A DNA stretch of 39,461 bases from Coriobacteriia bacterium (lineage in GTDB: Bacteria; Actinomycetota; Coriobacteriia; Anaerosomatales; SLCP01). The notes under the pieces were generated by a model. The model was not told the DNA's origin. It did no database searches and saw only the letters and a list, made by a program, of their open reading frames with translations. Made by a program: the position numbers and the translations under genes. Positions 1 through 39,461 of the stretch are shown one piece after another (the stretch's first letter is position 1; the number at the start of each line of letters is the position of its first letter). Location: positions 1 through 39,461 of the forward strand of contig SKKZ01000143.1 of assembly GCA_007123455.1 (NCBI GenBank). Direction: 5' to 3'.

Positions 1-1
1 G

Positions 2-3000
2 ATGATGGCGGCAGACGACAGGCCAGGGGGCTGCCGGGCCCGCGCATGGCGACCGGTCCCGGTCGACGCCGACGCGGTCGTAGCGCTTGCGGATGCGACC
101 GGGGTCTCGTCTGTCGTCGCCCGCATCCTCCTCGTTCGCGGGATCTCAACGCCCGAGGAGGTCGAACGCTTTCTCGAGCCGGACCTTGAACGCGACTGGC
201 TGGATCCCGGAGTCATCCCCGGGATGACAGAGGCTGCCGAGCGTGTTGCGACGGCGATCCGCTCGGGAGAGAGAGTCGTCGTTTTCGGAGACTTCGACCT
301 TGACGGCATCTCATCTGCCGCACTCGCCTGCCGTGGTCTGCGGGCCCTCGGGTCGGACGCCGTGGCGACGGTCCCGCATCGGTTCCGTGAGGGCTACGGA
401 CTGACGCCCGCCTCGGTCGAACGCTTGCGGGGGATGGATCCCTCGCTCGTCATCACGGTCGACTGCGGCGTCTCGGCCGGGCTCGAGGTCGCCGAGCTGT
501 TGGAATCAGGCATCGATGTCGTCATCACCGATCATCACGAGCCGGGTGAAGCGGTGCCTGTCGGAGTTCCGGTCGTCGATCCCAAACTCGATCCAGCCTG
601 CCCGTCACGTGACCTCTCCGGGGCCGGAGTGACTTTGAAGCTCGTGCAGGCGGTCGGCGCGCTCCTCGGCAAGAAGAACGAGTGGCGTGAGCTGACCGAT
701 CTGGCGATGCTCGGCACGGTCGCCGACATCGTCCCGCTCTTCGGGGAGAATCGCGCGCTGGTTGCACATGGTCTCGCGCGCATTCGCCGTGCGCCCCGGA
801 CCGGTATCGCAGCGCTCGCTGCGGTCGCTTCGACGAAGCTTCCCGCGGTTGACTCCGACGCGGTTGCGTACCAGCTCGCACCACGGTTCAATGCCGCGGG
901 CCGTATGGCCGACCCGGCGGTTGCGCTCGAACTCCTTATGACCGACGACCCGGTGTCTGCCGATGCGCTTGCCCGCGAACTCGATGCGTACAATCGCACC
1001 AGGCAGACGGTCGAGCAGGACCTCACCGAGGCCGCTCTTGCACTTGCCGAGCGAGAGTTCACCGAGGGCGACCGGGGGATGGTTCTTGCGGGTGACGGTT
1101 GGCACGAGGGCGTGAAAGGAATAGTCGCTTCACGTCTGACCCAGCGCTTCGGTGTGCCGGCCGTGCTGCTTGCCATCGAGGACGGTGAGGCCAGGGGTTC
1201 CGGTCGCTCGGTCGGCACTGTCGACCTCTACAACGCGGTTTCCTCGACCTCCGACCTTCTCGTGCGTTTTGGAGGCCATGCTGCCGCTGTCGGGCTCACC
1301 CTCGATCCCGCGCGTATTGCCGAGTTCCGCGAGCGGTTCCTTCGCCACCTGGCCGATCTTCCCGCCGAACAGTTCGCGAGCGAACGTCAGGTCGATGCGG
1401 AGATCGACCTTGGCGAGGTGGGCCTGGACCTTGCGGCTGAGATCGCCGCACTCGAACCGTTCGGTTCAGGGAATCCGCGACCGCTCTTCAGCGTCGGGGG
1501 CGTCTTCATGTCCGGTCGTGAGCGCGTCGGTGCGACCTCCAATCATCTCCGGTTTGCGGCATACGACGGTGCCGACTCGGTGCAGGCGATCGCGTTTCGC
1601 TGTCCCGACATCGAACGTCTCGCACTTTGCGATGCCGCAGTAGACCTTGCATTCGAGGTGCAGGCCGACGAGTGGCGGGGTCGCAGGCGTGTCCAGATGC
1701 TCGTTCGTGAGGTCGCCGTCCACGAGCACGAGGGATACTCGCCCGCTGCCGAACTCGTCGAGGACCTGTTCGCGCGTGCCGATGAGATCCTCGCCCGTGA
1801 GGAGTATGCGGGCATCGAGGAGGCGGAGTCATTTCACACCAAGCTTGCGGGAGTGACGTTCGAAGGACGTCAGGACCTTGTTGCCCGTCTGGAGCCGGGG
1901 ACGCCTCTGAGAGTGGTTCGTCAGCCGGACAACCCCCACGACGCGAACGCGATCGCTTTGCACGAGGCGCACGGTGGGCAGGTCGGCTTCTTCAACAGAC
2001 GCCTTGCCGGTGCACTCGCGCCGGTGATCGATGCCGGCGTGGAATACGACGTGGAGGTCTCCGATGTGACCGGAGGCGATGCGGGCAGGCCCTACGGGGT
2101 CAACGTGCTGGTGACCCGGCGACCGGATGCCAATGACATCTCGGACGAAGAGACTCGTACGGTGCGCCGTGAGCAGCTGGCATCGCTGGACTCTTCCACG
2201 CTCGAACGCGAGCTCGTGCGCGAGTTCATCGGAGATGGAGTGTTGCACGATGCGCAGCAGCGGGCCCTGGATGAGTTGGCCCGCGGGCATCGCTGCCTGA
2301 CGGTGATGGCGACCGGTCGGGGCAAGTCGCTCATCTTCCACCTGCATGCGGCCCGGACTGCGCTGCAGGGTGGAGGAGCTTCAGTGTTCGTGTTCCCGCT
2401 CCGCGCACTCGTCGCAGACCAGGCATTTCATCTCGAAGAGGTGATGGCGAGGATCGGCGTGGGCGTCTGCACTCTGACCGGTGAGTCAGCACCGGGCGTG
2501 CGTGACGATGCGTTCGCCGCTCTTGGCGACGGTAGGATCGACATCATGTTGACAACGCCTGAGTTCCTCGCGTTTCACGCGGAGCGTTTCGCGGAGGCCG
2601 GGCGTGTTCGTTTCGCCGTCGTTGACGAGGCGCATCACGTGGGAACCGCCCGTGCCGGGCACAGGCCGGCCTACGCGCGTCTCGGCGAGACGTTCGAGGC
2701 CCTCGGTGGTCCGGCCGTGCTTGCGGTCACAGCGACCGCCGGGGACGCGACGGCACGGGCGATCGTCGACTCGCTCGGCATCACCTCGGTGGTCACCGAT
2801 CCGACGGTGCGCGAGAACCTCGTGGTCGAGGATCGGCGCGGCCTGTCAGACAAAGACGCATATCTCGCATCACTCGCCGCGGGGGGCGAGAAACTGATCG
2901 TGTACGTCAACTCACGCGAGCAATCGGTCCGTCTCGCCAGGATGCTGCGGAAGAAGGCACCGGCCATCGCGATGCGGGTGGCCTTTTACAACGGGGGACT

Positions 3001-3646
3001 GACCCGTTCCGCCCGCCATGCCGTCGAGCGTGCCTTCCGTGCCGGAGAGGTTAGCGTGGTCGTTGCGACGAGCGCATTCGGCGAGGGAGTGAACATCCCT
3101 GATGTCCGCCACGTCGTCCTCTACCACCTACCCTTCAACGACATCGAGTTCAACCAGATGTGCGGCCGTTCGGGTCGTGACGGGGCGCTTGCGCGCATCC
3201 ACTTGTTGTTTGGGAAGCGGGACGGCAAAGTGAACGAAATGGTGCTCGCCAGTGTCGCGCCTGCACGCGATGACCTGGCAGCACTCTACCTGGTGCTCAA
3301 AGAGTTGCAGCAGTCAAGTGGCCCGGGCTTTGAGATCACTAACGCAGAGCTCGCCGAACGGGTCGGGGCGCGCCGTGCGACGTCGACAATGAACGAGCGC
3401 GGGGTGTCCGCCGGCTTGGGCGTGTTCAGAGAGCTGGATCTGTTGGAGGGCGAGGGGCATGGGGCGTACCGCCGGCTGACGGTACCGCTATCGGCCGGGA
3501 AGGTCGAGCTGGCGTCCTCGGTCCGCTACGCAGAGGGTCTCGAGGAGATAGCCGAGTTCGAGGCGTTCCGCGAGTGGGTCCTCTCTGCTACGTCCGATGA
3601 GTTGCTTGCCCGGTTCAACCGCCCTATCCTTCCATCACAAGACTGA
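2..3646 (+). CDS. recJ: RecJ-type DHH/DHHA1 ssDNA exonuclease fused to a HIRAN domain and a RecQ-family SF2 helicase (1214 aa; 5' end abuts the window edge, so the start is uncertain)
   Basis: The N-terminal part has RecJ hallmarks: FGDFDLDGISS, the DHH motif ITDHHEP (DHH codons 530-538) and a DHHA1-like GGHAAAVGL. The middle part (about 1835-2125) is a near-textbook HIRAN signature: LAGVTFEGRQDLV..PGTPLRVVRQPDNPHDANAIAL..GGQVGFFNRRLAGALAPVIDAG. The C-terminal part carries helicase motifs: MATGRGKSLIF (about 2309-2329), DEAHHVGTARAGHRPAY (DEAH at 2624-2638, resembling RecQ DEAHC..GHDFRP), VTATA and QMCGRSGRDG. It is one uninterrupted ORF. Confidence 0.9.
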   Translation: MMAADDRPGGCRARAWRPVPVDADAVVALADATGVSSVVARILLVRGISTPEEVERFLEPDLERDWLDPGVIPGMTEAAERVATAIRSGERVVVFGDFDLDGISSAALACRGLRALGSDAVATVPHRFREGYGLTPASVERLRGMDPSLVITVDCGVSAGLEVAELLESGIDVVITDHHEPGEAVPVGVPVVDPKLDPACPSRDLSGAGVTLKLVQAVGALLGKKNEWRELTDLAMLGTVADIVPLFGENRALVAHGLARIRRAPRTGIAALAAVASTKLPAVDSDAVAYQLAPRFNAAGRMADPAVALELLMTDDPVSADALARELDAYNRTRQTVEQDLTEAALALAEREFTEGDRGMVLAGDGWHEGVKGIVASRLTQRFGVPAVLLAIEDGEARGSGRSVGTVDLYNAVSSTSDLLVRFGGHAAAVGLTLDPARIAEFRERFLRHLADLPAEQFASERQVDAEIDLGEVGLDLAAEIAALEPFGSGNPRPLFSVGGVFMSGRERVGATSNHLRFAAYDGADSVQAIAFRCPDIERLALCDAAVDLAFEVQADEWRGRRRVQMLVREVAVHEHEGYSPAAELVEDLFARADEILAREEYAGIEEAESFHTKLAGVTFEGRQDLVARLEPGTPLRVVRQPDNPHDANAIALHEAHGGQVGFFNRRLAGALAPVIDAGVEYDVEVSDVTGGDAGRPYGVNVLVTRRPDANDISDEETRTVRREQLASLDSSTLERELVREFIGDGVLHDAQQRALDELARGHRCLTVMATGRGKSLIFHLHAARTALQGGGASVFVFPLRALVADQAFHLEEVMARIGVGVCTLTGESAPGVRDDAFAALGDGRIDIMLTTPEFLAFHAERFAEAGRVRFAVVDEAHHVGTARAGHRPAYARLGETFEALGGPAVLAVTATAGDATARAIVDSLGITSVVTDPTVRENLVVEDRRGLSDKDAYLASLAAGGEKLIVYVNSREQSVRLARMLRKKAPAIAMRVAFYNGGLTRSARHAVERAFRAGEVSVVVATSAFGEGVNIPDVRHVVLYHLPFNDIEFNQMCGRSGRDGALARIHLLFGKRDGKVNEMVLASVAPARDDLAALYLVLKELQQSSGPGFEITNAELAERVGARRATSTMNERGVSAGLGVFRELDLLEGEGHGAYRRLTVPLSAGKVELASSVRYAEGLEEIAEFEAFREWVLSATSDELLARFNRPILPSQD

Positions 3647-3662
3647 GGCGAGGAGAGCGCGC

Positions 3663-5882
3663 GTGCCGGCAACCATCGAACAGATCGAGGCGCAGGTCCG
3701 GGAGTACAATCCCGACGCCGACCTCACCGGGCTCGACGACGCCTATCACTTCGCCTTCGAGGCTCACGTGGGTCAGTCACGCAAGTCCGGCGAGCCGTTC
3801 GTCAAACATCCCATAGAGGTCTGCCTCATCCTCGCCGAGTTGCATCTCGACACGGCCACTCTCAAGGCCGCCCTTCTCCACGATGTTGTGGAGGATTCGA
3901 AGCACGATCTGTCCGAGGTCCGCGAGCGCTTCGGTGACGAGGTCGCCGAGCTCGTCGACGGGGTGACCAAGCTCGGCCGCATCGAGTTCGAGACGCTTTC
4001 CGAGGCCCAGAGCCAGAACCTGCGAAAGATGCTTATAGCGATGGCCAAGGACATTCGCGTGATCCTCATCAAGCTCGCTGACCGGCTCCACAATATGCGG
4101 ACCCTGTCGGCGTTGCCGGCGGAGCGCAGGCGTGACAAAGCTGTCGAGACCATGGAGATCTACGCCCCGCTTGCGCACCGACTCGGCATCTCCAGCATCA
4201 AGTGGGAGCTCGAGGACCTGGCATTCTACTACCTCGAGCCGCGCAAGTTCCACCAGGTGCAGAAGATGGTCGCCGAGAGCCGGGCCGCGCGCGAGGCGTA
4301 CCTGCGCCAGGTGATCGACCAGCTGCAGGGCGAGCTACGCGAGGTCGGCGTCGAGGCCGAGATTTCAGGGCGCCCGAAGCATCTGTACAGCATCTACCAG
4401 AAGATGTCGCACAAAGGTAAGGACTTCAACGAGATCTACGATCTCATCGCCTTGCGGGTGATCGTGGACTCGGTCAAGGACGTCTACGGGGCGCTCGGCA
4501 CGGTGCATAGCATCTGGAAGCCTGTGCCCGGACGCTTCAAGGACTACGTTGCGATGCCCAAGTTCAACATGTACCAGTCACTCCATACGACGGTCATAGG
4601 GCCCGCGGGCCGGCCGCTGGAGATACAGATCCGGACCGAAGAGATGCATCGCACCGCCGAGTACGGGATTGCCGCGCACTGGCGGTACAAGGAGGGTGGC
4701 CGCGGCGACGAGAGCTTCGACGAGCGGCTCGCCTGGCTCCGTCAGATGCTCGAGTGGCAGACCGAACTCAAGGACCCGCGTGAGTTCATGGAGGCACTCA
4801 AGATCGACCTCTTCGAAGACGAGGTATTCGTCTTCACGCCCAAAGGCGACGTACGTTCGATGCGGCGCGGCTCCACGCCGATCGACTTCGCCTATGCGAT
4901 CCACACCGAGGTCGGACATCACTGTGTGGGCGCGAAGGTGAACGGGGTCATCGTGCCTCTCAGTTACGAGTTGCAGATGGGCGACCGGGTCGAGATCCTG
5001 ACCAACAAGAACTCACGGCCGAGTCGTGACTGGCTCAACATCGTCAAGACTTCCTCGGCTCGCAGCAAGATTCGCAACTTCTTCAGCAAGGTGAGCCGCG
5101 AAGACGATCTGCAGCGCGGGCGCGATGAGCTCGTCAAGGTCATGCGCAAGCACGGACTCGGTGTGAGCTCTCCGGCCGCGACCCGGGCGCTCGACGCCAT
5201 TGCCACGGAGATGAACTTCCAGGAGTCCGAGGATCTTCTCGCGCACATCGGCTCTGGGAAGGTGTCCGCCAAGCAGATCGCCGGCAAGCTTCTCAAGCTC
5301 ATGGCTGCAGCGGAGCCGAAGACTGCACCGGAGCCGGAGCCTGAGACGCTGCCGCTCACCACACCGATGACCGCACCGCGTTCAAAGCGGCGGCGCCAGG
5401 GTGGCGGCGTGAAGGTGAAAGGTATCGACGACGTGCTCGTCCGCCTCGCTCGATGCTGCAATCCGGTGCCCGGTGACGACATCGTGGGATTCGTCACGCG
5501 TGGACGCGGTGTGTCCGTGCATCGCCGAGACTGCGCGAACGCAGCGGACTTGCTGCGCTCTCCGGAGCGCATCATCGATGTCGAGTGGGACAAGGGCACC
5601 GAAACCACCTATCAGGTCGAGATCGTCATCGAGGCTGTCGACCGGATGCGTCTGCTCCAGGAGGTCTCCTCGACGATGGCCGAGGCCGGTGTGAACATTC
5701 TGTCGGCCCACGTCGCGACCGACCGCGGTGGCATCTCCACGATGCGCTTCCTCTTCGAGCTCGGTAACATGGACCAGCTTCAATCGGTCATACGTGAGGT
5801 ACGCTCCATCGACGGCGTCTTCGAGGTCGCCAGGGCGCTTCCCGGTGAGGCTGGTCCCCGGCGCAAGCAGGGGCGCGCATGA
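3663..5882 (+). CDS. relA: Bifunctional (p)ppGpp synthetase/hydrolase, RelA/SpoT (Rel) family
   Basis: HD hydrolase motif ALLHDVVEDS; synthetase core RPKHLYSIYQKM..YDLIALRVIV; TGS segment VFVFTPKGDV..GDRVEILT; C-terminal ACT-like segment. I chose the GTG at 3663 because the AGGAGA Shine-Dalgarno lies about 8 nt upstream. The track start at 3597 would overlap the recJ end. Confidence 0.95.
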   Translation: MPATIEQIEAQVREYNPDADLTGLDDAYHFAFEAHVGQSRKSGEPFVKHPIEVCLILAELHLDTATLKAALLHDVVEDSKHDLSEVRERFGDEVAELVDGVTKLGRIEFETLSEAQSQNLRKMLIAMAKDIRVILIKLADRLHNMRTLSALPAERRRDKAVETMEIYAPLAHRLGISSIKWELEDLAFYYLEPRKFHQVQKMVAESRAAREAYLRQVIDQLQGELREVGVEAEISGRPKHLYSIYQKMSHKGKDFNEIYDLIALRVIVDSVKDVYGALGTVHSIWKPVPGRFKDYVAMPKFNMYQSLHTTVIGPAGRPLEIQIRTEEMHRTAEYGIAAHWRYKEGGRGDESFDERLAWLRQMLEWQTELKDPREFMEALKIDLFEDEVFVFTPKGDVRSMRRGSTPIDFAYAIHTEVGHHCVGAKVNGVIVPLSYELQMGDRVEILTNKNSRPSRDWLNIVKTSSARSKIRNFFSKVSREDDLQRGRDELVKVMRKHGLGVSSPAATRALDAIATEMNFQESEDLLAHIGSGKVSAKQIAGKLLKLMAAAEPKTAPEPEPETLPLTTPMTAPRSKRRRQGGGVKVKGIDDVLVRLARCCNPVPGDDIVGFVTRGRGVSVHRRDCANAADLLRSPERIIDVEWDKGTETTYQVEIVIEAVDRMRLLQEVSSTMAEAGVNILSAHVATDRGGISTMRFLFELGNMDQLQSVIREVRSIDGVFEVARALPGEAGPRRKQGRA

Positions 5883-6496
5883 TGATCCAGCGGCTGTCTC
5901 TCGGCGTGCTCGACACGAACTGCTGGATCGTCGCCGCCGAGGGCGGCCCGGCGATCGTCATCGATCCCGCGGACGACCCCTCGAAGGTGCTTGTGGCACT
6001 CGGTGGCACAACCGTCGCAGCGGTGGTGCTCACTCATGGCCACTTCGATCACCTCGCCGGCGCGGCAGGGGTGCTCGAATCGACTGGTGCGCCACTCGTT
6101 GTGCACGAGGAAGACGCCCCGTTCATCACTTCGTCGGAGGGGACCGGGGGGACGCTGTTCGGGTTCGATCACTCGGCGCCCTCCGCAGACCGCACCGTCA
6201 AGCAGGGGGATGTCATCGAGGCGGGCGACATCAGCCTGAAGGTGCTGCACACGCCCGGCCACACCCCTGGCTGCATCTGCCTGTACACGCCCGGGCACCT
6301 CTTCAGCGGGGACACCCTGTTTGCCGGTAGTGTCGGGAGGACCGATTTCCCCCGCGGAGACGCTCGGGCCCTCAGAGAGTCCATCGCCTCGCGAATCGCG
6401 ACTCTCCCGGACGACACGGTCGTCCATCCCGGTCACGGGCCTGAGACCACCATCGGGCGCGAACGCCTCGTGAACCCGTTCTTCCCGAGGGCGTGA
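5879..6496 (+). CDS. MBL-fold metallo-hydrolase (glyoxalase II-like)
   Basis: THGHFDH metal-binding motif, HTPGHTPG, and GDTLFAGSVGRTDFP..G. The start overlaps the relA stop (ATGA). Confidence 0.9.
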   Translation: MMIQRLSLGVLDTNCWIVAAEGGPAIVIDPADDPSKVLVALGGTTVAAVVLTHGHFDHLAGAAGVLESTGAPLVVHEEDAPFITSSEGTGGTLFGFDHSAPSADRTVKQGDVIEAGDISLKVLHTPGHTPGCICLYTPGHLFSGDTLFAGSVGRTDFPRGDARALRESIASRIATLPDDTVVHPGHGPETTIGRERLVNPFFPRA

Positions 6497-6573
6497 TGGT
6501 GAGCGAGCACGCACTGAGGGGTCCGTACGGTACGCTCCTCGCTAGCGGTTGCTGAACGGGGTCGCCGCGCGCG

Positions 6574-6602
6574 TGGTCATCGACGCGCGCTTCCTGCATA
6601 AT
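6574..6602 (+). promoter_or_regulatory. Possible sigma-70-type promoter for hisS-aspS (-35 TGGTCA, 17-nt spacer, -10 CATAAT preceded by TG)
   Basis: Hexamers read directly at 6574-6579 and 6597-6602, about 47 nt upstream of the hisS ATG. The site overlaps a GC hairpin (GCGCGCG 6567-6573 / CGCGCGC 6584-6590), so the assignment is ambiguous. Confidence 0.3.
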
Positions 6603-6648
6603 CTGAACCCGCACGACCCTTGCACCGAGGAAGGTGAGCATCGCTTTC

Positions 6649-7920
6649 ATGAACGCACGCGCGCCGAAAGGCACGTCCGACCTGCTCCCTGCCACTGCGC
6701 GTGCCTGGGAGCATCTGACGCGTACCGCACAGGAGATGTTCGCCAGATACGGCTACGAGCCGGTTTACACACCGCTCTTCGAGCACACCGAGGTGTTCAC
6801 GCGGGGGATCGGCGAGGCCACCGACATCGTGAGCAAAGAGATGTACACGTTCGAGGACCGCTCCGGTCGAAGCCTGACATTGCGACCCGAAGGAACGGCA
6901 AGCGTCGTGCGCTCGGCGCTCGAGCACAGCCTCGTGCCGCAGGGTTCATCGATCAAGCTCTACTATGCGGGCCCCATGTTCCGCTACGAGCGCCCGCAGA
7001 AGGGCCGCATGCGCCAGTTCTGGCAGATCGGTATCGAGATTCTCGGCGCTGCCGAGCCGAGCGCCGACGCGGAGGTTATCGTTGCGCTCTGGCGCTTCTA
7101 CGAGGCTGTCGGCATCCCCGTCACCAACATGCGACTGCTCGTGAATTCGATGGGCGACGAGGCGTGCCGCCCCGTCTACCGCGACAAGGTCGCGGGCTAC
7201 ATCCGTGCCCACGCCGCCGGGCTCTGCGACGAGTGTAATCGTCGTCTGGACACCAACCCGCTGCGCGCGTTCGACTGCAAGAATCCCGCGTGCGTCGTCG
7301 TGATGGCCGAGGCACCACTATTGCGTGACGAACTCTGCGGGCCGTGCGCGGCTCACTACGCCGAGGTCAAGGCACGGCTCGACGAACTCGGAATCCCCTA
7401 CACGGAGGAGCCGAAGCTCGTACGCGGTCTTGACTACTACACGCGCACGGTCTTCGAGGTTCAGGCGGACGCGGGCCTGGGCTCTCAGAACGCGATCGGT
7501 GGCGGCGGCAGGTACGATCGGCTCATGGAGGCGTACGGCGGTAAGCCGACGCCGGGTCTCGGGTGGGCGCTCGGTTTCGAGCGCACGCTGTTGGCGATGG
7601 AAGCCGCCGGCGCCGTCGTGCCGGCACCTCCGCTTGCCGAGGTATACGTTGCCCGTGTCGATACGCAGGTCGCCCCCGAGGCGTTTGTTGCTGCGAGTGA
7701 GCTGCGCGATGCGGGAATCGCGGCGGAGCTCGATCACCTCGGCCGATCGCTCAAGGCTCAGTTCAAGCAGGCCGACAGGCTCGGGGCCCGCCTGGTTGTG
7801 GTCGTGGGGCCCGACGAACTCGCACAGGGTGAGGTCACCGTGCGGGACATGGCAACGAAGGAAGAAACACGCGTCGCGCTCGCCGGTGTGGCGAACGCGG
7901 TGCGCCGGTTGCTCGGCTAG
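6649..7920 (+). CDS. hisS: Histidine--tRNA ligase
   Basis: APKGTSDLLP near the N-terminus, class II motif GPMFRYERPQKGRMRQFWQIG, and a C-terminal anticodon-binding region. Start is ATG 6649; the alternative is GTG 6634. Confidence 0.95.
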   Translation: MNARAPKGTSDLLPATARAWEHLTRTAQEMFARYGYEPVYTPLFEHTEVFTRGIGEATDIVSKEMYTFEDRSGRSLTLRPEGTASVVRSALEHSLVPQGSSIKLYYAGPMFRYERPQKGRMRQFWQIGIEILGAAEPSADAEVIVALWRFYEAVGIPVTNMRLLVNSMGDEACRPVYRDKVAGYIRAHAAGLCDECNRRLDTNPLRAFDCKNPACVVVMAEAPLLRDELCGPCAAHYAEVKARLDELGIPYTEEPKLVRGLDYYTRTVFEVQADAGLGSQNAIGGGGRYDRLMEAYGGKPTPGLGWALGFERTLLAMEAAGAVVPAPPLAEVYVARVDTQVAPEAFVAASELRDAGIAAELDHLGRSLKAQFKQADRLGARLVVVVGPDELAQGEVTVRDMATKEETRVALAGVANAVRRLLG

Positions 7921-7933
7921 GAAGGCGGCGCGC

Positions 7934-9700
7934 ATGCTCGACGCACGACACTCCATCAGGACCCATACGTGTGGCGCACTGGGCGCACCCGATATCGGTG
8001 CAAACGTCACGCTCGCCGGCTGGGTGCATCGCCGCCGCGATCACGGTGGCCTCATCTTCGTTGACTTGAGGGACCGCTCAGGCATCGTCCAGTGCACGTT
8101 CGGTCCCGAGGTTGCCGAGGCGTTTGCCACCGCTGAACGGTTGCGTCCCGAATGGGTTGTGGAGCTGGTGGGCGAGGTCCGCCGCCGTCCCGAGGGGACC
8201 GAGAACCCCGAGATGGTCACCGGGGAGGTCGAGGTCGAGGTCTCATCGGTCACCGTCCTCAACAACGCTGAGACGCCTCCTTTCGAGGTCGAGGACGGCA
8301 TCGATACTGACGAGACGACCCGCCTGCGCTATCGCTACATCGACATCCGGCGCCCGGAGATGCTCGGTGCGCTGCTGTTACGCGATCGCGTCACACAGCG
8401 TTTTCGACGCGCGCTTGAAGACCGCGGCTTCATCGAGGTTGAGACCCCGATCCTTACGAAGTCCACACCCGAGGGCGCGCGCGACTTCATCGTCCCGAGC
8501 AGGATGAACGCGGGCAAGTTCTACGCGCTCCCGCAATCGCCACAACTCTTCAAGCAGCTCCTCATGGTCGCCGGGATGGACCGGTACTACCAGATCGCAC
8601 GGTGCTTCCGCGATGAGGACCTGCGCGCCGACCGTCAGCCGGAGTTCACCCAGGTCGACATCGAGATGTCATTCTGCACGCAAGACCACGTCCTCGACTT
8701 GATGGAAGAGGTGATGGCCGAAGTGATGGACGGTGTCGGGGTCGAGTGGCCATCCGAGATCGAGCGTATGACATACGCCGATGCCATGGACCGCTACGGT
8801 TCCGATCGTCCGGACACGCGGTTCGGGATGGAGATCGCGTGCCTCGGCTCGGTCTTCTCCTCATCGGAGTTCAAGGTGTTCGCCGGTGCCCTTGCATCGG
8901 GTGGGCGGATCAAGGGCATCAATGCGACGGGTTGCGGCGGGTGGAGCCGGGGTAAGATCGACGCCCTCAACCAGCTCGCGATCGACTCCGGGGCCAAAGG
9001 CCTTGCCTGGGTGGCGTTCGGAAGCGATGGCGAGGTGCGCTCACCGGTAGCGAAGTTCTTCTCGGAGGCCGAGATGGACGGCTTGCGTGAGGCGCTCGCG
9101 TTGGAGCCGGGAGATCTCGCTTTGATCGTTGCCGACCAGCACGACGTCGCCAACGAGGTCCTCGGTGTGCTGCGTACCGAACTCGCTGAGACACTCGGCC
9201 TGCATGCAGACGGGTTGCACCCCCTGTGGGTCGTCGACTTTCCGCTCCTCAAATGGGACGCTGATGAAGATCGGTGGACGGCTGTGCACCACCCGTTCAC
9301 CCGGCCGTTCGACGAGCACCTCGAACAGCTGGAGGAGGATCCGGGCAGCGCACTCTCGTTCTCGTACGACCTCGTGATCAACGGTCTGGAGATCGGGGGC
9401 GGTACGCTCCGTGTTCACGATCGGGCACTGCAAGAACGCTTGCTCCGAGTCATGGGCATAGGCGCGGAAGAAGCCGCTGACAAGTTCGGGTTCCTGCTCG
9501 ATGCGCTCTCCCATGGTGCTCCGCCGCATGGCGGCATCGCGCTCGGCTTCGACCGGCTGGTGATGATTCTTGGAGGCGGGAAGTCCATCAGAGATGTGAT
9601 CGCATTTCCCAAGACCAGTTCAGGTGCGTGCCCACTTACCGGTGCTCCGGACACGGTTTCCGCACGACAACTCAAGGAAGTGCACGTTTCGGCCGACTAA
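7934..9700 (+). CDS. aspS: Aspartate--tRNA ligase (bacterial type with GAD insertion)
   Basis: RTHTCG..GWVHRRRDHGGLIFVDLRDRSGIVQ (OB fold) and QSPQLFKQLLMVAGMDRYYQIARCFRDEDLRADRQPEFTQVD. The ATG at 7934 follows GAAGG. The 203-codon upstream extension in the track overlaps hisS and is Arg/Ser-rich junk. Confidence 0.95.
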   Translation: MLDARHSIRTHTCGALGAPDIGANVTLAGWVHRRRDHGGLIFVDLRDRSGIVQCTFGPEVAEAFATAERLRPEWVVELVGEVRRRPEGTENPEMVTGEVEVEVSSVTVLNNAETPPFEVEDGIDTDETTRLRYRYIDIRRPEMLGALLLRDRVTQRFRRALEDRGFIEVETPILTKSTPEGARDFIVPSRMNAGKFYALPQSPQLFKQLLMVAGMDRYYQIARCFRDEDLRADRQPEFTQVDIEMSFCTQDHVLDLMEEVMAEVMDGVGVEWPSEIERMTYADAMDRYGSDRPDTRFGMEIACLGSVFSSSEFKVFAGALASGGRIKGINATGCGGWSRGKIDALNQLAIDSGAKGLAWVAFGSDGEVRSPVAKFFSEAEMDGLREALALEPGDLALIVADQHDVANEVLGVLRTELAETLGLHADGLHPLWVVDFPLLKWDADEDRWTAVHHPFTRPFDEHLEQLEEDPGSALSFSYDLVINGLEIGGGTLRVHDRALQERLLRVMGIGAEEAADKFGFLLDALSHGAPPHGGIALGFDRLVMILGGGKSIRDVIAFPKTSSGACPLTGAPDTVSARQLKEVHVSAD

Positions 9701-9708
9701 CTCTGTAA

Positions 9709-9730
9709 GACGACGGTTTGTGACGTCGTC
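9709..9730 (+). terminator. Hairpin immediately after the aspS stop (GACGACG-8 nt loop-CGTCGTC), with no U-tract
   Basis: Perfect 7-bp inverted repeat read at 9709-9715 and 9724-9730, 9 nt after the TAA. The missing T-run makes intrinsic-terminator function uncertain. Confidence 0.3.
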
Positions 9731-9752
9731 GCGCACGCGCTACACTGATAAT

Positions 9753-9930
9753 GTACTTCGCCTTGCACGTGGCTTCGACGCACAACGGTTGAACCAACAC
9801 TTTTTGGACGGGAGCCTCATCATTCCTCGACGGAAAGGTATCCTCTCCGGAGGAAGCTTGAAGTCGACGGTGCGGGCACCCACCTGCCGAGGCAGGTTCA
9901 CCGGGTCGGAGACACGGCAAGGCGAGGTCG
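9753..9930 (+). ncRNA. ssrS: Candidate 6S-like regulatory RNA (rod-shaped fold, about 175-180 nt) in the aspS-downstream intergenic region
   Basis: The 260-nt non-coding gap has visibly lower GC than its flanks. A long imperfect helix pairs 9755-9795 with 9895-9928 (about 34 pairs). Examples are ACTTCGCCTTGC with GCAAGGCGAGGT, CGTG with CACG, CTTCGAC with GTCGGAG, and GGT(T)GAACC with GGTTCACC. The helix encloses an unpaired bubble and a terminal hairpin at 9823-9855 (TTCCTC/GAGGAA, CGGA/TCCG, AGG/CCT). Promoter-like hexamers TTGTGA (9718-9723), a 17-nt spacer and TACACT (9741-9746) place a transcription start at about 9753. In Bacillus subtilis the 6S-1 RNA (bsrA) sits in the aspS-yrvM intergenic region. 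Confidence 0.4.
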
Positions 9931-9959
9931 CGTTCGGCGCCTGAGTGGAGGAAGAGAGC

Positions 9960-10547
9960 ATGCGCAGAACAGTCGCAGTACTCATCGTGGCACTACTCGC
10001 ACTCACCCTCGTTGCATGCGGCGGAGGCCCGGCCGACGACCCGGTGACGACTCCGGATATCGACGCCGCCGCACCACCTCCTCCTCCCGAGGAAGAAGCA
10101 CCTGACCTGTCACCCACCGAGGAGCAGGTCTACGAGCCGTTCCCGGTCGACCCCGAGATCGGTGTTCCTGATGCGATTCAGAGCCGTCTCGATTCGGGAC
10201 AGCCCATGATCATCGTGTTCGTCGATGACTCCCAGAAGACCACCGACGACCAGGAAGAGATCATCCGTGGCGTGACGGAAACGTATCGCGGACTTATCGA
10301 CGTGCTCTCGTTCAACCTGGGCGCGTACGTCAGCCAGGACTCGAAAGGTACGATCACCGTCAAGCCCGAGCTGACCGATGACGAGACCGCGAAACAGGTG
10401 ACCCGTCTCATAAGTCAAGACTATCTGGATGTTCGGTTCACTCCGTTTATCCTGATCGTCGACGACCAGGGCTACGTCACCTGGCGTCACCGTGGCATCT
10501 CCGACGACAAGACGCTCGAGCGCGAGGTGCTCCGGGTCACGGAGTAG
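9960..10547 (+). CDS. Putative lipoprotein, possibly thioredoxin-fold-like but without a CxxC motif
   Basis: Signal peptide plus lipobox: MRRTVAVLIVALLALTLVAC|GGG. The ATG at 9960 follows GGAGGAAGAGAG. Function is not recognisable. Confidence 0.8.
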   Translation: MRRTVAVLIVALLALTLVACGGGPADDPVTTPDIDAAAPPPPPEEEAPDLSPTEEQVYEPFPVDPEIGVPDAIQSRLDSGQPMIIVFVDDSQKTTDDQEEIIRGVTETYRGLIDVLSFNLGAYVSQDSKGTITVKPELTDDETAKQVTRLISQDYLDVRFTPFILIVDDQGYVTWRHRGISDDKTLEREVLRVTE

Positions 10548-10552
10548 CCGGG

Positions 10553-11893
10553 GTGGAATCCCTCTTTGACGAGCAGGCCGATCGGGCCCGGGAGCAGGGA
10601 GCTCCACTGGCGGTCAGGATGCGTCCCCGCTCGCTTGATGAGTTCATCGGACAGCAGCCTGCAGTCGGCCCCGGGACCCTGCTGCGTCGCTCTATCGAGC
10701 GCGATGACCTCTCGCCGTTCATCCTGTACGGGCCTCCCGGGACAGGGAAGACGAGCCTTGCACGCATCATCGCCGGTGCGACCCGTGCTCACTTCTCCGA
10801 ACTCTCCGCGGTGACATCCGGTGTGGCGGATATTCGCGCAGCCATCGAGGGTGCGCGCCGCAGGCTCGGTGAGACCGGTCAGCGAACGATTCTCTTTGTC
10901 GACGAGATCCACCGTTTCTCCAAGTCACAACAGGACGCGCTGTTGCATGCCGTCGAGGACAATCTCGTCGTCCTCGTGGGTGCGACAACCGAGAATCCTT
11001 TCTTCGAGGTCAACGCCCCGCTGATCAGTCGCTCACGAGTGGTCGAGCTCACACCGCTCACCGATGACGATATCCGCGAGATCGTGAGACGGGCGCTCGT
11101 CGACGAGCGGGGCTTCGCAAACTCCCTCTCGCTGGAACCCGATGCCGAGGACGCGCTCGTCACGCTTGCGGGAGGTGACGCGCGCGTCGCGCTCGCCACA
11201 CTGGAATTCGCCGCCGCCGGAACGGCAGGCGAGACAGAACCGGGGTCTCCGGTCCGTGTAGACCGGGCTTCTATCGCGGCCGCAGTACCGACCCGGACCA
11301 TCTCGTACGACAAGGACGGTGACGTGCACTACGACGTCATCTCGGCGTTCATCAAGTCGATGCGGGGCTCGGACCCTGACGCGGCGGTCTACTGGCTGGC
11401 CCGCATGGCCAACGGGGGAGAGGACCCGAAGTTCATCGCCCGCAGGATCCTGATCTTCGCGTCGGAGGATATCGGCAACGCGGACCCCCGCGCGCTTCTG
11501 GTTGCCCACGCTTCGGTCAAAGCTGCCGAGTTCGTCGGATGGCCCGAGTGCCGCATCAATCTCGCCCAGGCCGCTGTGTATATGGCGCTGGCACCCAAAT
11601 CGAACGCCGCGATCGTCGCCATCGACCGTGCGCTGGCCGAGGTGCGCGAGGGCCCGGCGCGCGCGGTGCCGAACCACCTTCGTGATCGAAGTTATGAGGG
11701 AGCCAAGCAGCTCGGCAGGGGAGAGGGATACCTCTACCCTCATGCTCGTCCCGGGGAAGCGGCAGGACAACGATATCTTCCTGACGGGCTTGAAAGGGGT
11801 GCATTCTGGCGACCGGGGCGTGTAGGCTGGGAGGCACGCATCTCGGCCGATAGTGCAGAAGATGTGGACGAACACCGCTCTCATGGCAGGTGA
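10553..11893 (+). CDS. rarA: Replication-associated recombination protein A (RarA/MgsA AAA+ ATPase)
   Basis: LRPRSLDEFIGQ, Walker A GPPGTGKTSLA, Walker B ILFVDEIHRFSKSQQDALL, and a C-terminal MgsA_C-like segment (YDVISAFIKSMRGSDPDAAVYWLARM, GEGY.YPH). Confidence 0.93.
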   Translation: MESLFDEQADRAREQGAPLAVRMRPRSLDEFIGQQPAVGPGTLLRRSIERDDLSPFILYGPPGTGKTSLARIIAGATRAHFSELSAVTSGVADIRAAIEGARRRLGETGQRTILFVDEIHRFSKSQQDALLHAVEDNLVVLVGATTENPFFEVNAPLISRSRVVELTPLTDDDIREIVRRALVDERGFANSLSLEPDAEDALVTLAGGDARVALATLEFAAAGTAGETEPGSPVRVDRASIAAAVPTRTISYDKDGDVHYDVISAFIKSMRGSDPDAAVYWLARMANGGEDPKFIARRILIFASEDIGNADPRALLVAHASVKAAEFVGWPECRINLAQAAVYMALAPKSNAAIVAIDRALAEVREGPARAVPNHLRDRSYEGAKQLGRGEGYLYPHARPGEAAGQRYLPDGLERGAFWRPGRVGWEARISADSAEDVDEHRSHGR

Positions 11894-11964
11894 GCGCTGC
11901 TGCTCTGGTACACTTGACCGGTGCCGGACGGGCGGCTGAGAGGTGCGTTGTGGAGGGATTCCAG

Positions 11965-12336
11965 GTGCTCGTCGCAGCTCTTCTGGTTGCCGGGCTTGTC
12001 GTGTGCGGGGTCGCAGTGTACGCCCTGCTCGAGGCGGTACGCACACTCAAGTCGGCTCGTACGCTGGCAGACGAACTGGTTCGATCGCTGCCGCCACTGA
12101 TCGAGAAGGCCGACGTCACGGTTGACGCGCTGAACGTCGAGCTCTTGCGTGTGGATGCCATCATCGGCGATGTCGAGGAGCTGTCGATGAAGGTAGGTTA
12201 CACCGTGACGGCGGTGCAGGATGCGGTGAACGTGCCTGCGAACGCGGTCAACGTCGCAGGTGAGCGTATTCGCGAAGCATGGCATAAGGTCAAGCGGTCC
12301 CGGAAAGAAAGTGCCGGGCCGACAGGACAGGACTAA
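11965..12336 (+). CDS. DUF948/YtxH-like membrane-anchored coiled-coil protein
   Basis: One N-terminal TM segment (VLVAALLVAGLVVCGVAVYALL) followed by a helical region. I chose the GTG at 11965, preceded by GGAGGG. Alternative starts are 11890 and 11950. Confidence 0.7.
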   Translation: MLVAALLVAGLVVCGVAVYALLEAVRTLKSARTLADELVRSLPPLIEKADVTVDALNVELLRVDAIIGDVEELSMKVGYTVTAVQDAVNVPANAVNVAGERIREAWHKVKRSRKESAGPTGQD

Positions 12337-12354
12337 GACCCGACCGGAGGAACG

Positions 12355-12759
12355 ATGTTGGCAGACCGAATCTCACTGACCGTCCCCACGCGCGCCGAGT
12401 ACGCGAAGACCGTGCGCATGACGGCGTCTGCGCTCGTCAGCCGCATGGGGGCGACCTACGACGACCTGGACGATGTGAGGGTCGCTGCAGAAGAGCTGTT
12501 CGTCTATGCGTGTGATCATGCAGGCGAAGATGATGAAGTCGCCATTGAATTCCTGCTCGAAGAGGAAGCCGTCCACATGACGGTTCGCCTGCCGAAGGGC
12601 GAGCGGGCGACCGATGAGGATGCCGAGCGCAGGGCGGCGTATGCGACGTTCATCCTTCAGTCGGTGTGCGATCACTACGAGCTCACCTCAGATCTTGAAG
12701 GCCAGTATCTCAAGGTGATGAAGGTTCTCGCAGCGGAGCCGGACGATGCCGATAGCTAG
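12355..12759 (+). CDS. Putative anti-sigma factor, RsbW/UsfX/SpoIIAB-like fold with degenerate ATP-binding motifs
   Basis: 134 aa, directly upstream of and overlapping a SigB/F-type sigma gene by 14 nt. The layout L.VP...EY...VRM..S....R.G...DLDDVRVAAEEL..YA..H....V.IEF.....V...V mirrors HATPase-type anti-sigma kinases. The N-box Asn and the DxGxG box are not evident. Confidence 0.6.
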   Translation: MLADRISLTVPTRAEYAKTVRMTASALVSRMGATYDDLDDVRVAAEELFVYACDHAGEDDEVAIEFLLEEEAVHMTVRLPKGERATDEDAERRAAYATFILQSVCDHYELTSDLEGQYLKVMKVLAAEPDDADS

Positions 12760-13534
12760 GAATAACGCCGGCAGGCAGTCCCGCAAGCTCACCTGGGACA
12801 AGCAGCTCACCCGCGAACTCTTCCGCAGGTATCGTCTCGAAGGTGATGAGGCGGCTCGCGATGAGCTCATCACGATGTATCTCAACCTCGTGAAGTATCT
12901 TGCGAGCCGCTTTCGCAACCGCGGGGAGCCTATCGATGACCTCATCCAGGTCGGTACCATCGGCCTCATCAAGGCGATAGATCGGTTCGACATCGACCGT
13001 CAGGTCGAGTTCACCACCTATGCGACACCTACCATCGTAGGAGAGCTCAAGCGCTACTTCCGCGACAAGGGGTGGGCTATCAAGGTGCCACGGCGTCTGC
13101 AGGAGCTGTCGTTCCGTGTGAATCAGGCAATGGACACACTGACTCAGAAGCTCCAGCGCTCCCCGTCCATCGCCGAGATCGCCGAACACATCGGAGTCAC
13201 TACCGAAGAAGTGCTCGAGGCCATGGAAACGAGCGAGGCGTACAACTTCGTCTCGTTGGAGAGCGACCGGGGTGGTGATGGCTCTGACACGTTCAGCATC
13301 CTCGAGTACATCGGCCAAGACGACCAGTTGATGGCCGTGGTCGACGACCGCACGACGCTCGCTGCCGCGCTCAAGTTCCTGACTCCGCAGGAGCAGCGCG
13401 TCCTCTACTTGCGCTTCTTCGAAGGTCTCACGCAGACGGAGATCGCACGGCAACTCGACATATCCCAGATGCAGGTCTCGCGATTGCTCCGCAAGACGCT
13501 CAAAGTGTTGCGCGAGAACATCGTAAGGGAGTGA
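12746..13534 (+). CDS. RNA polymerase sigma factor, SigB/SigF/SigG (group 3) family
   Basis: Region 2: YLNLVKYLASRFRNRGEPIDDLIQVGTIGLIKAIDRFD. Region 3 HTH: PSIAEIAEHIGVTTEEV. Region 4: LTQTEIARQLDISQMQVSRLLRKTL. Confidence 0.92.
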   Translation: MPIARNNAGRQSRKLTWDKQLTRELFRRYRLEGDEAARDELITMYLNLVKYLASRFRNRGEPIDDLIQVGTIGLIKAIDRFDIDRQVEFTTYATPTIVGELKRYFRDKGWAIKVPRRLQELSFRVNQAMDTLTQKLQRSPSIAEIAEHIGVTTEEVLEAMETSEAYNFVSLESDRGGDGSDTFSILEYIGQDDQLMAVVDDRTTLAAALKFLTPQEQRVLYLRFFEGLTQTEIARQLDISQMQVSRLLRKTLKVLRENIVRE

Positions 13535-13539
13535 GACCG

Positions 13540-14772
13540 GTGTCGGAGCGCCTGACCGAGGACCGCATCGAGAGCTGGCGCAGGCTTGCCACCATCAGCT
13601 GGGCGCTCGTGGGGCTCGGGCTCCTCATCATCGCCGGTTTCTGGATACTGGCGCGTGTCTGGGGCGCATTGATGCCGTTCGTGATCTCTCTCATCGTAGT
13701 GTTTGTGCTGCGTCGGCCGGTTAACCGCTTCGAGAAACTCGGTCTGTCCCGTTCTCTATCGGTGGTCCTGTGCTATCTGATCACCGCTGTGGCGCTGGCC
13801 GTGTTCGGGTTGTTTGTCATACCTCCCGTAGTGCGAGAGTTCCGCGACTTCGCCAACGACTTCCCGCGTCACTACGACGCCGCACTCGGCTTGTGGGACC
13901 AGATCGAGAGCGAGTATCTTGCAATCGAGTTCCCCGACTGGGTGCGTGAGGCAGCCGAGGCTGCACGGCAGAACATCATGTCGGGGTTGACCGCCGCATC
14001 ACGCAATATCGCCCAGGCTGTGCTTAACGTAGGCGGTCAGATCGTCGGCTTCTTCCTGAGCCTGTTCCTCGCTTTCGCGCTTGCGTTCTTCGTCCTTCGT
14101 GACCTGCCGACGCTGAAGTCCGAGATTCTCGCGCTGCCGGGTCCCGCACGGCGGGAAGAGTCCTTTAAGCTTGCTGCCGACGTGACCGATGTTCTTGAAG
14201 GCTTCATCCGCGGTCAGAGCTTCATCGCGCTCATCGTTGGCGTGATGACCGCACTTGGCCTGTGGTTGCTCGGAGTGCCGTACGCACTTGTCATCGGACT
14301 TATCGCGGGTGTCACCAACCTCATCCCGTATCTCGGCCCGGTGGTAGGTGGTGCGGTCGCCGCTATCTCCGCGGCGTTCGTGAGTCCGATCCTCGTCGTC
14401 TGGACCATCCTGTACATCATCCTGATACAGCAGGTGGAGTCCTTGTTCCTCCAGCCCCGCATCATGTCCGGACAGGTTCACCTGCATCCCGTGCTCGTGA
14501 TACTCTCGTTGCTCGTCGGCGCGACGCTGTTCGGGCTGATCGGGATGCTCTTCGCGGTTCCGGTGGCCGGTGTGGTCAAGGTCATGTTCGTGCACTACTA
14601 CGAGAAGTGGACCGCGTCGACTATCGCTGCCGAGAACGGTGCGTTGTTCCGCAAGCCGAGGCGTCGCGGATCGCGAAAGGACGATGAGTGTCCTCCTCCG
14701 CGCACCGACGGCGCAGAAGCCCCCGGAGACGTTTCGGGGAGCGGGCCGGCGAAGGAAGACGGAACACCATAA
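13540..14772 (+). CDS. AI-2E family transporter (UPF0118/PerM-like permease)
   Basis: Multiple TM segments and the family-typical GVTNLIPYLGPVVGG segment. The GTG at 13540 lies 9 nt after AGGGAG; the alternative is GTG 13531. Confidence 0.88.
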   Translation: MSERLTEDRIESWRRLATISWALVGLGLLIIAGFWILARVWGALMPFVISLIVVFVLRRPVNRFEKLGLSRSLSVVLCYLITAVALAVFGLFVIPPVVREFRDFANDFPRHYDAALGLWDQIESEYLAIEFPDWVREAAEAARQNIMSGLTAASRNIAQAVLNVGGQIVGFFLSLFLAFALAFFVLRDLPTLKSEILALPGPARREESFKLAADVTDVLEGFIRGQSFIALIVGVMTALGLWLLGVPYALVIGLIAGVTNLIPYLGPVVGGAVAAISAAFVSPILVVWTILYIILIQQVESLFLQPRIMSGQVHLHPVLVILSLLVGATLFGLIGMLFAVPVAGVVKVMFVHYYEKWTASTIAAENGALFRKPRRRGSRKDDECPPPRTDGAEAPGDVSGSGPAKEDGTP

Positions 14773-14782
14773 GGAGATCCGC

Positions 14783-17416
14783 GTGAACTCAGCCGAGATC
14801 AGGGAGAGTTTTCTCTCGTACTTCGAGACGAAAGGCTCACGGAGAGTGTCGAGCTCCTCGCTCGTGCCCGACGACCCGTCCCTCCTGCTCACCTCCGCGG
14901 GGATGGTGCAGTTCAAGCCGGTCTTTCTCGGCGTCAAAGACCTCGGCTTCATGCGTGCCACGACGTGCCAGAAGTGCGTGCGCACCACCGATATCGACAT
15001 CATCGGCACCACCAACCGCCATCACAGCTTCTTCGAGATGCTCGGCAACTTTAGCTTCGGCGACTATTTCAAGAGCGAAGCGTGCGCGTGGGCACAGGAG
15101 TACTCGGTCGAGATGCTCGGGCTCGACCCCGACCGGCTGTGGTACTCGATCTACGAGGACGACGATGAGGCCGAGCGTATCTGGGCCGAGGAGGTCGGCG
15201 TCCCGCGCGAGCGCATCGTGCGAATGGGCGCGAAGGACAACTTCTGGTCGGCTGGACCGACCGGTCCGTGCGGGCCGTGCTCGGAGCTCTATTACGACCA
15301 GGGCGAGAGCGTGGGCTGCGGTCTCGACTCGTGTGCGCCCGGATGTGAATGCGACCGTTTCCTCGAGTACTGGAACCTCGTCTTCATGCAGTTCGACCGT
15401 GCCGAGGACGGTACGCTCACCCCGCTGCCCAACCAGAGTATCGATACCGGCATGGGCCTCGAGCGCGTTGCCGCGATACTCCAGGGAGTGAGATCGAACT
15501 TCGAGACCGACATCCTGCGCTCGATCATGGCGCGGGCCGAGGAGCTTACGGGTGTTGCATACGGGTCTTCGGAGAAGATCGACACCTCGCTCAGGATCGT
15601 CACCGATCATACGCGGGCCGTCACGTTCCTCGTCGCCGACGGGGTTCTTCCCTCCAACGAAGGTCGGGGCTACGTTTTGCGGCGCATTCTGCGCCGTGCC
15701 GTACGCCACGGGCGCCTGCTCGGCAGGACCGAGCCGTTCATGGCCGAGATGGTGGATCGCGTCGTCGAACTCATGGGCGCGGCCTATCCTGAGATCGCCG
15801 AACACCACGACCTCGTGCGGCGGATCGCCGACTCCGAGGAGCAGCGGTTCAGCACGACCCTGCGTCAAGGGCTCGCCTTTCTCGACGAGGAGATCTCGAG
15901 GCTCAAGGAGGCCGGCTCGCCCGTTCTCGACGGGCGCACGGCCTTCGCGTTGCACGATACCTTCGGGTTCCCCCTGGAGCTGACGGCTGAGATTGTCGCC
16001 GAGGCGGGTCTCGACGTGGAACTGGACGTATTCGAGGCCGAGATGGCAGCCCAACGGGAGCGCGCCCGCGCCGCCGTCAAGGACGAGTCGTGGACATCGT
16101 TCGCGAACGCCTTCAACGAGATCGCCACGCGAGCGGGGCAGACCGACTTCGTCGGTTACGAGCGTGACGACGCGACCGCAACGGTCATCGGACTGGTGAC
16201 CGGGGGGGCATCGGTTGAAGAGATCGCCGCCGGGACCGCCGCGGAGGTCGTGCTCGATCGCACTCCGTTCTATGCCGAGCAGGGGGGGCAAGTCGGCGAC
16301 CAGGGAGTCCTATCCAGCGAGCGTGGCGACGTTTTCGAGGTCACGGACACCACCCTTCCCGTGTCAGGTGTGATCTCGCACCGGGGCACCCTCACCTCGG
16401 GCACCCTGCGGCTTGGCGATACCGTGTCGGCGGATATCGACGTCATGCGTCGCGAGCGTATCCGTCGCAATCACACCGCTACCCACCTGCTGCACTGGGC
16501 ACTCAGGTTGGTGCTCGGCGATCACGTGCGCCAGTCCGGCTCGCACGTGGCCCCGGACAGGCTCCGCTTCGACTTCACGCATTTCGAGGCCCCGGGTGCA
16601 GACCAGCTCGACAAGATCGAGCGGATGGTCAACGCCAAGATCATGGAGAACCATCCGGTCCGCAGCTACGAGACTTCGCTCACGTCTGCGAAGGAGGCCG
16701 GAGTCACCGCACTGTTCGGTGAGAAGTACGGCGAATTCGTGCGCGTGCTCGAGACCGGCAACTTCAGCAAGGAGTTGTGCGGGGGGACTCACGTCGCCAG
16801 AACCACGGAGATCGGCCTCGTGAAGATTGCGTCGGAGGGTAGCGTCGGTGCCAACCTGCGGCGCATCGAGGCGGTCACCTCATTCGATGCGCTCGAGTAC
16901 GTCGAGCGCGAAGAAGCCGAACTCGCCGAGGCCGCTGCTGTGTTGAAGGTACAACGGTTCGATGTCTCCGAGCGTGTCGGCACTCTCGTCAAGCGCGTCA
17001 AGGAGCTCGAGTCGGCCAAGGAGCGCGTGAAGGAGAACCTTTCAGCGCAGAGCATCGATGCACTGCTGGCCGAAGCGTTCGATGTCGGCTATCAGTTGGT
17101 GATAACGCGCGTGCCTGACACGGATGCCGGGGGCTTGCGTGGCATCGCCGACGTCATGCGTGCGCGCATGGGCGGAGGAGCTGTGGTACTCGCGACGGTC
17201 GCCCCTGACGGCGGAGCGCCACTACTGCTTGCCGCCGGCTCCGATGACGCCGTCGCTGCCGGGTTCGACGCAGGTGCGGTCATCAAGGCGGTCGCGCCCC
17301 ACGTCAAAGGCGGGGGAGGCGGCAAGCCCGCGATGGCACAGGCCGGCGGGAAAGATGCCTCAGGTGTCGACGCAGCCCTGGCGGCCGCCCGCGACATGCT
17401 CGGCACACCGGAGTAG
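14783..17416 (+). CDS. alaS: Alanine--tRNA ligase
   Basis: IRESFLSYFE..GS, SAGMVQFKP, HHSFFEMLGNFSFGDYFK, editing-domain HTATHLLHWAL and a C-terminal DHHA1-like GGGGGKP. The GTG at 14783 follows AAGGAG. The track's upstream extension overlaps the transporter gene. Confidence 0.95.
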   Translation: MNSAEIRESFLSYFETKGSRRVSSSSLVPDDPSLLLTSAGMVQFKPVFLGVKDLGFMRATTCQKCVRTTDIDIIGTTNRHHSFFEMLGNFSFGDYFKSEACAWAQEYSVEMLGLDPDRLWYSIYEDDDEAERIWAEEVGVPRERIVRMGAKDNFWSAGPTGPCGPCSELYYDQGESVGCGLDSCAPGCECDRFLEYWNLVFMQFDRAEDGTLTPLPNQSIDTGMGLERVAAILQGVRSNFETDILRSIMARAEELTGVAYGSSEKIDTSLRIVTDHTRAVTFLVADGVLPSNEGRGYVLRRILRRAVRHGRLLGRTEPFMAEMVDRVVELMGAAYPEIAEHHDLVRRIADSEEQRFSTTLRQGLAFLDEEISRLKEAGSPVLDGRTAFALHDTFGFPLELTAEIVAEAGLDVELDVFEAEMAAQRERARAAVKDESWTSFANAFNEIATRAGQTDFVGYERDDATATVIGLVTGGASVEEIAAGTAAEVVLDRTPFYAEQGGQVGDQGVLSSERGDVFEVTDTTLPVSGVISHRGTLTSGTLRLGDTVSADIDVMRRERIRRNHTATHLLHWALRLVLGDHVRQSGSHVAPDRLRFDFTHFEAPGADQLDKIERMVNAKIMENHPVRSYETSLTSAKEAGVTALFGEKYGEFVRVLETGNFSKELCGGTHVARTTEIGLVKIASEGSVGANLRRIEAVTSFDALEYVEREEAELAEAAAVLKVQRFDVSERVGTLVKRVKELESAKERVKENLSAQSIDALLAEAFDVGYQLVITRVPDTDAGGLRGIADVMRARMGGGAVVLATVAPDGGAPLLLAAGSDDAVAAGFDAGAVIKAVAPHVKGGGGGKPAMAQAGGKDASGVDAALAAARDMLGTPE

Positions 17417-17418
17417 TC

Positions 17419-17835
17419 ATGAGGGTGCTCGCTCTCGACATCGGGGAGCGACGGGTGGGCGTCGCGATCTCGGACCCCGGGGCTACGATAGCCTCTCCGC
17501 TCGACGTCCTCGATGCAACGGGCCGACTTGCCGAGCAGGTCGCGGCTCTCGTGGTCGATCGGGAGGTGGAACTCGTCGTGGTGGGGCTTCCTCTGACGCT
17601 GCGTGGCGAAGAGGGGCCGCAGGCTGCACGGGTGCGTGCAGCAGCCGAACGAATCGCGGAGCGTATCTCCGTGCCTATCGTCTATCATGATGAGCGACTG
17701 TCCAGTGCGGAAGCGAATCGGTCGATGAAGGGTTCGTCATCCGTGCGCAAGCGGCGCGGCAGTGTCGACAAGGTCGCTGCCGCCATCTTCCTGCAGTCGT
17801 TCCTGGACGGCGGCGGGGCACGTTCATCCGAGTGA
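17419..17835 (+). CDS. ruvX: Holliday junction resolvase-like protein RuvX (YqgF)
   Basis: VLALDIGERRVGVAISD N-terminus, 138 aa, in the canonical position after alaS. Confidence 0.93.
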   Translation: MRVLALDIGERRVGVAISDPGATIASPLDVLDATGRLAEQVAALVVDREVELVVVGLPLTLRGEEGPQAARVRAAAERIAERISVPIVYHDERLSSAEANRSMKGSSSVRKRRGSVDKVAAAIFLQSFLDGGGARSSE

Positions 17836-18947
17836 CGGCTGGAGGGCTGATGGGACGCAGGCACCGCAAGAGTCCACTCGTCGAATCGAGTCGTGACCCG
17901 CGACATGCGCGAACGCGGGTCGGGGTCGCATTCGCTCTCCTGGGAATCGTTGCGCTTCTGCTTGCCGCGGGCGGGGCAGCCTCCTGGTGGTATCTGTTGG
18001 TGCGGCCCGATGTCGCCGATGTGCAGCCGGGGCAGCCGGTGCAGATCGAGATTCCGCAGGGTGCCGGTACAGCAGAGATCGCCGAACGACTCTCAGAAGT
18101 CGGTATAGTCTCCAACGCAAATCGATTTCGTCTCGAGGCGCGCCGTGCAGGCGCCGATGGACAGCTGCGCGCCGGCATCTACGATTTCGAGACCGGCATG
18201 TCATACGAGCAGGTCATCGCAGAGCTGCGGTCTGGTCCACCCATCGTCTACTCGACCGTGACCATTCCGGAGGGGTGGGTGATCGAGCAGGTCGCTGAGC
18301 GTGTCGAGCGCGATGCGGGGATTCCCGCGGCCGAGTTCGAGGAACTCGCACGGGGTGGGTACGAGGAGTTCCCGCGTGAATACCTCCAGGAGGTCCCGGA
18401 CGGTCTGCTAGAAGGTTATCTCTTCCCCAAGACCTATCGTGTTCGCGAGGGCAGTTCGGCACGCGACGTGATCGAGATGATGCTGGACCAGTTCGAGATC
18501 GAGCTGGCCGAGGTGGACGTCGCCGCTGCCGAAGCGCGGGGATTCACTCTGCACGAACTCGTGACGATGGCTTCCATAATCGAGCGTGAGACACGTGTGG
18601 CCGATGAGCGCGTCTACGTGTCCTCCGTCATCCACAACCGGCTCGAGAAGGGAATGCGACTCGAGATCGACGCGACGATCGAGTACCTGCTTCCCGGCAC
18701 CCGCTTCCGTCTGACCTACGAGGACCTTGAGATCGACAGCCCGTACAACACGTACCGCAATGCGGGTCTGCCGCCGGGTCCTATCTGCAGTCCGGGGCTC
18801 GCTTCGCTCAAGGCGGCGGCCGCACCGGCCGACACAGAGTACATCTTCTACGTGTTGACGGACCCGGACGGGTCGCACACGTTCACGGAGACATACGAAG
18901 AATTCCTGCGTGCGAAAGAACGCTCAAAGGAGGTGTTCGGAGAGTAG
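17832..18947 (+). CDS. mltG: Endolytic murein transglycosylase MltG (YceG family)
   Basis: N-terminal TM segment, then LEGYLFPKTYRV, ASIIERE and NTYRNAGLPPGPICSPG. The alternative start is ATG 17850. Confidence 0.92.
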   Translation: MTAGGLMGRRHRKSPLVESSRDPRHARTRVGVAFALLGIVALLLAAGGAASWWYLLVRPDVADVQPGQPVQIEIPQGAGTAEIAERLSEVGIVSNANRFRLEARRAGADGQLRAGIYDFETGMSYEQVIAELRSGPPIVYSTVTIPEGWVIEQVAERVERDAGIPAAEFEELARGGYEEFPREYLQEVPDGLLEGYLFPKTYRVREGSSARDVIEMMLDQFEIELAEVDVAAAEARGFTLHELVTMASIIERETRVADERVYVSSVIHNRLEKGMRLEIDATIEYLLPGTRFRLTYEDLEIDSPYNTYRNAGLPPGPICSPGLASLKAAAAPADTEYIFYVLTDPDGSHTFTETYEEFLRAKERSKEVFGE

Positions 18948-18949
18948 CC

Positions 18950-19906
18950 ATGGCCGATATGAAGCCCGTTCCTGCGATACGGATCGAACGCGCCGAGAAG
19001 AGATACGGAGGAGCGGCAGGTTTCACGGCCGTCTCCGACGTCAGCCTCACGGTCTCACCCGGCTCGATCCACGGACTGCTCGGCCCGAACGGGGCCGGGA
19101 AGACGACCACACTGAAGATGCTTCTCGGGCTCGTGCGCCCGTCGGGTGGCGACTTCGAGATTCTGGGTGAGCCGGCCGGACCCGCCGTCAGGGCACGTGT
19201 CGGGTTCCTACCCGAGCAGCCCTACTTCTCGCCGCTGCTCACGGCCGGTGAGTTACTCATGCTGCACGGGAGGCTCTCGGGGATGTCTGCCTCGGACGTC
19301 TCTGCCCGCACCAGCACGCTCCTCGCCCGGGTCGGTCTCGAGGGCCGGGAAGACACGCGGCTGGCGAAGTATTCGCGTGGCATGCTCCAGCGCATCGGCA
19401 TCGCTCAGGCGCTTGTCGCCGCTCCCGAAGTGGTGGTTCTCGATGAGCCTGCGTCCGGTCTCGACCCCGTCGGTCAGCGTGATGTCCGTGACCTCATGAT
19501 GGGGCTCGCCGAGGACGGCACGACGGTTCTGCTCTCGTCGCATCAGCTCTCCGAGGTCGAGGCGGTCTGTGACGAAGTCACCATTCTCAACCATGGCAAG
19601 GTCGCTGCCGAGGGAGCGATCGATGACCTTCTGAACGTGGCCGGGCGCACCTCCGTGCGCGCACGTGGTACGGCTACTACGCTGCCAGCCGATGTCCAGA
19701 GCCTGATGGAGGACGTCGCGGTCTCGGGTGGTGTATGGGTATTCTCGGTTCCCGATTCGGCCGTGCGCGCCGTGGTCGACATCCTCGACGACAACGGGTG
19801 GGCGATAGAGGCGATACTCCCGAAACGGCAGTCGCTCGAAGAGTACTTCGGCCGCATGCTCGACGAGTCGCGTACCGTGGCGGAGGAGCAGGCGGTTTCG
19901 CGATGA
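18950..19906 (+). CDS. ABC transporter ATP-binding protein (ABC-2 exporter type)
   Basis: Walker A GPNGAGKTT, signature YSRGMLQRIGIAQAL, Walker B VVVLDEPASGLD, and H-loop SSHQL. Confidence 0.93.
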   Translation: MADMKPVPAIRIERAEKRYGGAAGFTAVSDVSLTVSPGSIHGLLGPNGAGKTTTLKMLLGLVRPSGGDFEILGEPAGPAVRARVGFLPEQPYFSPLLTAGELLMLHGRLSGMSASDVSARTSTLLARVGLEGREDTRLAKYSRGMLQRIGIAQALVAAPEVVVLDEPASGLDPVGQRDVRDLMMGLAEDGTTVLLSSHQLSEVEAVCDEVTILNHGKVAAEGAIDDLLNVAGRTSVRARGTATTLPADVQSLMEDVAVSGGVWVFSVPDSAVRAVVDILDDNGWAIEAILPKRQSLEEYFGRMLDESRTVAEEQAVSR

Positions 19907-20634
19907 ACCGTGTCTTCGCAGTCGCCCGGGCCGTTGTGTCCGACGCCATCAGGCGCCGGCTCGTATGGATCGTGGTCCTCTTCTCGCTCGTGCTCGCCGC
20001 GAGCATCCCGATGCTGCCAAGCTACGGCGTGGGTGTCGCCGAGGCCGTCTACAGGGAGATCGCGCTCGCGATGACCTATGTCGCCGCGATGGTGGTCACG
20101 CTGGTGCTCTCGGTGGCACGGATTCCCGGTGAGGTCGAGCGCCGCACCGTATACAGCGTGCTCGCCCGTGACGTCAGACGGTGGGAGTACGTGCTCGGCA
20201 CGTGGCTCGGCATCGTGCTCACCCTCGGCGCCGCTACACTTGCGTTCGGCGCCATCATCTTCGGGGTGGGCTGGGTCATGTACGGGGAGCCCATGTGGCT
20301 GCTCTGGCAGGGCGTTGCGGCGATATGGATGGAAGCGGGAATCATCGCCGCGCTGTGCGTGGCGGTCTCCACCGTCACACTTCCCGTGATCGTTGCGATC
20401 GCAGCCCTTGCGTTTCTCTTCATCGCGCACGTGCGGGCGGACCTGCTGGGTGGCCCTCAGAACCCGCTCTGGCACGTCTATCCGTCACTCGATGCGTTCA
20501 ACATCATCGCCCCCGTGGCCCACGGCTCGGGTGTCTCTCTGATGTATCTCGCGACGATGACGGCGGTCTTCGCGGCCTGGGTCGCCATGCTCACACTGCT
20601 TGGCGCGCTCGGGTTCTCGCGGAGGGACCTGTGA
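19903..20634 (+). CDS. ABC-2 family transporter permease
   Basis: The ATG overlaps the ATPase stop (ATGA). It has about 6 hydrophobic segments. The upstream part of the 19735 track ORF overlaps the ATPase gene. Confidence 0.8.
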   Translation: MNRVFAVARAVVSDAIRRRLVWIVVLFSLVLAASIPMLPSYGVGVAEAVYREIALAMTYVAAMVVTLVLSVARIPGEVERRTVYSVLARDVRRWEYVLGTWLGIVLTLGAATLAFGAIIFGVGWVMYGEPMWLLWQGVAAIWMEAGIIAALCVAVSTVTLPVIVAIAALAFLFIAHVRADLLGGPQNPLWHVYPSLDAFNIIAPVAHGSGVSLMYLATMTAVFAAWVAMLTLLGALGFSRRDL

Positions 20635-21299
20635 TGGACTCGCTGGTGCGCTCGCGTACACTCGCACTACTGTTGGTCGTCGCCTTGTTCAGTCTGGCCC
20701 TGATCGGTCAGGCGAGTGCCGACCAGCTCGTGCCGGTCACCGAGCGGACCGGCACCGGACAGGCGATCGAGCGCGCGGGGTTCGCGTACCTGACGGGCGT
20801 GCGCACGTATGGTGCCGCGGTGCTATGGAATCGGCTCGACCCGCTGTTCCACGACTACTATGAAGATCTCCCGCTTGAAGAGCAGACCTACATGATGCCG
20901 ACAATCAACATGGCCATCCTCCTGGACCCGCAGTTCACCCAGCCCTACTATGTCGCCGCATGGGTGCTGGCCCGCCGTGGGCAGGTCGATGAGGGTGTCG
21001 CGCTCGCCGCGCGGGGGGTAGAGAACAACCCGCAATCGGGATTGATGCGTGTTAACCATGCCCAGCTCCTCGTCATCTTCCGCGAGGACGAGGACGCGGC
21101 AGTGGCTCAGGCAGAGGCGGCGCTTGCCGATGACATCGTCTGGGCGAACCTTGTCGAGCAGTACGAAGGTTATGCAGCGGTCCGGACGATACTGCGCAAC
21201 GCGGGCCGCGAGCAGCAGGCAGCTTTCCTCGATGCCGAACTCGAGCGCATCGATGATGAGATCGACAGGCTCGGCGTCTCAGTCGGCCACAATCACTGA
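20634..21299 (+). CDS. Membrane-anchored or secreted helical-repeat (TPR-like) protein of unknown function
   Basis: The ATG overlaps the permease stop (TGATG). The N-terminus MDSLVRSRTLALLLVVALFSLALIGQASA looks like a signal or anchor sequence. The rest is alpha-helical repeat-like. Confidence 0.7.
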   Translation: MDSLVRSRTLALLLVVALFSLALIGQASADQLVPVTERTGTGQAIERAGFAYLTGVRTYGAAVLWNRLDPLFHDYYEDLPLEEQTYMMPTINMAILLDPQFTQPYYVAAWVLARRGQVDEGVALAARGVENNPQSGLMRVNHAQLLVIFREDEDAAVAQAEAALADDIVWANLVEQYEGYAAVRTILRNAGREQQAAFLDAELERIDDEIDRLGVSVGHNH

Positions 21300-21316
21300 G
21301 GAAGCGAAGGATTCTG

Positions 21317-21811
21317 GTGAGAATGCTCTCTCCCGACCGGTACCACTCCAGTGTGACTGCGATAGACCTTGCCGACCTGCAGCGAGGCGGAGTGCGCCAC
21401 CTTCTCATCGATCTGGACAACACGCTGATGCCCCGGGACAGCAGCGAGGTCCCTCCCGATGTCCGGGTGTGGATCGACCGGCTGTCCGACCACGGGATGA
21501 GCGCGTGTCTGGTCTCGAACAACTGGCACGCTCACGTCACCTCTGTTGCCGAGAGCATCGGTCTGCCGATCGTTGCCAAGGCGCTCAAGCCGTTCCCCTC
21601 GGCGTTTCGTAAAGGGCTCCGTGAACTCGGGGGTTCAGCGAAGCATGCGGCCGTGATCGGCGACCAGATATTCACCGATGTTCTGGGGGGCAACCTCTTG
21701 GGAATGACGACCGTGCTCGTCGCCCCGCAATCGACCTCCGACCTGCCTCATACGCTCGTGCTCAGGCGTCTCGAGCGTCTCGTGTTGGCGGGCCGGGAAC
21801 CCCTCGCGTAG
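21317..21811 (+). CDS. yqeG: YqeG-family HAD-IIIA phosphatase
   Basis: LLIDLDNTLMP (HAD motif I), VSNN, and GDQIFTDVLGGNLLGMTTVLV. It precedes aroE, matching the gene neighbourhood known from Bacillus. Confidence 0.88.
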   Translation: MRMLSPDRYHSSVTAIDLADLQRGGVRHLLIDLDNTLMPRDSSEVPPDVRVWIDRLSDHGMSACLVSNNWHAHVTSVAESIGLPIVAKALKPFPSAFRKGLRELGGSAKHAAVIGDQIFTDVLGGNLLGMTTVLVAPQSTSDLPHTLVLRRLERLVLAGREPLA

Positions 21812-21855
21812 ACTCGCCACTGTCAGGACAATGCTGTCGACCGGGAGCAGATGGG

Positions 21856-22761
21856 ATGAGCGCTCGCATCACAGGACGCACGCGTCTGGCGGGAATCATC
21901 GGTTGGCCGGTGGAGCAGAGCCTGTCACCCGTGATGCACAACGCCGCCTATCAGGCGATGGACCTCGATTGGGCCTACGTCCCGCTGCCCGTTGCCGATG
22001 AGACGGACCTGATCCGTGTCGTCGGGGCGATTCGTGTCCTGCCATTCGTCGGATTCAACGTGACCATGCCATACAAACAGGTGATGCTGGAGTTGTGCGA
22101 TGAAGCTGCAATGCTTGCCACCATGGCGGGCGCGGTGAACACCGTGCACTGCGTGGACGGGCGTCTGATCGGCTACAACACCGATGGCAGGGGTCTGGTC
22201 GATTCACTCGCGGCAGAGGTGGGCTACGAGCCGCAGGGCACGACGGTCGTGATTGTCGGAGCGGGAGGGGCCGCAGGTTCGGCCCTGGTCTCGCTCGTAC
22301 TCGGCAAGGCGGAGCGGGTAGTGCTGCTCAACCGGACGCGCGAGAACGCGGAGACGCTAGCCGGGCGCATCAGGCCCCATGCCCGGGAGACCGTCATCGA
22401 TGTGGCCACGCTAGGGGAGGACTCAGCAGAGGAAGTCCGGGAGGCCGACCTCGTCATCAACGCGACCCCCCTCGGGATGGGCCCGACAGACCAGTCCCCG
22501 GTGCCCGCAGAGTGGCTGGGCGCGGGACAGATCGTGGCCGACATGATCTATCGGGCTCAGCCGACGCCGCTCGTCAGAGCCGCTCGCTCCGCCGGAGCTA
22601 AGGCTGTCGACGGCCTCGGCATGTTGGTGGCGCAGGGGGCCATCGCGATGGAGATCTGGGGAGACGAGGAGTGCGGACGTGCCCCCCGTGACGTCATGCG
22701 TCAGGCAGCCGAAGATGCAATCTCGGCCCGTGCAGATGCAGAGCGTGGTGAGGACTCATGA
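21856..22761 (+). CDS. aroE: Shikimate dehydrogenase
   Basis: GIIGWPVEQSLSPVMHNAAY, FNVTMPYKQ, NTDGRG and the NADP-binding motif VGAGGAAGS. Confidence 0.93.
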   Translation: MSARITGRTRLAGIIGWPVEQSLSPVMHNAAYQAMDLDWAYVPLPVADETDLIRVVGAIRVLPFVGFNVTMPYKQVMLELCDEAAMLATMAGAVNTVHCVDGRLIGYNTDGRGLVDSLAAEVGYEPQGTTVVIVGAGGAAGSALVSLVLGKAERVVLLNRTRENAETLAGRIRPHARETVIDVATLGEDSAEEVREADLVINATPLGMGPTDQSPVPAEWLGAGQIVADMIYRAQPTPLVRAARSAGAKAVDGLGMLVAQGAIAMEIWGDEECGRAPRDVMRQAAEDAISARADAERGEDS

Positions 22762-24434
22762 GCGCCGCCGGCAGCCAGAGGCTCGGGCGCCTTCTCGTGG
22801 AGTCGGGCACCATCTCCCAGGAGCAGCTCTCCGCGGCACTTGAATCCGCATTCGGTGGCAAGAGCCTGATCGCTGCTCTCGATGATCTGGGATACGCCTC
22901 TGAAAACGTTGTCGCCCGGGCCGTTGCCGCGCAGATGGGGCTGGACTACATCGATCTTCCGGGATACGACATCGACCCTAATGCGGCGACGAATCTTTCC
23001 TCGGAACTCGCCAGACGGCATAGTGTGCTGCCGGTCAAGATCGAGGACGGCGAGTTGCTGGTTGCGATGTCGGACCCTGCGAACCTGATCGCCATCGACG
23101 ACCTCAGGATCGTCACCGGATATGAGATCCGTCCAGTGGTCGTCGCCGAGAGCGATCTCGCGCAGGCGATCGAGAAGTTCGTGGCCTCACACGCGAACGT
23201 TGACGACATGGTCGGCGATCTCGAGGACGCGGTGAGTACCGGGGATGAGAGCGCGGAAGATGACGTCGACGATGAGAGCGCACCGGTCGCCAAGCTCATG
23301 AACCTCGTCATCACGGAAGGCATCCGGCAGGGCGCCGGTGACATCTATATCGAACCGCACGAACACGAATTGAGGGTCCGCTTCCGCGTAGACGGCGTGT
23401 GTCAGGAGGTGTTCCGCAGCCCGAAGAAGATGCAGCGCCAGCTCATCAGTCGGCTGAAGATAGCTTCCGGCATGGATATCGCCGAGAAGCGCACACCCCA
23501 GGATGGTCGCTTCGGCGTGGTGCTCGACGGCAAGGCGGTGGACTTCCGCGTGGCGGTTCTCCCGCTCGTCCACGGTGAGCTCGCGGTCATGCGGCTTCTC
23601 CGCAAGGACTCGATCATGATGTCGCTGGAGGACCTCGGATTCCTCGAGCAGCCCATGCAGCGGCTGTTGGATGCGCTTGCGCTCCCGTACGGTGCGATCC
23701 TCGTCACCGGGCCGACGGGTTCAGGCAAGTCGACCACGCTCTATGCGGCCATCAACCGGACGAACGACGTCAGCACCAACTTGATTACTGTAGAAGACCC
23801 GGTAGAGTATCGCCTCAACGGACTGTCCCAAGTCCAGGTCCACGAGAAGGCCGGCCTGACGTTCGCCTCGGCGCTGCGCTCCATCCTGAGGCAGGATCCC
23901 GATACCGTGATGATCGGCGAGATCCGTGATGCGGAGACAGGTACGATCGCTATCGAGGCGGCCCTGACCGGCCACCTCGTGCTCTCGACACTCCATACGA
24001 ACGACGCTCCTTCGGCCGTCACGCGTCTGACCGAGATGGGTATCGAGCCCTTCCTCACCGCCTCCGCGATCACCTGTGTCCTGGCTCAGCGACTCGCGCG
24101 ACGTCTCTGTCCCGACTGCAAAGAGAAGTACGTTCCCGAGGAGGAGGCTTTGGCGCGCGTCGGTTTCCCGTTCGAGCCGGGCAGTCCGCCACATATCTTT
24201 CGGGCCAAGGGTTGCCGGAAGTGTAACGACATCGGTTACCGGGGCCGCATGGGCATACATGAGGTCCTGACGATGTCAGAGACGATCGAGCGCATGACCG
24301 TCGAGAACGCGTCGACTGACGAACTCATGGCGCAGGCTGTCGACGAAGGCATGAAGACGCTGAAAGACGATGGTTTCGAGAAGGTGCAGCTGGGACTCAC
24401 ATCGATCGAAGAGATTATGCGCGTAGTAGTCTGA
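22758..24434 (+). CDS. pilB: Type IV pilus assembly ATPase, PilB/GspE family, paralogue 1
   Basis: N-terminal T2SSE_N/MshEN-like domain (RLGRLLVESGTISQEQLSAAL), Walker A GPTGSGKSTT, Walker B DPDTVMIGEIRD, His box TGHLVLSTLHTN, and tetracysteine CPDC..CRKC. The ATG overlaps the aroE stop. Confidence 0.93.
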   Translation: MSAAGSQRLGRLLVESGTISQEQLSAALESAFGGKSLIAALDDLGYASENVVARAVAAQMGLDYIDLPGYDIDPNAATNLSSELARRHSVLPVKIEDGELLVAMSDPANLIAIDDLRIVTGYEIRPVVVAESDLAQAIEKFVASHANVDDMVGDLEDAVSTGDESAEDDVDDESAPVAKLMNLVITEGIRQGAGDIYIEPHEHELRVRFRVDGVCQEVFRSPKKMQRQLISRLKIASGMDIAEKRTPQDGRFGVVLDGKAVDFRVAVLPLVHGELAVMRLLRKDSIMMSLEDLGFLEQPMQRLLDALALPYGAILVTGPTGSGKSTTLYAAINRTNDVSTNLITVEDPVEYRLNGLSQVQVHEKAGLTFASALRSILRQDPDTVMIGEIRDAETGTIAIEAALTGHLVLSTLHTNDAPSAVTRLTEMGIEPFLTASAITCVLAQRLARRLCPDCKEKYVPEEEALARVGFPFEPGSPPHIFRAKGCRKCNDIGYRGRMGIHEVLTMSETIERMTVENASTDELMAQAVDEGMKTLKDDGFEKVQLGLTSIEEIMRVVV

Positions 24435-24578
24435 ACCGGCGTTTTCCCTGCATAGAGGGGTCTATCGGTTGTGAAGACTGGGGCTTCGTGAGAAACTGAG
24501 AAGAGGTAGCTGTACGTCGCCACGGCTCCTAGCGCGTGGCGTCATGCGTTCCGAGGGGTGAGGGAGGGGGCGTCGTCT

Positions 24579-25205
24579 GTGACAGACGAGGGGATCGACA
24601 GGTATTTGGTCGGCGACATCGATGACGAGGAGTTCGACGAGGCGGGTGAGACGGTCGTGCCGCCGGTCATCGTGTCCCCGACATCAACTCCTGACGACGG
24701 TGCACACTACGCTGACCGTGAGGTTACCGATGCGCGAGAACCTGACACGCTTGAAGCGACCATCGCGCCCGAGCAGCCACCCGACGAGGTAGCGCCATCC
24801 GTCGCCACCGAACACGCGGTATCGGACCGGGCGACCTCGAGCCGGGAGCGCCGCCTCGCAGAAGCACTCGAGGAACTGATGTCAGAGTCCAGCGACATCG
24901 AGGCCACCGCGCTCGTCAGCCTTGACGGTTTCATCATCGCCTCGGCGCTGCCCGATGGCATGCAGGAAGACCGTGTCGGCGCGATGTCTGCGGCGATACT
25001 CGCCCTCGGTGAGCGTGCGGCGGCCGAGCTCGGACGCGGACAACTGACGCAGGTGTTCATCGAGGGCGCCGACGGCTACGTGCTGCTGGTAGCTGCCGGA
25101 AACCGGGCGGTGCTCACCGTGCTCGCCGGTCGCCAGGCGAAACTCGGCCTGGTGCTCTACGACATGAGAGCCGCTGCCGATACCATTGGGGAGATACTTC
25201 GCTAG
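24579..25205 (+). CDS. Roadblock/LC7 (MglB/CvnB-like) domain protein with an acidic N-terminal extension
   Basis: The C-terminal approximately 110 aa, IEATALVSLDGFIIASALPDG..DRVGAMSAAILALGERAAAELGRGQL.QVFIEG.DGYVLLVAAG..AVLTVLA....LGLVLYDMR, is a typical Robl_LC7 pattern. The GTG at 24579 lies 8 nt after AGGGAGGGGG; the alternative is 24558. Confidence 0.85.
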   Translation: MTDEGIDRYLVGDIDDEEFDEAGETVVPPVIVSPTSTPDDGAHYADREVTDAREPDTLEATIAPEQPPDEVAPSVATEHAVSDRATSSRERRLAEALEELMSESSDIEATALVSLDGFIIASALPDGMQEDRVGAMSAAILALGERAAAELGRGQLTQVFIEGADGYVLLVAAGNRAVLTVLAGRQAKLGLVLYDMRAAADTIGEILR

Positions 25206-25253
25206 ACATCGAACGGCCACGGATCTTGGCCGAGAAGGGTGCCGACGAGTCGC

Positions 25254-27212
25254 ATGGCACTGAGAGGCGACCTCAAAGACTTCAGCCTGCCCGACGTCTT
25301 CCAGCTCATCACGTTGAGCCGGAAGACCGGCGTGCTGCGCATCAGAGGTGTCGCCGATGCGACAGGAAGCGTGTGGTTCCGCGACGGCGAGGTGTTCTTC
25401 GCGCAGTCCAACTGGCACCATGAGCCTCTCGGTGAGCGGCTCGTCACTGCCCGCAAGATCACACCGCACGCGCTCGAAAAGGCGCTGATGATACAGGCTG
25501 CCGAACCCGAGGGGGGACGCCGCCTAGGCCAGATCCTCGTGGATGAGGGCCACATCACGGAGAAGGTGCTCGAGGCGTTTGTTCAGGAGCAGATCCAGGA
25601 CACCATCTTCGACCTGATGCGCTGGGAAGCCGGCGAGTTCGACTTCGAGCTCCTGCCCGAGGTCGTCCATGAGGACATAGGGCTCACGGTCTCGATCGAG
25701 AACGTCATCATGGAAGGGAGCCGCCGGCTCGAAGAGTGGGCGCGCATCAGGAAGAAGGTCCCCTCGATGGACGTCGTCTTCAAGATGGCGACCGCTCCGG
25801 GTGAGGGTACGTTCGAGATCTCTCTGAAGCCTGTCGAATGGAGCCTGCTGCTGCTGGTGGACGGTACCCGCTCGGTGTCCGAGCTCGCACGTGCCGCCGG
25901 CCGGACCGACTTCGAGGTCGCACGCATCCTCTACGGTCTGTTCTCGGCGGGTCTGCTCGAGTTCGCGCCCGAGGATGAAGTCGAACGCCTGCATGCGCAG
26001 CGAACGGCCGAGCCCGAGGAGCCGGTCGTGGAGAGCGGGCGAGAGGTTGCATGGCATGACGAGGCCCTCGCGGAGCCTGAGCCCGGCGTTGCCTTAGACG
26101 TGGAAACGGAACCCGCTCCGGAACCAGAGCCGGAGACGTCCGCGCCTGAGTCCGAACCCGAACCCGTGCCGGAATCGGTGCCGCCGGTGGTCGTACGTCG
26201 AGAAGCGGAGCAACCACCACCCATAGTCACACGCCGCGAGCCCGAGATCCCCGAATTCCTCGCCGCGCCGCCCGCCGGAAGCGCGACTACCGGCGATGTC
26301 GCCTCGCTTGACGAGATGATGGATGCCGTGCTGGAGATGCCGCGTTCAAAGACCGAGCCTTCTGCACCCGAGCACCCGGCAATCGAGTCGTGGGATGAGG
26401 TCGAACGAGAGCTTCCGGCTGAGGTCGCTGATGTGCCGGATGCAGTTGAGGCCGAGCCGCCCGTGCCCGATTTCGAGCAAGATCTCAGGTCACTCGGTAT
26501 CGGCGAGCTGCCGGAACCGCCCGCGCCGGTCGAACCGCCGGAGCTATTCGCGCCCGAAGAGGTTTCGGAGTCGCTCGCTGACCAGACCGGTGGGTCCGAG
26601 GCTCCGGTGATCGAGCCGCCACCCGAGCCGGAGACACCACCCGAAGCCGGGCCAATGGTGCAGCCTGACGGTGTACCCGAGATCGAACCCACTATCGAGC
26701 CAGAGCCGGAGCCAGAGCCGGAGCCGATGGTAGAGCCTGAACCGGAATCACAGGTCGTGCCCGAGATCGAGATCGTGCCGGAGCCCGAACGCGTCCTGGA
26801 GGCCGAACCGGAGAGCGTCCTCGAGGCCGAACCGGAGAGCGTCCTCGAGGCTGAACCCGAGTTCGGACTCGAGTCCGAGACCGTTGGAACACCCACGGAG
26901 AAGGCCGATCAAGGCCTCGGTGGCCTCGAAGCCGACCTGAGCGATCTGCTCGAGTCGCTCGATGAACCGGAACTCGAGGAACCTTCCGCAGCTATCGTTG
27001 AGCCGGAAGAGATCGCGCCCGAGGAGGCGGGAGCCGACTTCTCGAGCGAGATGAGTGACGAGATCGGTGCGTTGACCGGGGCGCGAAAAGCGCGACCGCA
27101 AGTGAATGTGAGTGACATTCCCGATAAGGGAGGGAGCCCGGGGCTTCGGATGGACCGGGCGGTCGACAAGAACCTCGTACTGAAGATAATCGACGGGCTC
27201 AAGAAGCTGTGA
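25254..27212 (+). CDS. DUF4388 (PATAN-type) domain protein with MshEN-like motifs, a DUF742-like wHTH segment and a long Pro/Glu-rich tail
   Basis: The N-terminus LRGDLKDFSLPDVFQLITLSRKTGVLRI...GSVWFRDGEVFFA is the DUF4388 signature. RLGQILVDEGHITEKVLEAFVQEQ is followed by IFDLMRWEAGEFDFE. VEWSLLLLVDGTRSVSELARAAGRTDFEVARILYGLFSAGLLEF is wHTH-like. From about 26010 the sequence is low-complexity, rich in E and P. The alternative start is GTG 25239. Confidence 0.85.
   Translation: MALRGDLKDFSLPDVFQLITLSRKTGVLRIRGVADATGSVWFRDGEVFFAQSNWHHEPLGERLVTARKITPHALEKALMIQAAEPEGGRRLGQILVDEGHITEKVLEAFVQEQIQDTIFDLMRWEAGEFDFELLPEVVHEDIGLTVSIENVIMEGSRRLEEWARIRKKVPSMDVVFKMATAPGEGTFEISLKPVEWSLLLLVDGTRSVSELARAAGRTDFEVARILYGLFSAGLLEFAPEDEVERLHAQRTAEPEEPVVESGREVAWHDEALAEPEPGVALDVETEPAPEPEPETSAPESEPEPVPESVPPVVVRREAEQPPPIVTRREPEIPEFLAAPPAGSATTGDVASLDEMMDAVLEMPRSKTEPSAPEHPAIESWDEVERELPAEVADVPDAVEAEPPVPDFEQDLRSLGIGELPEPPAPVEPPELFAPEEVSESLADQTGGSEAPVIEPPPEPETPPEAGPMVQPDGVPEIEPTIEPEPEPEPEPMVEPEPESQVVPEIEIVPEPERVLEAEPESVLEAEPESVLEAEPEFGLESETVGTPTEKADQGLGGLEADLSDLLESLDEPELEEPSAAIVEPEEIAPEEAGADFSSEMSDEIGALTGARKARPQVNVSDIPDKGGSPGLRMDRAVDKNLVLKIIDGLKKL
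26781..26870 (+). repeat. In-frame 24-bp tandem repeat (GAGGCCGAACCGGAGAGCGTCCTC, encoding EAEPESVL) inside the Pro/Glu-rich tail
   Basis: Two identical units at 26799-26822 and 26823-26846 are flanked by a shortened unit (26781-26798, EPERVL) and a diverged unit (26847-26870, EAEPEFGL). A GAGCC(A/G) (PE)n run lies at about 26698-26730. Confidence 0.8.
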
Positions 27213-27231
27213 CGGAGAACAGGACAGCCGG

Positions 27232-27756
27232 ATGCAGTCTGTGAAAGTAGTGGTCACCGGACCATTCAACGCCGGCAAGACGACGTTCATCAAGTCGGTA
27301 AGTGAGATCACGGTGCTCTCGACCGAACGTGAGGTGAGCGACTCCTCTGCCGAGGGCGGCGGGGAGACCACCGTTGCCATGGACTTCGGCCGTATCACGA
27401 TCTCCGATGACGTGGTCCTCTACATCTTCGGCACACCCGGGCAGGAGCGCTTCTCCTTCATGTGGGAGACACTTTCCGAGGGCATGCTCGGGTTCGTCGT
27501 ACTCGTCGACGCATCGGACGGGACATCCGTCGCCGACGCCACCTCGATCATCAGCTTCTTCCGCAACATGTCATCGGTCCCCTTTGTTGTGGCGGCTAAC
27601 AAAGTCGGCGACGACCCGGCCGATCTCGAGTCCCTCCGGGAGAGATTGGGTATCGAGGGCTCGGTCGAGATACTTGCCGTCGACGCGCGCGACCGGGATT
27701 CGGTGAAACGGGTCTTGCTTGCGTTGCTCTACCGTATCCTGGAGAGCATGGAGTAG
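27232..27756 (+). CDS. Small Ras-like GTPase (MglA/CvnD-like, COG2229-type ATP/GTP-binding protein)
   Basis: P-loop VVTGPFNAGKTTF, switch region TTVAMDFG, G3 FGTPGQERF and G4-like AANKVGDD. It is 174 aa and sits in an operon with the Roadblock protein. Confidence 0.9.
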   Translation: MQSVKVVVTGPFNAGKTTFIKSVSEITVLSTEREVSDSSAEGGGETTVAMDFGRITISDDVVLYIFGTPGQERFSFMWETLSEGMLGFVVLVDASDGTSVADATSIISFFRNMSSVPFVVAANKVGDDPADLESLRERLGIEGSVEILAVDARDRDSVKRVLLALLYRILESME

Positions 27757-27759
27757 ACG

Positions 27760-28215
27760 GTGAACCTTGAGGCCTACGCACCGGCTGTCTCGCTTCTGCT
27801 GCTCGGCGTGATGGCCATCATCGCGTTTGTCCGGGTTCGCTCGCTCATCAAGCGTCACGGCATTGAGGGGCGTGTTCCTACTCAGCAGCCTGTGGCACAC
27901 GCAGAGCCTCCTGCGCCCTGGTGGGCTTCGCATCTCGATGACTACACGAGGGAGTCGTCACCCAAGGCCGCGGTGTCCGAGGAGCGCGTGAGGGCTGAGG
28001 AGCCCCCGACACCGGAGGAGCCTCATGGATCCGCGGAGCTCGAGGAGCACGATGTCACTCCGGACACCGGCGAATACGTGATGCTTGCACAGGTAGAGCT
28101 ATGGTTCGGTGATTATCGGGTGGCGGTGCGTTCGGGCTCGGATACGGACCGCCGATTCCGCCGATTCGCGGAGGTGCTCCTCGAAGATCTTGGCTCCACA
28201 CGCGTGCGGGAGTGA
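27760..28215 (+). CDS. Small single-pass membrane protein of unknown function
   Basis: The GTG lies 3 nt after the GTPase stop. There is an N-terminal TM segment (PAVSLLLLGVMAIIAFV), then a charged linker and a short C-terminal segment. No recognisable family. Confidence 0.6.
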   Translation: MNLEAYAPAVSLLLLGVMAIIAFVRVRSLIKRHGIEGRVPTQQPVAHAEPPAPWWASHLDDYTRESSPKAAVSEERVRAEEPPTPEEPHGSAELEEHDVTPDTGEYVMLAQVELWFGDYRVAVRSGSDTDRRFRRFAEVLLEDLGSTRVRE

Positions 28216-28311
28216 CGGTGCCGCGGGGGCGAGTATGTCGTACGATGACCCTGATGTGCTGCTCACCGGCGCAAGCCCGACGGTTCGACGGTCGTCCTGA
28301 GAGGTCGTGAA

Positions 28312-29982
28312 GTGACAGATACGGGACAGCGGCTCGGCCAGCTCCTCATGCGGTCGGGAATCATCACCGAGCGTCAGCTTGCCGATGCCCTCGAGGTCCA
28401 CAAAGCGACAGGGGAGCGCCTCGGTCGCATCATCGTAGACCTCGGCCACGCCACGCAGGGAGAGATCCTCTCGGTGATGGCGACCCAGATCGGTATCGAG
28501 TACTTCGACTTCAGCATCGTTCAGCCCGACCCCAATGCGGTAGCTGCGGTGCCGCGAGAGCTCGCAGAACGATACACGTTGATGCCGGTCTCGCTCTCGG
28601 ACGGTGTGCTGGTCGTGGCCATGGCCGACCCGCAGAACGTGCTCGCACTCGATGACTTGAGAATCATCACGGGTCACGAGATACGCGCCGGCATCTCCAC
28701 GCGGGATGACATCGCCGGTAGCATCGAGGCATTCTACAAAGTCGCCGAGCACACCGAGTCTGACGACTTCATCGGCTCCGACGACCTCAGTGAGACCGAA
28801 CTGGAGAGCCTGAGCGGTGTCGCGGCCGACGCACCGATCGTCAAGCTGGTGAACTACATCATCACCAAAGCGGTCAGCGAGCGAGCGAGCGACATCCATA
28901 TCGAGCCGCAAGACAGCGACCTCAGGGTCCGTTTTCGCGTCGACGGTGTCCTCCATGAGGTGATGAGGAGCCCCCGCTCCGTGCAGGCCGCCATCATCAG
29001 CCGTTTCAAGATCATGGCTGAGATGGATATCGCCGAGACCCGTAAGCCGCAAGATGGTCACTGCGCCATCACTGTTTCGGGACACACGATCGACTTCCGC
29101 GTCTCGTCGCTGCCCACCGTCTATGGTGAGCGCATCGTGCTGCGTATCCTGCGCAAAGATGCGATCCTGCTCGAACTGAGCGACCTCGGCTTCCTCCCGT
29201 CCTCGCTCGAGCGCTTCGAGTCTTCGTTCCGCAAGCCATACGGTGCGATCCTGGTCACCGGGCCGACCGGCTCGGGCAAATCGACCTCGCTCTACGCCGC
29301 GATCAACGTGCTCAACTCGCCTGACAAGCATATCCTCACCGCGGAAGACCCGGTCGAGTACCGGGTTCCCGGCGTCAATCAGTGCCAGATCAATGTGAAG
29401 TCAGGCCTGACCTTCGCCCGTGCACTCCGCTCCTTCCTGCGCTGCTCGCCCGATATCATCCTTGTCGGTGAGATCCGCGACCAGGAGACGGCGCGCATCG
29501 GCATCGAGTCGGCGCTCACCGGCCATCTCGTGCTCTCGACGCTGCACACCAACGACTCGGCGGGTGCCGTGACGCGCCTGGTCGAAATGGGTGTGGAGCC
29601 CTTCCTCGTCGCCTCGGCCGTCGACTGCATCCTTGCGCAGCGCCTCGCTCGCCGTTTGTGCCCCTCGTGCAAGGAGGAATACGAGCCGAAACCACAAACG
29701 CTTATAGACGCCGGCTTCCCTGCCGATAATCTGCCTGAGAGGATCTTCAAGGCAGTCGGCTGCAAGAAGTGCGGCGGTACCGGATATCGAGGGCGCATGG
29801 GCGTCCACGAGGTACTCCTCGTGTCGGAGGAGATCGGTCGGCTCACCGTCGCCGGGGCCACGTCGGAGGAGATCAAGAAGGCCGCCATCGCTGACGGCAT
29901 GCTCACCCTCAAAGAGGATGGGCTCGAGAAGGTCAGGATGGGGGACACATCGGTCGAGGAGATCCTGCGCGTGATCGTGTAG
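28312..29982 (+). CDS. pilB: Type IV pilus assembly ATPase, PilB/GspE family, paralogue 2 (well-preserved tandem MshEN motifs)
   Basis: The N-terminus has RLGQLLMRSGIITERQLADALEVH, a 5-aa spacer, then RLGRIIVDLGHATQGEILSVMATQ. It also has Walker A GPTGSGKSTS, Walker B SPDIILVGEIRD, TGHLVLSTLHTN, and CPSC..CKKC. Confidence 0.93.
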   Translation: MTDTGQRLGQLLMRSGIITERQLADALEVHKATGERLGRIIVDLGHATQGEILSVMATQIGIEYFDFSIVQPDPNAVAAVPRELAERYTLMPVSLSDGVLVVAMADPQNVLALDDLRIITGHEIRAGISTRDDIAGSIEAFYKVAEHTESDDFIGSDDLSETELESLSGVAADAPIVKLVNYIITKAVSERASDIHIEPQDSDLRVRFRVDGVLHEVMRSPRSVQAAIISRFKIMAEMDIAETRKPQDGHCAITVSGHTIDFRVSSLPTVYGERIVLRILRKDAILLELSDLGFLPSSLERFESSFRKPYGAILVTGPTGSGKSTSLYAAINVLNSPDKHILTAEDPVEYRVPGVNQCQINVKSGLTFARALRSFLRCSPDIILVGEIRDQETARIGIESALTGHLVLSTLHTNDSAGAVTRLVEMGVEPFLVASAVDCILAQRLARRLCPSCKEEYEPKPQTLIDAGFPADNLPERIFKAVGCKKCGGTGYRGRMGVHEVLLVSEEIGRLTVAGATSEEIKKAAIADGMLTLKEDGLEKVRMGDTSVEEILRVIV

Positions 29983-30049
29983 GCGCTCCCAGGACCGACA
30001 GGAGCGCCGCTCGCAAGAGCGGGACACGCGGAAACGAGGAGTGCGACCG

Positions 30050-31261
30050 ATGGCTGTCTACAACTACTCCGTGCGCGACCGGTCCGGCAAGATCGTCAAG
30101 GGATCCCTGGAAGGGGACAACCGGGAGGCGGTCAGCGGCAAGCTGAGGGAGATGGGCTATATCATCCTTCAGCTCGACCAGCAGTCGCAGCTCGCCGCCA
30201 TGGGCCAGATAAAGTTCGGGACCGGCGTCAAAGTCAAGGACGTCGCTATCTTCGCGCGGCAGTTCGCCACCATGATCAACGCGGGACTCTCGCTCACCAA
30301 GTGCCTGAGCATCCTTGCCGAGCAGACCGAGAGTTCGGGTCTCAAGGAAGTCATCCAGCAGGTCGCGAACGACGTCGAGTCAGGTCAGTCGCTTTCCGAC
30401 TCGCTCTCCAAGCACCCCAAGGTCTTCCCGCCGATCTTCGTCAACATGGTCAGAGCGGGCGAGACCGGCGGTGTGCTCGACGAGGTGCTCGTTCGCGTCG
30501 CCGATCACTTCGAGGCCGAACTCGCGCTCAAAGGCAAGATCAAGTCCGCGATGACGTATCCCGTGGCCATGGGCGCACTCGTGCTCATGATCCTCGCGGC
30601 GATGATGATCTTCGTGGTTCCGGTCTTCGAGGAGATGTTCGCCTCGATGGGTGGCGAGCTGCCATTCATCACACAGCTGTTGGTCGACATTTCTAGCTTC
30701 GTGTCAGGTGTCGGTGGGTTGCTCGTGTTGGTCGGTGCTGTGGGTATCGTGTTTGGATTCCGCTTCTGGACCAGCACAAGCAGTGGCAGGCTGATCTGGG
30801 ATGCAACGAAGCTGCGGATGCCGATCTTCGGCGGTATGATCCGCAAGATTGCGCTCGCTAAGTTCACTAGGACGTTCGGCACGCTTGTCTCTGCCGGTGT
30901 GCCCATCCTTGGGGCACTCGACATCGTCGCTGACACGTCGGGCAACGAGGTGGTCGCCCAGGCGGTCAAGAAGACGCGCTCCGCCATCAAGGAAGGCGAA
31001 ACCATTGCCAAGCCGCTCTCCGAGTCCAGGGTGTTCCCGTCGATGCTCGTCCAGATGATTGCGGTGGGCGAGGAGACTGGCGCACTCGACGCCATGCTCA
31101 ACAAGATTGCGGACTTCTACGATGAAGAGGTGGCGAACGCCGTGGACGGCCTCACGTCGCTCATCGAGCCGCTCATGATGGCGACTCTCGGGCTGATCGT
31201 CGGCGCCATGGTCATCGCGCTCTACATGCCGATGTTCCAGATCATCACGCTGATAGATTAG
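30050..31261 (+). CDS. pilC: Type IV pilus platform protein PilC (GspF/T2SS-F family)
   Basis: Duplicated T2SSF architecture with three TM regions, FARQFATMINAGLSL, and MVRAGETGG / MIAVGEETG motifs. The ATG at 30050 lies 9 nt after GAGGA. Confidence 0.93.
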   Translation: MAVYNYSVRDRSGKIVKGSLEGDNREAVSGKLREMGYIILQLDQQSQLAAMGQIKFGTGVKVKDVAIFARQFATMINAGLSLTKCLSILAEQTESSGLKEVIQQVANDVESGQSLSDSLSKHPKVFPPIFVNMVRAGETGGVLDEVLVRVADHFEAELALKGKIKSAMTYPVAMGALVLMILAAMMIFVVPVFEEMFASMGGELPFITQLLVDISSFVSGVGGLLVLVGAVGIVFGFRFWTSTSSGRLIWDATKLRMPIFGGMIRKIALAKFTRTFGTLVSAGVPILGALDIVADTSGNEVVAQAVKKTRSAIKEGETIAKPLSESRVFPSMLVQMIAVGEETGALDAMLNKIADFYDEEVANAVDGLTSLIEPLMMATLGLIVGAMVIALYMPMFQIITLID

Positions 31262-31391
31262 GTGCGCACCTTCCATCCAAGAATACCTCTAAAGTCCGGC
31301 ATCTCCTTGCCCGATAACAGGTGTAAGCAAGAGAGTGGTCGCCATGAGGGAGGCCACCGGTAGTCCCGAAAGGGAGAAGGAGGTGCGGAAC

Positions 31392-31757
31392 ATGTTCAGG
31401 ATGTTCCGGAAGAGTGATGAGGGCTTCACCCTCGTCGAGTTGATGGTCGTTGTTCTCATTATCGGTATCCTTGTCGCAATCGCCATTCCCGTCTTCAACG
31501 CAGCTCGTGCCAACGCCCAGCAGCGCTCCTGCCAGGCGAACCTGCGCACCATGGACGGCGCCATCGAGCAGTGGCGTGCCGAGGACGTGGACAACGATCC
31601 TGCCGACTGGGGCGGGGTTTTCGCCACGGCGATGGGCGCTGGCGGTCTCGCCGATTACATCCAGGAGACGCCGACTTGCCCCGGTGGTGGAACCTACAGC
31701 GTGAGCAACTCGACCGATGCGAGGTTCGCCTGCGACGTCGCGGGTCACGCATACTAA
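31392..31757 (+). CDS. pilA: Major type IV pilin (prepilin with class III signal peptide)
   Basis: MFRMFRKSDEG|FTLVELMVVVLIIGILVAIAIPVF, with Glu at +5. The C-terminal PTCPGGGTYSV motif is common in Gram-positive-type pilins. The ATG lies 9 nt after GAAGGAGG. It is followed by the strongest terminator in the window, typical of a highly expressed structural gene. Confidence 0.9.
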   Translation: MFRMFRKSDEGFTLVELMVVVLIIGILVAIAIPVFNAARANAQQRSCQANLRTMDGAIEQWRAEDVDNDPADWGGVFATAMGAGGLADYIQETPTCPGGGTYSVSNSTDARFACDVAGHAY

Positions 31758-31780
31758 GTCATCTCACTCAGTAACGTGAC

Positions 31781-31820
31781 CGAAGGGCCGGCAGCGCGAG
31801 CTGCCGGCCCTTCTCGCTTT
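31781..31820 (+). terminator. Rho-independent terminator after the pilin gene
   Basis: Perfect 14-bp stem GAAGGGCCGGCAGC / GCTGCCGGCCCTTC with a GCGA loop, followed by TCGCTTTCC. Confidence 0.85.
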
Positions 31821-31880
31821 CCCGGAGACACGCACTCTCCGCTCCGCTAGACTCATCGCATCACTTCCGGGAGGAGGCGC

Positions 31881-32699
31881 ATGACCACCGAACTTGCGCT
31901 TGTCGCTATCGCGTTCTTCGTGTTCGGCCTGCTGCTCGGCAGTTTCGGCAACGTAGTGATCTGGCGCTTCCCCCGGGGCGAATCGCTGAGCTCGCCCGGT
32001 TCGCGCTGTCCTGCGTGCGACGCACCCGTTCGGTGGTACGACAACATCCCGGTCGTCTCGTGGCTCCTGCTGCGGGCCCGGTGCCGTTCGTGCGGCGAGC
32101 CGATCGCGACCCGCTATCCCGCAGTCGAGCTGTTGTCAGGACTCCTCTGGCTCGCTGCCGGCCTCACGTTCGGCCTGGGCGGCCAGGCTGTCATAGCCGG
32201 GTTCTTCTTCTGGACTCTTCTCATCCTGACCTTCATCGATCTCGATACCATGCGCCTTCCAAACCCGATCGTCGGGGCACTCGCCCTGCTCGGTTTCGCT
32301 GGCGCCACCGTGTCACAGGTCACTTCGGTCGACTGGGTTCCTCTGACAGGCGGCGATGCCTCACCGCTCCTTGGGGCGGTGTTCGGCGCACTGCTTGGTG
32401 CCGGCATCAGCGGTGGCATCGCAGCACTCTACGCAGGCGTGCGCGGCAGATCCGGTTTCGGGATGGGGGACGTCAAGCTCCTCGGCGCGATGGGCTTCTT
32501 CCTTGGTCCGTACGTCCTGCTGTCGCTCTTCATCGGAAGCTTGTTCGGCGCCGTGGTCGGTATCGTGACCGCGGCGCGCTCGGAGAACGGCCTTGCGACG
32601 AAGATCCCGTTTGGCCCGTTTCTCGCCCTCGGCGGCATCTTAGCGGCTCTCGTCGGGCCCGAGATCGTGCGTATGTACCTTGCCCTGGTCACGGGCTGA
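31881..32699 (+). CDS. pilD: Prepilin peptidase (A24 family) PilD
   Basis: N-terminal Cys motif CPACDAPVRWYDNIPVVSWLLLRARCRSCGEPI, and catalytic Asp regions GMGDVKLLG and IPFGPFLALG. Confidence 0.93.
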   Translation: MTTELALVAIAFFVFGLLLGSFGNVVIWRFPRGESLSSPGSRCPACDAPVRWYDNIPVVSWLLLRARCRSCGEPIATRYPAVELLSGLLWLAAGLTFGLGGQAVIAGFFFWTLLILTFIDLDTMRLPNPIVGALALLGFAGATVSQVTSVDWVPLTGGDASPLLGAVFGALLGAGISGGIAALYAGVRGRSGFGMGDVKLLGAMGFFLGPYVLLSLFIGSLFGAVVGIVTAARSENGLATKIPFGPFLALGGILAALVGPEIVRMYLALVTG

Positions 32700-32791
32700 G
32701 AAGGCGTTCAAGCTGCGATAGCCACATGCCGATACCTGAAACAGGCAGGCGCATACGCCCTGCCGCGTGGATTCTCCGCACGTGATCGGAT

Positions 32792-34315
32792 GTGGTGAGG
32801 GTGCAGAGGGGCGGTACGTCGCATAGCGTGCGTGATGAGGGCATGACGATCATCGAGGTCGTTGTGGGCATCACAATCTTCTTCTTCGTGCTGACGGCTA
32901 TCTTCGGCCTGCTCGGGGCGACTACGAGCATGGCCGTCTTCTCCAACGAACGCGCCCTGCTCGTGAACGCCATGAACTCCTATATCGAAGAGGCCCGCGC
33001 GATGCCGTATCTCGCCGTGGGTGTCGACGCCACCGGCGCTGAAGTCTTCGGTGACCTTCCCGAGGAAACCTCGCAGTCCATCGGCGGCTATACCGTGATC
33101 ATCAGGCCTACGGTCGAGTGGGTGGATGATCCGTTCATAGAACCGGGTACGGAAGACTACAAGCAGCTGACCGTAGACGGAATCATCATGCGGGGAGGCG
33201 AGGTCGTCTATACGCTCTCCATGTCGACTTTCATCCGACAGGAGGCCCCCGCGGGTGATTTCACGCCGCCGAGCATCGAGTTCGGGCCGAACTCACCTCC
33301 CGAGGCGAGTCCCCCGACGGTCGTGCGTGGTGAGAGCGTGCTGATCGAGGCTATCGCCCAGGCGACGATGCCCGGGGCGCGCCTCGTGAGCATGTCGTTC
33401 GTCATCAGCCCGGGGGGCACGTTCCTCCAGGGCTCCGCGCCCGGAAGCGTGGCGCTCTGGGAACTCGACACACAGAGTCTCACCAAGCAATTCTACTGGA
33501 ACACCCTTGCGGTCGATGAGTTCAACGAGCGCATCGTCCAGGATGGCGAGTACACGATCACCATCGAAGTCGTGGACAGCAACCAGAAACGCGTGCACCG
33601 GACACGGCGGGTACTCATCGACAACGACCCGCCGGACATCCCTACGGACCTCGTCGCGCATGCACTCCTGAGTGGCACGCAGGTGCCGCTGACGTGGACG
33701 AGGTCGATGGACGGCTGGACCGAGACCGACCACTACGCCCTGCTTGTCGCACGGCAGTCCGAGGTGGGGACGTGGACCTCGGAAGTGTTGCTGACCGAAG
33801 GGCCAGCGGGCTCCTACACCTTGAGCACGATCCCGTTCAGTCGCTACAACGTGCGTGTCGCCGGAGAGAGTCCGGAGGGGCTGCGCTCCGGGTGGGCGCC
33901 GCTTATCGAAGAAGGTGAGGACCCGGTTATCTTCGAGACCAGGCCGCTCATCAACGGGACGTATAGGGCTGTCTACTCGAACAACAATCCGCGTGGCTGG
34001 CAGGTGAGCGTGAACCTCTCCACCTCGCAGCCGACCTTTCCCGTGGAGTCGGTGCGCTACGAACTCTACGAGCGCACCCCCTCCGGTGAGTGGACGCTTG
34101 TGAGCAGCGATCTCAACACCACTGGTATGTTCACACACAACTACCTGGTAGAGGGTAACAAGAACCAGGCGATCGACCGCTACTACATGGTGCGTGCCTA
34201 CTGGACGCGCAATGCGGCCTCACCCGAACTCATGACGGAGTCGAACACCCTCGGGCCTACCTCGACCGCCGGTGAGCCGAACGTGATCACCTTCCCAACG
34301 CCGGGAGCGTGGTGA
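32792..34315 (+). CDS. Large minor-pilin-like protein (prepilin-type N-terminus plus Ig-like and fibronectin-III-like modules)
   Basis: Leader ..SVRDEG|MTIIEVVVGITIFFFVLTAIFGLL with Glu at +5. Later come an Ig-like segment (..YTITIEVVDSNQKRVHRTRRVLIDNDPP) and an FN3-like segment (PTDLVAHALLSGTQVPLTWTRS...YNVRVAGESPEG). The exact start is uncertain (GTG at 32792, 32795 or 32801). Confidence 0.8.
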   Translation: MVRVQRGGTSHSVRDEGMTIIEVVVGITIFFFVLTAIFGLLGATTSMAVFSNERALLVNAMNSYIEEARAMPYLAVGVDATGAEVFGDLPEETSQSIGGYTVIIRPTVEWVDDPFIEPGTEDYKQLTVDGIIMRGGEVVYTLSMSTFIRQEAPAGDFTPPSIEFGPNSPPEASPPTVVRGESVLIEAIAQATMPGARLVSMSFVISPGGTFLQGSAPGSVALWELDTQSLTKQFYWNTLAVDEFNERIVQDGEYTITIEVVDSNQKRVHRTRRVLIDNDPPDIPTDLVAHALLSGTQVPLTWTRSMDGWTETDHYALLVARQSEVGTWTSEVLLTEGPAGSYTLSTIPFSRYNVRVAGESPEGLRSGWAPLIEEGEDPVIFETRPLINGTYRAVYSNNNPRGWQVSVNLSTSQPTFPVESVRYELYERTPSGEWTLVSSDLNTTGMFTHNYLVEGNKNQAIDRYYMVRAYWTRNAASPELMTESNTLGPTSTAGEPNVITFPTPGAW

Positions 34316-34316
34316 G

Positions 34317-34886
34317 ATGACACGGATGCGGGACGACAGGGGATTCACCCTCTCAGAGCTGGTCGTGGTGCTCGCACTGCTCGTCGTCGTCATCGGTGTG
34401 GTCTATGGCTCGGCGCACGCCATGATGCAGGCGGCACGTGTGAGCGATCGGCAGTCACGCTTCACTCAAGAAGTGGCGTCGCCGCTGCTCGTCATCGACA
34501 GAATCCTGGTCCAGAATTCCAGCATCCAGGATGCGACGCCATACCGCATCGTGGTGCTCACCGACCGGGATCTCAACAACAAGATGGAGCGTACGACGAT
34601 TCAGGCGCGTACCGATGGCACGCTACATTACCGGTCCGAGGAGCTCAATCCGGCACGGACTGCCGTCGAGCGAGTCCTGCAGGACTGGGTGATCTCCGAT
34701 AACAACGTGAACGTCGCGCAAGGAGAGCCGCTCTTTCGATATTACGACGTTGAGCTGGAGGAGATCACCGCGATGGGAAGCGTCAGTTCGGATGCACGCT
34801 CGATTCTCGTGAACCTTGTCACCGAACACGACGGCCGTACCCTTTCTGACTCGCGGCGGATCCAGTTCCGCCTGCGGCAGTGGTAG
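34317..34886 (+). CDS. Minor pilin / pseudopilin with prepilin-type N-terminal cleavage/methylation motif
   Basis: MTRMRDDRG|FTLSELVVVLALLVVVIGVVYG. It starts 1 nt after the upstream stop. Confidence 0.85.
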   Translation: MTRMRDDRGFTLSELVVVLALLVVVIGVVYGSAHAMMQAARVSDRQSRFTQEVASPLLVIDRILVQNSSIQDATPYRIVVLTDRDLNNKMERTTIQARTDGTLHYRSEELNPARTAVERVLQDWVISDNNVNVAQGEPLFRYYDVELEEITAMGSVSSDARSILVNLVTEHDGRTLSDSRRIQFRLRQW

Positions 34887-34898
34887 GAGCTGGTGAAG

Positions 34899-36422
34899 AT
34901 GCGCATGCCGCACGGACTTCTCTGCAGGGACGATGGCGTCGTACTGCCGCTCGTCATGGGGATAATCTCCGTTCTCACTGTGATTTCCGTAGCGAGTTTC
35001 GCGCTCGCGAGCAACGCGCTTCACGAGACGACACGCACGCAGGGCGAAACCGTTGCATTTCAGATCGCGAACGCCGGAGTAGATGCAGCGCTCGAGCAGG
35101 TGTACCGCAGCGGTTTCGTCGAGGACAACTTCCCGGCGTCCGCTGACTTGTCAGGCGGTACGTACGTGGTCGAAGTCGAGCGCCTGGACAACTCCGAATT
35201 CCAGCTTACGTCCGTTGGTACCGATGCAACCGGTTTCACCGAGACGGTGGTTGTGCGCTTCTTCTACATCAACCTCTGGGAGATGGTCTTCGCCGCCGGT
35301 ACCCAGGAGTCCCTGACGGCCGGTGGTGGAGGGATCACGGGCAACAGCAACGTCACGGGGCCCTTCTACGTTCGCGGGACGGTGAACACCAACGGCGCGG
35401 CGTACATCCATAACGGACCGTGGTTCGTTGACGGTAACGTAAGCGCAGGCGGCAACACGGAGATCGGTTCGACCACCAACCCGATTCAGGTGTATGTTTC
35501 CGGCTCATACAATCTGACGGGAAATGCTACAGACTATCTGCGGAACTTCTCAGTCGCCGTGCCCAAGCTCGAACTCCCGAGGTTGGGCGCTGACGAGCTT
35601 CTCATCGCAGCCGGGAAGGCCCAGGCTGAGTCGATCGACAACCTTATCGGTACCCCCGAATGGTCAGCAGGACCGAACTATGAGGCCGAGGAGGGCGTTC
35701 AGGATCCGCTCGCGTACGACACCATCGACCCGCCGAACACCGCCGGGTTCACCCGTGAGTATGCGCGCAAGGACGACGTCGAACTGCATCGCTTCGGCTA
35801 CAAGTACATCGGGGAGAGCTCGAGTCCCTCGGAACCGCGTCAGGGATCAAGCTCGCTTGTCATCGGGCCCTGGAGCTTCGGAGCATGGCCGGGCAATGGC
35901 TATCCGGTCGACAGCACAAGCAACGACGACTTCGCTTATGACGCTGCGACGAGGACTCTCTACGTCGAAGGTACCGTCTTCGTCGATGGCCCTGTGACGT
36001 TCACGGAGCACATTCGCTACAGGGGCAGAGGGACGATCGTCGCAAACGGAGACGTGCTCATACAAGGCGCGCTGCATCCGGACAACACCGGAGCTACCGA
36101 GGCAGAGAGGCGCAAGATGGGACCGCGCCACGTTCTCGGAATCGCGACACCCGGGAACATCACCGTACAAGGTCCGACCGGGAACGTGCCCAAGCCCGAG
36201 CCTACAGACCCTCCGTATCACTCGCTCGCTATGTATGCTGCCGAGACGATCGCGTTCACGACGAACAACTACTACGTAGGATCGATCGTGGCAGGCCAGA
36301 TCAACATGGGCAACAACAACGTCCACCTCGTGACCGACCCGGATCTGCCGGAGTTCCTTCCCGACAGCCTTCCGGGTCGTGATACGCCGATACTCACGAA
36401 AGGTGCGTGGGCGCGCCAATGA
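34899..36422 (+). CDS. Large PilX-N-like pilus-associated protein with a Gly/Asn-rich beta-helix-like region (candidate tip or adhesin component)
   Basis: Non-canonical hydrophobic N-terminus DDGVVLPLVMGIISVLTVISVASFALASNAL, as in PilX_N-type proteins. It also has GGGGITGNSNVTGPFYVRGTVNTNGAAYIHNGPWFVDGNVSAGGNTEIG. The ATG at 34899 lies 9 nt after AGGAG; the alternative is GTG 34893. Confidence 0.78.
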   Translation: MRMPHGLLCRDDGVVLPLVMGIISVLTVISVASFALASNALHETTRTQGETVAFQIANAGVDAALEQVYRSGFVEDNFPASADLSGGTYVVEVERLDNSEFQLTSVGTDATGFTETVVVRFFYINLWEMVFAAGTQESLTAGGGGITGNSNVTGPFYVRGTVNTNGAAYIHNGPWFVDGNVSAGGNTEIGSTTNPIQVYVSGSYNLTGNATDYLRNFSVAVPKLELPRLGADELLIAAGKAQAESIDNLIGTPEWSAGPNYEAEEGVQDPLAYDTIDPPNTAGFTREYARKDDVELHRFGYKYIGESSSPSEPRQGSSSLVIGPWSFGAWPGNGYPVDSTSNDDFAYDAATRTLYVEGTVFVDGPVTFTEHIRYRGRGTIVANGDVLIQGALHPDNTGATEAERRKMGPRHVLGIATPGNITVQGPTGNVPKPEPTDPPYHSLAMYAAETIAFTTNNYYVGSIVAGQINMGNNNVHLVTDPDLPEFLPDSLPGRDTPILTKGAWARQ

Positions 36423-36581
36423 GACGAACGTATTGCATAACAGCGGCATATGCGCTTTCATTGATGCGGGGAAACATGAGCGGCGCACGGCATTTGATGT
36501 CGCCATCTCTCCGCGGAGCCGACGCAGCATGCATGAGCAGCCTTGACGTAGCAATAGTGGCAGACAGGTAGGGGGGACTCC

Positions 36582-37715
36582 GTGGGCCTCATATCGATGG
36601 GCTCGGGTGCGCCACCGGTGGGTCTCGACATCGGGACCGATCACGTGCGCGCCGCGGTGCTCAAGGCATCCTCTTCGGCTCCCACGCTCGCGGCGTACGG
36701 ACGTGTAGACATGCCGATGGGTGCGGTCGTCGACGGGGAGATCGTCGATCCGGCCGCCGTGTCATCGGCGATCCGGGAACTCTGGCGCCAGCCCGGCATC
36801 AAGGGCCGTGAAGTCCTCACCGGTGTCTCAAACCAGAAGGTAGTCGTCCGCCTCATCGATCTGCCGTTCATGGAGCGCGATGAGTTGCAGGGTGCCATCC
36901 AGTACCAGGCGCAAGACTATATCCCGATACCGGTCGAAGACGCGATCCTCGATTTCCAGATCATCGGCGACTACATGACGCCGGGCGACGAGCACATGAT
37001 GGAGGTGCTCCTCGTCGCCGCTCAGCGCGACACCATCGAGGCAACCGTATCCGCTGTCGAAGGCGCGGGTCTCCGACTCTCGGGCATAGATGTCACGTCG
37101 TTCGCGATCGTGCGCTCGACGCTCGGGAGCGGCCTGAGTGTTCTCGCCGAGGAAGAAGAGGGCCCGGGCGAGGCGGTCGCGGTCATTCACATCGGCTCTG
37201 GTCTCACAAACATCGCCGTGGTCGAGAAGGGCGTTCCCCGGTTCACCCGGGCTTCGTCGCTTTCGGGAAACCAGTTCACCCAGGCCGTGGCAAACGTTCT
37301 GAACCTCACGTTCGACGATGCCGAGCGTCTGAAGATACGAGCCGGACTGCCGGACATCAGCGCCCAAACGCACGCCCAGCCTGATGCTGACGATGCCGAT
37401 GCCCGGATGGTGCAGACGGCGCAGGACGCGCTCGAGCGCGAAGTGAACAAGTTCATCGCTGAGGTGCGTCGCTCGCTCGACTACTACCTGACGCAGACGA
37501 CCCAGGCGCGGACGATTCGTAGAATCCATCTCACCGGCAGCAGTGCTCAGCTCGCTCACATGAACACGTATCTCGAGAAGGGTCTGCAGGCCGAGGTGGT
37601 ACTGAGCGATCCGCTGCGCTTCGTCCAGGTCGGCTCCTCGGCACGGATGGCGGCCGAAGACGACCGCATGGGCGCGGCACCGGCTATCGGCCTGGCACTG
37701 GGGGGTGTGATGTAG
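36582..37715 (+). CDS. pilM: Type IV pilus assembly protein PilM (actin-like ATPase fold)
   Basis: VGLDIGTDHVRAAVL (phosphate-1-like), IDLPFM..EL..AI..QA.DYIP, IHIGSGLTNIAVVEKG and HLTGSSAQL. Confidence 0.92.
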   Translation: MGLISMGSGAPPVGLDIGTDHVRAAVLKASSSAPTLAAYGRVDMPMGAVVDGEIVDPAAVSSAIRELWRQPGIKGREVLTGVSNQKVVVRLIDLPFMERDELQGAIQYQAQDYIPIPVEDAILDFQIIGDYMTPGDEHMMEVLLVAAQRDTIEATVSAVEGAGLRLSGIDVTSFAIVRSTLGSGLSVLAEEEEGPGEAVAVIHIGSGLTNIAVVEKGVPRFTRASSLSGNQFTQAVANVLNLTFDDAERLKIRAGLPDISAQTHAQPDADDADARMVQTAQDALEREVNKFIAEVRRSLDYYLTQTTQARTIRRIHLTGSSAQLAHMNTYLEKGLQAEVVLSDPLRFVQVGSSARMAAEDDRMGAAPAIGLALGGVM

Positions 37716-38339
37716 ATGGTGCGCATCAACCTGCTTCCCCAGGAGATCATCGAGAAGCGCCGTTTCGAGCGCGACATACGTTACGTCGCGTTCGCCGGAG
37801 TCATCGTGCTCGTCGTGCTCTTCGCCGTCTACGGCCTGCTCGCCATCCAGGTCGGGCAGCGCAATGCCGAGCTTCAGGACCGTCAGCAGACCGAGGCGAA
37901 CCTGCGTGCGCAGGCCGAGGCCTTCCGCATCTTCGAGGAGAAGGAATCCGAACTCGAGGCCCGGCTACAGCTCGCGGACGAGGCGCTCGCCGGGCGCGTG
38001 GAGTGGGGCCGTCTCGCTAACGAGGTCTCCCTGATCATGCCGGCCGATGTGTGGCTGGTGACGCTCACCTGCGACGAGGACCAGGGCCTGTCGATGTTCG
38101 CACGGGCGATCGACAACGAGAGCGACGTGCCCGACGTCGGACACAAGGCGGTCGCCAAGACGCTCGTTCGCTTCGCCGATCTCGACCAGCTCTCAAGCGT
38201 CTGGCTGAACTCGTCGATAAAGACCGAGTATGAAGAGCAGCCAGTGATCGACTTCAATGTGACCACCGCCGTCGAACGTCCGGGCCTTGACGAGGACACG
38301 GACGGCGTGCCTGCCCCGCCGCCAGGGTCCGGCCAGTAG
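37716..38339 (+). CDS. pilN: Type IV pilus assembly protein PilN
   Basis: MVRINLLPQEIIEKRR, followed by a TM segment and a coiled coil. It starts directly after the pilM stop. Confidence 0.9.
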   Translation: MVRINLLPQEIIEKRRFERDIRYVAFAGVIVLVVLFAVYGLLAIQVGQRNAELQDRQQTEANLRAQAEAFRIFEEKESELEARLQLADEALAGRVEWGRLANEVSLIMPADVWLVTLTCDEDQGLSMFARAIDNESDVPDVGHKAVAKTLVRFADLDQLSSVWLNSSIKTEYEEQPVIDFNVTTAVERPGLDEDTDGVPAPPPGSGQ

Positions 38340-38356
38340 AGAACGGACGGAGAGAC

Positions 38357-38956
38357 ATGACGCTTTCCTATAGGAACAAGCTCATACTCGCCGGCGCGGT
38401 AGCCGTTCTCCTGGCCGTGCTGGTCCTGCTCCTGCTCGTGATGCCGGCGTTCCAGCGGCTGCGAACGTACGACGACCAGATTGCCGAGGCTGATCGGCAG
38501 ATCTCACAGGCGCAGGCGCTGCTGGCACAACGCCAGGAGGTCAAGGGCCGCTCCCACGAGACGGAAGCCAAGCGCATACGGCTCGCCAACCAGATGCCGG
38601 AGACCCCTGAGCTTCCTTCGCTCATCATCGAGTTGCAGGACACTGTCAACCTGTCCGGGCTCGAGTTCGCCTCGCTGACACCGAGCGAGCCGATACTGGT
38701 CGAGGGCGGCTATTCGGAGATAACGATCGCCATGTTGGTGCGAGGCACGTGGCAGGACACCGTGGACCTGATGCAACGGCTGCCGAGGCTGACCCGCCAG
38801 GTTCGCATTGTCGGCTTCAACACGGCGCAGTCGGCCCAGGACGACGACGATGACGACACGAACGTGGTGGAGACCGGGATGACCATCCGGGTCTACACGA
38901 TGCCTGCGGACGTGGCTCCGGCAGCTGTGCCGCCGGCGCCCGATGCCGAGCAGTAA
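38357..38956 (+). CDS. pilO: Type IV pilus assembly protein PilO
   Basis: N-terminal TM segment, a coiled coil (QIAEADRQISQAQALLAQRQE) and a ferredoxin-like C-terminal segment, in the position after pilN. Confidence 0.85.
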   Translation: MTLSYRNKLILAGAVAVLLAVLVLLLLVMPAFQRLRTYDDQIAEADRQISQAQALLAQRQEVKGRSHETEAKRIRLANQMPETPELPSLIIELQDTVNLSGLEFASLTPSEPILVEGGYSEITIAMLVRGTWQDTVDLMQRLPRLTRQVRIVGFNTAQSAQDDDDDDTNVVETGMTIRVYTMPADVAPAAVPPAPDAEQ

Positions 38957-38978
38957 CGAGTCCAGGGAGCCTGTCGTG

Positions 38979-39461
38979 ATGGATCACATGAAGCCAGAGC
39001 AGAGTGCGAACCGGGATCAGGGACTGGGTTCCGATGTGGGCGCGGTCGAGACGGGCGCCGCTGCTCCGGCGAGTAACCCCGCAGTCATCGTCGCTGCGGT
39101 CGTGATCTTCCTGCTGGTGGCCGCCGCGGCGGCCGCAGCTGTGTATGTGTTCGTGCTCGGCACGTCTGACGACCTTGCACCGGTTATCACTCCGGGAACC
39201 ACGGAGGAGGCTCCGGCCCCGGCGGCGGCTGTCGGGGACCAGTCCGAGCCTGCACCGGTACCGCTCAAGCGCGTCTTCACCTTCCGTGACGTGTTCGAGC
39301 CGCTCATCAAGCCCGCTCCCACTCCTCCGACCGTGACGGGGACAGTGACCGACGAGACCACCGGCACCGCTGCGGTGTCTGACGGGACGCTCACCCTGCT
39401 TGACGTCGTGGCGGTCGACGGTGAGCCTGCCGCGGTGCTCGGACTCAACGGTGAGACCTAC
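38979..39461 (+). CDS. Membrane-anchored PilP-like protein (3'-partial; runs off the window and is absent from the supplied ORF track)
   Basis: My translation from ATG 38979 (10 nt after GGGAG) gives MDHMKPEQSANRDQG...NPAVIVAAVVIFLLVAAAAAAAVYVFVL (TM), then a Pro/Ala/Thr linker, then KRVFTFRDVFEPLIKP...GTLTLLDVVAVDGEPAAVLGLNGETY. The frame has no stop codon to the window end. The RD.F.P plus L.L......G...A.L..NG pattern resembles PilP. The track's minus-strand ORF 39017-39448 is its shadow. Confidence 0.55.
   Translation, partial: MDHMKPEQSANRDQGLGSDVGAVETGAAAPASNPAVIVAAVVIFLLVAAAAAAAVYVFVLGTSDDLAPVITPGTTEEAPAPAAAVGDQSEPAPVPLKRVFTFRDVFEPLIKPAPTPPTVTGTVTDETTGTAAVSDGTLTLLDVVAVDGEPAAVLGLNGETY

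Follow-up and report, generated by a model that had tools for sequence, protein, structure and literature searches.

The first gene in the window, by which we mean the whole 39,461-nucleotide stretch analyzed from a Coriobacteriia bacterium (contig SKKZ01000143.1), belongs to a family annotated in databases just as "RecJ". Its product joins a RecJ-type nuclease to a HIRAN domain and a RecQ-like helicase, which raises the question of what such a protein does in the cell. The open reading frame is uninterrupted (1214 codons, from an ATG start to a TGA stop at 3644–3646) and even in GC content (0.64–0.69). The preliminary description, made from the sequence alone, read this continuous frame as a Rosetta-stone fusion of the three modules. 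Scans with Pfam and NCBIfam profiles confirmed RecJ, HIRAN and the helicase core, and the fusion idea is consistent with all the tests that we ran. The gene and its downstream neighbor are organized as follows:

2..3646, plus strand: RecJ–HIRAN–RecQ-like helicase fusion, 1214 amino acids and TGA stop (open reading frame, translation, domain matches)
107..1711, plus strand: RecJ 5′-3′ single-stranded DNA (ssDNA) exonuclease module, amino acids 36–570 (TIGR00644, Pfam, Foldseek)
1712..1816, plus strand: helical linker from the RecJ OB fold to HIRAN, amino acids 571–605 (alignment consensus, model)
1817..2131, plus strand: HIRAN domain, amino acids 606–710 (Pfam PF08797, HLTF comparisons)
2132..2236, plus strand: helical linker into the helicase, amino acids 711–745 (model secondary structure)
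2237..3256, plus strand: RecQ-like SF2 helicase core, amino acids 746–1085 (Pfam, NCBIfam, PDB search, Foldseek)
3257..3643, plus strand: family-specific C-terminal tail, amino acids 1086–1214 (translation, model, motif distribution)
3663..5882, plus strand: relA/spoT-type (p)ppGpp synthetase-hydrolase (Pfam HD_4, RelA_SpoT, TGS, ACT)

The position of the gene bears on its identity. As a criterion we used the conserved position of recJ in Gram-positive bacteria (secDF-recJ-...-relA-hisS-aspS). The fusion fills this housekeeping slot. It is followed in the window by relA, hisS and aspS, with relA as the next gene downstream, as the preliminary description had it, and is preceded in the complete 2.8 Mb genome of a relative (L001) by tgt-yajC-secD-secF. 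The relA gene probably starts at GTG 3663, 16 nt past the fusion stop; a GAGGAG ribosome-binding site lies ahead of this codon (3650–3655), and an alignment to an orthologue begins at residue 25 of the relA open reading frame that starts at the first ATG. Gene order and sequence point to the fusion being the organism’s housekeeping RecJ, permanently joined to a HIRAN domain and a RecQ-like helicase.

The RecJ module scores above the cutoff of the recJ equivalog TIGR00644 (466.3 versus 396.9 bits), with amino acids 36–570 aligned to model positions 2–545 of 546. The DHH and DHHA1 motifs and the OB-like C-terminal region recognized earlier in the sequence all have Pfam matches above the gathering cutoffs (DHH, 91–239; DHHA1, 360–447; RecJ_OB, 464–569, 82 bits). 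The catalytic motifs are present (GDFDLDG, 96–102; VDCG, 153–156; DHH, 177–179; GGH, 424–426) and invariant in 150 of the 150 representatives that cover them. Furthermore, Foldseek matched the module to Deinococcus radiodurans RecJ (5f55, E 7e-41) and to 2zxo and 8y30. The module is a complete RecJ, whose equivalog score and locus mark it as a true orthologue, and is predicted to be a processive 5′-3′ ssDNA exonuclease. The linker that follows (571–605) is conserved among close relatives and is modeled at low confidence (pLDDT about 50–80).

The HIRAN domain matches PF08797 over amino acids 610–680 (41.8 bits versus a cutoff of 24.7). The signature that had suggested it, including GVTFEGRQ...RQPDNPHDANAIAL, is present, and the boundaries proposed with it (nt 1835–2125, amino acids 612–708) agree with the segment that we delimited (606–710). 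The segment is homologous to the HIRAN domain of HLTF (phmmer, E 1e-6; hhalign, probability 98%), and a family profile recovers both HLTF HIRAN (E 1.2e-12) and 3k2y (E 1e-8). The model predicts six strands with flanking helices. NPHD (644–647) aligns with N91-P92-Y93-D94 of HLTF, placing D647 at the position of D94 and H646 at that of Y93. In HLTF, D94 contacts the 3′-OH, and a role of Y93 is likewise described (PMC5773155). The D94-equivalent aspartate is invariant in diverse alignments of the fusion family, and the Y93 position is mostly H, Y or F, with M, V, A or S in a few members. The aromatic pair that pinches the terminal bases in HLTF is completed by Y72, a region that phmmer, hmmsearch and hhalign all left unaligned; by eye, an invariant phenylalanine (GVTF, amino acid 620) is a candidate counterpart. 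By analogy with its family, the domain would bind free 3′-OH ends.

The helicase core has Pfam matches above the gathering cutoffs to DEAD (751–915) and Helicase_C (956–1061). The motif strings quoted in the preliminary description were all found (TGRGKS from amino acid 771, DEAHH from 875, TATA from 910 and QMCGRSGRDG from 1052), and the Q (750–753), Walker A (ATGRGKS, 770–776), DEAH (DEAHH, 875–879), III (TATA, 910–913) and VI (1052–1061) motifs are intact; the series 0, I, Ia, II (DExH) and III–VI expected of an SF2 core is present. The best match of a PDB sequence search is RecQ (4tmu, E 6e-34), and all of the top 50 Foldseek matches are RecQ-family proteins; some alignments to RECQ1 and BLM span more than 500 columns, although with an rmsd of 11–19 Å. 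The best NCBIfam matches are recQ_fam (TIGR00614, 157.5 bits versus a cutoff of 219.8) and recQ (TIGR01389, 159.6 versus 640.2), both below cutoff and both ending at model position 344–348. We found no Pfam match to RecQ_Zn_bind, and the translation has no cysteines in amino acids 1055–1214; Pfam likewise gave no match to HRDC, the protein stopping 129 residues beyond the helicase core, or to RQC at E <= 0.01. The earlier assignment to the RecQ family therefore stands for the helicase core, as supported by motifs, PDB and Foldseek matches, and not for a full RecQ. We rejected a canonical RecQ because the TIGR00614 score is too low, the cysteines that would bind zinc are missing and neither RQC nor HRDC was matched. 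Given these differences, the polarity and substrate preference of RecQ are not simply transferable, and the 3′-5′ polarity that we assign to the helicase is predicted from its family.

Between motifs II and III, RecQ has an aromatic-rich loop through which DNA binding is coupled to ATP hydrolysis. The fusion protein has a modified version of this loop (VGTARAGHRPAY, amino acids 880–891, with GHRPAY at 886). In the PDB alignment, DEAHCISQWGHDFRPEY of the Escherichia coli and Cronobacter sakazakii RecQ proteins is paired with DEAHHVGTARAGHRPAY; HRPxY is conserved in the fusion family, whereas the tryptophan and phenylalanine of RecQ are not.

The C-terminal tail is modeled as a helical hairpin, a winged-helix-like H-H-E-E unit and a long helix, and contains no cysteines (mean pLDDT of the predicted protein structures, 84.6 and 85.7). 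The winged-helix-like tail proposed at the outset is plausible from this predicted secondary structure but has no statistical support. Two motifs mark the tail: SSVRYAEG (1175–1182) and a terminal FNRPILP (1205–1211, nt 3614–3634). The former (S.RY.EG) is retained in relatives with a decayed helicase or with only RecA2 and the tail, and the latter (N[RQT]PIxP) tracks helicase integrity across architecture classes.

The fusion extends well beyond the window. Whether it is lineage-wide had been left open; we identified it in at least 582 species genomes from the Coriobacteriia, several classes of Bacillota and one Armatimonadota MAG. Carriers with isolate or cultured genomes include Olsenella porci, Parafannyhessea umbonata, Thermincola potens JR and Selenobaculum gibii, and an isolate of Collinsella aerofaciens carries a version of the fusion that lacks HIRAN. 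These genomes also bear on an artefactual origin, in which separate recJ and helicase genes would have been merged by an assembly join or by overlooking a frameshift or stop. Frameshifts do split the gene in three MAG contigs (L006, L062 and L069). However, more than 120 close protein clusters from independent assemblies, as well as isolates, share the open reading frame of about 1200 amino acids, equal in length and domain set; it is a single frame at all genome loci with enough DNA, and the composition of the window gene is even. The recurrence refutes an artefact for the family, and we consider its probability negligible.

Pairwise identities of the RecJ and helicase parts correlate (r = 0.70). 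Such co-variation points to vertical inheritance and long-term co-inheritance of the two halves. Mean conservation is higher in the helicase than in the RecJ core (0.44 versus 0.37), which indicates that the helicase is under purifying selection. All ATPase/helicase motifs are intact in the window protein and in 63 representative clusters. They are decayed in at least 16 others, so not every carrier depends on helicase activity. HIRAN is accessory: many motif-intact fusions carry none, and it has been lost repeatedly (e.g., in Collinsella and Eggerthellaceae), making it dispensable in whole lineages. Other variants are truncations to RecA2 and the tail (Pelosinus) and stand-alone HIRAN–helicase genes, one of which sits among small phage-like genes (L084). 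Whether the fusion had been characterized was also left open in the preliminary description; a literature search found no published description or characterization. The fusion is old, widespread and apparently unstudied.

These results favor, with a probability of about 0.6, a single-chain helicase-nuclease that would do alone the work of RecQ and RecJ in the RecF(OR) pathway. As summarized in PMC4846377, Morimatsu & Kowalczykowski (2014) report that RecJ alone resects 5′ overhangs and that blunt or 3′-tailed ends need RecQ, a 3′-5′ helicase. The most likely role of the fusion would be 5′-strand resection at a gap, fork or end, anchored at the 3′-OH by HIRAN. The RecQ-like motor would track 3′-5′ on the template strand of a gap or stalled fork, or on the 3′-ended strand of a break, and peel off the complementary 5′-ended strand. 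The peeled strand would thread into the RecJ hole and be degraded 5′-3′, so that both motors advance in the same direction. Meanwhile, HIRAN would hold the free 3′-OH (the primer terminus of a gap or fork, or the 3′ tail of a break), targeting or anchoring the enzyme, and may shield the 3′ end. The outcome would be an enlarged ssDNA region, 3′-tailed or gapped, onto which RecA could load. Coupling of unwinding to degradation and the choice of substrate are both predicted from the protein families. The E. coli and D. radiodurans RecQ and RecJ proteins, which resect DNA in the RecF pathway and process stalled forks, have the two activities predicted for the fusion (a DHH-family 5′-3′ ssDNA exonuclease paired with a RecQ-type SF2 motor), and their co-directional geometry of unwinding and 5′-strand degradation would apply directly to it. 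They are, however, separate proteins, for which no direct interaction was found in D. radiodurans (PMC4846377), whereas the fusion is one polypeptide with HIRAN in between. RecQ also has zinc-binding, RQC and HRDC modules; the fusion helicase is without the zinc-binding cysteines, matches neither RQC nor HRDC and carries a tail of its own.

The likeness to HLTF/Rad5 raises another reading, one that overlaps with resection but differs in the main reaction, which would be branch migration or fork reversal. At a stalled fork, HIRAN would capture the nascent leading-strand 3′ end, the motor would regress or restore the fork and not simply unwind DNA, and RecJ would trim the extruded or nascent lagging strand. 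Fork remodeling is an activity of RecQ-family helicases, BLM, WRN and RECQ1 among them. Furthermore, the fusion has a HIRAN domain homologous to that of HLTF, with the 3′-OH-contacting aspartate conserved, and an SF2 motor in the same chain, which suggests 3′-end-guided action at forks or gaps. Template switching by HLTF at stalled forks is proposed to begin with the binding of 3′ ends by its HIRAN domain (PMC5773155; PMC4666394). Yet HLTF/Rad5 proteins combine a SNF2 motor with a RING domain, whereas the bacterial fusion has an attached nuclease, a RecQ-like motor rather than a SNF2 or RecG-type double-stranded DNA translocase, no Pfam match to SNF2 or RING, and histidine in place of Y93; on the motor and these missing matches, we rejected membership in the HLTF/Rad5 family. 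We also detected no fork-recognition wedge, and the many active fusions without HIRAN mean that fork capture by this domain cannot be the core function. Fork remodeling is therefore unlikely.

The variants with decayed helicase motifs or only RecA2 and the tail suggest instead that HIRAN and helicase could serve only as appendages that bind DNA or regulate an ordinary RecJ, without unwinding driven by ATP. Retention of the appendage in these relatives, including the S.RY.EG motif, indicates that a non-catalytic role exists in the family. As the general explanation it is quite improbable, given the intact motifs of the window protein and the 63 clusters, the conservation of the helicase above the RecJ core and the association of the terminal motif with helicase integrity. 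Lower still is the probability of a function in anti-phage defence or a mobile element, suggested by PADLOC matches of the helicase core to the RecQ-like DpdF (186 bits) and PsyrT (173 bits) and by the stand-alone homologue among phage-like genes. The likeness is confined to the generic RecQ-like core and scores no better than RecQ; DpdF and PsyrT are without RecJ, HIRAN or a housekeeping locus. As criteria for a known defence system we used a full-length match to a defence protein and partner genes close by. The fusion matches DpdF and PsyrT in the helicase core only, its gene lies in the housekeeping recJ slot among housekeeping neighbors and without defence partners, and the pattern of co-variation points to vertical inheritance.

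The resection reading has a broader version, which we regard as possible but doubtful. In Coriobacteriia and several Bacillota, the fusion could resect DNA self-sufficiently and independently of Chi, and could be the principal source of substrates for RecA loading. HIRAN would both cap and hold the 3′-OH while the motor and RecJ advance, spooling a protected ssDNA loop, and in many Firmicute RecJ proteins the long C-terminal extensions would be relics of this helicase. If true, this would be the first function assigned to a bacterial HIRAN domain and a prokaryotic counterpart of the 3′-end-guided fork and gap processing by HLTF.

Other systems also couple a nuclease to a helicase. AddAB/RecBCD and Dna2, like the fusion, bring both together in one end-resection machine; unlike it, they use SF1 motors, PD-(D/E)XK nucleases and Chi regulation, and AddAB and RecBCD are multi-subunit. 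WRN, with helicase cores that rank among the best matches to the fusion helicase in sequence and in fold, likewise has an exonuclease fused N-terminally to a RecQ-type helicase. However, its nuclease is DnaQ-like and of opposite polarity (3′-5′) to the DHH-family nuclease (5′-3′) of the fusion, which has no match to RQC or HRDC. The two are independent fusion events. ExoDinG (Staphylococcus aureus DinG with an N-terminal 3′-5′ exonuclease) is also a bacterial exonuclease-SF2 helicase fusion, but of different families (an XPD/DinG-like 5′-3′ helicase and a DnaQ-like nuclease) and without HIRAN; it too occurs in Coriobacteriales and Bacillota (PMC12345164).

The window opens with an uninterrupted frame of 1214 codons that runs on the + strand from an ATG at position 2 to a TGA at 3644–3646 and has an even GC content (0.64–0.69). 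Its product contains six independent Pfam domains, each with E ≤ 1e-10 and above its gathering threshold, a combination that is far beyond chance:

Pfam domains of the fusion protein
aa 91–239, + strand, DHH
aa 360–447, + strand, DHHA1
aa 464–569, + strand, RecJ_OB
aa 610–680, + strand, HIRAN (41.8 bits, cutoff 24.7)
aa 751–915, + strand, DEAD
aa 956–1061, + strand, Helicase_C

The stop-free translation of ORF 2..3646 thus confirms the single polypeptide of the preliminary description, all of whose quoted motif strings lie where they were reported, and the Pfam scan supports its RecJ, HIRAN and helicase assignments. The NCBI equivalog model for RecJ matches aa 36–570 end to end with 466 bits (cutoff 397), which identifies the N-terminal half as a bona fide RecJ. 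AlphaFold2 models built from a 33-sequence alignment reached a mean pLDDT of 84.6 and a pTM of 0.68 for aa 15–1214, and a mean pLDDT of 85.7 for aa 591–1214. Foldseek matched the N-terminal part to the RecJ proteins of Deinococcus radiodurans, Staphylococcus aureus and Thermus thermophilus in the PDB (5f55, E 7e-41).

The helicase core (aa 746–1085) is closest to RecQ, as had been proposed from its motifs. RecQ-family helicases account for all 50 of the best 50 Foldseek matches of the C-terminal model, and among PDB sequences the catalytic cores of RecQ in 4tmu (E 6e-34) and 1oyw match best, ahead of RECQL4, WRN, RECQL5 and BLM. Full membership in the RecQ family did not hold. The top NCBIfam matches, RecQ (159.6 bits, cutoff 640) and RecQ family (157.5 bits, cutoff 219.8), fall below their cutoffs and end where the two RecA-like domains end, and the core alone aligns in each of these PDB proteins. 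Furthermore, Pfam finds no RecQ_Zn_bind, RQC or HRDC domain in the fusion, its last 160 residues contain no cysteine, and the aromatic-rich loop of RecQ (DEAHCISQWGHDFRPEY) is replaced by the partly similar DEAHHVGTARAGHRPAY. Thus, we designated the helicase as RecQ-like rather than RecQ. For its family-specific tail (aa 1086–1214), the model predicts a hairpin of helices, a unit like a winged helix and one long helix; any likeness of the tail to RQC is tentative.

To our knowledge, no function has been assigned to HIRAN domains in prokaryotes. The original HIRAN paper, by Iyer et al. in 2006, reportedly listed bacterial HIRAN solely as stand-alone proteins. The HIRAN segment of the fusion directly matches the solved HIRAN domain of HLTF (E 1e-6), and a family profile made from 16 diverse members matches both HLTF HIRAN (E 1.2e-12) and 3k2y, the structure of a stand-alone bacterial HIRAN (E 1e-8). 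The Pfam score is above the cutoff, hhalign gives a probability of 98% against HLTF, and the modeled segment is predicted to have the six strands and flanking helices of HLTF HIRAN. HLTF uses D94 to recognize the 3'-OH and Y72 and Y93 to pinch the last two bases (PMC5773155, PMC4666394). NPHD in the fusion (aa 644–647) aligns with HLTF NPYD; D647 is invariant across the family, and the position equivalent to Y93 is mainly H, Y or F, with few exceptions. A counterpart of Y72 was not located by phmmer, hmmsearch or hhalign, which align the central block only (the HLTF residues before V77 in the hhalign input are approximate).

Whether the fusion is lineage-wide, a question left by the preliminary description, can be answered: it is widespread. 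The nearest relatives (84–87% identity) are labeled as Anaerosomatales or Coriobacteriia MAGs, and a word-indexed search recovered at least 120 clusters with 63–100% identity, all of ~1210 aa and with the same domain set, most of which bear only the name "RecJ". We also searched 1.84 billion representatives exhaustively with the fusion protein lacking its first 14 residues, and dissected the best 150 with segment HMMs and motif columns:

Architectures among the best 150 representatives
40, RecJ, HIRAN and helicase, every motif intact (as little as ~32% identical to the window protein)
23, RecJ and helicase without HIRAN
16, full-length with decayed Walker A, DEAH and motif VI (good HIRAN in 4)
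34, RecJ and partial helicase (mostly RecA2 and tail only, ~830–960 aa)
11, plain RecJ
9, stand-alone helicases (6 with HIRAN)
17, fragments

The catalytic motifs of RecJ are invariant in all of these architecture classes. A scan of one genome per species identified at least 582 carriers, and RecJ and helicase form one ORF at all loci with enough DNA except three frameshifted MAG contigs. Carriers extend beyond the Coriobacteriia; the full architecture is present in Olsenella porci, Parafannyhessea umbonata, Coriobacteriaceae bacterium EMTCatB1, Thermincola ferriacetica, T. potens JR (WP_013120088.1), Selenobaculum (Anaerosinus) gibii and Clostridia MAGs, the HIRAN-less form in Collinsella aerofaciens and Eggerthellaceae, and decayed forms in Natroniella sp. 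and an Armatimonadota MAG. Isolate genomes share this ORF with at least 120 independent clusters, and on this basis we rejected an assembly artefact, the probability of which is negligible. Three 'cleanbin' isolate contigs labeled Acutalibacteraceae, Agathobacter rectalis and Bacteroidaceae (L026, L030 and L063) carry fusions that are ~50% identical to the window protein and resemble those of Atopobiaceae and Coriobacteriaceae. These contigs are probably mis-binned, so their labeled taxa are best left out of the list of carriers.

The RecJ and helicase halves vary together in pairwise identity (Pearson 0.70), the mean identity of the helicase (0.44) exceeds that of the RecJ core (0.37), and a rough neighbor-joining tree places both the HIRAN-less and the decayed forms within the diversity of complete ones. 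Together, these sequence comparisons point to one old fusion inherited vertically with repeated losses. The loss of HIRAN in whole lineages suggests that this domain is accessory and that RecJ and helicase are the core unit. The decayed relatives (P0181, P0185, P0190, P0191, P0199, P0206, P0208, P0209, P0212, P0215, P0216, P0220, P0225, P0226, P0228 and P0268; ~1070–1200 aa) are pseudo-helicase forms: Walker A, DEAH and motif VI are gone from them, and the RecJ motifs, the tail and sometimes HIRAN remain. The 875-aa RecJ of Pelosinus fermentans (P0232) has a Helicase_C match at 622–731 that matches the RecA2 domain of WRN, and carries RecA2 and tail only. About 25 representatives of 830–960 aa share this arrangement, which resembles what truncation of the fused helicase would leave behind. 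The long C-terminal extensions of other Firmicute RecJ proteins might have the same origin; for S. aureus RecJ (8y30), Foldseek and phmmer (with the Pelosinus protein) aligned the RecJ core only.

Stand-alone genes with HIRAN, helicase and tail are real:

Stand-alone HIRAN-helicase-tail genes
632–2533 of relative locus L082, directly after secF in the recJ slot, without the RecJ part
265–2193 of relative locus L084, with its own RBS, among small phage-like genes

The latter contig is AT-rich and the gene adjoins a DnaD_N-like gene and small HTH genes, surroundings that look like a mobile element. We also identified a 1848-aa representative (P0170) in which two or more complete RecJ cores follow one another (stretches matching three DHH, three RecJ_OB and two DHHA1) and which has a weak Toprim-like match; it could reflect either a genuine tandem fusion or an assembly error.

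Two motifs of the tail have different distributions. The terminal motif [IF]N[RQT]P[IVL]xP (FNRPILP in the fusion, aa 1205–1211, window 3614–3634) is found wherever the helicase motifs are intact, stand-alone forms included, and is missing from all 31 decayed or truncated proteins inspected. In contrast, S.RY.EG (SSVRYAEG, aa 1175–1182) is kept in all architecture classes. This suggests that the tail has one role linked to the activity of the helicase and another independent of this activity.

The genes downstream of the fusion are relA, an MBL-fold hydrolase, hisS, aspS, rarA/mgsA, a sigma factor, an AI-2E transporter, alaS and mltG, and then an ABC transporter, aroE and a type IV pilus cluster. 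Since the window begins at the fusion gene, the genes upstream of it were taken from a relative, whose 2.8 Mb Coriobacteriia chromosome has the order tgt-yajC-HD-secD-secF-[fusion]-...-relA-hisS. The fusion therefore occupies the classical Gram-positive recJ slot, consistent with its proposed position upstream of relA. No second RecQ-like gene lies within the 39 kb window. When relA is read from its first ATG, its ORF and the fusion gene share 50 nt (window 3597–3665). Alignment with an orthologue begins at residue 25 of this ORF and a GAGGAG RBS at 3650–3655 precedes a GTG at 3663, so this GTG is probably the true start. Its position 16 nt past the fusion stop codon suggests that the two genes are co-transcribed.

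RecQ and RecJ are textbook partners, and we know of no demonstration that they bind each other. As summarized in one study (PMC4846377), RecJ requires a 5' ssDNA tail, and resection of blunt or 3'-tailed ends cannot begin without RecQ, a 3'-5' helicase. The same study found no direct contact between RecJ and RecQ of D. radiodurans (PMC4846377). We give a probability of roughly 60% to a predicted mechanism in which the fusion helicase feeds the 5'-ended strand to RecJ with HIRAN on the 3'-OH. The helicase would track 3'→5' along one strand and feed the 5'-ended strand that it displaces to the active site of RecJ. Acting at gaps or stalled forks, the enzyme would widen the gap from the 5' side and degrade the nascent lagging strand; at a break, it would produce a 3' tail. 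The predicted part of HIRAN is to bind the free 3'-OH of a primer terminus or 3' tail, which would target or anchor the enzyme and perhaps protect the 3' end.

The likeness of the HIRAN segment to that of HLTF raises the alternative that HLTF-like fork remodeling is the main reaction, which we consider unlikely. Less probable still is a HIRAN/helicase region that serves as a non-catalytic appendage to RecJ. A role in defence is highly improbable: the PADLOC matches do not extend past the generic RecQ-like core and the gene sits in a housekeeping locus, and we rejected membership in a defence system on these grounds.

Both helicase–nuclease machines and the partnership of RecQ with RecJ are familiar, and sequences of the fusion, labeled RecJ, have been publicly available for years. 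Hence, the fusion is not a new kind of system but a distinct and widespread variant that seems to be unstudied. We found no description of the RecJ–HIRAN–helicase architecture in the openly accessible literature searched, which included RecJ structure papers. The nearest published analogue, ExoDinG, joins a 3'-5' exonuclease to a DinG helicase and, like the fusion, occurs in Coriobacteriales (PMC12345164). A natural fusion conserved in hundreds of species provides independent evidence that RecQ and RecJ act as a unit and offers a tractable single-chain model for the coupling of unwinding with 5'-strand degradation. For bacterial HIRAN, it supplies a clear functional context for the first time, within a defined repair setting, and makes directly testable the idea that HIRAN is a 3'-end sensor of ancient origin that serves the processing of gaps and forks. 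The decay series, from HIRAN loss to ATPase-motif loss and truncation to RecA2 and tail, is a natural experiment on which parts are required. Furthermore, the carriers include abundant Coriobacteriia of the human gut (Collinsella, Olsenella and other Atopobiaceae, and Eggerthellaceae), whose recombination toolkit is barely studied and where the fusion is annotated simply as "RecJ".

Elsewhere in the window, the mechanical ORFs of aspS (7325–9700) and alaS (14570–17416) begin long before the first domain that each encodes and reach back into the preceding hisS and AI-2E transporter genes, respectively; their true starts are probably further downstream. Five ORFs of 151–372 aa (9945–10547, 17124–17690, 20181–21299, 27760–28215 and 37716–38339) have no Pfam match at E ≤ 1e-5, and some may not be genes. 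Two pilus-cluster ORFs of ~508 aa (32792–34315 and 34893–36422) also lack Pfam matches. The assigned genes of the pilus region are:

Type IV pilus cluster and interposed genes
22758–24434 and 28312–29982, PilB-type ATPases flanking the next three genes
24558–25205, Roadblock/LC7 protein
25239–27212, DUF4388 protein (657 aa)
27232–27756, small GTPase
30041–31261, PilC
31881–32699, prepilin peptidase
34317–34886, pilin with N-methylation motif
36582–37715, PilM
38357–38956, PilO

The Roadblock/LC7, DUF4388 and small GTPase genes between the two ATPases (window 22758–29982) constitute an MglB/MglA-like module in a Coriobacteriia-like genome.

Follow-up and report, generated by a model that had tools for sequence, protein, structure and literature searches.

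A conserved Roadblock-PATAN-GTPase cassette between two pilB genes of Coriobacteriia looks like a kinase-less, conservon-like control unit of the type IV pilus

Genes for PATAN (DUF4388) proteins have been found adjoining MglB/MglA homologues (Makarova et al., 2006; Wuichet and Sogaard-Andersen, 2014, PMC4316618), and PATAN regulators bind PilB1 and PilC directly in Synechocystis (bioRxiv 10.1101/2021.06.11.447907). In the conservon MfpE-D-C-B, the Roadblock protein MfpD is a GAP and the DUF742 protein MfpC is a nucleotide-exchange factor (GEF) (PMC11343762). A preliminary description of the locus analyzed here, made from its letters, knew of no described system with this architecture. This was overstated, as links of PATAN proteins to MglA/MglB (2006, 2014) and to PilB (2020-22) had been published.

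We analyzed a 39,461-nt contig of a Coriobacteriia bacterium (GCA_007123455.1, SKKZ01000143.1), the whole of which is the window referred to below. Four genes at 24,579-28,215, on the + strand like pilB1 (22758-24434) and pilB2 (28312-29982) between which they lie, form a cassette encoding a Roadblock protein, a PATAN/DUF4388 scaffold, a GTPase and a membrane protein. The open reading frame list agrees with the earlier account of four co-directional genes in their lengths, motifs and gaps (48, 19 and 3 nt within the cassette and 96 nt from the 151-aa ORF to pilB2), and Pfam searches showed that the Robl_LC7, DUF4388 and small-GTPase assignments of three of the proteins were correct. Downstream of pilB2 follow pilC, pilA and pilD (30041-32699, + strand; T2SSF, N_methyl and Peptidase_A24 in Pfam), which apparently share an operon with the cassette and both pilB genes; Pfam places pilM/N/O at 36582-38956. 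No intrinsic terminators were detected in the gaps from pilB1 to pilC. Codon-position GC is coding-like throughout, including in the acidic extension of the Roadblock protein and the linker of the scaffold.

A gene-neighbourhood survey found the synteny with duplicated pilB conserved. Of 38 species-level genomes of Coriobacteriia (Anaerosomatales-type) that could be evaluated, having enough DNA around the locus, 35 show the strict order pilB-Robl-PATAN-GTPase-pilB; of the three exceptions, at least two resemble split pilB2 matches rather than true differences. With the strict order in 35/38 related loci, chance does not account for the arrangement. The order also recurs, with variations, in other Actinomycetota. 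The conserved pilB linkage, the tight gaps and the lack of terminators in these gaps favour coupling between the cassette and the pilus motor.

The Roadblock/LC7 protein (24579-25205), which is of MglB/CvnB type, has an acidic N-terminal extension of ~95 aa ahead of its domain (aa 101-190, Robl_LC7 E 1.9e-18). Its frame is open from 24558 to 25205; the start proposed earlier, 24579, is a GTG with an SD-like GAGGGAGGGGG upstream. The conserved D-G pair is present, and identity is 25-32% to CvnB and 34-37% to PATAN-linked Roadblocks of Deinococcota. The 174-aa small GTPase (27232-27756) belongs to the MglA family, is of the GTPGQ type and is closest to CvnD, as judged by Pfam (ATP_bind_1 E 1.2e-18, Ras 1.1e-5, Arf 2.4e-5), motifs (G1 GPFNAGKT, G2 TT, G3 GTPGQ within FGTPGQERF, G4 NKVGD, G5 DAR) and identities. 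Full-length identity is 44-47% to the GTPases encoded in six genuine CvnA-B-C-D operons, which likewise have TT, GTPGQxRF and DAR; it is 38-39% to Thermus/Deinococcus GTPases and 19% to a group-1 MglA. Profile and fold searches put the protein in the Ras superfamily; its structure model is poor (pLDDT 65). These identities and the order Roadblock-middle protein-GTPase, which is that of CvnB-C-D, uphold the proposed resemblance to a CvnB/C/D trio, and profile searches found no histidine kinase in the locus, as had also been proposed.

GxxxxGKT and GTPGQ are kept in all loci with a Roadblock gene. In five loci without one, from other Actinomycetota, the GTPase has a P-loop K-to-T change and a catalytic Q replaced by E/D or worse. 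These pseudo-GTPase lineages had previously been missed; in all five the gene still lies between both pilBs. Because one or two loss events may underlie these loci, the correlation between Roadblock loss and GTPase loss does not amount to five independent observations. The identity to CvnD and the residue loss in all five Roadblock-less loci favour coupling of the GTPase to the Roadblock protein.

The 652-aa scaffold (25254-27212; frame open 25239-27212, ATG at 25254) comprises a PATAN/DUF4388 core (Pfam DUF4388 E 2.7e-33), an MshEN-type insert, a winged helix, a disordered PE-rich linker and a C-terminal helix. An AlphaFold model of aa 1-249 reached pLDDT 88 and pTM 0.77, and a Foldseek search with the whole model found no solved structure homologous to the PATAN core. 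This 250-aa module is 40-90% identical across phyla, with 3,657 clusters (50% identity) matching at E<=1e-30. A stand-alone module 54% identical to it adjoins a PilB-like ATPase within a Che operon, which, with the cyanobacterial publication, favours a PATAN-PilB link.

The insert (aa 58-113; 25425-25592) contains tandem 24-residue MshE-type motifs predicted to bind c-di-GMP. It passes NCBIfam NF053729, the MshE-type c-di-GMP-binding model (46.4 bits, cut-off 38 bits), with all of the profile covered (1-53/53), and is modelled as four helices (H59-65, 71-83, 91-97 and 103-122). Its two motifs score 9/11 and 10/11 against the relaxed motif of Wang et al.; the two are separated by 8 residues instead of 5, and motif 1 deviates in the window protein, with R/K at the turn glycine. 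The preliminary description mentions neither this motif nor the C-terminal helix of the scaffold. The two PilB paralogues, which are 53% identical, also differ in their MshEN motifs, a contrast that had been overlooked. PilB1 (T2SSE E 2.4e-134 plus MshEN) has an intact motif 1 and a degenerate motif 2, which begins [RKPN]hG in none of 71 orthologues, and falls below the NF053729 cut-off (32.3 bits). In PilB2 (T2SSE E 2.3e-136 plus MshEN), which scores 57.3 bits, both predicted c-di-GMP half-sites are intact, and motif 2 begins [RP][LI]G in 55/55 orthologues. That the insert and PilB2 pass this model and PilB1 fails, and that the insert forms four helices in a confident model, favour coupling to c-di-GMP. 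So do the DUF4388 relatives of Thermus/Deinococcus, from which the insert is absent and whose GTPase-Roadblock triads adjoin c-di-GMP turnover genes (EAL, HD-GYP).

The central segment of the scaffold had been taken for the DUF742 winged helix-turn-helix (wHTH), an identity that is not established. A winged-helix subdomain is present in the AlphaFold model (aa 189-243, 25818-25982; H193-199, H208-215, H219-231, E235-237) at the position of CvnC/DUF742, and the segment gives weak matches to the HVO_A0114, TrmB and MarR wHTH families and local Foldseek matches to wHTH folds. The resemblance to DUF742 stays below every curated threshold: the native scaffold has no match to Pfam DUF742, an artificial splice of the wHTH and the C-terminal tail scores 19.4 bits (cut-off 27), hhalign aligns the winged helix with DUF742 aa 45-99 at E 2-3e-3 and 10-13% probability, and a reverse HMM recovers 1/6 DUF742 proteins, at E 0.5. 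The hhalign and spliced Pfam results point weakly to DUF742 and, given the exchange-factor role of MfpC, to a GEF-like position for the scaffold. The low-complexity Pro/Glu-rich linker (25983-27137), which matches no Pfam family, varies in length (relatives total 292-854 aa) and has tandem repeats, including a 24-nt x3.8 repeat at 26791-26883. Behind it the scaffold ends in a conserved helix, RDxxVDKxLVLKIIDGLKKL-COOH (27138-27212), which stands at the very C-terminus in 60+ loci and is also kept in more distant Actinomycetota. This motif resembles the C-terminal ends of DUF742 (PDxxLLEAVxxGLxKL) and of Thermus DUF4388 proteins. It is found in all examined groups with a neighbouring GTPGQ-type GTPase or pseudo-GTPase but not in the Che-type module, where there is no such neighbour, a distribution that also favours a GEF-like position.

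The fourth protein (151 aa, 27760-28215), first described as a single-pass membrane protein of no recognisable family, has one N-terminal hydrophobic helix and matches nothing in Pfam or NCBIfam. Comparison of 52 loci showed a signal-anchor helix followed by a linker that varies and, at the C-terminus, a conserved domain of ~45 aa (28072-28212) that had gone unremarked, with the motif APVELWFGDxRVGVRxGTxTxxxFQRxAxVLLxDL kept in most loci. An ORF with an N-terminal TM helix begins 0-14 nt past the GTPase stop in 47/52 loci; lengths are 125-533 aa, with 677 aa in locus L101.

Judged from these comparisons, the cassette looks like a conserved, so far unstudied T4P control unit in a large group of Actinomycetota. 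We lean, at slightly better than even, toward a G-protein switch, conservon-like but without a kinase, that would link the pilus motor to c-di-GMP. By homology with the Synechocystis regulators, the PATAN domain would dock on the PilB/PilC motor. The four-helix insert, by its motif, would sense c-di-GMP. The winged helix and tethered C-terminal helix would engage the CvnD-like GTPase as CvnC/MfpC does, a step suggested by the order of the genes, by the weak profile similarity and by the common C-terminal motif. The Roadblock protein, by its family and by its joint loss with the catalytic residues, would be the GAP-type partner, and the fourth protein may tether its small cytoplasmic domain to the membrane beside the machine. 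The output would likely be the timing of pilus assembly and the choice between two extension ATPases, PilB2 with a complete predicted c-di-GMP site and PilB1 with half of it lost. The sub-threshold DUF742 similarity, the deviant motif 1 and spacer of the insert, the possible descent of the Roadblock-less loci from one or two losses, the lack of a solved PATAN-core homologue on which to place a PilB-docking surface, the poor GTPase model and the lack of any diguanylate cyclase or phosphodiesterase gene in the window count against this reading.

A small GTPase and a Roadblock protein beside T4P genes also fit the MglA/MglB paradigm (PMC4316618), in which the module would, as in Myxococcus, sort PilBs to a cell pole and set the site of pilus formation, not its timing or the motor used. 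One Che cluster combines the gene of a distant PATAN-TPR relative with genes for a true group-1 MglA and two Roadblocks. The window GTPase, however, lacks the group-1 hallmarks, with TT for the intrinsic Arg finger and GTPGQ for TVPGQ. Moreover, cultured Anaerosomatales are non-motile with pili over the whole surface, and one cultured strain makes pili only on ferrihydrite (PMC9686372); these traits point to conditional rather than polar control. We consider polar sorting improbable. We give an equally small chance to a conservon-type unit that leaves the motor untouched and acts on expression of the pil operon or unrelated genes, through DNA binding by the wHTH or through a GTPase acting on translation like MfpB. 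The wHTH fold is real, by the model and the weak family and Foldseek matches; DNA binding by PatA was predicted by Makarova et al., as cited in bioRxiv 10.1101/2021.06.11.447907; and mfpA is under translational regulation by MfpB/MfpC (PMC11343762). Yet both the putative recognition helix DFEVARILYGLFSAG and the subdomain as a whole are poor in basic residues and of acidic or hydrophobic character, DUF742 itself is a GEF rather than a DNA binder, PATAN regulators contact PilB/PilC directly, and the pseudo-GTPase keeps its place between the pilBs despite its lost catalytic residues.

Least probable in our estimate is that pilB1 and the cassette serve a separate pilus-like or secretion function, such as competence or another filament, and have only the chromosomal site in common with pilB2-pilC-pilA. 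The modest identity and differing c-di-GMP motifs of the two PilBs would fit such a division, as would locus L085, where the cassette lies upstream of both pilBs rather than between them. However, the window holds a single pilC, a single pilD and a single set of pilM/N/O, and none of the loci examined has a second platform gene alongside pilB1.

The favoured G-protein switch can be set against five kinds of known system. MglA/MglB (and SofG) in Myxococcus T4P control and Thermus MglA/MglB likewise couple a Roadblock protein to a Ras-superfamily GTPase that has no G3 aspartate, with a link to PilB function; the GTPase here is not group-1, RomR/RomX were not seen in the window, and a polarity role is unlikely, relatives being non-motile and peritrichously piliated. 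The Thermus/Deinococcus megaplasmid triads, probably group-5 MglA systems judged by their taxa, have the same three families adjacent; in their DUF4388 protein a wHTH-like region is again combined with a C-terminal LLxRxLxxL helix. They differ in their order (PATAN-GTPase-Roadblock), in lacking the long linker and nearby pil genes as well as the insert, and in the lower GTPase identity. The cyanobacterial PATAN regulators PixG, PixE, PilG and TaxP1 (Han et al., Jakob et al.) likewise have a helical insertion in PATAN/DUF4388 and are genetically linked to PilB. The window has no REC domain or Che-type input; the partners here are a small GTPase and a Roadblock protein, and a full MshE-type c-di-GMP motif lies in the insert. 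That motif is the tandem 24-residue RLGxxhhxxGhhxxxxLxxxLxxQ of the MshE/PilB MshEN receptors (Wang et al., 2016, PMC5013675), which likewise form a four-helix unit and pass NF053729; here the unit is inserted in a PATAN domain, whereas theirs is the N-terminus of an ATPase, and the spacer and motif 1 deviate as described. With the conservons (CvnA-B-C-D; MfpE-D-C-B), the cassette shares the order Roadblock, wHTH middle protein with a C-terminal LLxxVxxGLxxL helix, and GTPase with GTPGQ, TT and DAR. It differs from them in the absence of the CvnA sensor kinase, in a 652-aa PATAN-MshEN scaffold under the DUF742 threshold in place of a 100-120-aa DUF742 protein, in a GTPase that retains NK in G4 but has no counterpart of CvnD's 8-aa G1-G2 insert, and in its position inside a T4P operon together with a membrane-tethered protein.

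Nearly all genes of the window (~63% GC) lie on the + strand, and their housekeeping order (hisS, aspS, rarA, alaS, ruvX, mltG, aroE) is typical of Actinomycetota. The type IV pilus locus begins right behind aroE and runs pilB1, four cassette genes, pilB2, pilC, pilA, pilD, pilin-like genes and pilM/N/O. On the + strand, pilB1 (22758-24434; ORF list, Pfam) is followed by genes for a Roadblock protein (starting at 24558 or 24579 and ending at 25205; Robl_LC7 by Pfam, 66.4 bits against a cut-off of 23, E 1.9e-18, profile positions 2-91 of 91), a 652-aa DUF4388 protein that we call the scaffold (25254-27212; Pfam E 2.7e-33), a 174-aa GTPase (27232-27756; Pfam ATP_bind_1/Ras/Arf) and a 151-aa protein with a single N-terminal hydrophobic helix (27760-28215; ORF list). 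The four genes, their sizes and the gaps of 48, 19, 3 and 96 nt given in the preliminary description were exact by the ORF list, and its family assignments for three of the proteins were confirmed by the Pfam matches to Robl_LC7, DUF4388 and ATP_bind_1/Ras/Arf. Codon-position GC was coding-like all through the cassette, low-complexity parts included, and the gaps between pilB1 and pilC held no intrinsic terminators.

Elsewhere in the window, a 1214-aa ORF (2-3646, + strand) joins a RecJ exonuclease (DHH, DHHA1, RecJ_OB) to HIRAN and a DEAD/Helicase_C helicase, an unusual nuclease-helicase in one chain. An anti-sigma-type kinase (HATPase_c_2) and a SigB/F-like sigma factor are encoded at 12355-13534, with an AI-2E transporter gene and alaS downstream.

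When species-representative genomes were scanned with scaffold residues 1-250, 198 relatives were found. The best 80, with 73-91% identity, were kept; all were Coriobacteriia-type, and nearly all were MAGs labelled Coriobacteriia, Anaerosomatales or Actinomycetota. When these 80 of the 198 loci were searched by tblastn with the window proteins as sole queries, the order mltG ... aroE-pilB1-Roadblock-PATAN-GTPase-...-pilB2-(pilT)-pilC-pilA-pilD was found wherever the contig was long enough. The suggested co-occurrence with duplicated pilB held: strict pilB-Robl-PATAN-GTPase-pilB order was present in 35 of the 38 loci with enough flanking DNA, and at least two of the three exceptions resemble split pilB2 matches. 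Thus, the cassette is a stable component of this lineage's pilus operon. More distant lineages were sampled individually.

Downstream, the window is without a pilT-type retraction ATPase (28312-31261). Many related loci, among them L086, L087, L099 and L101, have a T2SSE gene of 354-378 aa inserted after pilB2 and before pilC, and a pilB2-pilC spacing of ~2.8 kb is found in many. Between pilD and pilM, a minor-pilin-like gene (34317-34886) is bracketed by two ORFs of ~507 aa (32792-34315 and 34893-36422) for which Pfam has no family; these two ORFs may encode lineage-specific pilus-tip or assembly proteins.

The GTPase motifs (G1 GPFNAGKT, G2 Thr-Thr, G3 GTPGQ, G4 NKVGD, G5 DAR) are kept across the lineage, with 29 residues from G1 to G2. 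GTPGQ and TT define MglA groups 2-5, with DAR in groups 2 and 3, while group 1 (MglA and SofG proper) has a TVPGQ G3 and an intrinsic arginine (PMC4316618). The earlier placement in the MglA family was upheld by the Ras-superfamily fold, a G3 without Asp, the G1-G2 insertion and the adjacent Roadblock. We rejected a group-1 identity, as the window protein has E-T-T and GTPGQ and is 19% identical to the group-1 MglA of L084, a locus with a Che cluster. A profile search with the GTPase gave Arl/Rab/Ras at 1e-11, and PDB sequence, profile and fold searches returned the Ras superfamily only, the sequence and profile searches matching Arl8/Rab/Ras and not MglA. The AlphaFold model, built from a shallow alignment, was poor (pLDDT 65, with the N-terminal 50 residues <50), so Foldseek gives only a generic Ras-like fold in which MglA and Rab/Arf are inseparable.

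By tblastn against plasmids, the GTPase matched 156 records, mostly from Streptomyces. Six of these matches sit in textbook conservons made up of a kinase, a roadblock protein, a DUF742 protein and an ATP/GTP-binding protein. In a joint alignment, the window GTPase was 44-47% identical to CvnD of the six conservons and 38-39% identical to GTPases of triads on Thermus/Deinococcus megaplasmids. CvnD-type (group 2) proteins are characterized by GTPGQ, TT, a G4 NxFD without Lys and a G5 DAR. The window protein shares GTPGQ, TT and DAR with CvnD, but lacks its 8-aa G1-G2 insert, and its G4 NKVGD retains the lysine that CvnD has lost and is without Phe. Placed by identity and motifs, the GTPase is predicted to be a near sister of CvnD and not a plain member. 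The pil locus, from aroE to pilO, contains no histidine kinase, as the preliminary description had claimed.

The Roadblock protein shared 25-32% identity with CvnB and 34-37% with Deinococcota Roadblocks. Its LVSLDGFIIA segment aligns with the DG of both. An Asp-Gly pair, with a small GTPase within four genes, is the criterion for MglBs coupled to group 2-5 MglA; the window Roadblock has the pair, and the GTPase gene lies two genes downstream. The protein begins with an acidic N-terminal extension (24558-24857) of ~95-100 aa, which reaches 140 aa in L101. Coding-like codon-position GC (GC3) argues against the extension being an annotation artefact. A later start was also rejected: beyond 24672, the first in-frame start is ATG 24879, which would truncate the Roadblock domain.

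Scaffold residues 1-250 form a single conserved module with 40-90% identity across many phyla. At E≤1e-30 the module family comprises 3,657 clusters (50% identity), and at E≤1e-3, 32,409; module C-termini vary from disordered tails to TPR repeats to nothing. The module belongs to PF14332 (PATAN/DUF4388; 115 bits against a cut-off of 25), with 160 scaffold residues spanning the 122-position profile, leaving ~40 extra. The AlphaFold model of the module (pLDDT 88, pTM 0.77) has a beta-rich PATAN core with a four-helix insertion at residues 59-122. This insertion matched NCBIfam NF053729, an MshE-type c-di-GMP-binding model, over its full length (46.4 bits, cut-off 38, profile 1-53). It also fits a relaxed tandem 24-residue motif at 9 of 11 and 10 of 11 positions, with an 8-residue spacer. 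The tandem 24-residue MshEN motif binds c-di-GMP (Wang et al. 2016; PMC5013675). Three homologues (P0065, P0113 and P0076) pass NF053729, and two (P0081 and P0063) fall just below. Thus the insert, overlooked in the preliminary description, is a predicted c-di-GMP-binding MshEN motif. The sole related remark in the literature searched concerns a GspE_N annotation on some DUF4388 proteins. Foldseek with the whole PATAN module found nothing in the PDB at E≤1e-3 except local winged-helix matches; it yielded no solved relative of the PATAN core and did not recover MshE. Pfam gave no Response_reg match in the scaffold, that is, no receiver domain as in PatA-type response regulators, and a scan of very long PATAN-module proteins (0.9-1.5 kb) for fusions returned DUF4388 only.

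The C-terminal part of the scaffold consists of a winged helix (residues 193-237 by AlphaFold), a disordered linker and a short helix. The suggestion that the winged helix is of the DUF742 type was not established. When six DUF742 proteins were compared with the scaffold family, hhalign aligned exactly this segment (E 2-3e-3, probability 10-13%). DUF742 (PF05331) had no match in the native scaffold at E≤0.1. It was the best family for an artificial splice of winged helix and tail (19.4 bits against a gathering cut-off of 27, E 1e-3), while the same splices from four homologues scored lower or not at all, and a reverse HMM found one of the six DUF742 proteins (E 0.5). These results all lie in one direction and weakly hint at kinship; by the same searches, the scaffold does not qualify as a DUF742 member, and a functional analogy may or may not hold. 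A DNA-binding role for the winged helix is an unlikely rival reading, as its composition is acidic and hydrophobic.

The linker is Pro/Glu-rich, contains tandem repeats and varies greatly in length, with total proteins of 292-854 aa. In the window, the repeats include GAGCCG (five copies, 26697-26726) and a 24-nt unit coding ESVLEAEP (3.8 copies, 26791-26883). Linker length differs several-fold among species, with >1000 aa in some family members. In spite of this variation, the scaffold always terminates in RDxxVDKxLVLKIIDGLKKL. DUF742 proteins end similarly, in PDxxLLEAVxxGLxKL, and the C-termini of DUF4388 proteins from Thermus/Deinococcus are GLLQRVLRAL-like helices. In the small sample of lineages examined, the helix was present wherever the neighbor is a GTPGQ-type GTPase or pseudo-GTPase, and was absent from a stand-alone Che-type module that has no such neighbor. 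Since the helix tracks a GTPase-type neighbor, we infer that it is a handle for a GTPase-fold protein.

The fourth ORF begins 0-14 nt past the GTPase stop in 47 of 52 loci. Its product has an N-terminal hydrophobic helix and then basic residues, from which the positive-inside rule predicts a cytoplasmic C-terminus; a linker of 50-450 residues comes next. A C-terminal domain of ~45 aa (APVELWFGDxRVGVRxGTxTxxxFQRxAxVLLxDL) is kept in most loci, and the L101 version of the protein reaches 677 aa. Pfam gave no family, and no library has one. The fourth gene is real and its architecture conserved.

PilB1 and PilB2, which flank the cassette, are 53% identical. PilB2 passes NF053729 (57.3 bits), whereas PilB1 fails (32.3 bits). 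Both retain MshEN motif 1; motif 2 of PilB2 begins [RP][LI]G in 55 of 55 related loci, whereas PilB1 is without this glycine-containing start in 71 of 71. Thus, the cassette sits between a PilB whose predicted c-di-GMP site is complete and a half-site PilB, and the NF053729 match in the scaffold means that the cassette itself holds a third complete predicted site.

Among the more distant relatives, from other Actinomycetota, five loci (L082, L086, L087, L099 and L100) have the order aroE-pilB1-PATAN-X-pilB2 without a Roadblock gene. X is a clear GTPase homologue (42-51% identity for the three aligned) in which the P-loop Lys has become Thr (AGTTT) and GTPGQ has become GTPGE, GTPGD or GIPAP. 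In L085 and L101, the Roadblock is present and the GTPase intact. The loci without Roadblock are therefore precisely those whose GTPase no longer has the P-loop Lys and the catalytic Gln: catalytic residues and Roadblock gene were lost jointly, with the GTPase-fold protein staying between the pilBs. This is indirect evidence that Roadblock may be the GAP of the GTPase, and it is the pattern to expect if Roadblock acts in the GTPase cycle while the GTPase-fold protein is also structural. The X proteins are probably pseudo-GTPases that have been retained as structural components, although the joint losses may represent only one or two events.

Other arrangements occur further afield. In one Che operon, the gene next to a PilB-like ATPase encodes a stand-alone module of 54% identity. 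The L084 Che cluster (10001-17065) encodes two PATAN-TPR proteins, a TPR-Roadblock fusion, a Roadblock and a group-1 MglA, along with a DnaA/IstB-like AAA protein. In the DUF4388-GTPase-Roadblock triads of Thermus/Deinococcus megaplasmids (L094, L095 and L096), which adjoin protoglobin, EAL and HD-GYP genes, the DUF4388 proteins are without the MshEN insert, unlike the scaffold. T. thermophilus would be a tractable host for triad study.

Published work suggests how such a complex could operate. In Synechocystis, PATAN domains bind PilB1 and PilC (bioRxiv 10.1101/2021.06.11.447907), and in the conservon-type Mfp system, MfpD (Roadblock) is the GAP and MfpC (DUF742) the GEF for the GTPase MfpB (PMC11343762). 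By analogy, the scaffold would bind the motor via PATAN and read c-di-GMP via its insert, and its winged helix and C-terminal helix could present or exchange nucleotide on the GTPase, which Roadblock would turn off. The membrane protein would anchor some of the complex to the membrane. The output would be conditional pilus assembly and/or a choice of PilB1 versus PilB2. The preliminary description had proposed such a switch. In its most specific form, which we regard as doubtful, the cassette would be a kinase-less conservon: the PATAN-MshEN-winged-helix scaffold would be a c-di-GMP-gated exchange factor, and the CvnD-like GTPase that it loads at the membrane would pick c-di-GMP-blind PilB1 or c-di-GMP-binding PilB2 for one pilus platform. 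An MglA-like role in polarity is less likely, since cultured Anaerosomatales are non-motile and piliated over the whole cell, one strain making pili on ferrihydrite only (PMC9686372).

If the kinase-less conservon reading is true, the cassette would be the first actinobacterial G-protein system with a defined molecular machine as direct effector, and the first meeting of GTP/GDP and c-di-GMP logics on one scaffold. Actinomycetota are rich in conservon-type G-protein systems, whose direct targets are, to our knowledge, largely unknown; one encoded amid the genes of a well-understood machine makes the effector directly testable. Because one PilB has a complete and the other a half-destroyed predicted site, and this is conserved (71 PilB1, 55 PilB2), the locus is a natural experiment on why bacteria retain two PilB extension ATPases. 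The findings also suggest that an MshE-type c-di-GMP receptor accounts for the "helical insertion" long recognized in many PATAN domains. If so, the 3,657 clusters of the module family would supply many new candidate receptors. The OPB41/Anaerosomatales lineage is widespread in subsurface environments, and piliation of its cultured members is conditional, occurring on insoluble iron.

The literature searched contained no description of the architecture as a whole, of a cassette positioned between two differentiated PilBs, of a c-di-GMP motif in a PATAN insert, of a kinase-less conservon-like order or of the membrane tether. Within that literature, the claim of an undescribed architecture holds for the whole but not for its parts: the building blocks are already known, and links of PATAN with MglA/MglB neighborhoods and with PilB have been published. 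The window's pil locus has no sensor kinase, whereas a CvnA-type kinase is present in all six reference conservons.
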